From: Planctomycetota bacterium
GTDB lineage: Bacteria; Planctomycetota; PLA2; JAEUHO01
Length of the DNA: 64,000 nucleotides
Direction of reading: 5' to 3'
Assembly (NCBI GenBank): GCA_965222115.1
Contig: CBDCTJ010000003.1
Coordinates: forward strand, 256,001 to 320,000
In this document: positions 1 to 64,000 of the stretch, one piece after another
Layout of the letters: each line of letters starts with the position of its first letter
Position numbering within the stretch: the stretch's first letter is position 1
Made by a program: the position numbers and the translations under genes
Notes under the pieces: generated by a model
Seen by the model: the letters and a program-made list of their open reading frames with translations, nothing else
What the model was told of the DNA's origin: nothing
Databases searched by the model: none

Positions 1-2
1 TG

Positions 3-1445
3 ATTGCGGGCAAGAGCACCGAAGGGCTCTCCGTCGAAGACTGCGTTCGACTGCTCAAGGGTCCGGCTGGAACACCGGTCAAAGTCGTGATACTGCGTCG
101 CGGTTGGGAAGAAGCGCGCGAGTTCACGCTCGTACGTCAACGTATTACGATTCCCACCACCGCCTACGACATTTTGCCCGGCAAGATCGGGTTCCTCCAG
201 ATTCAAGGATTCTCTGAAGACACGGACCACGAGGTTGCCAAGGTCCTCGACAAGTTCGATGAAGCGGGCATCACCGGCTTGGTGATTGACCTGCGCTTCA
301 ACGGCGGTGGCTTTCTTCACTCCGCCGTCAAAATCGCCAGCAACTTTCTTCCCCGCGGCGCCGACGTCGTGCGCGAAAAGGGCCGCGATGGCGTCTACGC
401 GGGGAGGACGCACCGTTCCTTGGGTACCGGCGGCCACCGCAAACAAGTACCCGTCGTTGTGCTCGTCAATCAGGGCACCGCAAGTGCCGCGGAGATTCTC
501 TCGGGCGCACTACGAGATCATGACGTGGCGCGACTTGTGGGCCGAATCACATTCGGCAAAGGTTCGGCGCAGATTCCATTCGATATCGAATCGCGCCCCG
601 GTGAGCCCTTTGTGGATGTTCCGCGCAAGCGCTCCAGCCCGGGTCGCGGTGACCGCTACACCGATCTCAATGGCAATAACCGTTGGGATAAGGGCGAGCC
701 CTTTGAAGCCGCGCCGCGCAAGAACGGTCGCTACGACCACGCCGAGAAGTTCGATGATCGCAACGGCAACGGCTCCTGGGATCCGGGCGAGAAGTATATC
801 GACGCCAATGAAAATGGCGTCTACGACGTCGCCGAGCCCTTCACCGATAAGAACGGCAACAACAAGTACGACGTGGGTGGCGGCGCAAAGATCACCATTG
901 CCAACTACTACTTGCCCAGTGGCTTCAATCCCAAAGGCGAGATCAAGACCGTCGATGGCAAGGTACAGCGCGTCGGCGGCATCAAGCCCGATGTTGAGTC
1001 GCTCCCTAAGCGCCTCGATCTCTGGGAAGTGCAGGCACAGCGCAAGCTGGAATCCAAAGGCGACGTGCGCGATTACGTGGCGAAGCTCTTTGAGAAAGAC
1101 AAGGAACTGATGGATCGATTGGCGCGTTCCGATCGCAAGGATCCGTCGCTCTACCCGGGCTTTGACGAGTTTTACAGCTCCCTGGACACGCGCCTTAGCA
1201 AAGACGCGGTTCGGTGGCTTGTGCGCTACCACACGCGTCGCGAAGTCGGCGATCGGTTGGGACGTGAACTTGTGGGCGACATCGTGGATGATCGCCAGTT
1301 GCAAGCGGCCGTGCTCGATCTCTATGACACGCTTGACCGCGACTTCAATGCCGATGAAGACTTGGCATTCCTAGCGGCTGAGATCGCTGCCAAAGAAGCC
1401 GAGGACGAGAAGAACAAGCGCAAGCGCGAGCCCGCGGGCAAGTAA
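3..1445 (+). CDS. Carboxyl-terminal processing protease, S41A family (5'-truncated by the window edge)
   Basis: Frame is open from position 3 with a PDZ tail (LLKGPAGTPVKVVILR). S41 motifs DLRFNGGG, TASAAEI (catalytic Ser), TFGKGSAQ (catalytic Lys), YYLPSG and GIKPD are present. Confidence 0.92.
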   Translation: MAGKSTEGLSVEDCVRLLKGPAGTPVKVVILRRGWEEAREFTLVRQRITIPTTAYDILPGKIGFLQIQGFSEDTDHEVAKVLDKFDEAGITGLVIDLRFNGGGFLHSAVKIASNFLPRGADVVREKGRDGVYAGRTHRSLGTGGHRKQVPVVVLVNQGTASAAEILSGALRDHDVARLVGRITFGKGSAQIPFDIESRPGEPFVDVPRKRSSPGRGDRYTDLNGNNRWDKGEPFEAAPRKNGRYDHAEKFDDRNGNGSWDPGEKYIDANENGVYDVAEPFTDKNGNNKYDVGGGAKITIANYYLPSGFNPKGEIKTVDGKVQRVGGIKPDVESLPKRLDLWEVQAQRKLESKGDVRDYVAKLFEKDKELMDRLARSDRKDPSLYPGFDEFYSSLDTRLSKDAVRWLVRYHTRREVGDRLGRELVGDIVDDRQLQAAVLDLYDTLDRDFNADEDLAFLAAEIAAKEAEDEKNKRKREPAGK

Positions 1446-1456
1446 CAGCGGGCGCA

Positions 1457-1490
1457 ACGAGACACGGAACAGACGAGACACGGAACAGAC
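1457..1490. repeat. 16-bp tandem direct repeat (ACGAGACACGGAACAG x2)
   Basis: Two exact adjacent copies in the gap between the S41 protease and pgeF. Confidence 0.8.
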
Positions 1491-1514
1491 AAAGTGGCTT
1501 GCGAGTGATTCGCC

Positions 1515-2291
1515 ATGCGCGACGTTGAACGCTTGCGCTGCCTACCCGGCCTCGTACACGGCATGATTACGCGCGAGAATCGCGCCTGGGGTGCCGGTGC
1601 GAGCGAAGGTCCGTTTGCTGCGTGGAATCTCGGATTGAGCACCGATGATCATCGTGATCGCATAGTGTCAAACCGCCAGCGTGTCGCGGAGGCGCTTGGC
1701 TTTGAGCGTCTGGTAATGCCCCATCAAGTCCATGGCACGGCGATTCGCGAACTCCTTCCGACCACCGACCATCCAGGGAAATGCGACGGACTGTTGGTGC
1801 GCGAGCCCGGTCTACTTGCGGGTGTCATGGGCGCCGACTGCCCCGGTTTCTTATTGGTTCATCCGCCTTCGCACACATTGATTGTGGCGCATGCGGGTTG
1901 GCGCGGCATCGCGGGCAGCATGGCCACGCGTGCAGTAGAACGACTCGCGGCAGAAACAGGAGGCCATGCATCCTCGTTCGTGGCCGCGATCGGTCCAGGC
2001 ATTGGACAGGATCGCTACGAAGTGTCGCCCGATGTTGTTGAAGCGTTGCAGTGCTCACTGCCCTTCGATCTCACATCCAAGGACTTGGCTCGTGCGTCCA
2101 AACGATTGGGTCACGCCTACGTAGATCTGTGCGGCATCCTTCGCGCCCAATTCGTAGTTGCAGGCGTTTCCGAAGACACGCTTTTCAGCGACGGTACGTG
2201 CACGTTTGATCGACACGATTTGTGGTTTAGTCATCGCCGCGATCAGGGTGTGACGGGCCGACACGCGCTCGTCGCAGGTTGGCGCGTCTAA
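1515..2291 (+). CDS. pgeF: PgeF/YfiH family (polyphenol-oxidase-like, purine nucleoside phosphorylase)
   Basis: Motifs QVHG, ADC, AHAGWRG, IGPGIG, CT and FSHRR. Confidence 0.9.
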   Translation: MRDVERLRCLPGLVHGMITRENRAWGAGASEGPFAAWNLGLSTDDHRDRIVSNRQRVAEALGFERLVMPHQVHGTAIRELLPTTDHPGKCDGLLVREPGLLAGVMGADCPGFLLVHPPSHTLIVAHAGWRGIAGSMATRAVERLAAETGGHASSFVAAIGPGIGQDRYEVSPDVVEALQCSLPFDLTSKDLARASKRLGHAYVDLCGILRAQFVVAGVSEDTLFSDGTCTFDRHDLWFSHRRDQGVTGRHALVAGWRV

Positions 2292-2292
2292 G

Positions 2293-2691
2293 TTACGCGG
2301 GCTCGACTTCGTGCAGCGCGGCTTCAAAGGCGCGATCAAAGGCCTCGTCGAAGCGGTAGAGGCCACGAAAGTCGTCGATGGAGTCGTCGGCCGTCTTCTG
2401 AAGCAGATCGGCACCAATCAGATTGAAGACAATGCGACCAAAATCGTCGGTGGTGGTGACGCCCCAGTGCTCAAGCACCGTGCGGGCCATGAAGCCAAAC
2501 TTCTCAAGCGCCAAGCCACGGACGCCGTCCATGATCTCGGGGCCACTCACGTGCCGACGTGTTCCGCCGCGCGACTGAATGGTGAAGTCGAGCGCCTCAA
2601 AGACGAAATGGTACGCATCGGCATCGAAGCGCGGGTCCCGACGGACGATCGACTGAATGGTGATGTCTTTGTCCAGACAACTCACGTGCAT
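2293..2691 (-). CDS. Minf_1886-family (TIGR04138-like) protein
   Basis: DPRF..AYHFVFEAL, RHVSGPE, FGFMARTVL..WGV..T.DFG.IVFNLI; family typical of PVC bacteria. Confidence 0.8.
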   Translation of the reverse strand: MHVSCLDKDITIQSIVRRDPRFDADAYHFVFEALDFTIQSRGGTRRHVSGPEIMDGVRGLALEKFGFMARTVLEHWGVTTTDDFGRIVFNLIGADLLQKTADDSIDDFRGLYRFDEAFDRAFEAALHEVEPA

Positions 2692-2978
2692 GGCCTCACT
2701 TCAACGCATCTCGCTACGACACGTCGTGCGAAAACGCGACGACCAGCGACAACCTGCCGCCGGACTTCTACGGTCATTGGCATGCGCCCAGCACGCCCTA
2801 CCTACCCTCGCCGCTCGAATGCGGAGCGTCACCGTACGCACTTCACATTTGAGGGCGCATCAAAAAAAGTGAGCGCACCTTGACAACGACCACACAACAG
2901 GGCCAGGGACCTCATTGCGTCCGTCCACTATCGACTACCGAACGGGCTCCGTCACAGGCGAAAGGAGGAATTCCCGAC

Positions 2979-3965
2979 TCACGCCCGGGCGTGTTGTGAA
3001 AGGCGCAGCAGGGTCTCGGTAAACATGATCAAAGGCGTCCCGTTTTGGTGTGTGGCCTGTTGCAAACCGAGCAGGTCCTCATGCCAGGCGAGCGCCAACG
3101 AGACCGAGGAAAGCGGGCAGACCGGGCTGGATCGACCGCGCATGACGTCTCGCGCGCCCACTTGAAGCACGTGCAGCAGTTCGCTCGTCACAGCGCGCTG
3201 TGCCACCGCTGCTGTGATGGGCGGCTCGCCGCTCTCCTTGAGCGTGGCGGCGGCCGCTGAGAGTCTTTGCCACCACCCGTCGCTGAGCTCCATCAAAGAC
3301 GGTGCGCCGCGCGCGATCGATTCGCTGATGGCCTGAGCAATGGAAACGATGCCTAGTGTGGCAAGGCGTTCCGCACGATGGATCGACCCGGAGGCGCACT
3401 GAGCGATGAGTGCAGCGTCTTCCTCAACCGGGAAGCTGGCAAGATGATCCACCAGTGCCTCGATCGAATGAGGTGCCAAACGCAGGCGGCGACAACGACT
3501 GAGAACCGTATCGGGCAAGCGCTCTGCATGACATGTGAGCAGAAGAAACACGGTCGTGGCCGGCGGTTCTTCCAGAACTTTGAGATAGCGTGATGCGGCG
3601 CGAATATCCATGGCGTCGGCCGGTTGAATAATGAAGATCTGGTGTGATCCATGGCGGGGCGATAGGTAGGCTTGCTCCAATTGCGTGGCGAGCGCCTCCA
3701 GCGAGATCACCGTAGCCTTGTCACGATGCACGTGATGAACATCGGGATGGTTGCCGCCCACGATTCGTTGGTGCAATACGTCGAGCTCTCGTTCGTCGGT
3801 CGCCAACACACACGTTGCAAACAGGTCGGCGAGGTCGGCCAGCGCGCGATCGTCATTGCCTTCGATGAGGTAGCTGGGTGAAAAGCGACGCGTGGACACA
3901 ATATCGTGCAGCGTTTCGCCGGCTTGACCAAAGCGCGTAAGCGGATGCGACACGTGTACATTCAT
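2979..3965 (-). CDS. holB: DNA polymerase III delta' subunit
   Basis: NHPD, LKVLEEPP and LPDTVLSRC motifs; overlaps the tmk stop (conserved tmk-holB order). Confidence 0.85.
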   Translation of the reverse strand: MNVHVSHPLTRFGQAGETLHDIVSTRRFSPSYLIEGNDDRALADLADLFATCVLATDERELDVLHQRIVGGNHPDVHHVHRDKATVISLEALATQLEQAYLSPRHGSHQIFIIQPADAMDIRAASRYLKVLEEPPATTVFLLLTCHAERLPDTVLSRCRRLRLAPHSIEALVDHLASFPVEEDAALIAQCASGSIHRAERLATLGIVSIAQAISESIARGAPSLMELSDGWWQRLSAAAATLKESGEPPITAAVAQRAVTSELLHVLQVGARDVMRGRSSPVCPLSSVSLALAWHEDLLGLQQATHQNGTPLIMFTETLLRLSQHARA

Positions 3966-4600
3966 TTCAAGGCCACACCTTCAATGGCGCGCCATACATC
4001 GGCAAATACCTGATCCACGGTGCGATCCGCATTTACGATTGCGCGCGCGGGGGCCGCTCCTTGAAATTGGGCACGAAAGGTCTCGGCCACTCGCTTGCGA
4101 TACGCCAGGTCACGCTTCTCCATGCGGTCCAGTGGACGCTTGATACGTGCATGGCTCACGGTGGCATCGATATCAAGCAGAATCGCCACATGCGGTTCAA
4201 CACCTCCGGTAGCGATGCGTGACGTATCGGCAATGTGTTGCTTGTCGGCACCGCCCCCACCACCTTGATACGCCATGGTGGCAAAGTGCCAACGCTCGCA
4301 GACCACGTCTTCGCCACGCCGAAGGGCCGGAGCAATCACATCCCGCGCAAGTTGGGCACGCGCGGCTTGATAGAGAAACAACTCGGCGGTGGCGTTGACC
4401 GTCATGGATGGATCGAGGAGCACGGCCCGAACGGCTTCACCGACATCTGTGCCCCCGGGTTCGCGGGTGTGCAAGACCTCACGGCCCTCTCGCTTCAAGG
4501 CCTCTACAACCCGCGCCGCCTGCGTGGATTTGCCGCACCCGTCCAATCCGTCGAGAACAATGAAACGAGCGGCGTTCGGGGTTGATGACGTGGCGTTCAC
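3962..4600 (-). CDS. tmk: Thymidylate (dTMP) kinase
   Basis: FIVLDGLDGCGKSTQ P-loop, TREPGGT, AYQG, DRME. Start re-assigned to the GTG at 4600 (approximate). Confidence 0.93.
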   Translation of the reverse strand: MNATSSTPNAARFIVLDGLDGCGKSTQAARVVEALKREGREVLHTREPGGTDVGEAVRAVLLDPSMTVNATAELFLYQAARAQLARDVIAPALRRGEDVVCERWHFATMAYQGGGGGADKQHIADTSRIATGGVEPHVAILLDIDATVSHARIKRPLDRMEKRDLAYRKRVAETFRAQFQGAAPARAIVNADRTVDQVFADVWRAIEGVALK

Positions 4601-4664
4601 GGGCGAAGAACCTACTTCGAGAGAGGAGGGAACGTAGCGTACGCTGCGGCTCTGACGATCCGGG

Positions 4665-6281
4665 CTAGAGGCGCGCAAGCAGTCCGTCGATGAGTTGCTC
4701 GATTTCGGGATCGGTGCGATGCAGCTCGCGGATCTCGCTCAACGATCGACTCACGCTGCTGTGACTGCGCAGACCAAATGCACGCCCGAGTTCCTTGAGG
4801 GGCAGGGCGCACGCGCGATACACGATGTACATGGCAACGCGGCGCGGGAGTACGGCGCTCCTGAGCTTGGTGGATCGATCGAGCAGCTCGCGCGATATGC
4901 CGTAGTGCGCCGCGACCAAATCCTTTGCACGTCGCACGACTTCGTCGCGGGCCGAGGTTGCGGGCGGCGGGGCCACTTCATCAAGCCACTCGGGCGACAA
5001 GGCACTCCCTGTCCGTAGCGAGGCGATTGCGTATCGATCCAGGAGCTGCGTGCACGTGTGCATGCATCGCGAGCGCGCCACGAGCGCGGTCAACACGTCT
5101 GGACGGCAGCGAACGCGAAAATGCATCAAACGACGCGTAAGGATTTCACGGCGAAGCTCGTCATCGGGCGCAGGAAGATGAATGGCAACGCCCCCGGCGA
5201 GACGCGACGCCAGTTGAGCGGAAAACCCCTCCACGCGCAACGGACCGCTCCTACCATCGGGACGAAGCTGACTGGATGCAATGAGCATCGTATTCGTGCG
5301 TGCGAAGCGACGGAACAAGGTGAGCAAGTGACTCTGAGTGGCGTGTCGCCCACGCAACTGATCCACATCATCAATCAAAACAAAGCGGCGGCTCGAAAGA
5401 TCCGACTCAAGTGCTCGTACCGCGTAGGCATCGCCCCCTCGCACCGCCGACACGAAATGTCTTGTGAACGTTCGCGCATGCAAGTAGATGGAGTCACCCG
5501 GCCGACGACGATGAACTTCGGCATGAAAGGCTTGCAGGAGGTGCGACTTGCCAACGCCCGCGGGACCATAGAGCAATATTGTTGATGGGCCAGCTAAGGC
5601 GGCCCAATGCTGCGGAGCCTCAGAGATTTCGTGCTGCGGAGCCTTAGAGGGATGTGTCGATGCACGACTACGCGGCGGATTGGAAGAGGCGGGTGCTGAA
5701 ACCGACGGCGACGCGTTCAAGATCCGCTCGAAGAGGAGCCGCGCAAATCTGCTGGAGGATCCCGCCACAAAAGATGAAAGCTGGGGGCGCGGGCGCGCGT
5801 CGGCGAGCAGGGCCGCCCAAACGTTTTCACGTTCCGGCAGTGCATCGCGCACATGGCGGCGTTCGTCCAGTGCCTTCGAAACATGAATGTCTAGCTTGAC
5901 GCCGGGACCGAGTACGGCGTCACATGCACGACGCAGTGGGTCGGCATAAATGCACGCCAGCCACATGCGGTGGGCATCGGTGGGTACGGCGAGCGTTACC
6001 GTGTCATCGAGTACATTCGTAACCGCCGCATCGCGAAACCAAAGCGTCGTGCGCCGTTTGCCCAGAGACTTTGAAAGCTCGTCTCGGAGCTTGGCGGCGA
6101 TCATTTGATACGGCGTGGACGCAGAACCCAAGCGCTCATCACGGCCACGTAGAGACGACGTCGCAACCTGGTTCGCGCCCAACCCTCCGATGGGTGCATC
6201 GAGTTTCGTACGGTCATCTTGCGAGTTGCATACAACCTTGGGCGTAACGTCTGACGGGTGAATCGCCGAACTTCGCTGCAC
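4665..6281 (-). CDS. dnaA: DnaA-family replication initiator, divergent (start may be near 6104)
   Basis: Domain I-like segment (TLWF...VTLAVP), Walker A GPAGVGKS, Walker B LIDDV, LASRL..G, and domain IV RRVAMY...LGRAFG.RSHSSV. Confidence 0.8.
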   Translation of the reverse strand: MQRSSAIHPSDVTPKVVCNSQDDRTKLDAPIGGLGANQVATSSLRGRDERLGSASTPYQMIAAKLRDELSKSLGKRRTTLWFRDAAVTNVLDDTVTLAVPTDAHRMWLACIYADPLRRACDAVLGPGVKLDIHVSKALDERRHVRDALPERENVWAALLADARPRPQLSSFVAGSSSRFARLLFERILNASPSVSAPASSNPPRSRASTHPSKAPQHEISEAPQHWAALAGPSTILLYGPAGVGKSHLLQAFHAEVHRRRPGDSIYLHARTFTRHFVSAVRGGDAYAVRALESDLSSRRFVLIDDVDQLRGRHATQSHLLTLFRRFARTNTMLIASSQLRPDGRSGPLRVEGFSAQLASRLAGGVAIHLPAPDDELRREILTRRLMHFRVRCRPDVLTALVARSRCMHTCTQLLDRYAIASLRTGSALSPEWLDEVAPPPATSARDEVVRRAKDLVAAHYGISRELLDRSTKLRSAVLPRRVAMYIVYRACALPLKELGRAFGLRSHSSVSRSLSEIRELHRTDPEIEQLIDGLLARL

Positions 6282-6318
6282 CGTGCCTCTGCTCCCAGGG
6301 TTATGCGTCCCCCGCGAC

Positions 6319-9300
6319 TTACCGCCCTTCGGTCGCTTGTTGCTTCAGCATACGTGCAGCGGCGCTGTCGGGGTCAATCCGCAGCGCCGCAAAAGCCTGC
6401 TCCAATGCACCGTCGGCATCGCCATCATCGAGCAACACTTGCCCCAATGAAATGCGATCGTCAAGCACGCCGGCCTCCTCTTGCTTCTCATCGGGAAGCA
6501 TAGCGCCCAACTCCACCTGAACGCGCAGCTCGCGGAGCGCGTCCTTGGTGTTGCCGAGTTCGGTCAGTGCTTTGGCGTAGGTACGGTGAAGCTCCAAATC
6601 GGGCATCTCGTCCCGGGACACGTTGGCCCCAAACGGAGAGATATCCACCATCTCTTCACAAAGTTTGCGCACAGTTTTCCACTCTTTCTTCTCGGCGTGC
6701 CAATCGAGAAGCTCTTTGCGCGCTTTGTAGTCCTTGGGCGCAACGGCAATGTAACCGTGCATCTCTTTGATCGATTCGTCAAGCTTGCCCGCACTGCGGT
6801 AGATCTTGGCGAGCTGCGTGTAGGGATTGTCCTTACCTGAATAGCGCGGGAAACACTTCTTAGCCGCCTGAAGGTGGGCAACCGCTTTGTCGGTATCGGT
6901 GCCGTGGGTCATTTCGTGTTCGGCGAGGAAGAGGCGCGCTCGGAGGTCGTCGCCACCGTCCGCAAGGAACTTCTCGTAGAGCTCCTTGGCAACGCCCGCG
7001 CGCTCTTGCTGCTGCGCCATACGCGCCTGGAGCAAAATGACGTCTGGCAGATCCGGGTCAAGCTTGATCGCCTTTTGCAGGGCCGCGCCCGCGTCAATCT
7101 CCCGCTTGCGCTGGAAGTGACCCCAGGCAAGGCGCGCCCAGGACGCTGCATCCTTTGGGTTCTTGGACGTGCGCGACTTGAGTTTGCGCATGGTGGCGTC
7201 GTTCCACACCGGCACCATCTTGTAGCCGGACACGATCTTGCCAACAAACTCGTGAAACATGGCGTCGTATTTGGACAGTTCAAGCTCGAGTACTTCCTTA
7301 AAGACCTCCGCCGTGGACTTGTCCTTGGCAAATAGCTTGAGCATTTCAGGAATCACCTTGAAGCCGCGCGCCTCTTGAAGGTGTTCGGCAATGAGCCCGC
7401 CCTGGAAGTAGGCAAACATAATATCGGGGCCGCGGAACGCGCTGTTGATGGAGCCCATCTTCAGCAGGCTGCCGTTGTGCCAACGATTGAAGAGTTCGAC
7501 ATCCATGTCGCGCCCCCACACTTCCTTGCGTTGCCCTTCTTCAAAGACGGACAGGCCTTCGGTGAGCCAACGAGGCACCTGTCCCTCGCTCAGCGTGAGC
7601 GTGACCACGTGCGCGAACTCGTGCCATGTGGTGCGCGACCAACTGAACTGCCCCATGGGTTTGGCGGTGGGTCCCAAGAGGGTGACCACGTTGCCAAAGC
7701 ACACACCCAAGGCGGGCAGGCCCAGCGTGCCGACCGAACGCACGGAAAAATCGTCATCGCGATCGAAGGCGTCGGCATAAACGACCTTCGGCGGCTGTAC
7801 GCCGTATTTCTTGCCAAGCACCTCATAGGATTCTTCAAGCAGCGGCAGCAGATAGTGCTTCATGACCGGTGCTTCTTTGAAAGGGATACGAACGACGAAG
7901 TGCTTGGTCTTGTAGACCTTGTGCTTCGGCATGGCAACCGTGAGCACCTCAATCCAATTGTCTCGACGGATGTCGGCGTATTGCTTGGCGACTTCGTAGC
8001 CTTTGTTGAATTGCTTGAGCGCCTCGTCCGTTTTCCCGGTGTTCATGAGCGCTTCGCCGAGCACGACGTAGGCGTTGCGATTGGCCGGGTCGACCTCGAT
8101 GGCTTTGCGTGCGAGTGTGCCCGCCGTGTCGTAGCGACGCTGACGCTCTCCCACGAGTTCGGACACCGTGATGTAGAACTCGCCATAGAGCGGATCGCGC
8201 TTCAACACCGTGTCGCGAAGTGCTTCGAACGGCTCTTGCTCGCCGCGAATGTAGTGCAGCGCTGCTTTGATCGAGTTGACGTCCTTGTTTTCAGGATCAA
8301 CGGCCTGAGCACGCTTGATTAACTTCTCAGCGTCGTCGTAATCACCGTCCCCCACATGAATCTTGGCTTTGAGCGCCAGTGCGGGAACGAGTTTGGGATT
8401 GGTCTGGAGCGCACGCGTAAGGCCCTTGAGTGCTTGCGACTGCTTGTAGAACACCAGTTGGGTATGGGCCAACCCCACGCGAGCAATCGCGAGTTCCGAG
8501 TTTTGTTTTAGGAGGCGTTGGTAGTACTTGGCGGCCGTGCTTTGCCCCTGCACCCCCTTGTCGCTGCGAAACAGGTCCGCCAATTGAAGCGTGGCATCGG
8601 TATCGGATTCGTGATCCTTGACGTAGCGTTGCATGAGGCCCAATGCCTGCTGCAACATGTCGTCGCCCGGTTTGGGGCTGAGCCATGTGGCGCGTTCTGC
8701 GGCCCGGGCCACCCACGGGTTATCGGACGGAATCGTCTGCTCGCCGTTGTAGGCCTCCAACACCTGATCCAAGACAGCGAGCGCCTCTTTTCGTCGCCCA
8801 AACTCCTCATGGACTTCCGAAAGAAATACGCGCGCCATCACGTCTTTGGCATCGGCTTTCGCGGCGGCGCTGGCGGCCTTCTCCAGCGATGCCCAGTCAC
8901 CGACGTCGCGCCACAGGCGATATTGCAATGCCCTGATACGCACGTCGTCGGGCGTTACCTTGCGGGCGGCAGCGACAGTTTCGATGGCTTCCTTATATTT
9001 TCCGGTTCTACGCTGCACGCGGGCGGTGAGAAACGCAACAAGCGGATTGTCTTTGTCGTAGCGCGCAAGACGCTTCATGCGGGATAGCACTTCGTCGTGA
9101 CTGCCCCGCCGGAAGGCCTCGATTCCTTTCTCGGTGTGCCGCTCGATGGCCTCGAGTCGTTCTTCTTCTTCCTCGGACAGTTCTTCTTCGTCTTCGGATT
9201 CGCGATCGGCGACCCTTTCCGATGCCGCGGCCCCGTCATCTTTTTCGTCATCTGCGTGGACGGGAAGGGGTGCAGCCCCGAAGCCCACAGATAACAGCAG

Positions 9301-9426
9301 CGCCGCGAGCATGACCAGGTGGATTAGACGTCGATGCCACGCACGGCGGGGGCTTTGATTCGGATCCGCAGACAGCGAATGGTTCGCGCCCGCTTCGTCG
9401 ATTAGAAGCAAATCGGAATGAGGCAT
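6319..9426 (-). CDS. Secreted TPR-repeat protein with a central MA-clan (gluzincin-like) metallopeptidase domain
   Basis: Hydrophobic signal segment, many TPR-like helices, HEFAH...VPRWLTEGLS motif. Start uncertain (about 9313-9537). Confidence 0.75.
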   Translation of the reverse strand: MPHSDLLLIDEAGANHSLSADPNQSPRRAWHRRLIHLVMLAALLLSVGFGAAPLPVHADDEKDDGAAASERVADRESEDEEELSEEEEERLEAIERHTEKGIEAFRRGSHDEVLSRMKRLARYDKDNPLVAFLTARVQRRTGKYKEAIETVAAARKVTPDDVRIRALQYRLWRDVGDWASLEKAASAAAKADAKDVMARVFLSEVHEEFGRRKEALAVLDQVLEAYNGEQTIPSDNPWVARAAERATWLSPKPGDDMLQQALGLMQRYVKDHESDTDATLQLADLFRSDKGVQGQSTAAKYYQRLLKQNSELAIARVGLAHTQLVFYKQSQALKGLTRALQTNPKLVPALALKAKIHVGDGDYDDAEKLIKRAQAVDPENKDVNSIKAALHYIRGEQEPFEALRDTVLKRDPLYGEFYITVSELVGERQRRYDTAGTLARKAIEVDPANRNAYVVLGEALMNTGKTDEALKQFNKGYEVAKQYADIRRDNWIEVLTVAMPKHKVYKTKHFVVRIPFKEAPVMKHYLLPLLEESYEVLGKKYGVQPPKVVYADAFDRDDDFSVRSVGTLGLPALGVCFGNVVTLLGPTAKPMGQFSWSRTTWHEFAHVVTLTLSEGQVPRWLTEGLSVFEEGQRKEVWGRDMDVELFNRWHNGSLLKMGSINSAFRGPDIMFAYFQGGLIAEHLQEARGFKVIPEMLKLFAKDKSTAEVFKEVLELELSKYDAMFHEFVGKIVSGYKMVPVWNDATMRKLKSRTSKNPKDAASWARLAWGHFQRKREIDAGAALQKAIKLDPDLPDVILLQARMAQQQERAGVAKELYEKFLADGGDDLRARLFLAEHEMTHGTDTDKAVAHLQAAKKCFPRYSGKDNPYTQLAKIYRSAGKLDESIKEMHGYIAVAPKDYKARKELLDWHAEKKEWKTVRKLCEEMVDISPFGANVSRDEMPDLELHRTYAKALTELGNTKDALRELRVQVELGAMLPDEKQEEAGVLDDRISLGQVLLDDGDADGALEQAFAALRIDPDSAAARMLKQQATEGR

Positions 9427-9585
9427 AGGAACTCCACGGGCCGCGGGTCGTTCAGCCGGACGCGCGGGCTCCAAGTGTATCCGCTGTCGCGGCCTGGATT
9501 CGTGTGGACGCACCCGGCGCGTCGTCGAAATCGGCAATCGGGCCGCGAAGCGCTCACGTGCGCCGCGGCGATCCGGTGCAGACGA

Positions 9586-9990
9586 CTACTTGGCAGAGCC
9601 GGCGGGTTTCGTCGATACGCCGAGGTCTTCTAGTTGGGTCTTGAGATCGCGAAACTTGCGACGCGCGTTGTCGAACGCGTTTTGGGCTTCCGTAAACTCG
9701 GGCGTCAAAGCATCAACGCCGGGCTTCAGTTCAGCAATCCTGGCCTCGTTCTTGCTCTTCACCGCTGCCATATAGGGACGATTTACCTTTTCAAGCTTAT
9801 CCCGCACCGTGTTGTAGGCCTCGGTCTTCTCGGCGAACTCCTGCCTCGCAGCGTCAAATGCTTTTTGGAGCTTGGAAATTTTGGCCTTCTTCTCAGCCTC
9901 GGCATCGCCACAGGACATGAGTACTAGGCCGGGGACAACGAAAGCCAAGAGCAAGAAGATGCGAGTCAGAGATTTCGTGCCTGGGGTCAT
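9586..9990 (-). CDS. Small coiled-coil lipoprotein
   Basis: AGGAGG RBS before the ATG at 9990, lipobox-like LMSC, helical K/E-rich body. Confidence 0.7.
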   Translation of the reverse strand: MTPGTKSLTRIFLLLAFVVPGLVLMSCGDAEAEKKAKISKLQKAFDAARQEFAEKTEAYNTVRDKLEKVNRPYMAAVKSKNEARIAELKPGVDALTPEFTEAQNAFDNARRKFRDLKTQLEDLGVSTKPAGSAK

Positions 9991-10088
9991 GATGTGGTTC
10001 CTCCTGGTGCAACTCACTATAGCCATAGCCCATGTCTATTCACGCTGGGCCTAACCCTGCCTGCCATGGAATCGCTCGACGAGGATAA

Positions 10089-11987
10089 CTAGTCGTCCTC
10101 AGGCTGTGATTCGATGCCGAGAGTCTTGGCGACCAGTCGCTGATGGCGAGGAATCCAAACGGCCTCTTCCCACGACGCGCCCGCCCCGGCAACCACATTC
10201 ATGATCGATGTAGGGTGTTCGGTGTCGTGGCCGCAGCCACAAAGGTGTCCATATTCGTGAGCCAATGTAAGACCTACAGCACTCGCAAACCCGTCGATCA
10301 AGCAACGAATTTTGTCGGCCCGCGCATTCTTGCCGCGATGTTCGCCCCAGCGATACGTGCCGTTTATTAGTTCGAGATCCGACTTGCTTAGCGGTGGCTT
10401 TAACGCGCGCGAGATGTACATCGTTCGTTTTAAGAACGTGCTGTAGACCGATACCCAGGTTCCAAAGGCCTGGCCACCTGCGTTTTCGTGATCGCCGGCG
10501 ATGATGGCAAGCCAGATCTTGGACTGCGGTGTGTCTTTGGGTGGCTGCGTTGCGGTAAGTGAAATTCCCCAGGACCAGCCGGGTATGGGTGTGCCATCGG
10601 GCTCACGGCGAAAGAGCTGATGCGCAATCCGAATGGCGCGAGCAAGAACCTCCTTGCGAACAAACGCGTCGATGTCCTTGTGCTTGCCGTTCGTTGACAA
10701 ACCAAGTTCAAAGAGATCCTTTTCAATGGTTCGCTTTTCACCTTCGCCGTAGGTGAGATAGCCAATCTTACCTCGTTCGCGAACAGGGGGTATGGGCGGC
10801 ACGCCAAAGCCTAAGGGTGGTCCGCATCCCTTGACCAATCGAAACTCCTCGGGCCAGGGTTCCACGCGCCCACGATGCACGCGCCACAACATGAGTGGTG
10901 GATGTTCCAACGACCCGTGATGGGCGAAACCGACGCGCCCCAGCACCGATGGTTTCTTGGCAAAGCCCGCGACGCCTTCCAATACGTGTTTGATGCGACC
11001 CTTCCTTGTATTCGCATACGCGGAAAGAAATCGACGGGTCGCTTCAAAGGCACGAATCGCGGCGTCGTCGAGGGGAATCTCTCGCCGGTCCATAGCATCA
11101 ATAAGCGCTTCGCCGACCCGTCCAGATAACTCTGGATCGATACCGCCAACGATCGCGGCGTTTGACAGTGCTTCTGGCGCTACGGCCAACAGACTCTCAT
11201 CGCGCGCGGGCGCGGCGAGCAACAGCTTGGGTCGCCATTCACTCGCTTCCAAGACTTGCAAAAAGTTGCGCAGCGGTTCGCTCGACAGTGATACGTACAG
11301 CCACTCGGCCTCCATGGCTCGGAGGGGCGCCAGTCGTTCCTCTGCGGTGGCCTCATCGCTCGTCGCGGCCCACGTGCTGATACCGCCGCGGCGAATCCAC
11401 CCACTGACACTTCGCATAAACGCGCTTGCGGTCCTGCGCCCCCACGTCGTCTCTTCGTGAACCACGCCCACACTTCGCGCAGCCAAGGGTGCGAGCAACG
11501 CATCGGCGGCCCATACCGCTTGCCACACTTCCGTGGGCGCCACGTGAAGCACGCGTCCAGGATTTCGCTCCGAGTCGGGGGATGCACCCGATAGTCCAAA
11601 CCACGGCACTTTGAGACTTCGGGCAGCTTTCCAGATCGCTTCATGCCGATCGCGGTCCGCGAAATAGAAAACGGCCTTGGGCTTCGCAGCCTTTGTTGCG
11701 CGCAAGGCAGACTTCAAAGCGTCTCGCGTGGTGCCCGTCTCGAGCACGCGAACTTGGGCACCTGCCGACAGCAGCCCTTCGCTGGGAGCCTTGCCGATCG
11801 CGATCTGCATGGCCGCGGAAACAGAACGAGCGGGAAACTGATCCTTGGCTGGCACGAGCAACGCAAGCGTGATTTTGCCCCCAGACCCTGCTGCGGCACG
11901 CCTCTGTGAAGAAACGGTGACAATTGGCGCTACGCAGAGCAGCGCCGCGAAAATGGGAAAGAGTGGGCCTCGCAAGTACCGCAGCAT
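10089..11987 (-). CDS. Periplasmic-binding-protein (type I) fold fused to a metzincin-like Zn protease
   Basis: N-terminal signal; LivK-like segments (VGVVHEETTWGR, GRVGF..HG); C-terminal HEYGHLCGCGH followed by a Met-turn-like SIMN. Confidence 0.65.
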   Translation of the reverse strand: MLRYLRGPLFPIFAALLCVAPIVTVSSQRRAAAGSGGKITLALLVPAKDQFPARSVSAAMQIAIGKAPSEGLLSAGAQVRVLETGTTRDALKSALRATKAAKPKAVFYFADRDRHEAIWKAARSLKVPWFGLSGASPDSERNPGRVLHVAPTEVWQAVWAADALLAPLAARSVGVVHEETTWGRRTASAFMRSVSGWIRRGGISTWAATSDEATAEERLAPLRAMEAEWLYVSLSSEPLRNFLQVLEASEWRPKLLLAAPARDESLLAVAPEALSNAAIVGGIDPELSGRVGEALIDAMDRREIPLDDAAIRAFEATRRFLSAYANTRKGRIKHVLEGVAGFAKKPSVLGRVGFAHHGSLEHPPLMLWRVHRGRVEPWPEEFRLVKGCGPPLGFGVPPIPPVRERGKIGYLTYGEGEKRTIEKDLFELGLSTNGKHKDIDAFVRKEVLARAIRIAHQLFRREPDGTPIPGWSWGISLTATQPPKDTPQSKIWLAIIAGDHENAGGQAFGTWVSVYSTFLKRTMYISRALKPPLSKSDLELINGTYRWGEHRGKNARADKIRCLIDGFASAVGLTLAHEYGHLCGCGHDTEHPTSIMNVVAGAGASWEEAVWIPRHQRLVAKTLGIESQPEDD

Positions 11988-12237
11988 GCGAACAACAGAC
12001 CATCCGGACGGGCGACGTCAAGCGCAGGCCGCTACCTCTGGGCCCCTGATCCGCCCTGAAACCGCGTTTCCCGCCTCATGGTGGTGTTACCAAAGGACCC
12101 TCGAGAATCACGCTGAATTGGACAAGATCCCGCTGGATTCATCGTTGTGTGTGCATAATTCGTGGTCAACACCAATGAAGTCCATGCCGACTTCTGAAAT
12201 TCAGGCGCATCAAGGCGATGCGCAGGGTGGAGGATTT

Positions 12238-13065
12238 ATGATTCGCAACCTTCCATGCGCGACCGGCCTGCTGGCTGTCTTGGTCCTTGGGATCGCGACA
12301 GCGGGTACTGCGTCGGCCGAAGAAAACGACTGCCATCGCCTTGCGATGGAGGTGGTGTGCAACGTGACGCCTGCCAAGGTCATCCTTGTAGGCGATCCAT
12401 TTGACGTCCGCGCCACCGTGACCAACACTGGCGATTTGGCGCTGGCCAATGTGACGTTTGCGCTTGCGGGAACCCCGGGCGTGACGTACGTGGGCGGCGA
12501 TGAACTCAAGCAAAAGATCGAGAAGCTCCCCCCAGGGGAAAGCCGCACGATTACTTGCAAATTCGTCTGTGACGCCGTGGGTTCACGGCGCGTAAACGCC
12601 TCGGCGCGTGAAGAACGCGGCTGGGCGGCATCCGGCTGCATCTGTCAGGTGCTCGTTAAGGGTCTTCCGGCGTTGCAGATGGAAATGATCGACCTCGATC
12701 TTTCCCGCCAGGCCGAAGGCATCTTCAAGAAGGGTGACGAGTTCATCTACATCTTGAAGGTCGAGAACGACGTGGGCACGGCACTGACCGAAGACCTAAA
12801 GATCATGTGGCAACTTCCACCGGAGTTGGAGTTTGTCTCCGGCACGGCGGACGGCGGCTCCACGGTCACGGGCACTGCGCAAACCGCGGAGTCATCGGTG
12901 TTCGCGCTCGATGTAAACAAGGCTCAAAACTTTGAGCTGGTAGTGCGCGTAATTGGCGTGCCGCCCGACAACCTCGTGCAGACGCGCGCTGCGGTGGTTT
13001 CTTCCAACAGCGGGAAAGAACTCGCCACGGAAACCGAAAGCACCACGCTCCAAGAAGCCAACTAG
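12238..13065 (+). CDS. Secreted DUF11/CARDB-like Ig-domain protein (OmcB-like)
   Basis: GGAGG RBS, signal peptide, VTNTGD..L.NV and Y..KVEN.G...LP.ELEFVS motifs, several Cys. Confidence 0.7.
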   Translation: MIRNLPCATGLLAVLVLGIATAGTASAEENDCHRLAMEVVCNVTPAKVILVGDPFDVRATVTNTGDLALANVTFALAGTPGVTYVGGDELKQKIEKLPPGESRTITCKFVCDAVGSRRVNASAREERGWAASGCICQVLVKGLPALQMEMIDLDLSRQAEGIFKKGDEFIYILKVENDVGTALTEDLKIMWQLPPELEFVSGTADGGSTVTGTAQTAESSVFALDVNKAQNFELVVRVIGVPPDNLVQTRAAVVSSNSGKELATETESTTLQEAN

Positions 13066-13172
13066 CCGCCTCAATCCTCGAGTCCTCTACGGCGCGAGCG
13101 TCGAGCAACAGCAACCCTACGCGGGCACAAGTCGATGGCGGCTTGTGCCCGTTTTCATTGGTTCGCGCGCGA

Positions 13173-14426
13173 CTACCCCTCCATGTCGTCTTCGCTGTAG
13201 CCGTACTTCACGTCTCGGAACTTGCGACGCAACAGTGTCACGGCGGGGCGAACGTCACGATCGCCACGCACCGCTTCGTGCATGAGCTCGGCGATATGCG
13301 CCATCTCTTCCGGTCCCATACCGAACCGTGTCATTTCCTGCACGCCCAACCGTATGCCCTTGGGGTTCATGGCATTCTTCATGGGCTCGCCCGGCAGCAG
13401 ATTCATATTGCAGACAATCTCCTGCTGGCACAGTTTCTTGCTCACTTCACGTCCACCGCCATAGGCCGACACGTCTACGGCCACCTGGTGACTCTTTGAG
13501 AAGCCATGCGCTTCGAGAGCCACCGGAAGTCCGTGTTTGTGCAACGCGGCGCCCAATGCGGCAGAGTTGGCAAGAATCGCTTCGGCATAGCCGGTACCAA
13601 ACGCTTCCATCTCCATTGCGGAGACGAGCAGGGCGGGCAGCGTAAACAAATGGTGGTTGGAGGAACTCCCGGGAAACACACCCTTGTCAAGCGTCTTGCA
13701 GAGTTTCTCATCGTCGCCGCGCGCCAAGACGGTGCCGCGTTGCGGCCCGAAGAAGGTCTTGTGCGTGGAACCGGTAAGCACGTGTGCGCCTTCCCCAAGC
13801 GGGTCTTGGAAGCGGCCGGCGGCGATGAGTCCGAGTACATGGGCACCGTCGTACAAGACCTTGACGCCCTGCTCTTCGCAAACGTCGCGTAGTTCTGCGA
13901 CCGGCTCGGGAAGTAGAAACAGGCTGCGTCCAAAGACGACGAGCGCGGGCTTCTCCTTGGCAATCAGGTCGCGCGATGCCGCTACGTCAATCGTGTAGCC
14001 ATCCTCGGCCATGGGCCACGCGAGAATGTTCCTTGTTCGTTTTCCAAGACTCCCGATGCGTGCGTGAGATATGTGACCGCCCGTGGCGATCGTATGCGCA
14101 ATGGCCGTGGCTCCCTGCGGAACGAGTCGCGAAAATACGGCCTCGTTGGCAACCGTACCGCTGATGGGTCGCACATCGGCCCAGGTGGTACGAAAGAGCT
14201 TGCACATGTGCTCCATGGCGAGCGTTTCGATCTCATCGACGAACTGTGTGCCCTCGTAGTAGCGCTGTCCCGGGTGACCTTCGGCGTAACGATGCATGAG
14301 GTCGCTGTTGATGACACTGCGTGCGGCGGGCGACAGCACATTTTCTGAAGCAATAAGATTGACGGTGCGAGCACGCCAATGGTCGTTGGCTTCGATGGTT
14401 GAACGAACGCGTGCAAGAGGATTCAT
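13173..14426 (-). CDS. glyA: Serine hydroxymethyltransferase (archaeal-type signature)
   Basis: NLIASEN, RYAEG.PG.RYYEG, GGHISH, DGAH, STHKT (PLP lysine), GIRLG. Confidence 0.93.
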   Translation of the reverse strand: MNPLARVRSTIEANDHWRARTVNLIASENVLSPAARSVINSDLMHRYAEGHPGQRYYEGTQFVDEIETLAMEHMCKLFRTTWADVRPISGTVANEAVFSRLVPQGATAIAHTIATGGHISHARIGSLGKRTRNILAWPMAEDGYTIDVAASRDLIAKEKPALVVFGRSLFLLPEPVAELRDVCEEQGVKVLYDGAHVLGLIAAGRFQDPLGEGAHVLTGSTHKTFFGPQRGTVLARGDDEKLCKTLDKGVFPGSSSNHHLFTLPALLVSAMEMEAFGTGYAEAILANSAALGAALHKHGLPVALEAHGFSKSHQVAVDVSAYGGGREVSKKLCQQEIVCNMNLLPGEPMKNAMNPKGIRLGVQEMTRFGMGPEEMAHIAELMHEAVRGDRDVRPAVTLLRRKFRDVKYGYSEDDMEG

Positions 14427-14464
14427 GCCGGGCTCCAAAGGGGGCCGGATGGTATCCGATTCTC

Positions 14465-14498
14465 TTAGCCCGGACTATTCATGAACGGCCCGGAGTAC
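14465..14498. repeat. Degenerate short copy of the CTAGCCCGGA-TATTCATGAA element
   Basis: TAGCCCGGACTATTCATGAA matches the left arm of the 48383 copy; the right arm is eroded. Confidence 0.7.
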
Positions 14499-14545
14499 GA
14501 GCGCCGAACACAGGTGGGGCGACTCGCAACCATGAGTCGAACTGA

Positions 14546-16582
14546 CTAACGCGCTGGAACGAGTTGGCGAGCAGCGGGATCGTTCTTGAGCGCCACCCGC
14601 AACATATCGAATAACGTCTTCTCGGCGCCAAGCGCCCGGTACGCAGCAACGATAGCTCTCACGAGTTTTTCGCGTGGCACGCGAGGGTCTTCGGCATGTT
14701 CGGGACGGGATGTGATGGGGCGGCGATCACGCAGAATCGCGATCACGATCTGCTCTTCGATCGTCCCCGCTACATCCGGGCGCTTGCCAAGCTTGCCTAT
14801 GGCCGCCACGATAGACGTTGCCATTTCGCAAGCGATACGAAACTCGTGAAACGGTACGCGCTTTCCCTTCACGCCGCGGTAGCGCGTTGAAACATCGCCA
14901 AGGGCCCACACCAAATCGCGTGACGAATCGGGATGCGCAATCGCCGCCAATGCATCGGCGGCCGTTCGCACGAGGCGCGGATCTTTGGACCCGCGCACCA
15001 TGGCAGTGAGTGGATCGAGGGCGTCCTTGTCACTCCACTGCCCGAGTAGCCACGCGCCCCAGAGACGCGCATACACCGGTGCCGCTTCATCGGCTACCAA
15101 GGCGCGCACTTTGGCACCACAAGCAGCCTTACTTTTCCCACCGCGCAAATAGTCTGCGGCAGGCTCGGACTCTGTGGTCCCCTTGATGAGCGTGTCCAAC
15201 CACGCTTTATGCCCGGCGTCGGATGGAACCGACGCGCCCCACGCACCCTCGGGCGGACCCAAGGCGAGCAACTCAGCTTGAGACGGTGTCCGTTCAAATG
15301 AACTTGCGGGCCAGGCAGACTTTGCGCGCGGCCTGCGTTTGGGCATAACGTAGCGCCGCCAATCGTTCAACGCAACCGGCGGGAGACCGTGTGCCTCCTT
15401 CGGCAACTCGCAATACACAAAATCAGCCGAGGTCTTGGCCAATCGCTCGGCGGCCTTACGAACGGGCGCAACGTCAAAGACCGTGTCGGCTTCACCGTGG
15501 TATAGCCAAATGGCGGTTCTTTTCGATGTGAGGCCCTTCAGACCCCTGGGTTGATCACCGGCCGCAATGCCAATCGACGCATAGTCCTGGCCGCGGCGCG
15601 AAGCGATAAAACGCACGCCATCGGCCCCGCCCCCCACGCCAAGTAAGTGAATGCGATTCAGATCAACATTCCAACGCGCGCAAACTTCTTCGATCACGTT
15701 CGTAACCCAAGCGTCGTTTGCAGTGGTTCCCCATGGCGCTTCCAACGCGTGGGGCGCCACCAAATACCAACCCTCCGCCGCGGCAACGTCTTGTAGGAGG
15801 ACCATCATTTCCGCGCCGGACCCTTGGGGCGGCAATTTTGGATCTTGGTGTGCGATCCCTCCACCGTGAAGCGCAACAACGAGCGGGCGTGGTGTGAACA
15901 CATCCACATTCTCGGGCGCGAAAAAGCTGTAACGCGCCTGGGCGTATTCATCGGCGCGCAGAGAGGGCGTCTGCTCATCGTGGCGACCTCGAGGCCGCAT
16001 CACGGCACGCGCTACGCGCTCGGACCATGCGTCTGAAAAACCCGTGGCGCCAGTGCGTCGAAGGCTCGCGATTCTCCGTTTTCGAATGGCACCCAACGAT
16101 TCACGCGCAATTTGTCGTAGCGTTCTCAGGTGTCCAGGCTGCAAGGCAATGTGCTTTGAACGAACGGTCGCTGCCTTCTTCGCACCACCGATGGCCTTGA
16201 GTGCTTCGGCGTGCTTGGGATCGATGCGTAGGATCTCGGCGGCAAGTCGCTCGATCTCGGGGCGGAGTCTTGCCACCTGAGCTGTGCGCATGAGGTCGAC
16301 GCGTCGGTCAATGTCGCGAGGGCCCAATTCAGCCAGTGCGCGATAGGTGCCGTCTTGGGGAGGATGAGGCGACACGTCCATAACGTCGAGGGTGCGCATG
16401 CGTCGCACACCCAAGGTCATCTCAGGAAGGGAACATCCGAAAGTGTTGACGCGACTTTCGCGCTCGCCACGAAATAGGTATCCACGAACCTTTTTGCCGC
16501 CTCGCAGTGTGATTTCGTCGGCGTGTACCGTTAGCGCTGACACGAGCAGAAGACTTAACGTGAGGAAACAACGACGAGTCAC
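14546..16582 (-). CDS. Secreted alpha/beta-hydrolase-fold protein with C-terminal HEAT repeats
   Basis: PLVVALHGGG, VDLNRIHLLG, HGEAD, AHG, then HEAT-like helices. Start re-assigned to the GTG at 16582. Confidence 0.7.
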   Translation of the reverse strand: MTRRCFLTLSLLLVSALTVHADEITLRGGKKVRGYLFRGERESRVNTFGCSLPEMTLGVRRMRTLDVMDVSPHPPQDGTYRALAELGPRDIDRRVDLMRTAQVARLRPEIERLAAEILRIDPKHAEALKAIGGAKKAATVRSKHIALQPGHLRTLRQIARESLGAIRKRRIASLRRTGATGFSDAWSERVARAVMRPRGRHDEQTPSLRADEYAQARYSFFAPENVDVFTPRPLVVALHGGGIAHQDPKLPPQGSGAEMMVLLQDVAAAEGWYLVAPHALEAPWGTTANDAWVTNVIEEVCARWNVDLNRIHLLGVGGGADGVRFIASRRGQDYASIGIAAGDQPRGLKGLTSKRTAIWLYHGEADTVFDVAPVRKAAERLAKTSADFVYCELPKEAHGLPPVALNDWRRYVMPKRRPRAKSAWPASSFERTPSQAELLALGPPEGAWGASVPSDAGHKAWLDTLIKGTTESEPAADYLRGGKSKAACGAKVRALVADEAAPVYARLWGAWLLGQWSDKDALDPLTAMVRGSKDPRLVRTAADALAAIAHPDSSRDLVWALGDVSTRYRGVKGKRVPFHEFRIACEMATSIVAAIGKLGKRPDVAGTIEEQIVIAILRDRRPITSRPEHAEDPRVPREKLVRAIVAAYRALGAEKTLFDMLRVALKNDPAARQLVPAR

Positions 16583-16586
16583 GAGG

Positions 16587-17486
16587 CTAAGCGGTGGCCT
16601 CCGTTTCACTGGCGAGCGGTAGGGGCTCATGCGGGCCTGGACCGGGATTGGGACGCTTACACATGAACCAAACGATAAGCCCCGCGAGCATCATGCCGAG
16701 GCATAGCCCCTGCCCCTGTGTGCAAAATCCAAGGAAGTAGTGGGGACCCAGCTTGGCGTCCGGCTCGCGCGCGTACTCGATGAAGAAGCGAAACAAGCCG
16801 TAGAGCATCAGGAAGAGCGCCGCGATGCGACCGGCGCCTATGCCCACCTTCAACATGAGGTAGCGCAAAAGGAAATACATCAAGATGCCTTCGAAGAACA
16901 TTTCGTAGAGCTGGCTGGGGTGTCGCAAATCGGCGAGCATGGGCCTACCCATTTTTTCCCAGTTGTCGGGATTGGTCCCGTAATTGGGGAACCGCATGCC
17001 GACCCACGAATCGGTGACGCGGCCCCACAACTCGGCGTTGATAAAGTTGGCAAAGCGCACACTCGCAATGCCAAGCGGGGTTGCGAGCGTAAGACCGTCG
17101 AAGAGGTCACCCAACTTGGCCTTGGTACGCCAGCAGTAGATGACATAGGCAAGGATGACGCCGAGCAGGCCACCGTGAAACGACATGCCGCCATCTGTGA
17201 CGCGCCAGATCTTGCTCCACGCAAAATCCCCTTCCGGAATCATGTAGAACAGGATGTACCCGACGCGTCCGCCGAAAAAGACGCCCAAGATGCCCCAAAA
17301 CAAGACGTCGGCCACGCGGTCTGCGGGCACCGGCCAGCGGCCACGACGCGCCAACATACGCAACACGAGGAAAGCAAGCAGGAATGCGACAATGTAGGAG
17401 ATCCCGTACCACCGCACCGGATGACCGAAAACGGTGAATGCCACCGGATCAATGCGCGGATAGGGAATCTCAGCGAGTGGAAGCAA
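16587..17486 (-). CDS. lgt: Prolipoprotein diacylglyceryl transferase
   Basis: VRWYG, GGRVGY, GGMSFHGG, R.ANFINAELWGR, HPSQLYE, RFFIEY.REPD. Confidence 0.96.
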   Translation of the reverse strand: MLPLAEIPYPRIDPVAFTVFGHPVRWYGISYIVAFLLAFLVLRMLARRGRWPVPADRVADVLFWGILGVFFGGRVGYILFYMIPEGDFAWSKIWRVTDGGMSFHGGLLGVILAYVIYCWRTKAKLGDLFDGLTLATPLGIASVRFANFINAELWGRVTDSWVGMRFPNYGTNPDNWEKMGRPMLADLRHPSQLYEMFFEGILMYFLLRYLMLKVGIGAGRIAALFLMLYGLFRFFIEYAREPDAKLGPHYFLGFCTQGQGLCLGMMLAGLIVWFMCKRPNPGPGPHEPLPLASETEATA

Positions 17487-17667
17487 CGGGGACTCCTCGG
17501 CGCCTAGGTCGGCGCGGAGCCGATTGTATGGCGCTACCCGGCCAGACGAATGGCGATGGCGAGAGATTCAATCGTGGCCTTCGCGCATTCAGCGCCTCGT
17601 TCGCGCATTTCACTGGGCATCCTACAATCCAGCATTGGGCCATCGACGCCTGCTCGGAGATGCAACC

Positions 17668-18519
17668 GTGGCAACGAAAATTTCGATACTCTCACTTGTC
17701 GTCGGGCTAAGCGGACTTGCGCTGGCGACGTATGTAATGGCCACCCGACCCGCGCCGCACGAAATCATCGAATCCGATGCTTCCTCGTTAGGAGAACAAG
17801 TCGCACTGCTTGAAGAGCGCATGCGAGACCTGGAGCGCGGATCGACAGATGCCCCCATGTTGATGCCTTCGACACACACAAGGGACGACGAGCCCATAGC
17901 GCGCAGGAACGAACCGACTTCACGATCCGACGTAGAAGGCGAAAGCGCATCGATAGGTGCCAAACACGACGATGATGCGGCCACGTCGGCAACCGTGCAG
18001 ACGCTCGTCGATCAAGCGGTGGCGAAGCAAGTGGCAGAGATTCGCTATAAGCAACGCAACAAGAAGCCGCCGTTGGAAAAGCTCGCGGCCATCTTGGGGC
18101 TCAATGAGCGGCAGATCGAGGAGACCGAACGCGAAGTGGTGCGCGGCCAGCGAGAGATCGTGGATGTACTCAACGTCGTCGCCGACGACGGGTACAACTA
18201 CTACGATCTCGTGGTCGAAATCTCCGCAGCGGGCATCGCCAAAGTCAAGCCTCCTATGGGGTGGGGCGAGTGGGTCAAACGCGTCAAGTCGGTCAACGCC
18301 CCGGGTACGGATGAGAGCTTCGCGACCCGGGTTGAATCCGTGAAACGCAGCATGCGCGAACGCTTTCGAAGCGTGTGGTCGGAAGATCAATACGCCGAAT
18401 ACGAGTCGTGGGGTGTCGATCCGTTCCAGATCACCCACATCGAGGGCAGCCCGGGCGACGCGCTGCGGGAGCGCATCAAGGAACGCGCGGACGAGCTAGC
18501 AGCCGACGCAGATCGCTAG
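17668..18519 (+). CDS. Hypothetical membrane-anchored helical protein
   Basis: GGAG RBS before the GTG at 17668; N-terminal TM helix then coiled coil; its TAG stop is part of the repeat element's CTAG. Confidence 0.65.
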   Translation: MATKISILSLVVGLSGLALATYVMATRPAPHEIIESDASSLGEQVALLEERMRDLERGSTDAPMLMPSTHTRDDEPIARRNEPTSRSDVEGESASIGAKHDDDAATSATVQTLVDQAVAKQVAEIRYKQRNKKPPLEKLAAILGLNERQIEETEREVVRGQREIVDVLNVVADDGYNYYDLVVEISAAGIAKVKPPMGWGEWVKRVKSVNAPGTDESFATRVESVKRSMRERFRSVWSEDQYAEYESWGVDPFQITHIEGSPGDALRERIKERADELAADADR

Positions 18520-18766
18520 CCCGGAGTATTCATGAAGCGCGCGTCGATGAGTTACCAATCGTGCAACAAGATGCCGTTCGCCTCCAAAATTTAATTGAGT
18601 CAGGCACTTACAATGTGTTCTCGCGAAGGATTCGTGGTCAAGATCGAAGCGGTGGTTCTGAGGCGATGCCAAAAGCATCGTCGAACGGTTCTCCGCAAAG
18701 AGATTTGGACTCGAAGACCAGCGAAAACCGCGCGATTTACGTCAGTTCATGAACACTCCGGGTTAA
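18516..18766. mobile_element. MITE-like element, about 250 bp, with terminal inverted repeats
   Basis: Left end CTAGCCCGGAGTATTCATGAA and right end TTCATGAACACTCCGGGTTAA; interior appears non-coding; the same ends recur at 14465, 27514 and 48383. Confidence 0.75.
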
Positions 18767-19959
18767 ACTCGAAGTTTGGCGTAGCGCCTTCGGCCAACGC
18801 GCAATACTTCGCCGCCTTTGAGCGCGAGTTGTGCCTGCCAGTCATCGATGCGGACTTCGTCGAGGTAGACGCCGCCGCCTTGGATGGCGCGGCGTGCGTC
18901 ACTGGTGCTCTTGGCGAACCCGCACGCCTTTAGTACGGCAACAATCCACCATGTGCCCGCGTCACCGGGAGCGCCCGCATCGACTTCGGGTATGTCCGTG
19001 GGCGCGCGCTTTTGACTAAAAACGCGCGTAAACTCTTCGCGTTCGGCGTTGCCTCGATCGTCGCCCCAGTAGCGTGCAACGAGTGCGGCGGCCATGGCCT
19101 TCTTGGCGTCCATGGGATTGCCCGCAAGCAGTGTTTCGATGTCGTTGTCCGTAAGATCCGTAGCCAATCGCATGTACTTGGGCATCAGCTCGTCACTCAC
19201 GCGCATGGCTTTACCAAACATGTCCTTGGGCGCTTCCTTGAGGCCAATGTCGTTCCCAAGGCTCTTGCTCATTTTCGCTTGACCGTCGGTGCCCTCAAGC
19301 AGCGGATTAATGAGCGACACCTGCGGGTCAAGACCTTCTTGCTCCATCAGGCGGCGACCCACGGTGAGATTGAATGTTTGGTCGGTTCCGCCAAGCTCAA
19401 CATCGGCCTTCACCTCGACGGAATCCCAACCCTGCATCAAGCAGTAGATAAACTCGCGCACGGAAATAGGTGTGTTGCTCTTCCATCGCTTCGCAAAGCT
19501 ATCGCGCTCCATCATCTGTTGCACGGTCATGCGATTGGTGAGATCCAAGATCTGATGGAAGTTCATTCTGGAGAACCACTCGCTGTTGCGCCGTACCTCC
19601 ACCTTGTCCATGTCGAGAATGCAGCCGATTTGGTCAAGCCAGGTGGCGAGGTTCTCTTCGATCTGCTCGGACGTGAGCATGGGGCGCGTCTTGTCCTTGC
19701 CCGATGGATCCCCCACCAACGCGGTAAAGTCACCAAGAATGAGCACCGCCTGATGCCCGATGTCCTGGAGCTTGCGCAGGTTCCAAAGCCCAATCCCGTT
19801 GCCGATGTGAACCGTCGTAGACGTGATATCGAGTCCGAGCTTGCATCGCAACGGCCTGCCGGACTCAAGCTTCTTCAAAAGCTCGTGTTCCGGAATCACG
19901 CTTTCGGTCGTGCGCGCGAGGGGCGCTAGGCGCTCAGCCAGCTCTGTGTTGGTGATCAC
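18763..19959 (-). CDS. tyrS: Tyrosine--tRNA ligase
   Basis: HIGN (HIGH-like), GDPSGK, ELGGTDQ, KMSKS and a C-terminal S4 domain. Confidence 0.96.
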   Translation of the reverse strand: MITNTELAERLAPLARTTESVIPEHELLKKLESGRPLRCKLGLDITSTTVHIGNGIGLWNLRKLQDIGHQAVLILGDFTALVGDPSGKDKTRPMLTSEQIEENLATWLDQIGCILDMDKVEVRRNSEWFSRMNFHQILDLTNRMTVQQMMERDSFAKRWKSNTPISVREFIYCLMQGWDSVEVKADVELGGTDQTFNLTVGRRLMEQEGLDPQVSLINPLLEGTDGQAKMSKSLGNDIGLKEAPKDMFGKAMRVSDELMPKYMRLATDLTDNDIETLLAGNPMDAKKAMAAALVARYWGDDRGNAEREEFTRVFSQKRAPTDIPEVDAGAPGDAGTWWIVAVLKACGFAKSTSDARRAIQGGGVYLDEVRIDDWQAQLALKGGEVLRVGRRRYAKLRV

Positions 19960-20000
19960 GCTCGAATCCCTCGGCCAGCCGTGCGTCGACTACTCACGAC

Positions 20001-20071
20001 GCGCCAAAAATACCTGGTTTCTGTGGCGCACCAACCGGCGTGCGCCACAAAAGCCAGGCTTTTGTGGCGCA
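20001..20071. repeat. REP-like palindrome doublet
   Basis: Perfect TGCGCCACAAAAGCC-A-GGCTTTTGTGGCGCA at 20041-20071 plus an inverted imperfect copy at 20001-20030. Confidence 0.75.
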
Positions 20072-21328
20072 TTAGTCGTCGAGGGAAGGGACGGGGGTGC
20101 GGTCCGTGAGATCGCGCTCCCACCAGTCGAGCCAGAGGCGCTTGTCGGGGGCGAGGCGGCGGTCCGAGAGCGTGGCGAGCCCGTCCATGATGACGTCCGC
20201 GCGTGACGATGTGCGCTCCAGTGCGTCGATGAGGGGGCGCCCGACCTTCTTGAGGGGCGCGCCCTGCATGCGTTCGCGCAGGAGCGCAATGCCGCCCAGG
20301 GCGGCGCGGTGAAGCGAGGGGTCGCCCTCTTCGAGCGCACGCGCAAGGATTTCCATAGCTTCTAGGCGACCGGAAGTGGGGACAAACTCACAAGCCACGA
20401 GCAGATGCGTAGGCGCCAAACTTCGAAGCGAGGCGCGCATGGACTCAAGCGGTTCTTCGGCGAGCGGCTCAAATCCCTCCGGCAATGCCACCACGCGACC
20501 CGACCGCACGCGCAAGTGTACCGTGCGGCGGCGTCCGCCTTTGTTTAGCAACGTCGGCCGCAACATACCGCCGAGACGCAACTCTCGTAGGCCGGATAGC
20601 GAACCGCCTGCGTCGCGTCGTGGAATGCGCACCCGGACCTCGTGAGTCCCGTTGGGCGCAATCTTGATGACTTCACCCGCTGCCTTGTACAGCGGAACAT
20701 TCACGGTCCAACGCCTGGCCATCTGCGTGGCATAGATATCGCGGTCGGTACGTTTGACATGGAGCGAAAGCGCCGTGGACGAATAGCCCTCGCGCGGATC
20801 ACGTGGGTTCTTCAGCATAATCGTCTCGTCACTCACGTTTCGGAGCCGCACGCGAAAGTCCACGGTCTCACCGAACGCCACATAGTCTTTGACGCCGCGT
20901 GCATCAACACGCAACAGACGCTCTTCGGCGCGACGGGTGGTAAGTTGAGCCTTGAGTTCGCGCATCTTGCCGGCCCACGGCTCATCGGGCATACGCGCAA
21001 GGCACACGTCGAGAATCTTGATGGCCTCGTCGTCATAGCCGCCTTGCGCATACCGCGCGGCAAGTTCAAACTTCTCCGCCCAACCAAAATCCTCTTCACC
21101 GACGGGTCGTTTCTCGCGAGTGGCGCCCTCTCGAACGCCCTTTCCGCGCGGGTTGGGAAAGATGATGGGATCGCGCGAAATCTCCTTCTCGTCGTCCTCG
21201 TCCTCTTCGTCGCCACCGAGCAGCGAAGTACTGCAACCGGCAAGCATGGGAACCCATGCGAGAGCGAACAGCGCAAAAAGTAGCGCGGGCGCGAATCGCC
21301 GTAGCAACGTCGCGCCCACCGTGTTCAT
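20072..21328 (-). CDS. Hypothetical lipoprotein
   Basis: Signal with LAGC lipobox; ATG lies 22 nt after the rpsA stop. Confidence 0.7.
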   Translation of the reverse strand: MNTVGATLLRRFAPALLFALFALAWVPMLAGCSTSLLGGDEEDEDDEKEISRDPIIFPNPRGKGVREGATREKRPVGEEDFGWAEKFELAARYAQGGYDDEAIKILDVCLARMPDEPWAGKMRELKAQLTTRRAEERLLRVDARGVKDYVAFGETVDFRVRLRNVSDETIMLKNPRDPREGYSSTALSLHVKRTDRDIYATQMARRWTVNVPLYKAAGEVIKIAPNGTHEVRVRIPRRDAGGSLSGLRELRLGGMLRPTLLNKGGRRRTVHLRVRSGRVVALPEGFEPLAEEPLESMRASLRSLAPTHLLVACEFVPTSGRLEAMEILARALEEGDPSLHRAALGGIALLRERMQGAPLKKVGRPLIDALERTSSRADVIMDGLATLSDRRLAPDKRLWLDWWERDLTDRTPVPSLDD

Positions 21329-21350
21329 GCCGAACTCGTTCGTCGTACCG

Positions 21351-23246
21351 CTATGCACCTTCTTCCGTAGATTCGCCGTCCTCGGGCTTCTCGTCTTCAG
21401 GCGTTTTGTCCGCGGGCGCCTCATCCGAAACTGCGGGCTCCGATGGCGCACCCTCTGCGGGTGTATCGTCTGCAGGTGTATCGTCTGCAGGTGCATCTGC
21501 GCTCTCGGTTGAAGAAGGGGCCTCGACATCGCTTGATGGTGTCTCGGCTGCGTCACCAGCCTGTGTTTCCGCACTCGCTTGCGGGGCGTCTTCGGTCGCT
21601 TCCGCAGCGGCAGGCGCACCGTCCTCATCCGCATTGCCACGAACCAAGGTGAGGGCAATCTTACGTTCGTCGGTATCGAGTCGAAGCACACGAACACGCA
21701 CCTTCATTCCACCCTGTAGATCGTCGTTGGGCGTGAGTTCGGATACGTGAATCAGGCCTTCCAAATCCTCGTCGAGTGCCACGAACATGCCAAAGTTGGT
21801 GACCTTCGTGACCGTCCCGTCGTGCTCGGTCTCGGGCGCGTACTTGCCCAAAATCTCATCCTGCCATGGGTCGAGCTGCAACTGCTTCATGCCGAGCGCA
21901 ATGCGCTTCTTATCGGGGTGCACCGAAAGTACAACGGCCTTTACCTTGTCTCCCTTGTCGATGACTTCTACAGGATTGGACACCTTCTTGGTCCACGACA
22001 TGTCGCTCACGTGGAGCAGGCCGTCGATGCCCTCTTCAAGCTCGATGAATGCACCGTAGCTAGTGAGGTTGCGCACTGTGCCTTCGACTTCGGTGCCGGG
22101 CGGGAAGCGCTGATCCACGTCGTCCCAGGGATTGCCGTCGGCTTGCTTCATGCCGAGCGAAATCTCCTGCTTGTCGCGGTTGATGTCGAGCACCACGACT
22201 TCAACTTCGTCGTTGACGCTCACCACTTCCTGCGGGTGATTGACGCGTTTGGACCAGCTCATTTCGCTGATGTGCACCAGGCCTTCAATGCCGTCTTCAA
22301 GTTTCACAAACGCGCCGTAGGGCATCACGTTGACGACGCGACCCTGCACACGGCTGCCCACCGGATACTTGAGTTCGACCGACTCCCAGGGCGAGGGGAA
22401 TTTTTGCTTGAGGCCCAGCGCAATGCGCTCGCGCTCAAGGTCAACGCGGAGGACCATGACTTCAATCTGGTCGTCGATCTTGAGCATGTCGCTGGGATGC
22501 TGGAGGCGGCTCCAGGACATATCGGTGATGTGCAACAAGCCGTCGATACCACCGAGGTCAACAAATGCACCGAAGTCGGCGATGTTCTTGACCACGCCCA
22601 CGCGAATCTGGCCGGGCTTGATTTCGGTGAGCAGTGACTTCTTGGCGTCTTCGCGCTGCTCTTCAATGAGCTTACGACGCGAAATGACGATATTCATACG
22701 CGGCTGGTCGATCTTGATAATGCGCGCTTCGATGTCTTTGCCGATGAAGTCGGAGATATCATTGGTGCGACGGATTGACACTTGACTGGCAGGCAAGAAC
22801 ACCGGCACGCCAATGTCCACCAACAGCCCGCCCTTGATCTTCTTCACGACGTGACCGCGCACATCGTCGCCTTCGCCGTATTCCTTGACGATGCGATCCC
22901 AACCCTTGATGCGGTCGGCTTTACGCTTACTGAGAACTACGCCGCCGCTGCCTTCGTCCACACTCTCAAGCAACACATCGACTTCGTCGTCAACATCCAC
23001 TTCATCGATGTTATTGAATTCTTTGGCCGAGATAATGCCCTCGGATTTATATCCAATGTCAATCACAACTTCATCGTTGCGGATGTCAACGATGCGACCG
23101 GTCACGACTTTGTTGGGAATGAAACCGTCAGATCCCTTGGTGTACTTCTCATCGAGATCGCCAGCCGTGCTGAGGATGGATGACACTTCGGCGTCGAGTT
23201 CAGCTTGAGTCTTGTCGTACTTACGAATCTTATCTTTTGCGCGCAT
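21351..23246 (-). CDS. rpsA: 30S ribosomal protein S1
   Basis: Six S1 domains (IDIGYKSEG, FGAFVDLGGIDGLLHITDMSW and others) plus an acidic low-complexity tail with an ADDTP duplication. Confidence 0.97.
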   Translation of the reverse strand: MRAKDKIRKYDKTQAELDAEVSSILSTAGDLDEKYTKGSDGFIPNKVVTGRIVDIRNDEVVIDIGYKSEGIISAKEFNNIDEVDVDDEVDVLLESVDEGSGGVVLSKRKADRIKGWDRIVKEYGEGDDVRGHVVKKIKGGLLVDIGVPVFLPASQVSIRRTNDISDFIGKDIEARIIKIDQPRMNIVISRRKLIEEQREDAKKSLLTEIKPGQIRVGVVKNIADFGAFVDLGGIDGLLHITDMSWSRLQHPSDMLKIDDQIEVMVLRVDLERERIALGLKQKFPSPWESVELKYPVGSRVQGRVVNVMPYGAFVKLEDGIEGLVHISEMSWSKRVNHPQEVVSVNDEVEVVVLDINRDKQEISLGMKQADGNPWDDVDQRFPPGTEVEGTVRNLTSYGAFIELEEGIDGLLHVSDMSWTKKVSNPVEVIDKGDKVKAVVLSVHPDKKRIALGMKQLQLDPWQDEILGKYAPETEHDGTVTKVTNFGMFVALDEDLEGLIHVSELTPNDDLQGGMKVRVRVLRLDTDERKIALTLVRGNADEDGAPAAAEATEDAPQASAETQAGDAAETPSSDVEAPSSTESADAPADDTPADDTPAEGAPSEPAVSDEAPADKTPEDEKPEDGESTEEGA

Positions 23247-23544
23247 AAAGGTTGGTTACGAGTTTTCATGAAATGCGGCCTGAGTGCATGTGCCGTACGG
23301 CTGCTTCACGGGCGCCGCCAAGTTTCTCGTCACCGTGACAAGAAATGATGCTTGGAGCGGACGGAGCACACTCGTGTCGCGCACGCAACGCCTGGTCCCA
23401 TGTCCTTTTCGAACTCGATCGCCTCCGTGGAACTCAACAAGTCCTACAAACCTCGATCGAATCTGCCTCGAGCGGCAAAGACAGGCACCAACGGATTCGC
23501 TGGTGTCCAAACAGGGTCCCGGCGACGTAGCGCGACAGCCTGGG

Positions 23545-24279
23545 TCAAGCGAGGGATCGTACCCGCGCCAGCACAGCCTCGGAAACCTCTTGCAGAGTCA
23601 TATGGGTGGTGTCGAGGCGCCAGGCGTCGACGGCAGCGCGCAGGGGTGCCACGGCGCGGCCCCGATCCAAAGCATCGCGGCGCTCGATTTGCTCCTGTAT
23701 GCGGCGCACATCGGCATCGTCCTCACCCCGCTGTTTGGTGCGGCGTTTGGCTCGTTCAGCGGGATCGGCATCGAGGTAAATCTTGACCCGCGCGGCAGGA
23801 AATATGACCGTCCCCATGTCTCGGCCCTCCGCCACGATGCGTCCGTTCTCTCGCGCGAAACGGCGCTGATTCTCCACCATGGCGCTGCGCACATCGGCAA
23901 TCGCGGCAACGATGGAAACCGCCTTGTCTATCGCTCCCGTTCGCAGCTGCGGGGTCACGTCTCTGCCATCCACTTTGACCGTCCCCGAGGGCAATAAGTC
24001 GATGCGGACGGCTCGTGCCATGGCCGTCACCGCAGCAGCGTCGTGAACGTCGATCTTGCGGCGAAAGCACTCGAACGTGAGCGCGCGATAGAGCGCGCCG
24101 CTGTCGAGATAGGCCCACTTGAGTTGTTTCGCCAGACCACGTGCGACGGTACTTTTGCCGGCACCTGCCGGACCGTCAATCACGACCACGATGGGCGGCG
24201 AAGGCTCCTGGGTTGACGACACGTTGTCCACATTCTCAGTCGACGCCGGTCTGGACGTTTCACCGTCATCTCCGGTCAT
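23545..24279 (-). CDS. cmk: Cytidylate kinase
   Basis: IDGPAGAGKST, YLDSGALYR, EGRDMGTVIFP; lies upstream of rpsA. Confidence 0.95.
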   Translation of the reverse strand: MTGDDGETSRPASTENVDNVSSTQEPSPPIVVVIDGPAGAGKSTVARGLAKQLKWAYLDSGALYRALTFECFRRKIDVHDAAAVTAMARAVRIDLLPSGTVKVDGRDVTPQLRTGAIDKAVSIVAAIADVRSAMVENQRRFARENGRIVAEGRDMGTVIFPAARVKIYLDADPAERAKRRTKQRGEDDADVRRIQEQIERRDALDRGRAVAPLRAAVDAWRLDTTHMTLQEVSEAVLARVRSLA

Positions 24280-24281
24280 CG

Positions 24282-24995
24282 CTACGCCTTGACGCCACGC
24301 ACAATGTAGGCCGCGCGATGGTGAATCGACTCCACGGTCACATCGTTGTAGCCGTGGCGCTTCATCGACTCGCGATAACGACGCTGCCATTTGGACTTGG
24401 CGATGAGGTCGGCCAGATTCTCGTCAAAGACAACCTTCCATTGCGGGAATACCAACGGACCAAACACCTTGAGCATCCACATATGCGACTTCCAGACAAT
24501 GCGCGCAAAGCCGCGTGGATAGCCGAAGTCTTGAAGGGAAACCACCGTGCCCGGCTTCACATGCGGCGCGAGGCGCGTCATGAGGATGTCAGGATCCACG
24601 TACTTCGGAATGTAACTCGACACGACCACGTCAAAGGTGCCATCCAACTCCATGGTTTCGGCGTTTGAGTGAATCAATGTGAGATCGAGGGGATTGCCTT
24701 CGAACTTCTTCTTCGCTTCGTCGAGATACTCTTGGGTGAAATCCACGCCCACGAGCGCCGCGTTGGGAAAGCGCTTGTGGAGGCGATCCAAGACGATGCC
24801 GGTGCCGCACGCCAAGTCGAGCACACGATCCGCCTCGGTCGGAATCGACTTCATCAGCCGATCCTTCCAGCGACGGTCGAGACCGAAGGTCGTGACGGCG
24901 ACGCAGCGGTCATAGGACGTGCCCGTGCCCTTGAAGAACTTGCGGACGATTTCTTCGCGCTCGCCGCGCTCGGAGGGTGCAAATGTTTCGGTCAT
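24282..24995 (-). CDS. Class I SAM-dependent methyltransferase (UbiE/MenG-like)
   Basis: VLDLACGTG motif I; FF...SYD...FGLDRRWK N-terminus. Confidence 0.85.
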   Translation of the reverse strand: MTETFAPSERGEREEIVRKFFKGTGTSYDRCVAVTTFGLDRRWKDRLMKSIPTEADRVLDLACGTGIVLDRLHKRFPNAALVGVDFTQEYLDEAKKKFEGNPLDLTLIHSNAETMELDGTFDVVVSSYIPKYVDPDILMTRLAPHVKPGTVVSLQDFGYPRGFARIVWKSHMWMLKVFGPLVFPQWKVVFDENLADLIAKSKWQRRYRESMKRHGYNDVTVESIHHRAAYIVRGVKA

Positions 24996-25044
24996 CCCGT
25001 GAACTTACCCCCTCGGCGGGGCAGACGGGCAGAGGAACCGTGGC

Positions 25045-25977
25045 TTAATCGCGCGAGCGTGTGATCAGGCGTTTGCCAGCCCGCAATGCGCGCATTGTGG
25101 CGAACTTCATCGCATCGCGAGTCTTGCTGACGCCGTAGCGCGTGGGGTTCATGCCGCGCTTGCGAAGCTTGGCATTGAACTGGTGGATGGAGACCTTGCG
25201 GTGACTAAACGTGCTGCGCCACGTGGTGCTCAGCGAGATGGACACGGCGTCGCTATTCTGTACCCAGTGAGGTGCCTCAAGCGGGAAAAAGAGCCCCTCG
25301 CCCGCTTGGATCGTGAACGCCTCATAGGCGTCATCAAGCTTGGGCATTTGAAAGTCGCGGTAGTTCTTGGTGGTGTAGAAGAACTCAAGTTGCTCATCGC
25401 TCAGATTTTCTTGCTTCGCCGGGTCCCAAAGCCGAAGCGTTTTGGCACCTTGAATCTGATGCAGGATGTTGTGTTCGGGATCCATATGGAGCGGTGTGAC
25501 CGATCCGGGGCTAGTCACAAAGATATAGCATTCCCGCTGATGCATCCCGGGACACGTCTCACGTTCAGCGTGCTCGACTTCGTCCAAACACGTGTCAAGG
25601 AGTTCCTTGTACGCAGGGTCACTCTGCACGTTCTTTAGTACGATCCACGACTTGCAATCAGCAATGCGTTCGATGGTCTGCTGTGGCGTCAAACCATTGT
25701 GCTCAACGAGTCGCCGATCAATGTGCTCGGGCAAATCGCCCAAGTTCCATTGGACTTGGTCCTCCTTGAGGCGCGTGGACAGCGCGAGGATGGAGTCGAT
25801 CGTCAGTAGCGGATGACCGACGAGGTTGTGCTTCACCTTCCGCGGGCGAAACGGGTGGGGAGGCGTATTGCAAAACGACAGGTCTTCGTACACCCGTGCC
25901 GTGTGTGGCGATTGGCCAATGGCGCCCTCGTCGGCAAAAGGGGATCGCGATTCAGTATTCGTTGCAACAGAAGTCAT
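25045..25977 (-). CDS. JmjC/cupin-like Fe(II)/2-oxoglutarate oxygenase
   Basis: TPLHMDPEHN...QIQGAK...PHWVQN...SISLS (HxD...H triad). Confidence 0.85.
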   Translation of the reverse strand: MTSVATNTESRSPFADEGAIGQSPHTARVYEDLSFCNTPPHPFRPRKVKHNLVGHPLLTIDSILALSTRLKEDQVQWNLGDLPEHIDRRLVEHNGLTPQQTIERIADCKSWIVLKNVQSDPAYKELLDTCLDEVEHAERETCPGMHQRECYIFVTSPGSVTPLHMDPEHNILHQIQGAKTLRLWDPAKQENLSDEQLEFFYTTKNYRDFQMPKLDDAYEAFTIQAGEGLFFPLEAPHWVQNSDAVSISLSTTWRSTFSHRKVSIHQFNAKLRKRGMNPTRYGVSKTRDAMKFATMRALRAGKRLITRSRD

Positions 25978-26315
25978 TGTGCTGGATCGTTTCTCGGAAC
26001 GTACAATTGCGTAGGCGATCTTATCTTATCGTCGGTTGGGATCGTGTGGCCGAGCAACTTAGTCCGTAAATTGCATCGATTCATGGACAAGTGTTCAACG
26101 AAGCGGTAGCTTTGAGAATCCTGCGCCTTGATCCGGCCAGAAACTACTTGTTAGCGCGCTGTGGGGCAGAATCGGCGTCCAAGTCCGAGGCGGATTGGTT
26201 CCGGGCCGGGTGAATTCGATAGCAATGCGATAGTCGGTCACGGCGTCAGTCGAAAGGGTCTTGTTCTACCGCGTGCGCCAAATGTGCGGCGACGCTCGGT
26301 CGGCAAGTACACAAC

Positions 26316-27533
26316 GTGGAGTTTCAGCGCAATCCAGTGACTCAGCACGCGTTCACAGCCGAGGGGTCCGTCGATGCAGTGAAGCAGGCGACTGGCGTTT
26401 CGCCGGCAACCTACGAATGCGTCGCCGTCAATTCCATGGAGGCGTTGCGACCCCACGCAAACGCGTGGACCGCACTGGCAACGTCGTCGGGCCCGGAACT
26501 CCCCGTCTTCGGCTATGAGTGGGTGCACACCTTTTTGGCTCATCGCCTTTCGCCACGAGAGCGCTGGCGTTGTGTGTTTGCCTATAAGGACAACGCATTG
26601 ATGGGTGTCTTGCCACTGATCGTTGTGCCTCATTCCTTGCTCGGAATGGCTGCCCCTACGCTGCGTACTGCCACCGATCTGCACACGCTCATGGGTGGAC
26701 CGATTTTGGCCATGGGACGGGACGGCAATGCCATTGCACGTGAGTTGGTCGGCGAACACTTGCGGTGCGAACCTCGCGCCGTACGCATTACCTTCGAGCG
26801 CCTAATCAAGGAAGCTGCCTACGCGCGCACGATTGACGAACTCTCGCTGAAGCACACCGGTGTAAGTCGCCCGAGCGGCGTTGAAGGTTGCTACTTGGAC
26901 ACGCGCGACGACTTTGATGCGCACGTAAAAACGCTTGGAAGCAAAACGCGTTCGCGACTGCGCGCTGCAGAACGAAGGCTCGAGCGCATGGGCAACGTGA
27001 CGCATCGCATTGTTCGCGATCCCGCTGGGCTCGATCCGGCTATGAAGTCGTTCTTGGCACTGGAAGCTTCGGGCTGGAAGGGCCGGGAAGGCACAGCGAT
27101 TCAATCGAGCGAACGAAATGTAGCGTTTTATAACGCCCTTCGCGAAGCACTGGCCCCCACAGACACCATGCAGATACATGTCTTGGAACTCAATGGACGC
27201 CCCATCTCTGGCGAACTTGCCTTTCGTTTCGGTCGCAAGCTCACAATTCACAAGTTGGCGTATGACGAAGCACTCAACAAGTGTTCTCCCGGCCACCTGT
27301 TGTGGAAGCGAACCATGCAGATGGCATTCGAACACGCCGACATCGACACGGTAGACACGCTGACCGTGGATGCGATTCGCATGCGCTGGAAGATGACGCC
27401 CTATCAGTACTACGACCGCGATCTCTTTCCACCTACCGTGCGATCCACGCTCATCTCACGCTGGCCCAGCGCGCTCCGCCAACGAGCGAAAGCCATACGC
27501 GATGCGTTTCGTTCTAGCCCGGATTATTCATGA
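26316..27533 (+). CDS. GNAT family protein, CelD/BcsL type
   Basis: LEASGWKG..GTAI, KLAYDE....SPG.LL motifs; the last codons (SPDYS*) come from the repeat element. Confidence 0.85.
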   Translation: MEFQRNPVTQHAFTAEGSVDAVKQATGVSPATYECVAVNSMEALRPHANAWTALATSSGPELPVFGYEWVHTFLAHRLSPRERWRCVFAYKDNALMGVLPLIVVPHSLLGMAAPTLRTATDLHTLMGGPILAMGRDGNAIARELVGEHLRCEPRAVRITFERLIKEAAYARTIDELSLKHTGVSRPSGVEGCYLDTRDDFDAHVKTLGSKTRSRLRAAERRLERMGNVTHRIVRDPAGLDPAMKSFLALEASGWKGREGTAIQSSERNVAFYNALREALAPTDTMQIHVLELNGRPISGELAFRFGRKLTIHKLAYDEALNKCSPGHLLWKRTMQMAFEHADIDTVDTLTVDAIRMRWKMTPYQYYDRDLFPPTVRSTLISRWPSALRQRAKAIRDAFRSSPDYS

Positions 27534-27573
27534 AGCGCGCGATTCACTTCTATTCATGGAGTGTCCGGGCTTG
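27514..27573. mobile_element. 60-bp internally deleted copy of the MITE-like element
   Basis: CTAGCCCGGATTATTCATGAAGCGCGCG ... TTCATGGAGTGTCCGGGCTTG. Confidence 0.72.
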
Positions 27574-27616
27574 TTCCCAGGGGGACGAAGGCTCGGTCAA
27601 GTGATATGAAAGCGAC

Positions 27617-28591
27617 ATGACGTCGCCCCTCCGCGTATGGATGCCCCACACAAGCGGCCAACCGTTTGAACAGCTCGTGCGCGAGGCGTTGCCAGATACG
27701 ATCGCAATCGCGTTCGGTATCGAGCGTCCGGATCCCGCGGCGTATGACGTCTTGGTGCATGGCGTGCCGGACGCCGATGATCTCCGTGCGAGCGAGGCGC
27801 TGCATACCGTCGTGATTCCATGGGCCGGCGTAGCCACGAAGGCGCGCGAAACGCTACTCGCGTTCCCCCATCTCACAGTGTGCAATCTCCACCACAACGC
27901 CGCCTCGACTGCGGAAACAGCCGTCGGCCTCCTCTTGGCCGCGGCACGAAGACTCGTGCCTGCCGATCGCGCGCTGCGACGCGGCGACTGGTCGCTTCGC
28001 TTTGAGCACGATGCTTCACTGCGTCTCTCGGGCCGCACCGCAGTTGTACTTGGCATGGGTGCCATTGGTTCACGGGTTGCACGCACGCTACAAGCCATGG
28101 ACATGCAGGTCACAGGAGTTGCCCGACGGGCGCGGCCAGGCGATGTATTGCATGTTGGTGTAGAGGACCTTGATCGCGTTCTGAAAAATGCCCACGTGCT
28201 GGTTGTTGCGGTGGCCGCCACGCCTGAAACGAAGGGCATAGTCGATGCCAAGCGTTTGTCACTGCTGGCACCCGGCGCTATCGTCGTAAATGTGTCGCGA
28301 GGATTCGTCGTTGAGGAAGAGGCGCTATTCGAAGCGTTGCAATCGGGGGATCTTGGGGGAGCGGGACTCGATGTGTGGTACCGCTATCCGAGAACGGAAG
28401 TCGAGCGAACGAACACGTTGCCGTCAAAATTTTCGTTTCACGAACTTGGCTCGGTTGTCCTAAGCCCCCACCGTGCGGGTCACGACGGCGATACCGATCG
28501 CTGCCGCGCCGAGGCACTGGTGGAAACCCTCATGGACATCGCAAGCGGGAATGGAGCGCGAAATGTAGTGGATGTGGGACGGGGGTATTGA
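27617..28591 (+). CDS. D-2-hydroxyacid dehydrogenase family
   Basis: GMGAIG Rossmann motif, VNVSRG, GAGLDVW, SPHRAG. Confidence 0.9.
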   Translation: MTSPLRVWMPHTSGQPFEQLVREALPDTIAIAFGIERPDPAAYDVLVHGVPDADDLRASEALHTVVIPWAGVATKARETLLAFPHLTVCNLHHNAASTAETAVGLLLAAARRLVPADRALRRGDWSLRFEHDASLRLSGRTAVVLGMGAIGSRVARTLQAMDMQVTGVARRARPGDVLHVGVEDLDRVLKNAHVLVVAVAATPETKGIVDAKRLSLLAPGAIVVNVSRGFVVEEEALFEALQSGDLGGAGLDVWYRYPRTEVERTNTLPSKFSFHELGSVVLSPHRAGHDGDTDRCRAEALVETLMDIASGNGARNVVDVGRGY

Positions 28592-28647
28592 GCGCCAGAC
28601 GCCGAGCGCGTACGCAAGAACGAACGGCGCTTCGAACATACGCCGGG

Positions 28648-29712
28648 CTAGATGTCTTCGATTGCGCCTCTCGTTTCAAACATCCAGGTGAGGCCAGCAC
28701 AAAGCAACATGAGCAACCCAACGGGAGCGGCGAATCCGCGTCCGACTGTCCACGTGTCCATGGCCATCGAATAAAACATGTTGACGAAAACGCCTACGCT
28801 CGTGCTCGGAAATTTTGGCGATGCGAGTTGCCAGATGGTCAAGGCTACGTATGCCGGCACAGCGATAAACGCGAACAACTGCACGAACCGACAGAGAATC
28901 TCCCCCACCCGCCCACGAAGCGCAAGGAGTAGTACACCAAAGACACCAAACACGAAAAAGACGAGCAATCGTGTGTTCGCCTTCCATGTCTCGCTCCAAG
29001 CGTCTACGCTAAATAGATGATCGGTGAGCACATGGCCATAGTTCAATCGCGCGGCGACCTTGGCCGGTTGAAAATAGCCGCCAAGCACAAAACACAGGAG
29101 CAGCGCCGCGCCACACGTTCCGGCGACGCCGCGCTCCAATACGCTTGAGCCCACGCGGCGCGTTGCGGCATACGCAGCCACAATCGCCGCGCACATCATG
29201 GCCATGAGTGTGTAAGAATTCAACACACGCGCACCCTGCGGCAGCGACCCGCCGCCCATGTTTTCAGTCATGCTCAGAATCGCGTTGTTGCTTGGCAAGG
29301 ACACGACCAAGTAGCTCGCCAACTCGATTGCCAATGCAGCGCCAGCACCCATCGTCAATCCGACGACCCACCTCGTACCCGGGCGTCGAACGACGCCACC
29401 ACATGCCACGAGCCCAAGAATGGTCAACAAGCCGGTTCCCAAAATCGTCGGCAAACCCAATTGGCCCCAGTCGTCTACGATCTCCCAGACCCAATTGAGC
29501 TCGTGGCGCAACGTAGGAATAAGCTCGCCAATGGCATTTCCGTCGCCTGTGATGCTGCTCTTGCCAAGCCCATTGCTTTGGCCAATTTCCCCAATGCTTT
29601 CGCCAATTTTATAGTGCGACGTGGGTACAACGAGTGCCGCTGCCACGATGAGCATCCCTCCGAGAAACGTCCAAACTCGATAAGGACGATGCGCTGTGCT
29701 CAAGCTGCTCAT
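28648..29712 (-). CDS. Hypothetical multi-pass membrane protein
   Basis: 354-aa ORF with about 8 hydrophobic segments filling the gap between neighbours. Confidence 0.65.
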   Translation of the reverse strand: MSSLSTAHRPYRVWTFLGGMLIVAAALVVPTSHYKIGESIGEIGQSNGLGKSSITGDGNAIGELIPTLRHELNWVWEIVDDWGQLGLPTILGTGLLTILGLVACGGVVRRPGTRWVVGLTMGAGAALAIELASYLVVSLPSNNAILSMTENMGGGSLPQGARVLNSYTLMAMMCAAIVAAYAATRRVGSSVLERGVAGTCGAALLLCFVLGGYFQPAKVAARLNYGHVLTDHLFSVDAWSETWKANTRLLVFFVFGVFGVLLLALRGRVGEILCRFVQLFAFIAVPAYVALTIWQLASPKFPSTSVGVFVNMFYSMAMDTWTVGRGFAAPVGLLMLLCAGLTWMFETRGAIEDI

Positions 29713-29875
29713 GACCTCAAACGCTCACACTTCGCGGGAGGATTCGGGCGTAGAGTATACGTATCGTGTGTTCACAACGCCATTCGGCGCCGTAGTCCTA
29801 CTACAAAGGACGCCTTGATCACGACGCGCAATCGCAGTATCCGACACTGAGCGACGGCCCCAATGAGACCGCGAA

Positions 29876-32800
29876 TCACTGTTGACGAATCTCAATAAGC
29901 GCGACGCGTGCCTCGTTGTGTCCGACATCCAGAGTGAGTTGCCCGTCAATAACATGGACACTCACTGTTCGAGCTCGATACTGACCCGCACTTAGCGAAA
30001 CGGCGTTCCACAGCCGCGTGCCTTCGATCGATAGACTCGCAGTGGATACGTGAACTGGATCACCGGTTACGACACGCACTTCGTATGAGCCATTGGGCAC
30101 CGCCATGGACCACGTGGAAACACCGGGTGCTATCGACGAGTCGTAGGATGGATTGGCGTGGACACCGGATGCCGATGTGTTCGCCGTTGCGTCGATGCTC
30201 CAGCCAAACGTGTGATCGCCGCGCGCGCCAAAGGGTGCGCCGTTGTCAGCAATGGTGTCGATTGACAGGGGAGCGCCGTCGGGTTGGAAGCTGACGCGCA
30301 AATCAAGAGGTTGCTCGGCTTGGAGCGTGGCAGGAGCGCCGCCCTCGATCCCAGCAAGGATTCGAATGTCGGAAAGGGGTAATGCGCTGTCAAAGACGCG
30401 AGCGTCGTCGATGGCACCTTCGAAGTATTCATCGATTGTGGGTAGACCTGTGCCGATCACGAAGCGATCGCCATCATCGCCAAACGCCAGCGTCACGGAA
30501 TCCGAGACGTAATCTTCGCGACCGTCGATGTAGATGCGAACGCGGGAGCCGTCGTACGTAGCGGCGACATGGTGCCATGTGTTGGTGGTAATCGCGGTGG
30601 TGCTGTTCCACGATCCGCTTCCGGTGGAACCGGCGGGCGATCCCCAGTTGGCCGTAAATCGAACGGTGCCGCCGGAGCCTTGATGAAGCGTCCACGGACT
30701 TTGAAAGCTGCCGCGCGACATGATGGCATCCCATTCACGCAATCGACTTGCAAAGACCCATGCGGATACCGTGATGCGGTTTTGAACATCGAGCGCAGAT
30801 GTGTGAGGCACGTTGACGTGGGCGGATCCATCGAGCAAAACGGATTGACCGAATCGACCCGCGGCCCAGGTGGCGCCTTCAAGGGACCCCGCACGATCGT
30901 TGGTTCCTGACGGTGACGCGCTTTGGCCCGTGCCCTCGTTGAACTTCATCCAGAACATCGCGGGCGTCGATACCAGGGGTTCGTCGTCACTGGGCGGAGG
31001 TCCTGCTTCATACGTCACGGACAGAAGGCTTGAGACCACGCTCGGGTTTCCGGCATAGTCCATCGCTGCGCCTGCAGGAAGAGAGACCGTTACGACGCCA
31101 TCGGCCTGTGGCGTGACGACGAGTTGGTAGTTCGCGCTTGTGCCGGTGAGCGCGCCCGTACCGTTCACTATGTCAAAGTCCGCAGCCGAAAGGCCGGTGA
31201 CGGGTTCACTCCACGCAACATCGACATCAAAGGCGGCCTGTACCTGAGACGATGGCGTAGTGAGTGCAACGGTAGGCGGCGTCGTATCGGGTTCGGGGGG
31301 ATCGGTATGCTCAATGATGGACTGAATATCGCTATCGCTAAGCGCGCGAGTAAACACACGCACATCGTCGATGCTGCCCTTGAAGAACTCGTCTGCACCG
31401 GGCAGTCCGGCGCCAATCACAAAGCGGGGATCGCCTTGCCCAAACGTCAGATTCGTGGTGATCACGCGACCATCTTGTGTGCCATTGATGTAGAAACGCA
31501 GTTTGCTTCCGTCGTATGTGATTGCGACGTGTTGCCACTCGTTTAGGGATAACGTGCTCTGCGAATTCCAACTTCCGGATCCAGAACTTCCGGCCGGAGA
31601 ATCCCAATTGGCCGTGAAGCGCAACGCGCCATTACTCCAAAGCTGCATGGCCCACGGACTCGTCGCACCGCCCGTGGTGACAAGCCCATCCCAATCGCGC
31701 ATGCGCTCCGGGCGAATCCAGGCGGCTACGGTCAGTTGATTGAATACGTTGAGTGCGGGCGTATAGGGAACATCGATGAACCCCGTCCCGTCGAGACGCA
31801 CAGCTTGTCCGTAGCGCCCTTCCACCCATGTGGCGCCCCCTCTGAGAGTCCCTGGCTGCCCATTGGCACCATCACCCGACGCCTGCGTATCACTACCTTC
31901 ATTGAGTTTAATCCACAGCGCCGGATTGCTGGGACCGACGGGCTCAATACCCCCACCCGCATCTGGATCGTAGTTGGTCGTCACCGTGTTTGATGTCGCG
32001 TTGGCGTTGCCGAATGTGTCCCAGCACGCGTCCGCTGGCATACGTACTGTTACGTCACCGGCGGCATCGGGCGTGATGATGAGCGTCCAGGCATCGTCGG
32101 CGCCGCTCAAGTCGGTTGCCGTCCCATTGGTGACGACGTAGTCACTAATCTCATGCCCGATAAGGTTGGCCGATGAAGTGATTCCGATCTCAAACGATGG
32201 TGTCGCCGTACTGGCGGGTGCCGAGAGCGTAACCGTGAGCGATTCAAACGGTTTGGCGGCAATCATGGCGTCGATTTCGGTTTGGGTGAGAGCACGACTG
32301 CTCAACTCGGCGACGGCATCCATCGTTTCGATCCAGTCGCGCAGCACGGAAACGGCCTCGTCGTCGATCGTTGAACGTCCCAGAATAGGCATCGCACAAC
32401 AGCCGTCCAGCGTATTCACGCGCTGATAGAGCACCGAACGCGCCACCGAGTTGGGTGCAATCACACGGGCAGCTGCAATGCCAAGATCGTCATCAGGATC
32501 CACGTCCAACGTGCGCTGGGCACGCGGCGGTGAAGGTAGCCGCCCATCCCATTGCGACCGCACGCCGCCCGGTTGGTGGCAGTGCGCACAGTTGCTGTCC
32601 AAGTAGGAGCGCGCGCGGCGCTCAAGCGTAGCCGTCGTGTCGCCTATGGGCTCGGCGGCGAGCATGTCATCGACGAGCGCGGGATCGAATGCGTCGTCAA
32701 ACATGCCCGCATCGTTCCAAATCAAGAGCTGATTGCGCAGGCCGCCGCTCGGAAGAGCACAGTCACGATTGAGCTGATGAGTACGTACGCCTAGGACTCG

Positions 32801-34633
32801 ACCCGCCGCGTCCGTGTGGCAGAGTAGGCACTGGGAACGGCTGGGATAGTTCCACTCGATTGTGTCGCCATCGTGATCAATGTCTTCCACATAAGAACCG
32901 GGCAATAGGTCGGCATCCGATCCATCCACACGCCAGCGATAGGTAAGTCCGTACCAACCCGCCGTGCCGTGGACCATGAACCGCGTTTCCAAGCGTCGGG
33001 CGCCAAGCGCGAAATGCTTGATCAATACGGTTCCTACAGGGAAAGCCCAGTTCCCATCATCATCAAAGCGAATCTTCTCGTCGGGCGTATCGTGGGTCCC
33101 ATCATTTGGAAGCGCAATAAAGCGCTGCTTGAGCGCGCCATCGGACCAAAGAGGTGTATTGACTTCGTAGGGGCGCACGCCGTTTGCCGGCGTGAGCGCG
33201 GCCAGATTTGAGAAGGCATCCGTATCGGACAGTTTCGCCGGTGCCAGGCCGGTCTGCGCACCGCCTTGACGCAGTTTGCGAATGCGCGCACCGGTCGTGA
33301 GACGTCCATGCAGGGCGAGTACATAGAGTTCGCCATTGGCGTCGGCGTTGATGCTCGTCACGCCATTGGCCTGCCGTGCGGAGCCTGGCGAGCGTGCGAG
33401 AAGTTGCGTCGTCTTCGTCGTCGTATCGAGCGCATAGACGTTGTTCGATGTGTTATCGCTGAATATGTATTTGCCATAAAGCGATGGATGTCCCGCGCCT
33501 CGATACACATGTCCACCAATGACGCAACGACCGAGCTCGCCCGTGTAATCAAAGTACGGCGGTGCCTCCGTGCCGATGATTTGAGACGGCGGGATTCCAT
33601 TGGTGCGCGTGCCTTCTTTCCACGGCCATTGGAAATTGGCACCCCGCGATACGATGGAGATCTCCTCGACCGTGCCCTGCCCCACATCACCGATCCACAT
33701 ATCGCCCGTCACAGGGTCCATGCTCATGCGGTGCGGACTGCGCAGCCCCACGCAATAGAACTCTTCCAAGATGCTGCCGGAAGCATCCTGAAAGGGATTG
33801 TCGTTGGGAATGGTGTAGTCACGCGAAAACGAGGCGGGCCACCCCGTGGGTGCAGGAGAGTTGTTGCGCGGCTGGCGCCGAATCGCGTGACTTCGAGATA
33901 GATCTTCATCGACGTCGATACGTAGGACACCGCTAAACAGCCCCGTGTCGAGTTCCTGCGCGGAATTGTACGAATCGTTGGCGGCGCCCTCATCTCCGAC
34001 GGTCATATATAGGTAGCCGTCTTGACCGAACAGAATTGCAAGGCCAGAGTGCCAATTGTGCGTGTCGTACTGTTGAATCATTACGCGCTCGGAGCTACGC
34101 GATAGTTGCGCACCGTTGGCGGCCATCTGAAAGCGAGACAAGCGCATATAGCCCTTGTTGTTATCGATGCGCTCCGGTGTCCACTTGTAGGCGACGAACA
34201 CTTCGTCATGGCCAACCGCACCTGGAATGCCAAAGTTGGGGTGAAACGCAAAGCTCATTGCCCCGCTGTCGTGCACATCCAATACTTGTGACCCAAGATC
34301 GAGCACAAGCGTCCGCGAATCAGCATTCACTTCATTGTCAAACGAGTAAATTCGTCCACGCAACTCCATAAGCCACAGCGTATTTGTTCCGGGACGCTGA
34401 ACGAGGTGAATCGGATCTTGAAAATCGGGCAAACTCGGGAATGCATCAATGAGTTCCCAGGGATCACCCGCGCCCGGGAGTGGCGGCGCAGTTGGGGGCA
34501 TCACACCATTTAGGAACGGCGAAATGGCGGTCGCCGTATCCGGTGAACCTGCTCGCGCTATCCCTGACGGCCGTACGGCGAAGAACGAACAAATAACCGC
34601 AACCATCACCAACGGCGCAAGCGCATAACGCAT
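29876..34633 (-). CDS. Secreted PQQ-dependent sugar dehydrogenase-like / cytochrome c / Ig / 2x LamG / carbohydrate-binding multidomain protein
   Basis: GSDH motifs (FGQDGYLY..VGD, GLRSPHR, GDVGQ); YEVNTPLWSDGA.K.R; two CxxCH (CLLCH, CAHCH); two LamG blocks (WxHVA.TYDG); GGAGG RBS before the ATG at 34633. Confidence 0.85.
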   Translation of the reverse strand: MRYALAPLVMVAVICSFFAVRPSGIARAGSPDTATAISPFLNGVMPPTAPPLPGAGDPWELIDAFPSLPDFQDPIHLVQRPGTNTLWLMELRGRIYSFDNEVNADSRTLVLDLGSQVLDVHDSGAMSFAFHPNFGIPGAVGHDEVFVAYKWTPERIDNNKGYMRLSRFQMAANGAQLSRSSERVMIQQYDTHNWHSGLAILFGQDGYLYMTVGDEGAANDSYNSAQELDTGLFSGVLRIDVDEDLSRSHAIRRQPRNNSPAPTGWPASFSRDYTIPNDNPFQDASGSILEEFYCVGLRSPHRMSMDPVTGDMWIGDVGQGTVEEISIVSRGANFQWPWKEGTRTNGIPPSQIIGTEAPPYFDYTGELGRCVIGGHVYRGAGHPSLYGKYIFSDNTSNNVYALDTTTKTTQLLARSPGSARQANGVTSINADANGELYVLALHGRLTTGARIRKLRQGGAQTGLAPAKLSDTDAFSNLAALTPANGVRPYEVNTPLWSDGALKQRFIALPNDGTHDTPDEKIRFDDDGNWAFPVGTVLIKHFALGARRLETRFMVHGTAGWYGLTYRWRVDGSDADLLPGSYVEDIDHDGDTIEWNYPSRSQCLLCHTDAAGRVLGVRTHQLNRDCALPSGGLRNQLLIWNDAGMFDDAFDPALVDDMLAAEPIGDTTATLERRARSYLDSNCAHCHQPGGVRSQWDGRLPSPPRAQRTLDVDPDDDLGIAAARVIAPNSVARSVLYQRVNTLDGCCAMPILGRSTIDDEAVSVLRDWIETMDAVAELSSRALTQTEIDAMIAAKPFESLTVTLSAPASTATPSFEIGITSSANLIGHEISDYVVTNGTATDLSGADDAWTLIITPDAAGDVTVRMPADACWDTFGNANATSNTVTTNYDPDAGGGIEPVGPSNPALWIKLNEGSDTQASGDGANGQPGTLRGGATWVEGRYGQAVRLDGTGFIDVPYTPALNVFNQLTVAAWIRPERMRDWDGLVTTGGATSPWAMQLWSNGALRFTANWDSPAGSSGSGSWNSQSTLSLNEWQHVAITYDGSKLRFYINGTQDGRVITTNLTFGQGDPRFVIGAGLPGADEFFKGSIDDVRVFTRALSDSDIQSIIEHTDPPEPDTTPPTVALTTPSSQVQAAFDVDVAWSEPVTGLSAADFDIVNGTGALTGTSANYQLVVTPQADGVVTVSLPAGAAMDYAGNPSVVSSLLSVTYEAGPPPSDDEPLVSTPAMFWMKFNEGTGQSASPSGTNDRAGSLEGATWAAGRFGQSVLLDGSAHVNVPHTSALDVQNRITVSAWVFASRLREWDAIMSRGSFQSPWTLHQGSGGTVRFTANWGSPAGSTGSGSWNSTTAITTNTWHHVAATYDGSRVRIYIDGREDYVSDSVTLAFGDDGDRFVIGTGLPTIDEYFEGAIDDARVFDSALPLSDIRILAGIEGGAPATLQAEQPLDLRVSFQPDGAPLSIDTIADNGAPFGARGDHTFGWSIDATANTSASGVHANPSYDSSIAPGVSTWSMAVPNGSYEVRVVTGDPVHVSTASLSIEGTRLWNAVSLSAGQYRARTVSVHVIDGQLTLDVGHNEARVALIEIRQQ

Positions 34634-34942
34634 AGAACCTCCCGACGAACTCATGATGCAACTCAAAGGATCGCAAACACTATGCCGAGGGCTCGTCGGC
34701 GCCCAGCCCCCTACCGTTCGCGACTCCCCGCCGAACTCGGGTAGCGAGTATGGGACCGATGTCGATTTGAATCAACACTGTTGCGGATTGGAGACATGCT
34801 TATTTGCTGGCGTTGGTGATTGTGTCCGGTGTGGTTGGGCGACATTCACCTCACGCGGAGACGCCGAGATGCGGAGGCGCAGTGGGCTGCAGGATGTGGA
34901 GCGCCGCACGCGGATGCGGTGGACAAGATGAGAAGAGGTGCA

Positions 34943-35332
34943 TTACTCCTGCACCAACGTCGTTTCCAGTCCCAATGCCTTTCCGGCCTTGTGCAGCTCG
35001 ACAGGACAATGCGGTCCGGTGATCCAGTCGATGCGTTGAATGTGTTTGTCCTGGAGATCGATGTGGGCAATGACGTCGAGGGGGCCCTGACCGCCTTGAG
35101 TTCGAAAGATAACGCGTGAATGACCGTCGATGACGACGACGCTTGCCGCCAAGTCGCCGCCGGCCATATAGGGGATTGAGGTTTTCATGATGGTCTCGCG
35201 CCCCTCCTCACGCGGAAAGGGCGCCTCCACAACCTGAGCCACCGCATCATCTTGTAGGAGCGACGAGATGGGGTCCAACTGCCGGGTATTGAACGCCTCT
35301 ACAAACTGGTCAAGAATCACGCGTTCGGTCAC
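34943..35332 (-). CDS. Stand-alone SnoaL/NTF2-like protein
   Basis: FVEAFN..LD.I..LL.DDAV pattern; GTGA start/stop overlap with the upstream S41 gene. Confidence 0.65.
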   Translation of the reverse strand: MTERVILDQFVEAFNTRQLDPISSLLQDDAVAQVVEAPFPREEGRETIMKTSIPYMAGGDLAASVVVIDGHSRVIFRTQGGQGPLDVIAHIDLQDKHIQRIDWITGPHCPVELHKAGKALGLETTLVQE

Positions 35333-36771
35333 TTGGATGCCTCCAGTTGCTTCTTCAGCCATGCCAACGCACGTTCACGAACCGCATCCCCGTTGTCCGA
35401 TTCCGCAATGAGCTCGTCGGGCGGCACGCCTTTACGTTCCAACGCTGTACCGTCGGGCAGATAAGTCATCCACGTCGAATACCGAACTGTCACGCCGTTG
35501 GGAAGCGGGAGCGACACGGGGTTCCCGCTGGCACCGCGCGTGGGTTGGCCAAACAACCTGGCATGCGGCAAGGCGCGAAACATGAGTGCCATGCCCTCGC
35601 CGCTGCTCATGCATCCCGGACCAACGAGCACAGCCACCGGAATGTTCACGGGAGACCTACCCACCGGCCGGAGCACGCGAGGTGGATCCGGACACAATTG
35701 TCCAGGCTTGGGACCGCAGCGACGCACCGACTTGGCATACACGATGGGCTTCGCGGTGAGTCGCCCAACCATTTTCTGCGCCAGTGCCTCGTTTCCTCCG
35801 CCGTTGCCCCGAAGATCAACGAGGAGCGCAATGCACTTGAGCTGGCGTTCCCAAACAGTGAGCATGGCCGAAGCCGACTTTTGATCACTGGGCAGCTTGG
35901 CGATGAGAATGGCGCCTATGTCTGTGGGTTCACGTTCAAACATGGCCAGCTTGGGCCATATCACGCCCCGTTCAAATCCCTGTGCCCATCGACGCGCACT
36001 AGCTTGTTGTCGCTTCGTAGGTCCATCCACAGTTGGGATATCCTGACCCGACGGTGTCGCGACGATTACATGAGGATCCTGGAATTTACTAAGAAGCTTC
36101 GCCGCCTCGCGTGCGAACACTTCGGCGTCGGTCGCCAGCTCCAAGCGAGCGCGTGCCTCACCGAATTGCGCTCGCCAATCGATCTTGTGGGCATGCAAGA
36201 AGCTGTAGTGCCGCGAAACTTCATCTTCGAGTATCGCCAAGCTTTGCTTGGCGTGCAGCCGCTCGAGCCGAACGCTTCGCACGATCAATGTTCCCGACAT
36301 GGACAAGAAAATGACGATATCAGCCGACCGGGCACGCGATGGCGCAGCCGCGACAAGCGTCTCGGTACGAATCTCGGGACTTCGAAGTGTCCGTATGGCC
36401 ATCTGCAATCGCTGACCCGAAGCGTCGTAAAAGAACAGCCCCACATAGCAATTGGGGCGTTGACCGTCAGCCAGCACGATGCGCTCGGTGCCTGCCACGA
36501 TGTGGAGTCGATAGACAGCATCTCCGTCAACCGCGACACGCTGCGAGAGCATGTGCCACGTGGACGTGTCGTCGTCGCCGGTGAGCGAAACCCCGCCGCC
36601 CTTTCGCGGCTGAATTCGAGATGCGCTGCCTACGCCACGCTTGGCCCCTACCCCCTTTTGCCAGCCCCGCGGCGTCCCGTCCCGCTCCCATACCGCGAAA
36701 TCGTCGTTCGTGAGAGTAGGTTCAAGATCCTTCGCATGCGCGGACGCGCAAAGACCCGCCATCGTGATCAT
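35329..36771 (-). CDS. Secreted S41-family peptidase with an N-terminal CBM-like domain
   Basis: HYSFL..HKIDW, DPH, DLRGNGGG, MSSGE, GQPTRGASG, GVPPD. Start approximate. Confidence 0.85.
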   Translation of the reverse strand: MITMAGLCASAHAKDLEPTLTNDDFAVWERDGTPRGWQKGVGAKRGVGSASRIQPRKGGGVSLTGDDDTSTWHMLSQRVAVDGDAVYRLHIVAGTERIVLADGQRPNCYVGLFFYDASGQRLQMAIRTLRSPEIRTETLVAAAPSRARSADIVIFLSMSGTLIVRSVRLERLHAKQSLAILEDEVSRHYSFLHAHKIDWRAQFGEARARLELATDAEVFAREAAKLLSKFQDPHVIVATPSGQDIPTVDGPTKRQQASARRWAQGFERGVIWPKLAMFEREPTDIGAILIAKLPSDQKSASAMLTVWERQLKCIALLVDLRGNGGGNEALAQKMVGRLTAKPIVYAKSVRRCGPKPGQLCPDPPRVLRPVGRSPVNIPVAVLVGPGCMSSGEGMALMFRALPHARLFGQPTRGASGNPVSLPLPNGVTVRYSTWMTYLPDGTALERKGVPPDELIAESDNGDAVRERALAWLKKQLEASK

Positions 36772-36829
36772 GAGCACGATTCGGAGGGACTTCCTCGGTC
36801 GTGTCAGGGCGCGGCGCAACCCGCGCTCG

Positions 36830-37360
36830 CTACGCCGTAAGCTGAAACTCATCAATGATGCGAGGCACCCACGCATTGATACGGTCCTCGGTCATGTCGG
36901 CCTGGTTGTCTTCATCGATGGCGAGTCCTAGGAAGAAGCCATCCCACACGCCAAGCGATTTGGTGAACTCGAAGCCATCTTCCGCATCGACGAAGCCACA
37001 AAGCTCGCCGCCGCGCTCCATAAACTTGGTTCCCAAAATGCCGATAGCGTCTTGGAAATTGTCTGGGTAGCCCGCTTGATCACCTACGCCAATGATGCCG
37101 ATCTTCTTGCCGGAGAGATCGAGGCCATCGAGCTTCTCGTACCCGGCCGCCCAATCATCTTGCAACTCGCCCACATTCCATGTCGGGGCACCAATCAGAA
37201 GATGGGTGTAGTCCTGCAGCTTCTCGACGCCGACTGCTGCTAGATCGTGAACCTCCACCGTCCCGGGGAGCTTCTTGTTGATTAAGTCTGCGATGGCCTT
37301 GGAGACCCGCTCGGTCACGCCAGTATTTGACCCGTACACCAACCCAACCTTTGTCGCCAT
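36830..37360 (-). CDS. fldA: Long-chain flavodoxin
   Basis: YGSNTGVT, GAPTWNVGELQDDW, GVGDQAGYPDNFQDA, GLAIDEDNQ. Confidence 0.94.
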   Translation of the reverse strand: MATKVGLVYGSNTGVTERVSKAIADLINKKLPGTVEVHDLAAVGVEKLQDYTHLLIGAPTWNVGELQDDWAAGYEKLDGLDLSGKKIGIIGVGDQAGYPDNFQDAIGILGTKFMERGGELCGFVDAEDGFEFTKSLGVWDGFFLGLAIDEDNQADMTEDRINAWVPRIIDEFQLTA

Positions 37361-37554
37361 GAACTGACCTCGCTGCGCTTGACGTGCGCGTTCTCGGGAC
37401 CGCGCGGGACCGTCAAATGTACCTGAACCTTGACTGCGACGTGAACCCGGGCCGCGGCTGAGTTTCGCCCCTATTACCTGGGCTTTGCAATCGAATGATG
37501 CACCGCCGATTTGCGCCTTTACTCGTCCGTAGTAGCCCGTCGATAGGTATTCCA

Positions 37555-39294
37555 ATGGCTACGGGTCTGCTCCCCCTCATTGTTACCCCCCATCGTGAGA
37601 TTCGCGATCGCCTGTCGCGACTGCTTGACCCTACCCGGCGCGCGCATGTCGCATGGTGGTCATCCATGTCTGAGGGGAGCCACCACGACCAGACGCCCGA
37701 CATCGACCTGTTGATTCTGGATGCACGCTTGCCCGACGCCGCGTGGAGGCGCGAGATTCGAGGACTCGCTGGCAGCATGCTCCGCGCTCTGCCTGTGGTT
37801 GTCATTGTGGACGAACGCGAACGCGAGCGGGCCCAAGACGTCTTGTCCACCATGGATGGAGATTGGATTGCGTCTTCGGATCTCGACCGGCAGACGCTAC
37901 TTCGGTGCATTCGCTACGCCCAGGAGCGACGCGCCTCTTCGCTCCGGCTTGCCTCGGTTCGTCAACGACTGGAAATGCTCGCAAGCATTGATCCGCTCAC
38001 GCGCTGCCTCAACCGACGTGGCCTGGAGCACGCCGCGCGTAAGTTCTGCGCGGCGGCTTCGACCGATGTGGGTCTACCTTCCTTTGCGTTACTCACCGAC
38101 CTCGACAACTTCAAGTCGATCAACGACGACTTTGGCCATGCGACCGGCGACGTCATGCTGCAGGAAGTCTCGAGCGTCATTCGTCGTTACTTACGCCCAT
38201 CGGATGTATTGGCGCGCGTGGGTGGCGACGAATTCTTGGTCCTGCTGCGCTGCCTGTCGCGAGAAGAAGCATCGCATGTGGCGGAACGCCTACGCGCGGC
38301 CCTCGACGAAACATGCATTGAGTATGAAGGCGAGGCCGTGCGCGTGACAGCAAGCGTCGGCATTTCGGAAATCGCTACGGATGGCGCCACCGTGAGCGAA
38401 ATGCTCCACAGCACCCATCGCGGACTCAAACGCTGCAAACGCCGCGGGAAGAATCAGCAGGCTTGGAGTACGGCGGCATCCCCCGACTCGGATCGAGTCA
38501 CGCCCGAAGATCAAGTCATGTTGGCGATGTCTCGCGGCGAGAGCATTACCGTGGTGTGTCAGCCGATCATCGACCTATCGGCAGGCACGATCGAGAGTGT
38601 CGAGTTGTTGACCCGCGGTCCCAATGGAGCATTTGAAAGCCCCAATGACTTTTTCCGAGTGGCACAAGAACGCCAGTTGGTCAATACCATTGACATGAAG
38701 TGCCTGGAAGCGTGTCTCCATGCCACACGGCGAGGCGCGTCCTATCACGTCAACCTGCTCCCTTCTACGATTCTATCCGTGGGCGGCGAACGCTTGGCGC
38801 GCCTCTTTCGCGAAGCCAGCGCCAAACACCTCTGTTTGGAGATCAGTGAAAAGCAAATCGTGGCCAATCCTCGCTACTTAATTGAACACCTCGCGCCGAT
38901 CCGAGAAGCCAGTGTTGAGATTGCCATTGACGACGTCGGATTCGGTCGAAGCTGCCTGGAGAGCTTGATTGTTTTGAAGCCCGACACGATCAAGATCGAC
39001 CGCGCGTGGGTACAGGGTGTTCACAAGAACAAGGACCATGCCATATGGCTAAAGCGCCTATGTGCCGTCGCGAGCGCGTTGGACACACACGTTGTGGCGG
39101 AAGGCGTCGAGTCGCGCGCAGAACTTCGCTGGCTCATGGACCATGGCGTGGCGCGCGCGCAAGGCTACCTATGGGGCCGTCCGGCGCCGGTGGACACCTA
39201 CATTGATGAAGCCGGCAACTTCATTTCACTTGGCGTGATCGGCGATTCCCCGCGCCGTCGCGACGCCGACGTTCATTCAAACGCCAACATATAA
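37555..39294 (+). CDS. REC-like + GGDEF + EAL c-di-GMP enzyme
   Basis: DPLT, DLDNFKSIND..GH, RPSD I-site, intact GGDEF; EAL variant ELL, DDVG, IKIDR, AEGVE, QGY. Confidence 0.9.
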   Translation: MATGLLPLIVTPHREIRDRLSRLLDPTRRAHVAWWSSMSEGSHHDQTPDIDLLILDARLPDAAWRREIRGLAGSMLRALPVVVIVDERERERAQDVLSTMDGDWIASSDLDRQTLLRCIRYAQERRASSLRLASVRQRLEMLASIDPLTRCLNRRGLEHAARKFCAAASTDVGLPSFALLTDLDNFKSINDDFGHATGDVMLQEVSSVIRRYLRPSDVLARVGGDEFLVLLRCLSREEASHVAERLRAALDETCIEYEGEAVRVTASVGISEIATDGATVSEMLHSTHRGLKRCKRRGKNQQAWSTAASPDSDRVTPEDQVMLAMSRGESITVVCQPIIDLSAGTIESVELLTRGPNGAFESPNDFFRVAQERQLVNTIDMKCLEACLHATRRGASYHVNLLPSTILSVGGERLARLFREASAKHLCLEISEKQIVANPRYLIEHLAPIREASVEIAIDDVGFGRSCLESLIVLKPDTIKIDRAWVQGVHKNKDHAIWLKRLCAVASALDTHVVAEGVESRAELRWLMDHGVARAQGYLWGRPAPVDTYIDEAGNFISLGVIGDSPRRRDADVHSNANI

Positions 39295-40454
39295 GCGTAG
39301 CCCAATATGAGCGCGGGAATCGCAGTGTAAAGCGTGGCGACCAACGCCGCACGAGGGGAAATGGCGATCGCGGGAAAGAGCGCATCGCCATCGTTGGACA
39401 GGGCATTGCTGAGTTGGGCGCTAAACGGAATCGCGCCGCCGAGGTAGAGCGTGGTCACTACAATCTGTGGTCCACACCCTGGCAAGAATCCAATCATCGC
39501 GCCGAAGAGCGGCATCAATGCGGGCCATGTGCCGCTGAGGGTGGAGACGTCTACGCCGCCGTAAACCACCAACAACTCGTAAGCGAGAAAGCCACCAATG
39601 ACCCAGATGGTGACGAAGTTGGTGTTGACGGCGACCCGTTCCCAAAGCGGCACAGGTTCGGAGTCCTGCACCTTCATGGTATCGGCCTGGCTTCGGCTGA
39701 GTGCCCACATCATGAGTGAGACCAACGCCCCAAAAAAGCCGAGCAGCAGAACCACCGACATGCCCTGTCGATCCGCGAACGAGAAAAGCATCGCGTCCAC
39801 GTCCAATTGCATGAGTTGCATGCAGGCGATGACGAACGACGGAATCAGAATCGCCGTCCACAACGCGGTCATCCACACGGGAAGGCGCTCGTCGTCCTCG
39901 TCGGCCTCAAAGACCACGGCCGGTTCAACCCGCAAAAAATCACGCCCGTGAATGCGATTGATGATGCCGCCAAACAACCACCCGGCCACCAACCCGCACG
40001 CCATGATCCCCATCGCCACGAGCGGTTGCCGCGCCAGGAGCAGAAAGGCCGCGTCGCCCATGGTGGCCGTCAGCGCGGCGACGACCGCACCGAAACTCGC
40101 GCGTCCCATGGCGTACTGGGTGATGATCATGACGGCACCGCCACAGCCGGGCAGGGCACCCATGCCTGCGGCAAAGGGCAGCTCCCAAGCTCGGTGGCGT
40201 TCGAGGACATCGGACACGTCGATGCGAAACAGGTGCTCGATCGCGAAAAAGATCGCGAACGTGGCGGCGACGAATACGCCCACCGCCAAATAGGCCTCGC
40301 TCATTGCATCCACCAGCAACGGTCGCAATGTGGGGTGCAACAGCAAGGCCCCCAGAAAGGCCATGAGCGCTAAAAGACGAGTCACACCGCCACGCCGAAG
40401 GGGAAGCGTGGACGCCAGGAATTTCTCACGGGCGGCAAGCAGGAGCGTGGTCAT
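39273..40454 (-). CDS. Putative manganese transporter (10-TM heavy-metal exporter-like family)
   Basis: Duplicated PGCG motifs (GALPGCGGA, GFLPGCGPQ), TMGDAAF, SNDGDALFPAIA. Confidence 0.8.
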   Translation of the reverse strand: MTTLLLAAREKFLASTLPLRRGGVTRLLALMAFLGALLLHPTLRPLLVDAMSEAYLAVGVFVAATFAIFFAIEHLFRIDVSDVLERHRAWELPFAAGMGALPGCGGAVMIITQYAMGRASFGAVVAALTATMGDAAFLLLARQPLVAMGIMACGLVAGWLFGGIINRIHGRDFLRVEPAVVFEADEDDERLPVWMTALWTAILIPSFVIACMQLMQLDVDAMLFSFADRQGMSVVLLLGFFGALVSLMMWALSRSQADTMKVQDSEPVPLWERVAVNTNFVTIWVIGGFLAYELLVVYGGVDVSTLSGTWPALMPLFGAMIGFLPGCGPQIVVTTLYLGGAIPFSAQLSNALSNDGDALFPAIAISPRAALVATLYTAIPALILGYAYMLAFE

Positions 40455-40613
40455 GGTGGTCCAGCATGAGTATAGGGGCTCCGGGCGGCGAGGCCGCCGG
40501 CAAAGCAGCATTGGCGGAGGGACGGGACCTTACCGCCCGCGCGTGCTATACCACCGGCCCTACCGCCGGTTGCGCGTAGCCGCTTTCTTAGACCATTCTT
40601 CATGGAGACCCGT

Positions 40614-41225
40614 ATGGCCTTTGATCTTCCCAAACTTCCCTATGGCTACGACGCGCTTGAGCCCTATATCAACACGCGAACGATGACGCTCCATCACGAC
40701 ATGCACCATGCGGGCTATGTCAAAGGCCTCAACGCCGCGGTGGAGGGTGAAGCCTCGCTCGCGGGCAAGTCGCCGGAAGAACTGCTGGCCATGCTCGACA
40801 AGGTGCCCGAAGCCAAGCGTACGGCCGTGCGCAATAGTGGCGGTGGGCATGTCAATCACACGATGTTTTGGAGCATCATGGGACCCAAGAAGGGCGGGGC
40901 GCCCAGCGGTGACCTCGCCGATGCCATCAACAGCACGTTTGGATCGTTTGACAACTTTAAGGACAAGTTCAATAGTGCGGGCGGCTCGCGATTCGGTAGC
41001 GGGTGGGCTTGGCTCATCATGTCGAAGGCCGGACGCCTCGACATCACGAGCACGCCGAATCAAGACAACCCCATGAGTGACGGACACAAGGTCATTATGG
41101 GCAACGACGTGTGGGAACATGCCTACTACCTCACCTATGAGAACCGGCGCGCCGAGTACCTCAAGAACTGGTGGAATGTCGTCAATTGGGACGAGGTGGC
41201 CAAGCGCTTCGCCGCCGCCAAGTAG
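40614..41225 (+). CDS. sodA: Superoxide dismutase, Mn-type signature
   Basis: [48 protein letters not shown]. Confidence 0.95.
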
Positions 41226-41264
41226 GTAAGGACACTGGAAAACGCAAGACGAGAAGCAAACTTC

Positions 41265-41294
41265 GAAGCGCGATTCACAGGTGAATCGCGCCTC
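41265..41294 (+). terminator. GC-rich hairpin after sodA (no U-tract; terminator or mRNA stability element)
   Basis: GCGCGATTCAC-AG-GTGAATCGCGC inverted repeat. Confidence 0.45.
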
Positions 41295-41315
41295 GGTGCA
41301 TAGGGATGGATGACG

Positions 41316-41672
41316 ATGCCGCGCAACGACGTCACGTTTTATTGGAATGGCACCTGAAGCAGTTGCCGCGATCCACGAGGTCTCGTGAAATCCCTTTCGC
41401 CCAACGTCAAAGAGCGCAACTACCGCAAGGAACCCTTTACCAAGGCCGAGCTCACGGCACTTGTGAATGCCGTCGAAGACCTTTCAACGATTCTGAACAC
41501 CCGCCACGCGGTGGCGAAAAAGAAGGGCTGGGACAAAAAGCCCCCCTCCAAAGCAACATTCGTCATCGCCGCGCTAGAAGAGCCCAACCTCCTCAAGCGC
41601 CCCATCGTCCGCCGTGGCGGCAAGGCCATCTACAGTCGCAAAGAAGACGAGATTCGTGCGTTTCTAAAGTAG
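41316..41672 (+). CDS. ArsC/Spx-family redox protein, probable selenoprotein (UxxC; TGA at 41355-41357)
   Basis: Read-through gives MPRNDVTFYWNGT-U-SSCRDPRGLVKSL...ERNYRKEPFTKAEL...EEPNLLKRPIV; a SECIS-like hairpin follows the TGA. Confidence 0.85.
41370..41392 (+). promoter_or_regulatory. Bacterial SECIS-like hairpin
   Basis: GATC-CACG-AGGTCT-CGTG-AAATC; the apical AGGUCU matches the E. coli fdhF SECIS loop and starts 20 nt after the TGA. Confidence 0.75.
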
Positions 41673-41710
41673 GAGCTACCGGGCTTCGGGCATTGAATCG
41701 AAGCTGTGGT

Positions 41711-42583
41711 TCAGCCCAAGAGCTTTAGCGCACGCGACATACCCATTTCGAACGCCGTGAGCGGTGCGTCACCCGTGGACCACGTCATGTAGGACACGCG
41801 CGCGAATGTGCCGGCGGGCGCGCCCTTTCGCTGCGGCGCAGTCGCATCCTGGGGCAGGGCTTCATGCGCGGTGAATTCCAACACGGCGTTTCGCTCGGCA
41901 AGATGCAATGAAATGCCGCAATCGTTGGCTGCCAATACGTCGCCACGCAGCGTCGCGCCATTGCGCAAGCGCAGGTCGAGGACCGAACCGGCGTCCCCCA
42001 CTTCGCCTCGCTCTGTTAGCCACGTAGACAAACCATGCTCGGTACGGAAGCGTTTGACGAGTTCTTCTTTGCTATGCGCGGTGGGTTCGATCATCGAAAA
42101 CCCCTCACGCTTCATGCCCCATTGATTCTCCGTATAGACCCGCAGGCGTTCGAGGGCCAACTGCCATGCACCCGCTGTAGCGCGCACACGCGCCTCGGTG
42201 TGTTCGTCCTCCGCGAATCCACTGTTGGCAATGCTCACGCGACACGCTTGATCATCGCCGTCGATGCGAACTTCGAGGCGCAGCCCGACTTCATCGGAGA
42301 GACCGCGCGGCGCGTGTCGTTCCGTGCCTTCAGGCAGGCGGATATGGGTGCAGTCAAAGAGCATGCGTCGCTCGTGCGTTGCTGCCCGAACGGTTTGTGT
42401 CACGCTGGCTGCCGGACGCCACCACTCCCACTCGACGCGCGCGTCTTCTACAACGCGTCCACGCACTTCGGCTGCCAACCACCCGCTGGCATGATCGGGC
42501 TCGCTCCACGCTCGCCACGCGCGCTCGCGCGCGCAAGCGAGATCGATGTGACACAGCACGGTCCGACCCTCTCGGGGACTCAT
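41711..42583 (-). CDS. Tandem SRPBCC/AHSA1-domain protein
   Basis: RAWRAWSEP....WL, V.I.NSGF......GAW..L..L; a second degenerate domain follows. Confidence 0.7.
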   Translation of the reverse strand: MSPREGRTVLCHIDLACARERAWRAWSEPDHASGWLAAEVRGRVVEDARVEWEWWRPAASVTQTVRAATHERRMLFDCTHIRLPEGTERHAPRGLSDEVGLRLEVRIDGDDQACRVSIANSGFAEDEHTEARVRATAGAWQLALERLRVYTENQWGMKREGFSMIEPTAHSKEELVKRFRTEHGLSTWLTERGEVGDAGSVLDLRLRNGATLRGDVLAANDCGISLHLAERNAVLEFTAHEALPQDATAPQRKGAPAGTFARVSYMTWSTGDAPLTAFEMGMSRALKLLG

Positions 42584-42673
42584 ACGACAGGCTCCAAACG
42601 AACACGTCTTTGAAGACCCTTACGGGCCTGCCGGGCCACTATGACGCACAAACGGCGCTAGAGCAAGAAACCC

Positions 42674-43135
42674 CTACGACGGATCGGCGACGGACGTCCC
42701 GTGCTCAACAAAGGCCTTGAAGTTGTTCATAAACTTCAAGTTTTGCTTGCGAAACATGCCGGGGAACAGAGTTCCCATGATCTTCAGCATGCAACCGTCC
42801 ATGTCATAGTCGCATGTGCTCTCCCAGCGGGTGCGCGTGGGACTCAGTTCGATGAATCGATTGTCGAGCGTATTGGATCCCCCACCCCAGGTGTATCGGC
42901 CATTAGATTCATCGGGCAGTGCCCGCTTGGTAATGACCTCGGTAAGTTTCATGGTGCGCTTACCGATCTTGTAGGTGATCACCGACTCGGAACCCACGGT
43001 GCCCGGTTCGCCACGGACATGTTCAATGGACATGAATCCGTTTTGCCAATGCTTCAAATTCGCCGGGTTGTCGAGGAGTTCAATTACCCGCTCGCGAGGC
43101 GCCTCAATATCAACAGATACGGTGTAGGGTTTCAT
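42674..43135 (-). CDS. SRPBCC (START-like) protein
   Basis: YTVSVDIEAPRERV..L.DNP.NL.HWQ ... FK.FVE. Confidence 0.85.
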   Translation of the reverse strand: MKPYTVSVDIEAPRERVIELLDNPANLKHWQNGFMSIEHVRGEPGTVGSESVITYKIGKRTMKLTEVITKRALPDESNGRYTWGGGSNTLDNRFIELSPTRTRWESTCDYDMDGCMLKIMGTLFPGMFRKQNLKFMNNFKAFVEHGTSVADPS

Positions 43136-43219
43136 CACCCCAGTGTCGGCGCCAACCAGGTTCCCTGTCAAGGGCAGTCGAGCGACGTGTAGGCTATTTT
43201 CGACTCAGAGGAGTTCGAC

Positions 43220-45673
43220 ATGGAAGACGACCTCGGACGCCGCAGCATCGTTGACTGGGCCGCGCGCGACATGCCAACAGCCGCGGAGCAAGCGCCGGGG
43301 TCCTTTGAACCGGCGCGCCAGAAATTTCGCGTTGAAATGCCGATCGGCCGCGGTGGCATGGGCGAAGTGTATCTCGTTACGGATGAGGATCTCAAACGCC
43401 AAGTGGCCATGAAGGTCATGTTGGACAAGGTTGCCAAGGATCGCGAACACCGACTGTCATTCGTCGCAGAAGCGCAAGCGACAAGTCAACTCGAACACCC
43501 CGGCATCCCCCCGGTCCACGACATTGGATTGACACCGGAGGGACGCCTCTACTTCACCATGAAACTTGTCCAGGGGCGCACGCTGGCGGAGGTCTTGCGT
43601 GACATTGCACTTCGTCGCCGGGACGTTCAACGCGAGTTTACGTTGCACAAACTGATTAGCATTGTCGAGCGGATATGCGAGACGCTTCAGTTTGCCCACG
43701 AGCGAGGCGTCATTCATCGCGACCTCAAGCCCGAGAACATTATGTTGGGTGACTACGGTGAGGTCCACGTCATGGACTGGGGATTGGCGCGCGTTCACAT
43801 GCCAAGTGACTTGGACGTTGAGGACGCCGACATTGTTGAAACCGCACGAACGGCACTGGGACGCGAAACCGGTAGTGGTGTGGCCAAGGGCACACCGGCC
43901 TACATGAGTCCCGAGCAGATCCGTGGGCGCGTAGACGAAGTGGACGCGCGCAGCGATGTCTACGCCCTTGGTTGTTTGCTCTACGAGGTGCTCACGCTTC
44001 ACGCCGCGTTTGATACGCGCATGGAGGGGTTCGCGAAGAAGAAGCTCGACGGCGAGACCGTGGATGTGACGAAGCGCAATCCGCGGCGCGCGGTGCCGCA
44101 CCCGCTCGCCGACGCGTGCCGGAGGGCCATGGCGGTAACGCCCACCGATCGATACGCATCAGCGCGCGACTTGGGATCGACTCTGCGCACATGGCTCGAC
44201 GGACGTGGCGAGCGCGCACGACGCCACGTGGAAGCCGAACGTCTTGCGGAACAGGGTCGAACCGCCCTTGCCGACGTGGAGAAACAGAAGGAAGAACTCG
44301 TTCGAGCAGAGATCGCGGCGGAGAAGGCGGAGGCCAACATCAAGGCGTGGCAGCCCGTGGAGGAAAAGCGCGATCTGCTCGATGCGCGCCGACGCGTCAA
44401 AGAAGCCAAACGCGATATCGCGCTTGCCTTTGCCGAGGCCACGCACCTGTTGGGAGCGGCGCTCACGCAGGAATCCGACAACGCTGCTGCGCGGCAGACC
44501 CTTGCACGACTTTGGAAGTCAGAGTTGATCGATGCGGAAGCGATGCAGCACGAGGCCAACGCAGCCAAAGCGCTTGCCATGATTGAGCGTTACGACGACG
44601 GACAACTTGGCGCCTTCGTCAAGGGCGATGGCGCGCTCTTCCTGGCATCCGAGCCGTTGGGGGCCCACGTCACACTGGTGTCGTACCGCGACCAAGACGG
44701 TGTGCTGGTGGAGCATGACACACGCTCGCTTGGGCCCACGCCCATCATGGACGTATCACTTCCCATGGGCACGTACCTCTGCATTTTGTCGATGAACGGC
44801 TATGCAGAACTTCGCTATCCCGTGTGCATCGCACGACAACAGACATGGCAAGGCAGTGTCACCATGCGCCGACCCGACGACATTGAGCCCGGATGTGTTC
44901 ATGTTCCGGGCGGTCCATTTCGCGCGGGGGTGGGACGCGACGCCTCCATCGTCACGACCGAAGATTTCGTCATTCAGACGCACCCGGTCACGTTTGGCGA
45001 ATACGCAACGTTCCTAGCCGCCATCGAAAAGGAGCAGGGCAAGGACGTTGCCAATCAACACGTTCCGAGAACCGAAACCAGCGACGGCAACTATCTCATT
45101 CGCCGAGACGACGGCACCTACGTCCCAAGCAAAACCATCGTGGAAGGCGACGCCTACGACGCCATGCTGGCGGCGCACGGCCCGGGATTTGAGTCCAATA
45201 TCGCCGTGCACGGCGTGAGCTACAACGACGCCCTTGCGTACTGCGCGTGGAAACGGAAGACACAAAAGCGAGCGTGGCGGCTGCCTACGGAATACGAGTG
45301 GGAGAAAGCCGCTCGCGGTGTGGATGGCCGCGAATTTCCGTGGGGCGACCTGTGTGATGCAAGCCTGGGCAAGAATCGAGAATCGCGCCCCTACGCGCCC
45401 CAACCTGAGCCCGTAGGCGCATTTCCATCTGCTGTCTCAATCTATGGCATGCGCGATGCAGGCGGAACCATTTGGAACTGGACCGACAGTTGGTTCACGA
45501 GCCGGAAGGCATTACGGGTACTGCGTGGCGGCTCGTGGGGCATTCCCGCCCGCCTCATGCGCTGTACATTTCGCAACTCGTTTCATCCTGATGCACGCGA
45601 TTCGCTCAATGGGTTCCGGTGTGTCTATTCACTGGCACAAGACGCAGCCGAATCTCCGCCTGACCATTCGTAG
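43220..45673 (+). CDS. Ser/Thr protein kinase fused to a helical linker and an FGE/SUMF1-like domain
   Basis: GRGGMGEV, VAMK, HRDLKPEN, DWGLA, GTPAYMSPEQ; RLPTEYEWEKAARG, RGGSW, GFRC. Confidence 0.92.
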   Translation: MEDDLGRRSIVDWAARDMPTAAEQAPGSFEPARQKFRVEMPIGRGGMGEVYLVTDEDLKRQVAMKVMLDKVAKDREHRLSFVAEAQATSQLEHPGIPPVHDIGLTPEGRLYFTMKLVQGRTLAEVLRDIALRRRDVQREFTLHKLISIVERICETLQFAHERGVIHRDLKPENIMLGDYGEVHVMDWGLARVHMPSDLDVEDADIVETARTALGRETGSGVAKGTPAYMSPEQIRGRVDEVDARSDVYALGCLLYEVLTLHAAFDTRMEGFAKKKLDGETVDVTKRNPRRAVPHPLADACRRAMAVTPTDRYASARDLGSTLRTWLDGRGERARRHVEAERLAEQGRTALADVEKQKEELVRAEIAAEKAEANIKAWQPVEEKRDLLDARRRVKEAKRDIALAFAEATHLLGAALTQESDNAAARQTLARLWKSELIDAEAMQHEANAAKALAMIERYDDGQLGAFVKGDGALFLASEPLGAHVTLVSYRDQDGVLVEHDTRSLGPTPIMDVSLPMGTYLCILSMNGYAELRYPVCIARQQTWQGSVTMRRPDDIEPGCVHVPGGPFRAGVGRDASIVTTEDFVIQTHPVTFGEYATFLAAIEKEQGKDVANQHVPRTETSDGNYLIRRDDGTYVPSKTIVEGDAYDAMLAAHGPGFESNIAVHGVSYNDALAYCAWKRKTQKRAWRLPTEYEWEKAARGVDGREFPWGDLCDASLGKNRESRPYAPQPEPVGAFPSAVSIYGMRDAGGTIWNWTDSWFTSRKALRVLRGGSWGIPARLMRCTFRNSFHPDARDSLNGFRCVYSLAQDAAESPPDHS

Positions 45674-46101
45674 AGAACATCCGGTTCCGATTCCGGAGGT
45701 GGGCTCACGCCGTACGACGTCGCGACAAAGCCCTGCCGGTCGTAGAACGCACAGGCGCCGACGTTCTTTTGATGCGTGTGAAGCCTCAATCGATCTGGAT
45801 GGCGTTGCTTGGCAAACGCGATCAGAAGCGTCCCAATACCTTCTCGCTGATGTGCGACGTCCACATACAGCCGATCGATGTAGCCATTCTTCATTGCCAA
45901 GTAGCCACGAATCCTCTTATCAATCTCGGCGACAAAGACGTCGTTGTTCTTCATGATCACACGTGTGAAGTAGGCGCGATCTTCTTCCTCTGTATGAGGA
46001 ACCAAGAACGTGTAGGTGGCAAGCGAGACTCGTCGCCAAAGCGAGAACACAGCGTCGATATCGGATGCGCGCATGGCGCGAATGGTCGTCGTCTCATGCA
46101 T
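45625..46101 (-). CDS. GNAT family N-acetyltransferase
   Basis: LYVD..HQREGIG..L, N..A..FY.RQGF. Confidence 0.88.
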   Translation of the reverse strand: MHETTTIRAMRASDIDAVFSLWRRVSLATYTFLVPHTEEEDRAYFTRVIMKNNDVFVAEIDKRIRGYLAMKNGYIDRLYVDVAHQREGIGTLLIAFAKQRHPDRLRLHTHQKNVGACAFYDRQGFVATSYGVSPPPESEPDVLYEWSGGDSAASCASE

Positions 46102-46104
46102 GCA

Positions 46105-48159
46105 CTACAACGCAGACAGCGTGTGGGGAATGATCGCGGCCCACGTGCCCGACGCGCGTACGGTCGTGGTCACCTGCTCGTGGCTCCCGTCATTCCCTTC
46201 GTCCACCAGCACTTGGTGAATTTGACCGTAGACGTCGAGCGTCGTCGTCGTTGATTTGTCGGCAACTTGGTCGTCATTGTTGTCTTCGAAAATGATCAAT
46301 CCACCGGTCGGGTGTGTCTGGAACCACCACGCGGTGACTGTTTCGGGCGTGCCATCTCCGTTGGTGTCAACTTCGGTTCGCGTTCGCCGACCCACGCCGT
46401 CGTACTCGTGGCGGATCGTACTGTCGGGCACGTCGTCGCCGTCGATGTCATTCAACTCGGCTGTGACGCGACCAGTGTCGTCATGTTCGTACTTCGTCGA
46501 TTCGTCAAAGGTGCCGTCGTCATCATGGTCTTCGAGCAATTCCACGAGACGGTTGTCTTCGTCGTATTCCCAGCGCGTGCTCATGATGCCGTCGTCGTCG
46601 GCGTCATGCTCGCGCGTCACGCCGCCCAGCGCATGGATCGTTGAACGAAAGTCAATCGTGCCATCGCCGTCGTAGTCCGATTCATTGACCACGCCTCCAG
46701 CCGGTGGGTAGCCCCAGGTCGTCACGGAATCGATGATGCCATCGCGGTTGGCATCGCTCTCAAAGATGATCGCTCGCCCCATGGGGTCGTAGGCGGTCTG
46801 GAACTGTGAGTCACGAACGCCATCACCGGTGGTGTCGTATTCGGTGACAAGGCTCATGAGCTGCGAACCGTTGTAGTTCCACATTTGCAATTCATCGATC
46901 ACGCCATCTTCGCCTCGATCGATCTCAACGGTCAGCGGTCGGTCCTGGGCATCGAAGGTGCGCATCGTAACGTCGTCGGGCGTAGCGGGATTGTCGTCGG
47001 CGTCGTATCGGCGCAGGACTTCGCGACCTTGATCGTCATACTGAATGGTTGTGACCGCGTCGAGGCCATCATCGTTGGGATCGTTACGGGCGATGGACTG
47101 GGTCACGTTGCCCATCGCATCATACGTCGTAAACAACTCGTACTCGGGATTGCCACTGTCATTCGTGTCAAAAGACGTCGACGTGCGGTTTCCGAAGGCG
47201 TCGTAGGTATATGTCCGTCGAACATTGGGACGCGCCGATCCGCTGTAGTCCCGATACTCTTCAAGTAGATTGCCGTTCGGATCGTACGTATTGGTTTCCA
47301 GCGCCAACTGCATGCCCATACCATCGAGACGCTCACGCGTGAGCACGGCGCCCTCACTGTTGTGTGTGTGAATCATCGACTCGTCAATGCCGGGGCCAGC
47401 AATCGTGTCGTGGTCGGATTGGCTGAAATAACCAAAGGGACCGTCGTGGGCCCATGTCTCCTGTCGTTCAAGCGGCGGCGTGCCATCCGAGTCGGTGCTG
47501 GTTTCCGCCGTGCGATAGAAATTGTGCACGACGCCGAGCGCAGCATATTGCCGCTCCAATACGACAGCAGCAAACGGAATCGGCCTTCCTGCGCCACCCC
47601 ATACGCCCGCCGCGAGTGCATCTCGCCGCATGGTGAGCAGTTTCAAGTCGGCTCGAAACGTCTGCCATCGTTGATAGAAGCCAATCTCAACGCCTGCTAG
47701 AACCGCGTGGAGTTCCACAGGAATCTGAATGCCATTTGCGGGATCAGCGTCGCTGTCAATCATCTGGAGGAATGTGGACAGATTTAGAAACTGCGAAAAC
47801 AGAAGCGATCCATTTATTGCGCGTAGCGCATCGTCGTTTGTGATGGGCAAGCCCAGGCTTGGAAAGAGGTCCATGAGCGTCATCGATTGGGCGGCCGGCG
47901 CGGTTCCTAACAGCGTATCGCCCACGTAAAACGAAATGTCTTCGCCGGCCTCATAGGCAAACTGCCCGGATGCATCCGTCATGCCATTCACGGTGCCGCT
48001 CTCAAAGCGCAGCCCCTCAATAGACATATCGGAGAACACGCCAGTCATCGACGTCCCACCGCTTCCCCCACCGCCCCCGCCACAACTCGCGAGCAATGAC
48101 AATGAGCTCATGACGAGCACCCACGCGCACCGAGCGCTCACGTTCCAATATCGAGACAT
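46105..48159 (-). CDS. Lipoprotein with YD/DxDxDG repeats (paralog 1)
   Basis: LASC lipobox plus poly-Gly; G.TD..G.F.YE.GE domain; D.D.DP.NGIQIP; YD..G repeats. Confidence 0.8.
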   Translation of the reverse strand: MSRYWNVSARCAWVLVMSSLSLLASCGGGGGGSGGTSMTGVFSDMSIEGLRFESGTVNGMTDASGQFAYEAGEDISFYVGDTLLGTAPAAQSMTLMDLFPSLGLPITNDDALRAINGSLLFSQFLNLSTFLQMIDSDADPANGIQIPVELHAVLAGVEIGFYQRWQTFRADLKLLTMRRDALAAGVWGGAGRPIPFAAVVLERQYAALGVVHNFYRTAETSTDSDGTPPLERQETWAHDGPFGYFSQSDHDTIAGPGIDESMIHTHNSEGAVLTRERLDGMGMQLALETNTYDPNGNLLEEYRDYSGSARPNVRRTYTYDAFGNRTSTSFDTNDSGNPEYELFTTYDAMGNVTQSIARNDPNDDGLDAVTTIQYDDQGREVLRRYDADDNPATPDDVTMRTFDAQDRPLTVEIDRGEDGVIDELQMWNYNGSQLMSLVTEYDTTGDGVRDSQFQTAYDPMGRAIIFESDANRDGIIDSVTTWGYPPAGGVVNESDYDGDGTIDFRSTIHALGGVTREHDADDDGIMSTRWEYDEDNRLVELLEDHDDDGTFDESTKYEHDDTGRVTAELNDIDGDDVPDSTIRHEYDGVGRRTRTEVDTNGDGTPETVTAWWFQTHPTGGLIIFEDNNDDQVADKSTTTTLDVYGQIHQVLVDEGNDGSHEQVTTTVRASGTWAAIIPHTLSAL

Positions 48160-48382
48160 TGTCTGAGGACTCCCGCGAGGCGCCGCCCCAGACGCGCTCG
48201 CAACCACTGTATGTGGAGTTCACACGATTGGGGGCGCGGTTGGCGTTGCGATGCCCACATTTCGCGGCGATTTGGTAGATGCGACGATTTGGCATCGATA
48301 CCCAAAATGAAGCACGCGCCCGGCCTGCGCGTGGCTGGCCGAGCGCGTTCGAATTCGATCGTGGAGGCGTTGGGAGACTGCG

Positions 48383-48416
48383 CTAGCCCGGACTATTCAT
48401 GAATATTCCGGGCTAG
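48383..48416. repeat. 34-bp near-perfect palindrome, minimal form of the MITE-like element
   Basis: CTAGCCCGGACTATTCATGAATATTCCGGGCTAG, one mismatched pair. Confidence 0.85.
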
Positions 48417-48502
48417 TTCAGCAGAAACACGCGGACGAAACCGAGCGTGGCCATGAGGAAATTCACGCGGCGCGGAGAGCGGCCAGCCCGTATGGTGCAT
48501 GC

Positions 48503-50143
48503 GTGTTTATCGATCCCTACACCACAGATGTTGGTCGCGTCCTTGTACGAATCATTAGCGAGACAAACGGCGTCACGCTAGGCAACACGCTGGACCTCGC
48601 GTCGAGATCCATGCTCGTTCATGACGCTCCCGACACCCTCGCCGAAATACGGTCATTTCACGAACTTCTCTACGACTACCAGCGCGACCCCCAGGAGATC
48701 GGTTCCCTGCTACGTCATCCCGTGGCGCAAACGCTGGGTGGGATTTTTCGAGCGTTTCCACTGCCGTTCCATGAAGAACATATTCACCTGACCGGCTCAC
48801 TCTCGGCCGACTTTATCTACCCGCGTCTCGCAGAACTCCTCGAGGGTCCTCATGCTGCGGCGTATGAAGAGAAGATTCGCGCAACATACGGAGAGGACGC
48901 GCTACCGATCACATCGGAAGACGATGTCAATCGCTTGCTGCGCCTCACCGACGAGATGGGCTTCACGCAGTACTTGAGAATCCTGACACTTGCCAAGCTC
49001 GTGCTCGTCGATCGCGATGCCCACCGCGCGGCCGCGTACCACATGGCGAGGCGGTTGTATGAGAACTACAACGTGGGTCGTATCCGATTGAAATTTACGT
49101 TTTCGCGCATCACGCGGGCTGGCACCGACACGCTTCCAGGACCCGAAGTCACATCGGAGGACGTGGTGCTGGGTCTCTACGAAGGATTCCAGGCCTACCG
49201 CAATGAGCAGCCGGCATTTGACTTTGTCTTGTCACCCAGCTTTCGGAAAGAGAATGAGTTCTTCGACTCCGATCGCTTTCCTTCGAAACAGGCGTCGTTC
49301 CTTCATCAAGTAGACGAGATCCTCGCGCTCATCGAAAAACATCCCTTCCTGGCCAAAAAAATGACCGACGTCGATACCGTCGGTGACGAGCGTGAGCACT
49401 ACCGCAAGGTCCACTTCGAAGAGATGCGGCTGGGCATGCGTAAGCTTCACGCGCGTGGGTTCTCGGTGCGTTCGCACCACGGCGAAACGTGGAAGTCTCT
49501 GCGGCTTGGCGTGCAGGCGGTGGACAACGCGATGAACATGTGGCATATCGACGCGCTAGAACATGGCGTGAGCTTGGGCGTCAATCCCAACTACTTCTTT
49601 CACATGGTGTTTGAACGCGTCATGGCGAGTAACACAGCGGGGAAGGCGATCGATGCGTCGAGTGCCTCGTACCGTGAGCTCAACGACATGGACTGGCGCG
49701 GCAAGGAGTCGATTCAGCGCAAGTTGCTTGAGGGCCGCCGACTGTCGCCGGATGAAATTCGGTCGTTCATTACGGTAAAGTTTCACACCGCGCGCGAAGT
49801 CGAGCACTACCAACACGACGTACTCAACCGCATGATCAATAAGAAGGTGGCGCTCGTGGCGTTGCCCTCCTCCAATGTCAAGCTGACGCAATTCCTTCCC
49901 ACGTACAAAGATCATCCCTTCTCGTGGTGGGAGAAAAAGGGCGTCGACCTGGGCGTGGGAACCGACAACTACGTGACGCTGAGTACCAACTTTATTCGAG
50001 AACTGCTCATTCTGCTGGCGACGGACGCGGACAATCTAAAGATCACGAAGTTGCTCATGGTGGTTACCGGCGAAACACGACGACCGTACATGAGCCATGC
50101 CCTGTGGAAGATTCGACCCGAGTTTCAGCCGAATCAAGCGTAG
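48503..50143 (+). CDS. Adenosine-deaminase-like amidohydrolase
   Basis: HIHLTGS, HHGE, HGV, PSSN and GTDN motifs in ADA order. Confidence 0.75.
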   Translation: MFIDPYTTDVGRVLVRIISETNGVTLGNTLDLASRSMLVHDAPDTLAEIRSFHELLYDYQRDPQEIGSLLRHPVAQTLGGIFRAFPLPFHEEHIHLTGSLSADFIYPRLAELLEGPHAAAYEEKIRATYGEDALPITSEDDVNRLLRLTDEMGFTQYLRILTLAKLVLVDRDAHRAAAYHMARRLYENYNVGRIRLKFTFSRITRAGTDTLPGPEVTSEDVVLGLYEGFQAYRNEQPAFDFVLSPSFRKENEFFDSDRFPSKQASFLHQVDEILALIEKHPFLAKKMTDVDTVGDEREHYRKVHFEEMRLGMRKLHARGFSVRSHHGETWKSLRLGVQAVDNAMNMWHIDALEHGVSLGVNPNYFFHMVFERVMASNTAGKAIDASSASYRELNDMDWRGKESIQRKLLEGRRLSPDEIRSFITVKFHTAREVEHYQHDVLNRMINKKVALVALPSSNVKLTQFLPTYKDHPFSWWEKKGVDLGVGTDNYVTLSTNFIRELLILLATDADNLKITKLLMVVTGETRRPYMSHALWKIRPEFQPNQA

Positions 50144-50149
50144 AGGTGA

Positions 50150-51730
50150 TTACCACCAGCGCTGCGTGCCTTCATGCAGCGTGAAAATGCGCTCCAGACG
50201 TCGAGAGTCCTTCTTCACCAGCCAGTAAAGACCATCCGTAGCTAGCCCTTGCTCAAGTATTGAGTCGGACCCGGCCACGAACGTTCGCAAGTCATGCCAC
50301 GCGCCATCGCGCCACACCTTGAGTGTGTACGTCGTTCCGTCCTTCAGTGTGGACTTGGGGGTGACTTCGTGCGTATCGGGACTCACAAACTTGGGGTGGG
50401 TGCCCAGGAGATAGACGCTTCCTTTGCTCCCAACGCCGCCGAGCGTGGCGAGCGAACCGTTGCGGTGCACAATGAACGGCGGTGCGAAGGGCTTCAAGGA
50501 CTTGCCATCATACGTCGCGGGCAAGTAGCAGATATTGCGGCCCATCTTGGTAAACGTCACGTGCCCGTCCTTGATCTTGCCCCAGTGAATCGGCGTCCAC
50601 TTGCCCCCATTGAAAACGCAGATATAGGCGAACTGCCGCGCGATATGCTTGGCGTCGTCAACGGCGAGCGTCGCGTCAGTCGTAGGCGCGTACTGATCGG
50701 TGACGTCAATATAGGTCGGGCTTGCCATGAATCGCGATGGCGCCAGCGACTTGTCGCTGAGCTGAAAGATGAGATTATTGCGTTGAATTGCGAACGTCTT
50801 GCGATACACCTTGGCCGCGTGCGCATTGCCCTTGGACGATCCCTTGCCTTCGCGATCGAGCAACACATTCCAGGCGTGGTTGTTGTCGCGATGGGCCCAT
50901 GCCGGCGTGTAATCGGCGGCCGTGGCAAGCGCAACCGCGCGAGACGCAAACGTGATCATATTGGTGATGTCCTCGCATCGCCCCTGCCCACTCTCAATCA
51001 TTTCCTCAAATCCTTGATCCGTAGGGTGTAGATAATAGCGCTTATTGAAGTGCACGCGTTTGTGAACGTCCGTGCCAACTCGATGCCACAGGCGACGGAT
51101 CTTAGACATGCCCGCTTCTTTCTTCGTGGGCGGCGTCTTCGTGAGTTGTTCTTCGAGCGACGCGTAGCGTTTCGCAAGCGAGGGCAACCAAGCATCCAAC
51201 GGCTCTTGGCTGCCGCGATACGGAAGGACAAAGTTACAGAATGTGTCAAAGTCCACGCGACGCGATGCGGGCGATGCGCGCCATGCTTGGAAGGCCGCTT
51301 CAATATGCGCGATCAAGTACGTTGCGGTGATCGTCTCGACATCCAGCACTTTTTTGGTGCGGTCAAATGACAGTTCACCGTGTTCTTTCTCGAGTGCATC
51401 GAGCGCATCAAGTGCTCTCTTGTAATTCTTGTAGGCAAGCGGATCGAAGGCGATCTCGTTCTTCGCCTTGTCGCGCAGCGTCGTAACGATGTAGCCGTGT
51501 CCGGGCATATTGGCAATCAAGAAGCGCGCGGCTTTAAACATCTCGTCGTCGCCCTTCGATTCGAAATGGGCAAGAACATTCTCGAGTTCTGTCCGGTTGC
51601 TGCCGGCCGCACTTAGCGCTTCCGCAATCCATATGTTCATTGGATCGGGCGTCTCTTTCGCAAGGACGTATGGCCCATCACTGAATACAACGAGCATCAA
51701 GGCGAATAGGGCGATCGAAATGCGAATCAT
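50150..51730 (-). CDS. Secreted transglutaminase-like domain protein
   Basis: AG.NR.ELE.VL.H, AA.FLIANMP.H, F.NFVLPYR, G.CED (Cys), HAWN (His), KVYR.TF. Confidence 0.8.
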   Translation of the reverse strand: MIRISIALFALMLVVFSDGPYVLAKETPDPMNIWIAEALSAAGSNRTELENVLAHFESKGDDEMFKAARFLIANMPGHGYIVTTLRDKAKNEIAFDPLAYKNYKRALDALDALEKEHGELSFDRTKKVLDVETITATYLIAHIEAAFQAWRASPASRRVDFDTFCNFVLPYRGSQEPLDAWLPSLAKRYASLEEQLTKTPPTKKEAGMSKIRRLWHRVGTDVHKRVHFNKRYYLHPTDQGFEEMIESGQGRCEDITNMITFASRAVALATAADYTPAWAHRDNNHAWNVLLDREGKGSSKGNAHAAKVYRKTFAIQRNNLIFQLSDKSLAPSRFMASPTYIDVTDQYAPTTDATLAVDDAKHIARQFAYICVFNGGKWTPIHWGKIKDGHVTFTKMGRNICYLPATYDGKSLKPFAPPFIVHRNGSLATLGGVGSKGSVYLLGTHPKFVSPDTHEVTPKSTLKDGTTYTLKVWRDGAWHDLRTFVAGSDSILEQGLATDGLYWLVKKDSRRLERIFTLHEGTQRWW

Positions 51731-51856
51731 GAGGTACTCCCAAACGAGGGGAGTGAATCGTACGTCGTGGCGCTCAAAGGGCAATGCCCTTGGGCCTCAA
51801 ACTCGTGTCCGAGAACCGAAGTGCTGCGTCCAGCGCAAACCGACGGAACGTGGCGG

Positions 51857-53275
51857 CTACGGATTCGACACCGCACATCGCACGGGGGCGCTCACAACGA
51901 GCACGAGAGACACCAGCACAAGCAAGAGCGTGGCGACCCACGTGTGCTCGTAGCGAATCCAATCCATTACGCTTGGGCGCGGGGCGCCAGGCATCGCGTT
52001 CAGATCGTGCAGCGCGACAGCCGCGACATACTTTCGATTCCCCGCCGACTGGGTGCCATGTATGAGGAACGAACGCACCGTATTGACGTCAATGGTCTCG
52101 GGAACGCCAAAGCGCTTCATGAGTTGTACGCCGTACCACGTTCCGCGAATACTCCCCCACTGATAGTCACCGCCACGTTCGTACTCGCGGAACCCTCCCG
52201 CGGCCGAGAAGCCGCCGGCCTGCATGGAATGCAGTGCCGTGAGCATCTCTGCGAAGTGTTCAGACCACGACTCAGGCACAAGTGGGCGCTCAAGAACATC
52301 GAGCAGCGAGACAAGCATCCACGCCTCCTCCAATGCCCCGTGCTCGGCTACGTCGATCATCTCCAACGAGTGACGTACACGAATCGCAAGATTGTCGCGA
52401 TCGTGATCATCCAACATGTTTGTCATTGTCAGGAGGTGAATGACCCACACATCCTGCGTGAGATATGATATGGAGCTCCCAGTAGATTCTGGGGATAGCA
52501 AACGGACGCGTTCATCGTCAAACTCACGGATACGATCGACGTCACCCGGTTGAAGGAGGCCTGACCACGACGCGCTCGTGAGTACGTGATCATTCTGTCG
52601 CCCGCGAATCTCCCGTTCGATCAATGCGCGTGGACGTCGCATATCCACATCGAAGTCGTGCGTGAGCAACGAATTGGCGACCAGCGCGAAGGCATGCCAC
52701 GACGCCGTGTCAAACCGCGCCTTGTCAAACGCCTCGACGTACCCGCGCGCGCTCTGTATATCCGCGGTTCTATATGCGCGTGATGCGTTTATCGCAAATA
52801 TCGGAAGAATGGCCAGGACCCACCAAACACTCTGTCGCTGCGCCTTTGGACGAATGATCCATCCAAGTAGCGCCATGACGCCACCCACGAGCAGGAACGC
52901 GAGATGGAGATGTTGATTCGGCCAGAGCCGGATCGATTCTGGGGTCCGATTCGGGGTGCCAACGATGAGGGAGATGAAAACGATGAAGCACGCGCTGAGA
53001 CCCAAGACATAGGATCGCGGGGCCAGTCCGCGCGCACTCAGCGACCGTACGATTCCAACGAGTGCAATGACCCCAGCGAGAACGATGCCGGTCAATACCC
53101 ACCGATCTCGAACGAAGTAGGCAGCTACGCCGATCAAATACAAAAGCGCATAAAGCCAGTGGTGCTCACGCCACCACGTCTGAATGCGCTCCGTATGGGA
53201 GACGTCCACCGTTTCGTTAAGGGAGCGCGGCTCGCTTGGGTTCGATGCCTCGGTACCTGGGTTGGGGGCATCCAT
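51857..53275 (-). CDS. Hypothetical membrane protein with a C-terminal helical (prenyltransferase-repeat-like) domain
   Basis: About 5 N-terminal TM segments, GGF...TWYGV.L motif, C-terminal TM. Confidence 0.6.
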   Translation of the reverse strand: MDAPNPGTEASNPSEPRSLNETVDVSHTERIQTWWREHHWLYALLYLIGVAAYFVRDRWVLTGIVLAGVIALVGIVRSLSARGLAPRSYVLGLSACFIVFISLIVGTPNRTPESIRLWPNQHLHLAFLLVGGVMALLGWIIRPKAQRQSVWWVLAILPIFAINASRAYRTADIQSARGYVEAFDKARFDTASWHAFALVANSLLTHDFDVDMRRPRALIEREIRGRQNDHVLTSASWSGLLQPGDVDRIREFDDERVRLLSPESTGSSISYLTQDVWVIHLLTMTNMLDDHDRDNLAIRVRHSLEMIDVAEHGALEEAWMLVSLLDVLERPLVPESWSEHFAEMLTALHSMQAGGFSAAGGFREYERGGDYQWGSIRGTWYGVQLMKRFGVPETIDVNTVRSFLIHGTQSAGNRKYVAAVALHDLNAMPGAPRPSVMDWIRYEHTWVATLLLVLVSLVLVVSAPVRCAVSNP

Positions 53276-53327
53276 GGCGAACACTGTACCACAGCAAGTA
53301 GTGGCACCTCCCGCGCGGCTCAACCCG

Positions 53328-54956
53328 TCACACGTCGAACCAGGTTCCGGATTCGGGCACATACTCCTCGACTATGTCGAGCGTGCCATCGGCGTCACTA
53401 TCACGCTCCATCCGTATTCGAAAACCATTGGCGTCGTAGAAATAGCGCGTTGTAGCATCGGGCACTCCATCCGCGTTTCCATCGAATGATCGAAGTGTCA
53501 CATCGCCGTTTGCGTTGTATTCGTAAACGGTTTCGCTATCGACAGTCCCGTCTGCGTCGTCGTCCGTCCATGTCGACTGAATCCAGCCGTTCGCATCATA
53601 TACGATTCCACTTGCTTGATCGATCGATCCGTCGTCAAATTCGTCGGTTGTGCTTCCGACATATCGCCCTAGAGCATCGAACTCATACCCCGTGAATTCG
53701 TCCCATATCCCGTCACCGTCGCTATCTGATCGGTATTGATGTATGCGACCCGCACTGTCGTATACATAGTGATCAACTTCGTCCCACGTCCCGTCGGCAC
53801 CGGAATCGTCGCGGTAATAGACTGGTCTTCCCTGAGCGTCGTATTCAATGGCCCAACGAGAGTCTATGGTGCCGTCCGGTTCATAATCGGTATCTTGTAG
53901 AATCAGCCGACCGGCGCCATCGTAAAGATACAGCACTCTCTGATCCCACACGCCATCTGCGCCACTGTCACGTTCGAACATCGTCTTCAACCCAATCGCA
54001 TTGCGTGAGCTGACTTCAAGATAGTCCAGCGATCCATCATCTCCTTCGTCTCGTGCGAATTCTAGTTCTCGCCCGTTTGAGTCGTACTGCCACCGCTCTC
54101 TTCGATCGATTCCATCCAGGTTGAAATCAGCTGTTAACTCGATTCGTTGATCGAGACTGTTGTACGTTTGGTGATACTGCACATCGATGACACCATCGCC
54201 ATCATTGTCGCGTCGGCTAAATGTGCGGCGGCCACTGCTATCGTACTGATACTCATCCGTTCGATCGACGGTGCCGTCGCCGTCCGCATCCCTCGTTGAA
54301 TTCGTCACGCGACAGAATGTCGTCTGAATGTTTAGGTCTTCGTACAGATGCTGAAGGGCGCGCTTCAGCGACACCACGCCCTTTCCAAGACCTCCCCAGA
54401 GTCCTTCGCTGACTCCATCCGCCAGAAGCGCGCGAAACTGAAGATCGTCTCGAAATTGGTAGTACGGGATGGACATGTCCAGCATCAAATTATTGTCAGA
54501 CGACGCAAACAGCGCTGGCACTTGGATACCGTTGTTTGGGTCGGCATCCTCGTCAATGGTGTGAAACAAGACCACTAGATTGATGAATTGATCATTTCTT
54601 CTAGCTTCACGCCAATCAGGATCGAGAAACGCCTTAGCCTGCGCCTTCGTGGTGGGCAACGTCGTCCCAGGCACTAGATCCACTGAGGTCAGCGCGGCGG
54701 CACCCGGCACTTGACTAAGCTGAGTATCGCCGAAGCGAAACGTAACCAGTTCGCCGGCTTCGTAGAGAAATCCCCCATCAACATCGGTGAGCCCTTGGTG
54801 CGACGGCGTTTCGTAGGGCAGTCCCGCTACGAGAGGAGCCGCTAGGACTCCCCGTAGCGTATCAGCGGTACCGCCGCCACCGCCCCCACCACCACAGGCA
54901 GGCAAGGCAGTCGCAGATAGAACCAGCAAAGTGGCGTGCAGCGCATATCGAGACAT
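53328..54956 (-). CDS. Lipoprotein with 12 YD/DxDxDG repeats (paralog 2)
   Basis: LPAC plus poly-Gly; same N-terminal domain as paralogs 1 and 3; 27-aa periodic repeats. Confidence 0.82.
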   Translation of the reverse strand: MSRYALHATLLVLSATALPACGGGGGGGGTADTLRGVLAAPLVAGLPYETPSHQGLTDVDGGFLYEAGELVTFRFGDTQLSQVPGAAALTSVDLVPGTTLPTTKAQAKAFLDPDWREARRNDQFINLVVLFHTIDEDADPNNGIQVPALFASSDNNLMLDMSIPYYQFRDDLQFRALLADGVSEGLWGGLGKGVVSLKRALQHLYEDLNIQTTFCRVTNSTRDADGDGTVDRTDEYQYDSSGRRTFSRRDNDGDGVIDVQYHQTYNSLDQRIELTADFNLDGIDRRERWQYDSNGRELEFARDEGDDGSLDYLEVSSRNAIGLKTMFERDSGADGVWDQRVLYLYDGAGRLILQDTDYEPDGTIDSRWAIEYDAQGRPVYYRDDSGADGTWDEVDHYVYDSAGRIHQYRSDSDGDGIWDEFTGYEFDALGRYVGSTTDEFDDGSIDQASGIVYDANGWIQSTWTDDDADGTVDSETVYEYNANGDVTLRSFDGNADGVPDATTRYFYDANGFRIRMERDSDADGTLDIVEEYVPESGTWFDV

Positions 54957-55146
54957 GACGGTACTCCTTCGACAGGTACGTACCGGGTAGACGGACGTGA
55001 GAGGAGAAATTGCCCCCAACCGCGTATCCGATACGGGACGACGCAGCGATTGAGAGAAGATGAGCACTCCACCTCTGACGCCAAAAATCTATTCGCTCAA
55101 TGCGCTTCCCCGTCACGCACCTGAACAAGCCGGATCGGCACGAGAA

Positions 55147-56775
55147 TCAACGGCGACGAACATCAAGCCACGTCCCGGGCTCGGGGCTGTACTCCTTGAC
55201 TACATCGAGCACGCCGTCTGCGCCGTTGTCTTGCTCGACGCGCATGCGAAGGCCCTGCGCATTGTAAATGTACGCGGTTGTATCATCGACAACACCATCC
55301 GCATTGTCATCTTCAGAAACCATCGCGACATCGCCTGCGGCGTTGTAATCCCAGAATGTAGTCCGGTCCGCGACTCCGTCGCCGTTATCGTCTGTGGAAC
55401 GCATTTGGATGGCTCCGCGTGCGTCATACGTATAGTGACTGGCGTAATCGATCGTGCCGTCATTGTCGTTGTCTCTACGGTAGGTAAGAAGCGTGCCGTC
55501 CTCATTGAACTCATTGTACGCAACCCGATCCCACGTGCCATTGCCATCATTGTCCGTGCGCTCCATGGTCATGCGGCCTGCGCCGTCGTAGGTGAACTCG
55601 CGGACATAGTCCCAGGTACCATCGCCATCTTGATCGTCGCGATTGAGTGTCACGCGCCCGTTGACGTCGTATTCAAAAGCACTGCGTTCGTCGATGGATC
55701 CGTTGGCTCCAATATCGCGCTCGATCTGCGTCTTGTTTCCTTTGACATCGTACGTATATGTATATCGATTGTCCCATACGCCATCGCCATCGCTATCCGT
55801 TTCGAACATGGTCATGAGTCCAACCGCATTGCGGTGAATCACCGTTTGGCTGTCAATCGTGCCGTCATCCCCGATGTCGTTCGTGTGCTTCAGTTCACGT
55901 CCATTCGGATCCATTATCCATGTCGATCGACGATCAATGCCATCAAGACCCGTGTCCATGGTCTCCTCGGTTAGCTGATCGTACGCGTTGTACGAATTTC
56001 CTTGGAGGCGATCAACGAGCCCATCGCCATCGTCGTCGTAATAGACGAACGCTGGCAGGCCCGAGGGACCAAACGTTGTCTGGCTCTCCGTGTCAATTGC
56101 GCCATCGGCGTCCCAATCGATGCTGACGACTGCATTGCGCCAAAAGGTTGTCTGCAAACCAGTATCTTCATAGTGGTGTTGTAGCGCCCTTCGCGCGGAA
56201 ACGACGTTTCGCCCGATTCCGCCCCACGCCCCTTCGGCGACAGCGTCAGCGAGAAAGCTCCGAAACGGTATGCCATCTGCGAACGTGCTGCGTGGGCTGG
56301 ATAGCGGCAGAGATGCAACCACCTTCTCCGTCGAGTATATCGCGGGAATCTGCACACCATTGGTCGCATCATTGTCTTCGTCGATGGTGTACAGCAACAC
56401 GAGCGTATTGACGTATCGATCGTCTCGCGCCTCTCTGCCCGGAGGATCAACGAAGCGCATCGCGTCTTCCATGCACGTAGGTAACACGGTGCCCGGCACG
56501 AGATTGACCAGGCTGAGCGATTCTGAACCAAGCGCCTCGCCAATGGCAGTATCACCCAGCGAGAACGACACCGTTTCGCCTGGCTCGTAAAGAAACACGC
56601 CATCGGAATCGGTGATACCGACGCGAGAGGGCGTCTTGTAGGTAAGGCCTTCGACGACGGGCGCGACAAGTGCACCCGATGTCGTAGATATGCCTCCGCC
56701 ACCACCTCCACCACATGCGGAGCACGTGGCGAGCATCGCGGCGATCGTCAAGAATTTCAGGCTTGGAATGTGCAT
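55147..56775 (-). CDS. Lipoprotein with 12 YD/DxDxDG repeats (paralog 3)
   Basis: CSAC plus poly-Gly; collinear with paralog 2. Confidence 0.82.
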   Translation of the reverse strand: MHIPSLKFLTIAAMLATCSACGGGGGGGISTTSGALVAPVVEGLTYKTPSRVGITDSDGVFLYEPGETVSFSLGDTAIGEALGSESLSLVNLVPGTVLPTCMEDAMRFVDPPGREARDDRYVNTLVLLYTIDEDNDATNGVQIPAIYSTEKVVASLPLSSPRSTFADGIPFRSFLADAVAEGAWGGIGRNVVSARRALQHHYEDTGLQTTFWRNAVVSIDWDADGAIDTESQTTFGPSGLPAFVYYDDDGDGLVDRLQGNSYNAYDQLTEETMDTGLDGIDRRSTWIMDPNGRELKHTNDIGDDGTIDSQTVIHRNAVGLMTMFETDSDGDGVWDNRYTYTYDVKGNKTQIERDIGANGSIDERSAFEYDVNGRVTLNRDDQDGDGTWDYVREFTYDGAGRMTMERTDNDGNGTWDRVAYNEFNEDGTLLTYRRDNDNDGTIDYASHYTYDARGAIQMRSTDDNGDGVADRTTFWDYNAAGDVAMVSEDDNADGVVDDTTAYIYNAQGLRMRVEQDNGADGVLDVVKEYSPEPGTWLDVRRR

Positions 56776-56898
56776 CGAAAACTTCCTCGTTCAAGTGATC
56801 AAGGGGTAGACGCACGGGTCGTCGAGGGTTGCCCTACAATTTTTTTTCTCCAATGCCCATTGAACGTTGCCGGATGCACACGCGATCGGATTCAGCTA

Positions 56899-57750
56899 CT
56901 ACCGGTCATCGCCCGAGCCCGAAGGCGGATGAAACTCGATCCCGAATTCCCATTGAACCGGAGGGCTCGTAGACCACTGTGCGCGACAGAGCCGGACGTG
57001 CTTCTCTACAGCGAGCGCGGCATTCAGTTGAGAGACCATCAGCGGACCGCCTCCATGTTCGTCGGTTCCAGGCAGCGCAATCGGCTTGCCGCTCGGGAGT
57101 ACACCGGGCTCGCCATCATGTCCGAGCGATATCAGAATCTTCCAACCCGCCTCCGCCTCGATGTCTTGCTTACTCGGCACAGCAACTTCAGGTGCGAATG
57201 GAATCACAAACGCGGCATGTACCTCGCGCGGATCTGAAAATGTTGAATCCGATGACGTGGACCACTTTTCGGCTCTGGATTCATCGACCCACAACGAAGT
57301 ACGTAACGTCTTTGGAGAACGCATCGACAACACAATCCACCAGTTCGAAGATCCGTCATGCGTCGCCTCGCGGATGCCATGAAGACCCCTTCGCAACGTG
57401 ACGCATGGCTCGAACACTGTCCCGGCTTTGACCTTGCGCGCAAGTGATGCGATCCGAACACCGTTGGCCCAACAAGTTAGATGAATGGTGCCACGTCGCT
57501 TCGCCTTCACCTCCCACGCCACGGATCGCGCCTGAACCATCTGAAACGCGGAATGCAATCCACTCGCCAGCTTCACGTGAAACGACGCCTTCGAAATGCT
57601 TTCACCCGGATGAGCTGGCGATAGGTACACCCTGCCAGCTTCAGTACCCTCGTTATCATTGGAGCAACTTGCGAAGACGAAAAAGGCGAGCGTGGCAACG
57701 AAGACGGCGCGGACAATCCATGGGCTCTGTACCAAGCAGGCGCTAACCAT
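56899..57750 (-). CDS. Hypothetical lipoprotein
   Basis: Hydrophobic signal ending FASC; no recognised domain. Confidence 0.5.
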   Translation of the reverse strand: MVSACLVQSPWIVRAVFVATLAFFVFASCSNDNEGTEAGRVYLSPAHPGESISKASFHVKLASGLHSAFQMVQARSVAWEVKAKRRGTIHLTCWANGVRIASLARKVKAGTVFEPCVTLRRGLHGIREATHDGSSNWWIVLSMRSPKTLRTSLWVDESRAEKWSTSSDSTFSDPREVHAAFVIPFAPEVAVPSKQDIEAEAGWKILISLGHDGEPGVLPSGKPIALPGTDEHGGGPLMVSQLNAALAVEKHVRLCRAQWSTSPPVQWEFGIEFHPPSGSGDDR

Positions 57751-57950
57751 TGTTGATCTTTCCGTCACCACTTTGTCCAAGGCTACTTATGCGCTTGAAT
57801 TATCCTAACAGCTTGTCTTCGAACTCTCCTGTCGGTCTAGTTCGTGGCCTGGAGTAAAGCGCACCTTCGAGACGTCACGTCCGACTTGGGCCAATGAGGT
57901 AATTGAATCGCTCTAGATTTAGAGACTTTGGGCAATGACGCGCCACTAAA

Positions 57951-58256
57951 TCGGCCCTTCGATGCGCACCTCGCGGATCAAAGATCCGCTTGCGCTTACT
58001 CAGGATCTCGTGTCCAAGAGCTATGCCCTTGGACTCTCGACACGCTCATTGAGAATGATCTCAGTGTCCTGATTGACGGCTTCTTGATTCGAAATGCTTC
58101 ATCGGTCAGGACCGACTACACCTATGAATGCGACACCAGTTTTTGTCACAATTCTGAGCTCGCGTGTCGGAGGATCAAATGCGAAGCAATTGATCCGGAG
58201 ACTCTGAGTAAGGACCTGCGGATCGAAGATCCGCAAGGGACGCATCGAAGGGCCGA
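57951..58256. repeat. Structured element bounded by about 59-bp imperfect inverted repeats (REPIN/MITE-like)
   Basis: TCGGCCCTTCGATGCG..GCGGATC-nnn-GATCCGC..CTTACTCAG at 57951-58009 and its reverse complement at 58198-58256. Confidence 0.75.
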
Positions 58257-58323
58257 ATCAATCCAAGCGAACGCGTTGCTCGAATGCCACACCTAGAGCG
58301 ATCCTGCGCGGATCAACTCCCCG

Positions 58324-60765
58324 CTACTTCTCCGGCATTCTCCACATCATGAGTTTCCCCCCGCCGGTGAGCACCGTTACTCGCTTACCGTCCGGCGACA
58401 CGCGCACGCCGTCGCCGCCTCCTTCAACGACATAGGCGAGCGCAACCGCGCCGGAACGCGCATCTACGATTCGAAGTATCGCTCCCTCTTCGGATCCTGC
58501 CGCCTTCTGAATGAGTCTTGGGAACTTTTCATGAGACAGAACCGCAAAGTATCGACCATCTGGACTCGGGGAAACGTGCCTTATCGACACATTATTCAAC
58601 GGAAGATGCAGCACCTCCTTGCACGTATCGCGCTCGAACACGCGCAAACCGGGTGCGGCGTACCAGAAGTGTTTCCCATCTGGCAAGAGACCTGCTTTGC
58701 GCGCGGAAACCCACCTCCTTTTATCGGGTCCCAACGCGCGGGTGGCACCCGTCTTCATGTTGATTCGTTGGCCGTCGATCAAGCGCTGGTTCTTGGCAAC
58801 ACCGTCGTAGCAATAAATGTGCAAACCATCTTCCTCAAACTCAGAGTCCATAGATCCTGAATCCTTGTAGGAAACGGCATTTGACGTTCTGCCATCGCGT
58901 GCATCGAGAGGAATGAACTTGCCATCCAGACACACCAACAGCTTCAAAGGATCATGCGTCCAAAGCAGCGTGCAATCGGAGAACTCCTTCTTGAGCGTGA
59001 AGGTGCTTCGCGTGGAGCCCGTCAGGGCATCAATCACTCTAGCCGGGCGTCCATGGGGCCAGCTTGAGTTCGCTCCAAATCGCTGCTCCACATGCGCTTC
59101 ATCTCTCAGGCAGAGAATCTGATTGCCAGACGCGTGAACTTGGTCTACCTCAAAGCCAACCGGAAGATCATGATTGCCAGTCGGTTCAAGTGAGTGTGCA
59201 TCCCACGTACACACGCGATTATCTCGACCAATCGTGCAGATCGCCGAACCACCATCGGAATAGAACATTGCCTTGACCGCTCCGCGATGTCCGGCAAGCA
59301 CGCCCACTTTCCGCTCAATGCCCTTTGGCTTCGCGAGCCCACGCACATAACCCGCTACGAGAGCCTCTTCGTCTTCAACTCCCAAATGATCGAGAGCAAA
59401 TTGCATCTCGCGACGCCAAGGTCCTTGAAGTTCATCGCGCGCCGACCGGATGTGCTCTACGTGGCGACGCGCGGACTCTTCGCTCATAGCTTCCAACAAC
59501 CAGATCAGCGCGCGGTTCACGTCAGTACGGTGCGACTCTGATGCGCGTGCCGAGGCATAGGCCGAGGGTGGCGCGGGCGCAGACGGCGATCGGATCTGAT
59601 CGACGTATTCGACTACCAACGTATTCAACGCATCGCTCGGCGCTTTGCGCTCTACGACGGTCAGCGCTCGGATCATCTTCTCGAGCAACTTGTGCCGACC
59701 ACGATCGCCGACTTCGTGGTCCATCATCAACGTACGGGTTCGTTTCAGGAGGGGCCCGCGTGCCTCTTCCGGTCGCCGCCCAAGACTGCTTACTGCCAGT
59801 TCATAGCCGCCCTCAAGCGTGGACTCCAGCATCTTCAGCGCGTCTTCCAGCGAGCCTTGAAAACAAATCTCTTGAATGCGTTCGCCACGCACACGTTGCT
59901 GCGCCCCTCCGCTCAGTTCGGTGTACGTCTCCTTTGACATGACGATCGGGTACGTCTCGCGCTTCTTAATAGATGCCCGGATGCGAGCGAGCATTCCGTG
60001 GCCAACGGACACATGCGATGCGTAGCACTTCGGTAATCGCCGACTATCAACAACAGGAGGATCGACGTGTGGTCCGTCCGTCCCGAATACATAGATGCGC
60101 TTCTTCGGTCGAAGGGGCAGCTTGGGTGCAAGCCATCGAGTTAGCGATGAGTTGTAGACGCGAATACGTTGCTTCTCAAACTCGTTGGAACCCAAGATTA
60201 CCTGATCAACTTCAACCGTACGAACGGAGCGCTTTGTAATGAACCGCTTTCGAATGTCGGAAGTTTCTGCGAGCGCGATTTCCCGACCAACGAGAATAAG
60301 TGATGCACCAAGTGCATGGAGTGCGGTGCGCGCTTCGCCGAGTGCCTTGGCTGACAGCATACTTGGTTGATTGGCGGGCACCGCTTCGACGAGAGCCCAG
60401 TGCAGATCACCCCGTGTTCGGGCCTCGAGGACCAAGATCTGTTCACCCGCTGGAATTCGATGGAGCGCGCCCGAACTGAAGCGCAGTACGTTCGATTCCG
60501 GATCGCCATAATACGACTCACGTATTCGTACGGTTCCAACATCATCGCTCTCCACGGTGACTATGCCGTGGATCAAGAGGTCCGTTTGCTTCGGCGCACC
60601 AATGGAACCACTGATCTTCGGGCTCCGAATCAGCGCGGGGCAGGACGTTCGTAGTGCGTCCTCCCTACGGTCTTCCTCTCCCGACACTTGACGAGTGCAT
60701 GGGGCCAGTACAAAGATTAAGGCAAGCGCCGCGAAGAGTAAGACCGAGCACCGTCGGCGCATCAT
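58324..60765 (-). CDS. Secreted protein with a C-terminal WD40 beta-propeller
   Basis: Signal peptide; LAGHRGAV...DNRVCTWD; SPDGRY and SPDGKR blades. Confidence 0.7.
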   Translation of the reverse strand: MMRRRCSVLLFAALALIFVLAPCTRQVSGEEDRREDALRTSCPALIRSPKISGSIGAPKQTDLLIHGIVTVESDDVGTVRIRESYYGDPESNVLRFSSGALHRIPAGEQILVLEARTRGDLHWALVEAVPANQPSMLSAKALGEARTALHALGASLILVGREIALAETSDIRKRFITKRSVRTVEVDQVILGSNEFEKQRIRVYNSSLTRWLAPKLPLRPKKRIYVFGTDGPHVDPPVVDSRRLPKCYASHVSVGHGMLARIRASIKKRETYPIVMSKETYTELSGGAQQRVRGERIQEICFQGSLEDALKMLESTLEGGYELAVSSLGRRPEEARGPLLKRTRTLMMDHEVGDRGRHKLLEKMIRALTVVERKAPSDALNTLVVEYVDQIRSPSAPAPPSAYASARASESHRTDVNRALIWLLEAMSEESARRHVEHIRSARDELQGPWRREMQFALDHLGVEDEEALVAGYVRGLAKPKGIERKVGVLAGHRGAVKAMFYSDGGSAICTIGRDNRVCTWDAHSLEPTGNHDLPVGFEVDQVHASGNQILCLRDEAHVEQRFGANSSWPHGRPARVIDALTGSTRSTFTLKKEFSDCTLLWTHDPLKLLVCLDGKFIPLDARDGRTSNAVSYKDSGSMDSEFEEDGLHIYCYDGVAKNQRLIDGQRINMKTGATRALGPDKRRWVSARKAGLLPDGKHFWYAAPGLRVFERDTCKEVLHLPLNNVSIRHVSPSPDGRYFAVLSHEKFPRLIQKAAGSEEGAILRIVDARSGAVALAYVVEGGGDGVRVSPDGKRVTVLTGGGKLMMWRMPEK

Positions 60766-60947
60766 CTGTCTCCAACCACCTCAAGACGAAACGCTCGCAA
60801 GCAGGATCGGTTCGGCTCGGATGAGACCATTGGCGGTAGAGCGTGGCAGCACACCCGTCTCGCCTGCATCTAGTCCCGGCCACTGCGATCTGGCGGATAG
60901 CCGAACAAATTCAGCTTTTATGCTTACCCCCTATGTATTCTAAACAC

Positions 60948-61388
60948 ATGCGCCTCCCTCCATCCATACGCGCCGAGTTTCGACGCCAAGGCCGCAGGGG
61001 CGGCCATGAACGTGCAAGGCGACTGACACCAAGCGAGCGAACCACAATTGCTCGGCGTGCCGCAATACGCCGCTGGACCCAGGTACGTTTTGGTAACCCC
61101 AGCTTTGAAGTCTTAGGGCTTCCCGGCGGCGCAATGATCGACAAAGGCCTCAATGACCTTGCAGGCGAGATCGAGTCTCTTGAAAGCCTCGCCGTGTCCC
61201 TCGCCGCAACACGGCTACGGCGAGAGGGCGTACCCGTGCCCCGCGTATGCATTCCAGATCCGGACCATCGTCTTTACCGGATGCTTGAGTCAACAAGCGG
61301 CAACCTTGCACACGCTCGCTATTTGGCATGGCTTCGTCAGGTAGCATCATTCGCAGACGCGTGTCGTGTAGCTCGGCTGGACGACTAG
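60948..61388 (+). CDS. Hypothetical protein: basic N-terminal motif plus conserved helical domain
   Basis: GRRGG.ERARRLTP.ER..IARRAA..RW followed by LPGG..I..GL.DL...RLY..L...AHARY. Confidence 0.6.
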   Translation: MRLPPSIRAEFRRQGRRGGHERARRLTPSERTTIARRAAIRRWTQVRFGNPSFEVLGLPGGAMIDKGLNDLAGEIESLESLAVSLAATRLRREGVPVPRVCIPDPDHRLYRMLESTSGNLAHARYLAWLRQVASFADACRVARLDD

Positions 61389-61408
61389 CTACACGTGCGA
61401 AAGAGCGA

Positions 61409-61933
61409 TCAGTCGCGCGGCCCCCAATAGTTGTCAATCGCATGCTCAACTACATCTCGCTCGAGCGTGAAGTACTCATCTTCACTCAGCAAACGAAGAA
61501 ACGTACAGCACACATCCTTCTGCGCGCGATCCAGCGTGGAGAATCTATACACCGTATGGTCCCGCCACGTTCGTGCTCCATACCTGCGTGGATTCACCCG
61601 CTCTAGGCTTCGATCAAGCTCAAATCCCGACACCATATGGAACGCCATGCTTTGACGGTCAAGCAGTTTGCGCAGCTCAGCAATCATGTACCCCGGCATG
61701 AAGTGCCGGAGCGCTTCGTCCGAGAAGAAGCTCAAGGACGACCCAAACCCGTCAGGCGCCTGGTCGAGCTCTTCGAATGTGAGCTCCGACCAATGACCGA
61801 ATCGCTCGAACTGCTTTTGCAGCAACTGTGGCTCTTCGCCTTCAAGCGAGTCGCTAATGCAATGCTTCATCGGATAGGCAACATCCTTGAAGGCCTCAAG
61901 TATCTGTTTCTCGCACGCTTCGAACGCCGACAT
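61409..61933 (-). CDS. Hypothetical protein, DUF6714-like
   Basis: I.EAF.DV.YP, LSFFSDEALR.FMPGYM, RFSTL..AQ...V..FL pattern. Confidence 0.65.
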   Translation of the reverse strand: MSAFEACEKQILEAFKDVAYPMKHCISDSLEGEEPQLLQKQFERFGHWSELTFEELDQAPDGFGSSLSFFSDEALRHFMPGYMIAELRKLLDRQSMAFHMVSGFELDRSLERVNPRRYGARTWRDHTVYRFSTLDRAQKDVCCTFLRLLSEDEYFTLERDVVEHAIDNYWGPRD

Positions 61934-62081
61934 GATCCCAGTGTGCATGCGGGTACGCCCATTCCGGCAACAAAACGCTTGCGCTGGTTCACTTTGAGAC
62001 CGCGCGCGGATTTGCCCTGCGGCTTTCAAAGGCCGCACCAACGAGCTATGTTGCACAGCAGGCCTTGCCTGCGGTCTCAGT

Positions 62082-62555
62082 GTGCTCTACTTGATGTACA
62101 TTCAGCGCGTGCAAATCCTTCTCAATATCTTGAGGCTGGCAAGTGTCGTGGTTGCGGTAGTAGCAACCACGGTCATTCTCTTTGGTGGAGCCGGAAGGCC
62201 AGCGCTCACTAACATGCCCATCCTCGCGGCGCTCCTTATTGCGTACGCATGGGGTCTCGTCATCGCGTTGTTTCACGTTCGCCCCATTAAGCGCCCTACA
62301 CGCACGACAGGCTGGGCATTGCTGCCACTGGGCATTCAACTCAGTTACTACATGACGTTCTGGATCATGTTGGCGCTTGGCGCCACAGACCACAGACTGT
62401 ATGACTCAGTCTCCGTCGCAACAGTGATCTCGTTCTTTGCTGGCTTCGTTGCGCCGATAATTGCCATGATTGCTCTTCGACGAATCGAGCCACTGCTCAT
62501 CGTGGAAGTCGCAGGCCCTACGCTCACGTGCATGTATATGTGGACGTGGAGCTAG
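62082..62555 (+). CDS. Small multi-pass membrane protein
   Basis: About 5 hydrophobic segments; start uncertain. Confidence 0.5.
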   Translation: MLYLMYIQRVQILLNILRLASVVVAVVATTVILFGGAGRPALTNMPILAALLIAYAWGLVIALFHVRPIKRPTRTTGWALLPLGIQLSYYMTFWIMLALGATDHRLYDSVSVATVISFFAGFVAPIIAMIALRRIEPLLIVEVAGPTLTCMYMWTWS

Positions 62556-62624
62556 TGCACCGCACCGCGTCTCTTCCCAGCATCTCAGTGATCTTCGTAA
62601 CGCGAGAAGGCCAATCCAAGTGCT

Positions 62625-64000
62625 TTGGCTCTCTCTACGGTTGGTAGTGGTATTGGGGGCACGTCAGCGGCATCAGTCATCGCATCGAGACGTACACGGC
62701 GCGTACTCCTCGTTGATGACGAACCCGGCGTTCGATTGATCATGGGGTCAATCATTCAATCCGCGGGACATGAACTCGATACCGCCCGCGACGGATTCGA
62801 AGCACTTGAGAAGGTACGCAGTTTCAAGCCAGACGTTATCGTCATGGACATGCGAATGCCGGATCTCGATGGCCACGAATTGTGTAAGAAGCTCCAACTC
62901 GACTCTCGAACAGCTTTAATACCTGTTATATTCGCCACGGCATCCGAAGAGATACAAGACCGCGCACGCGCGTTCGCAGCGGGCGCCGTAGACTACTTGG
63001 TCAAGCCGATTGAGCGAGAAACGCTGCTTCATTCGTTGGAGGTTCATTTCGAAACTGCAGTTCGATGGCAAGACTTGCAGCCCGACCCGCCCTCTCGAAC
63101 AGATGTGCGCTCACCTAACTTTGGGAGATTTCGGAAGCTCTTTCTTGATGAGTTCGGTGACGGCCTTGACAACGCCGACGGAACGGTGTGTTCAACGTTT
63201 GATGAGTTGTGTAAGAGCGCTCTCCACATAGGTCTCACATCGGAATACTTGGCCAAACGCATCGCATCGTTTTTCAACGTCAGCTACTTACCTTCTGTTA
63301 ATCCGACGGACTTGAAACTCGGGGTTCTCCCGGCACCGTTCTGTAAGTCTCAAAGTGTTGCGACTCTGAATGCCGAAAAAAGTGGCGCGCGAGTCGTCGT
63401 CAGTAATCCGTTCAATCTTCAGTTGGCTGATGCACTCAAATCGGAGGGACTGCTTGAGTCTCCGTCGGACCTAGCGATTGCGACGTCCGAAACAATCCGC
63501 GCGTTATTCGAGGAAGAGAGACCCCCATCGGATCGCATGCCACTCACTAGCGTGGACAGCGCAGCTGAACGAGAAAGCGTAAATGATCTCGTTGCTTCAA
63601 CCAAACGCCGTCACGTTGTGAACGTCGCGAACTCAGTAGTCTTGAAGGCAGTCGAAGCTGGTGCCAGCGACATCCATCTACAGCCTCTGGGACACACGCT
63701 AGGCATTCGCCACCGAATAGATGGTGTTCTATACGATCAGGAACCTCTGCCACTCAAGTTGCAATCTGCCGTGTTGTCGCGTTTCAAGATCATGGCGAAT
63801 CTGGACATCGCGGAACGCAGAGTGCCGCAAGACGGCCGCATTCAGATACTGTTTGAGGATCGTCCGATCGATCTGCGTGTCTCGGTACTGCCTGCCAAGC
63901 ATGGAGAGAAAATTGTTCTACGAATTCTGGACAAGTCGAATTTTGAGATCGATGTAGATTCACTGGGATTCGATCGGACATCGCTCAAGAAGCTTCATCA
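62625..64000 (+). CDS. Response-regulator receiver fused to a GspE/PilB-family secretion ATPase (3'-truncated; absent from the ORF track)
   Basis: Manual translation gives RVLLVDDE...DMRMPDLDG...DYLVKP, then ASDIHLQP, RIDGVL, KIMANLDIAERRVPQDGRI, GEKIVLRILD. Frame is open from the TTG at 62625 to the window end. Confidence 0.9.
   Translation, partial: MALSTVGSGIGGTSAASVIASRRTRRVLLVDDEPGVRLIMGSIIQSAGHELDTARDGFEALEKVRSFKPDVIVMDMRMPDLDGHELCKKLQLDSRTALIPVIFATASEEIQDRARAFAAGAVDYLVKPIERETLLHSLEVHFETAVRWQDLQPDPPSRTDVRSPNFGRFRKLFLDEFGDGLDNADGTVCSTFDELCKSALHIGLTSEYLAKRIASFFNVSYLPSVNPTDLKLGVLPAPFCKSQSVATLNAEKSGARVVVSNPFNLQLADALKSEGLLESPSDLAIATSETIRALFEEERPPSDRMPLTSVDSAAERESVNDLVASTKRRHVVNVANSVVLKAVEAGASDIHLQPLGHTLGIRHRIDGVLYDQEPLPLKLQSAVLSRFKIMANLDIAERRVPQDGRIQILFEDRPIDLRVSVLPAKHGEKIVLRILDKSNFEIDVDSLGFDRTSLKKLH

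Follow-up and report, generated by a model that had tools for sequence, protein, structure and literature searches.

Does the TGA that interrupts a small reading frame downstream of a superoxide dismutase gene in this Planctomycetota bacterium specify selenocysteine (Sec), and what protein would the gene then encode? In the window, by which we mean the whole 64-kb stretch of DNA analysed here, a forward-strand frame runs for 118 codons from ATG 41316 to the stop TAG at 41670–41672 (41316–41672), and its sole interruption is a TGA at codon 14 (41355–41357). Translated with TGA as U, it begins MPRNDVTFYWNGTUSSCRDPRG. The frame opens past a TAG at 41301–41303 and offers an alternative in-frame start at ATG 41310; a Shine–Dalgarno-like AGGGA (41302–41306, forward strand), 9 nt 5′ of ATG 41316, is a putative ribosome-binding site. 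If UGA is read as Sec, gene finders lose the first 23 residues. The only open reading frame listed at the locus is indeed the shortened 41385–41672 (forward strand, 95 aa, stored as P0002), which starts at a GTG with a Shine–Dalgarno-like GAGG 4 nt upstream and, as a sequence-only reading of this DNA had recognized, leaves out the active site. An overlapping reading frame in the +2 frame (41306–41728, 140 aa) was rejected as a gene, as it has no Pfam match at E ≤ 1.

The read-through protein matches the Pfam ArsC family (PF03960) at 43.7 bits against a threshold of 24, with residues 9–116 covering profile positions 1–79 of 79; the 95-aa product of the GTG start matches positions 17–79 only, at 37.9 bits, and loses positions 1–16. 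We aligned 154 homologous matches, comprising 150 listed of the 162 at E ≤ 1e-3 together with P0003–P0006, one of the matches being the window’s own open reading frame. Among the matches listed, 107 of the 154 cover the TGA column, where 105 have Cys, one Trp and one Pro; the second motif column, occupied in our protein by Cys17 (TGC, 41364–41366, forward strand), has Cys in 70 and Ser in 35 of these 107. The TGA thus sits where the family’s CxxC/CxxS motif has its first Cys, in frame with ATG 41316, just as had been proposed, and it also aligns with Cys10 of solved Spx proteins. Conservation extends to both flanks of the site (VTFYWNGT-U-SSCR compared with TLYWKST-C-TSCR), and the nearest full-length relatives among the matches listed (P0008–P0012, 39–43% identity) have the motif (L/F)(Y/F)WKSTC(T/D)(S/T)CR, compared with FYWNGTUSSCR here. 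The sequence-only reading had named a failure of homologues to align upstream of the TGA as one of the findings that would count against it; the 13 codons upstream do align with full-length homologues. The single homologue with Trp at the TGA column, P0079, has another Trp at the point where family members normally stop, together with extensions at both ends, and looks like a translation made with a TGA = Trp table rather than a protein with a true Trp.

Searches of nucleotide data returned Cys forms. A genome-contig search with the read-through protein gave 251 pattern matches and one confirmed locus, a Flavobacteriaceae ArsC with 33% identity that aligns from residue 6 and has Cys at the site. 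The tblastn search against plasmids returned 16 records; each is a Spx gene from Firmicutes with Cys, and none has the TGA form. Placement of the DNA by its ribosomal protein S1 gave no taxonomic assignment, as the nearest protein-atlas clusters are scattered among Gemmatimonadota, Planctomycetota, Verrucomicrobiota and other groups.

We consider it likely, with a probability of roughly 0.8, that the product of 41316–41672 is an ArsC/Spx-superfamily protein of 118 residues with a thioredoxin fold and the motif U14-S-S-C17, its Sec specified by the UGA at 41355–41357. An AlphaFold2 model of the read-through protein (mean pLDDT 84.5) has strand β1 at residues 6–10 and helix α1 at residues 15–27, which places U14 at the helix N-terminus in the model, and Foldseek comparisons with Spx and ArsC structures give TM scores of 0.77–0.82.

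Insertion at this site would follow the established bacterial Sec pathway, in which SelB together with GTP and Sec-tRNA(Sec) would bind a small stem-loop within about 33 nt of coding sequence past the UGA. Sec would then be delivered at the UGA in competition with release factor 2, and a UGA left without recoding would yield only a 13-residue peptide. Judging from fold and motif, the selenolate would sit at the N-terminus of α1, the place of the first Cys in Spx and ArsC, and would attack an oxidised or electrophilic substrate; Cys17, the putative resolving cysteine of the UxxC motif, would resolve the adduct as a selenenylsulfide, and a cellular thiol system would re-reduce the protein. A role as a selenol/thiol redox switch or as a disulfide-type reductase appears more probable than one as a classical glutaredoxin-coupled arsenate reductase.

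A candidate for the apical element of a Sec insertion sequence (SECIS) lies on the forward strand at 41374–41387 (CACGAGGTCTCGTG), where CACGA-GGUC-UCGUG forms a hairpin with a 5-bp stem and the 4-nt loop GGTC. The sequence-only reading had drawn this hairpin as CACG-AGGTCT-CGTG; it is present, and its pairing goes one step further, to a stem of CACGA/TCGTG around the shorter GGTC loop. Counting the T of TGA as +1, the loop occupies +25 to +28; the hairpin begins 19 nt past that T, with its stem 16 nt after the UGA. The window contains 492 GGTC sites, counting both strands, and exactly one of them is flanked by five Watson–Crick pairs on each side; only one of 1,989 TGA trinucleotides, that at 41355, has such a hairpin 18–30 nt downstream. 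A looser bSECIS-like rule (any 5-bp stem with a loop of 3–8 nt and a G in its first two positions) was rejected as a test, since it fits 675 of the 1,989 TGAs and has no discriminating value. The codons that build the hairpin are off the family consensus (P20, G22 and V24, compared with mostly A, A and L in CxxC homologues) and are less favoured ones, CCA making up 12% of Pro codons, CGA 17% of Arg and GGT 22% of Gly.

In thermodynamic terms, the hairpin is unimpressive, with a folding energy of −5.5 kcal/mol over 14 nt, and a predicted pair probability of about 0.08; it contains no bulged U, and a long lower stem is lacking. A second stem-loop that cannot form together with it, at 41367–41387 on the same strand, with a CGCGA/UCGUG stem, bulged U41372 (+18), CC/GG pairs and an ACGA loop, reaches −7.2 kcal/mol with pair probabilities of about 0.8 in a 46-nt context and is predicted to be the more stable of the two; either fold may be the one that SelB would bind. 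The 66-nt region as a whole folds no better than shuffled sequences (z = −0.29), and an Rfam search of the whole window at gathering thresholds and of 41250–41500 at E ≤ 10 returned no family, a result that is uninformative for bacterial SECIS elements.

The alternative that best withstands these data is a pseudogene or base-call error: a single-base change, either in the organism itself or introduced during assembly, would have turned a Cys codon into TGA, and the full-length protein would not be made. TGA is indeed one base from TGC or TGT, the candidate SECIS is as weak as just described, and the 64-kb window contains no tRNA genes and, among the 48 open reading frames scanned, no selA-, selB- or selD-like domains. 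Against such a lesion or base-call error, the frame is otherwise uninterrupted before and after the TGA and has a start codon and a Shine–Dalgarno-like site, and this TGA, out of 1,989, is the one with a properly spaced GGUC hairpin. Further, the closest relatives, at 47–64% identity, have no recorded form other than ones that begin past the site, and these shortened forms cluster in one clade, as would be expected of an inherited TGA rather than an isolated lesion. We regard this alternative as quite improbable.

That clustering is seen in several ways. In a word-indexed search, all five matches were proteins of 92–97 aa that start after the site, namely the window’s own P0002 and the four relatives at 47–64% identity. 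Among the 154 aligned matches, 47 stop short of the TGA column, 36 of them beginning with M, L or V at query positions 18–36. The N-termini called for the short relatives vary in position and sequence, the pattern expected when gene finders pick whichever start codon comes first downstream of a stop. In a tree built from 83 columns with a midpoint root (basal split support 80), short forms make up 29 of the 40 rows in the clade of the window protein (SH-like support 95); in the half of the tree that holds this clade they account for 41 of 75 rows, and in the opposite half for 3 of 77, all among the matches listed. Random fragmentation would not produce so uneven a distribution. The shortened protein records of these relatives are indirect evidence, and suggest that the TGA has been inherited within the clade, which also has the motifs N61-T-R-H64 and G71-W72 followed by P76-P-S78.

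These short records also bear on the possibility that the 95-residue protein from GTG 41385 is the true product and that the upstream similarity is a remnant. The GAGG before this GTG and the similar length, about 95 aa, of the closest database records in the clade are in its favour. Set against this, the shorter product would be left, according to the model, without strand β1, the redox motif and most of helix α1 of a four-stranded thioredoxin-like fold, and it lacks the first 16 positions of the Pfam ArsC profile; the start sites called for the short relatives agree neither in position nor in sequence, and homology to full-length proteins persists through the 13 codons before the TGA. We judge it very unlikely that the gene begins at the GTG.

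Least probable of all is readthrough of the UGA without a Sec system, by near-cognate insertion of Trp or Cys or by genome-wide reassignment of TGA: the Trp of P0079 and the fact that SelB is unproven from the window speak for it, but that Trp resembles a product of the translation table, a Trp at the nucleophilic active site would be inactive, and TGA terminates 11 of the 31 Pfam-supported open reading frames in the window. On this last count we rejected a changed genetic code, as TGA is an ordinary stop in this DNA and the recoding would be local.

The genomic neighbourhood leaves the choice between redox and arsenic chemistry less clear than was proposed from the sequence. The gene does lie directly after sodA, on the same strand, its start 90 nt past the stop at 41225 of the sodA-like Fe/Mn superoxide dismutase gene (40602–41225, forward strand; Pfam Sod_Fe_N, E = 3.6e-27; Sod_Fe_C, E = 1.3e-42). 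Between the two, at 41264–41295, is a strong palindrome with a 14-pair stem and no U tract on the forward strand, probably a sodA terminator or RNA-stability hairpin, or alternatively a protein-binding site. From this linkage, and from a stated absence of ars genes nearby, a role in redox stress had been preferred to arsenate detoxification. The absence turned out to be mistaken: a reverse-strand gene at 39273–40511, divergent from sodA and two genes from the selenoprotein candidate, encodes a membrane protein of the ArsP_2/arsenic-efflux family, with scores above cut-offs (Pfam PF11449, 389 bits; NCBIfam NF037962, ‘arsenic efflux protein’, 214.7 bits against a cut-off of 100). With this neighbour, the argument for a redox-stress over an arsenic-linked role loses its premise. 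The candidate roles are thus those of a redox switch, a disulfide-type reductase or an arsenic-related function.

What is new here is a correction to annotation and not a new kind of biology, as ArsC-like selenoproteins were known before. The stored 95-aa protein is without its active site, an error that seems to recur in dozens of related clusters in the databases. The NCBIfam model NF041106 (ArsC_rel_Se_1) misses the clade, so automatic pipelines will keep overlooking its members, which a dedicated model would recover. If Sec insertion is true, the organism would be flagged as Sec-decoding and the gene would provide a compact natural SECIS (14–21 nt) to compare with that of fdhF. A bolder and, in our estimate, unlikely extension is that the clade constitutes a sizeable, diversified and uncatalogued group of Spx-like UxxC selenoproteins, with at least 29 clusters at 50% identity known as stumps of about 95 aa and lying outside NF041106, in which a selenium redox switch or regulator would be expressed with superoxide dismutase and might, through the efflux gene, link oxidative-stress and arsenic responses outside Firmicutes.

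The closest known counterpart of the hairpin is the SECIS of Escherichia coli K-12 fdhF (TGA CACGGCCCATCGGTTGCAGGTCTGCACC), in which the loop GGTC lies at +22 to +25. The window element has the same loop one codon (3 nt) farther from the UGA, at the 3-nt shift given by the sequence-only reading, and the two have in common an apical A-GGUC-U closed by Watson–Crick pairs within the coding sequence, with stems CACGA-GGUC-UCGUG here and GCA-GGUC-UGC in fdhF. Beyond the apex they differ: the fdhF element is a hairpin of about 40 nt at −14.9 kcal/mol with a bulged U, whereas ours is a bulge-free hairpin of 14 nt at −5.5 kcal/mol with a competing fold. In the available part of one account (PMC8659212), U17, G23 and U24 of the fdhF SECIS are described as critical, and the minimal element has a bulged U on the 5′ side of its upper stem and an upper stem-loop that starts 11 nt after the UGA; going by that part, the GGUC hairpin has neither the bulged U nor the 11-nt start. 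The alternative fold in the window does have a bulged U, as in fdhF, but a different loop. The proposed label of an fdhF-type SECIS is thus borne out at the apical A-GGUC-U and fails for the bulged U and the long lower stem, and the rival fold is predicted to be the stabler one.

Selenoproteins of the ArsC family, some with UxxS and some with UxxC, have been described before, as far as the available parts of these papers go (PMC1088965, PMC1794560, PMC2398784, PMC9312934, PMC13188914), in agreement with the earlier statement that such proteins had been reported. Those from bacterial and metagenome surveys include, in excerpts of three of the papers (PMC2398784, PMC9312934, PMC13188914), an ‘Arsenate reductase’ group with UxxS and an ‘Arsenate reductase 2 / arsenate reductase-like protein’ group with UxxC. 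With the selenoproteins described in those excerpts, the window protein shares the PF03960 domain, Sec in place of the N-terminal active-site Cys, the UxxC motif and a stem-loop in the coding sequence after the UGA. The functions of these selenoprotein families are described as largely uncharacterised in the accessible portion of a recent review (PMC13188914). The window protein scores 14.7 bits (E = 0.036) with NF041106, compared with a cut-off of 85, and that model is listed for 8 of 10 relatives scanned at 14–38.5 bits, also below the cut-off; these scores place the window protein in a different ArsC/Spx-like clade, which may or may not correspond to the GOS-survey group ‘Arsenate reductase 2 (cd03032)’.

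Among proteins of solved structure, the best sequence matches are Spx and MgsR (PDB 1Z3E, 3L78 and 3GFK; E = 5.5e-9 to 1e-6, residues 6–117). These proteins, regulators of Firmicutes that sense redox state and bind RNA polymerase, have CxxC at the same place, U14 corresponding to Cys10 and C17 to Cys13; the C-terminal EDEIRAFL segment is similar, and the predicted model superposes with TM scores of 0.79–0.82. Scores for the curated Spx/MgsR models fall far below their cut-offs (NF002459, 42.8 against 123; TIGR01617, 34.9 against 75.05). The window protein ends at residue 118, at about Spx residue 115, without the last 15 or so residues of the 131–132-aa Spx chains, and has a one-residue gap at the Gly of EDGTDE in Bacillus subtilis Spx, a residue that we take to matter for binding of the RNA polymerase α subunit.

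Glutaredoxin-coupled ArsC of the E. coli R773 type (PDB 1I9D) has the same fold (TM score about 0.75–0.78) with the nucleophile at the same position, and the TIGR00014 model for glutaredoxin-dependent ArsC gives the window protein 44.5 bits, where the cut-off is 106.05. Among the matches listed, Arg95 and Arg108 of the window protein are kept from the CxxS-type homologues, in which these columns are Arg in 34 of 35 and 33 of 35, respectively, and Asn61 stands where 33 of the 35 have the first of the three conserved ArsC arginines. The ArsC signature HNP(R)CSKSR becomes WNGTUSSCR, in which a second Cys takes the place of Ser.

On the forward strand, a reading frame opens after the TAG at 41301–41303, offers ATG codons at 41310 and 41316, and ends with the TAG at 41670–41672. 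The sole interruption of the frame at 41316–41672 is a TGA at 41355–41357, the proposed selenocysteine (Sec, U) codon 14. Translated from ATG 41316 with TGA read as U, the frame gives an ArsC/Spx-like protein of 118 residues beginning MPRNDVTFYWNGTUSSCRDPRGLVKSLSPNVKERNY. A mechanical ORF listing reports just the segment 41385–41672 (GTG start, 95 amino acids, forward strand), and the entry for this gene in public protein collections, P0002, is this truncated 95-aa version. Both the loss of the active site from the called ORF and the ATG-41316 frame with its in-frame TGA had been described by a sequence-only reading and are confirmed here. Gene finders choose GTG 41385 because a GAGG, lying within the candidate SECIS hairpin (41377–41385 region), stands 4 nt upstream of it. 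A 140-codon ORF in another frame (41306–41728, forward strand) covers the whole gene; it has no Pfam match and is rich in Arg, a tendency of off-frame ORFs in G+C-rich DNA. This ORF is most likely spurious.

Several lines of evidence bear on whether 41316–41672 is a genuine Sec-encoding gene, a reading to which we assign a probability of roughly 80%.

First, the TGA is aligned with the family cysteine. The read-through protein matches the full Pfam ArsC profile (PF03960, positions 1–79 of 79; 43.7 bits, gathering score 24), whereas the GTG-start ORF matches positions 17–79 alone (37.9 bits). Searched exhaustively with HMMER, 1.84 billion cluster representatives yielded 162 matches at E ≤ 1e-3; the 150 listed and four from a word-indexed search were aligned (154 sequences, including the window's own ORF). 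Among these listed matches, 107 of the 154 cover the TGA column, and Cys occupies it in 105 (69 CxxC, 35 CxxS and 1 CxxT), bearing out the claim that the TGA falls on the first Cys of CxxC; the two non-Cys residues are one Trp and one Pro. The closest full-length relatives among the matches listed (P0008–P0012, 39–43% identity) read (L/F)(Y/F)WKSTC(T/D)(S/T)CR against FYWNGTUSSCR in the window, and similarity therefore extends across and upstream of the TGA. A genome-contig scan gave a single genomic relative, L001, which belongs to a Flavobacteriaceae MAG, carries Cys at the site and aligns from residue 6. Among solved structures, Spx proteins rank highest by sequence (3L78 at 5.5e-9; 1Z3E, 6GHB and 3GFK at about 4e-8), and alignment with solved Spx places U14 at Cys10 and C17 at Cys13.

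Second, an AlphaFold2 model built on a 150-row alignment (mean pLDDT 84.5) predicts the first strand at residues 6–10 and the first helix at residues 15–27, which would put U14 at the N-terminus of that helix. This is the classical nucleophile position of thioredoxin-fold enzymes. By the same model, a product starting at GTG 41385 (residue 24) would be without the first strand, the motif and most of the first helix. A Foldseek search of the PDB returned the putative arsenate reductase 3RDW, Spx (3GFK, 6GHO and 1Z3E, at TM 0.79–0.82), YffB and E. coli ArsC.

Third, truncated forms recur among relatives, which speaks indirectly for an inherited TGA over a lesion. All five matches of the word-indexed search are 92–97-aa forms starting after the Cys/TGA site, one being P0002 and four being relatives at 47–64% identity. 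The TGA column is missed by 47 of the 154 aligned sequences, and in 36 of these the N-terminal residue is M, L or V and aligns to query positions 18–36, as would be expected had a gene finder picked the earliest start codon that follows a stop. In a FastTree tree of the shared region (83 columns, 152 rows, after removal of P0002, whose sequence is that of the window protein, and of two rows that were too short), the clade holding the window protein comprises 40 rows (SH-like support 95), including 29 short forms and 8 CxxC proteins. On the window protein's side of this tree, 41 of 75 rows are short forms; on the opposite side, home to most CxxS-type (ArsC-like) rows, 3 of 77 are. The tree has a short alignment, a midpoint root and a basal split supported at just 80. 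Random fragmentation of metagenome contigs would not pile short forms up in a single clade. At least 29 clusters (50% identity) of the window's clade are stored solely as forms of about 90–100 aa, and truncation of the clade's database entries seems systematic. P0079, the record with Trp in the Sec column, carries a second Trp at the usual family end and is extended on both sides, which suggests a Sec-form gene read with a TGA=Trp table.

Fourth, TGA stops 11 of the 31 Pfam-supported ORFs of the window; it is an ordinary stop there and recoding is therefore local. The 64-kb window contains no tRNA genes, and no SelA, SelB or SelD domain was detected in the 48 ORFs scanned within it.

Fifth, a candidate SECIS-like element is present at the right place. 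The hairpin noted in the sequence-only reading, at 41374–41387 (forward strand), is best drawn with a 5-bp stem, CACGA/UCGUG, and a GGUC tetraloop (−5.5 kcal/mol; pair probability about 0.08), and it is mutually exclusive with an alternative fold at 41367–41387 (forward strand; CGCGA/UCGUG, bulged U41372, ACGA loop; −7.2 kcal/mol; pair probability about 0.8), both probabilities being predicted in a 46-nt context. Only 1 of the 492 GGTC sites on both window strands is flanked by five Watson–Crick pairs. This site is 24 nt downstream of the T of TGA 41355, the only such case among 1,989 TGA trinucleotides. Folding of the 66-nt region is no better than that of shuffled sequences, and Rfam searches gave no match. 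In E. coli K-12 fdhF, the Sec codon is followed by CACGGCCCATCGGTTGCAGGTCTGCACC, and the 45-nt element reaches −14.9 kcal/mol in its minimum-energy structure. The apical A-GGUC-U is identical in the two hairpins, with the loop beginning at +22 in fdhF and at +25 in the window (U of UGA as +1), in agreement with the 3-nt shift noted earlier. The description 'fdhF-type SECIS' holds for this apical loop and fails for the rest: the window's GGUC hairpin has no bulged U, is small and weak, and faces a more stable competing fold. A review calls U17, G23, U24 and an 11-nt spacing critical in the E. coli SECIS (PMC8659212). The hairpin encodes P20-R21-G22-L23-V24, positions at which Ala, Arg, Ala, Leu and Leu predominate in CxxC homologues, and three of its codons are less favoured by window usage (CCA, 12% of Pro and the rarest Pro codon; CGA, 17% of Arg; GGT, 22% of Gly), which lends mild support to selection on the RNA.

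By analogy with the established bacterial pathway, SelB with Sec-tRNA(Sec) would bind the stem-loop 12–33 nt after the UGA and deliver Sec for insertion at codon 14. The fold and motif suggest that the U14 selenolate would attack an oxidised or electrophilic substrate, that C17 would resolve the adduct to a selenenylsulfide, and that a thiol system would recycle it.

Upstream on the same strand, across a 90-nt spacer, lies an Fe/Mn superoxide dismutase gene assigned by Pfam (sodA, 40602–41225). The spacer holds a near-perfect palindrome with a 14-pair stem (41264–41295), with no U tract on the forward strand and a T-rich tail following on the reverse strand. The palindrome may act as a terminator, a stability hairpin or a binding site for a protein. 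Just 20 nt separate it from the ATG, and transcription therefore probably enters through it from upstream. About 800 bp from the start of the selenoprotein gene, and oriented divergently to sodA, a gene at 39273–40511 (reverse strand) encodes a 10-TM membrane protein of the arsenic-efflux family (Pfam ArsP_2, 389 bits; NCBIfam 'arsenic efflux protein', 214.7 bits against a cut-off of 100), and the earlier statement that no ars genes lie nearby is wrong. Since Pfam similarity sets in at residue 63, the efflux gene likely has its true start further in, at an internal Met about 19 codons along. Two convergent SRPBCC/AHSA1-type genes lie downstream of the selenoprotein gene. Elsewhere in the window are a Ser/Thr protein kinase fused to an FGE-sulfatase (formylglycine-generating-enzyme-like) domain (43220–45673, forward strand) and two large RHS-repeat proteins (46105–48207 and 53328–55067, reverse strand) among several long ORFs with no Pfam match (50150–51784, 51857–53362, 55147–56775 and 58324–60765). 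A 538-aa protein (4665–6281, reverse strand), adjoining genes for thymidylate kinase and the DNA polymerase III delta' subunit, combines the ATPase and C-terminal helix-turn-helix domains of DnaA; because the scores are modest, it could be either a paralogue or a divergent version of DnaA.

The window protein falls below the cut-offs of four curated NCBIfam models: TIGR00014 (glutaredoxin-type ArsC; 44.5 bits, cut-off 106.05), NF002459 (Spx; 42.8, cut-off 123), TIGR01617 (Spx/MgsR; 34.9, cut-off 75.05) and NF041106 (ArsC_rel_Se_1, 'ArsC family (seleno)protein'; 14.7, cut-off 85). Column statistics give its clade a signature of its own: N61-T-R-H64, G71-W72, then P76-P-S78. At one column the window protein has Asn where 33 of 35 ArsC-like CxxS homologues have Arg; Arg95 and Arg108 are retained. 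Compared with Spx, it is without the C-terminal ~15 residues, and the Gly of the EDGTDE segment aligns to a gap. It is therefore an ArsC-superfamily protein, nearest Spx by sequence, and on these comparisons is not demonstrably a member of ArsC proper, Spx or the curated Sec-ArsC family. Because the ArsC signature is not retained, we rate a role as redox switch or disulfide-type reductase above classical arsenate reduction; an arsenic link through the efflux neighbour is possible.

ArsC-family selenoproteins are repeatedly on record, as the sequence-only reading had noted. The accessible parts of the sources give 14 sequences in the Sargasso Sea survey (PMC1088965), an 'ArsC-like' selenoprotein in Desulfotalea psychrophila and a distant ArsC homologue in Desulfuromonas acetoxidans (PMC1794560), 77 'ArsC 1, UxxS' and 42 'Arsenate reductase 2, cd03032, UxxC' sequences in the GOS survey (PMC2398784), and both UxxS and UxxC forms in two reviews (PMC9312934, PMC13188914), the latter, from 2026, giving NF041106 as the model for the UxxC 'arsenate reductase-like' selenoprotein. 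None of ten relatives scanned reaches that model (14–38.5 bits in the eight with listed scores), which, together with the short-form storage of the window's clade, suggests a systematic annotation gap. The window gene thus adds a member of an already known type, one that lies outside the curated model and in a clade whose database entries seem systematically cut short.
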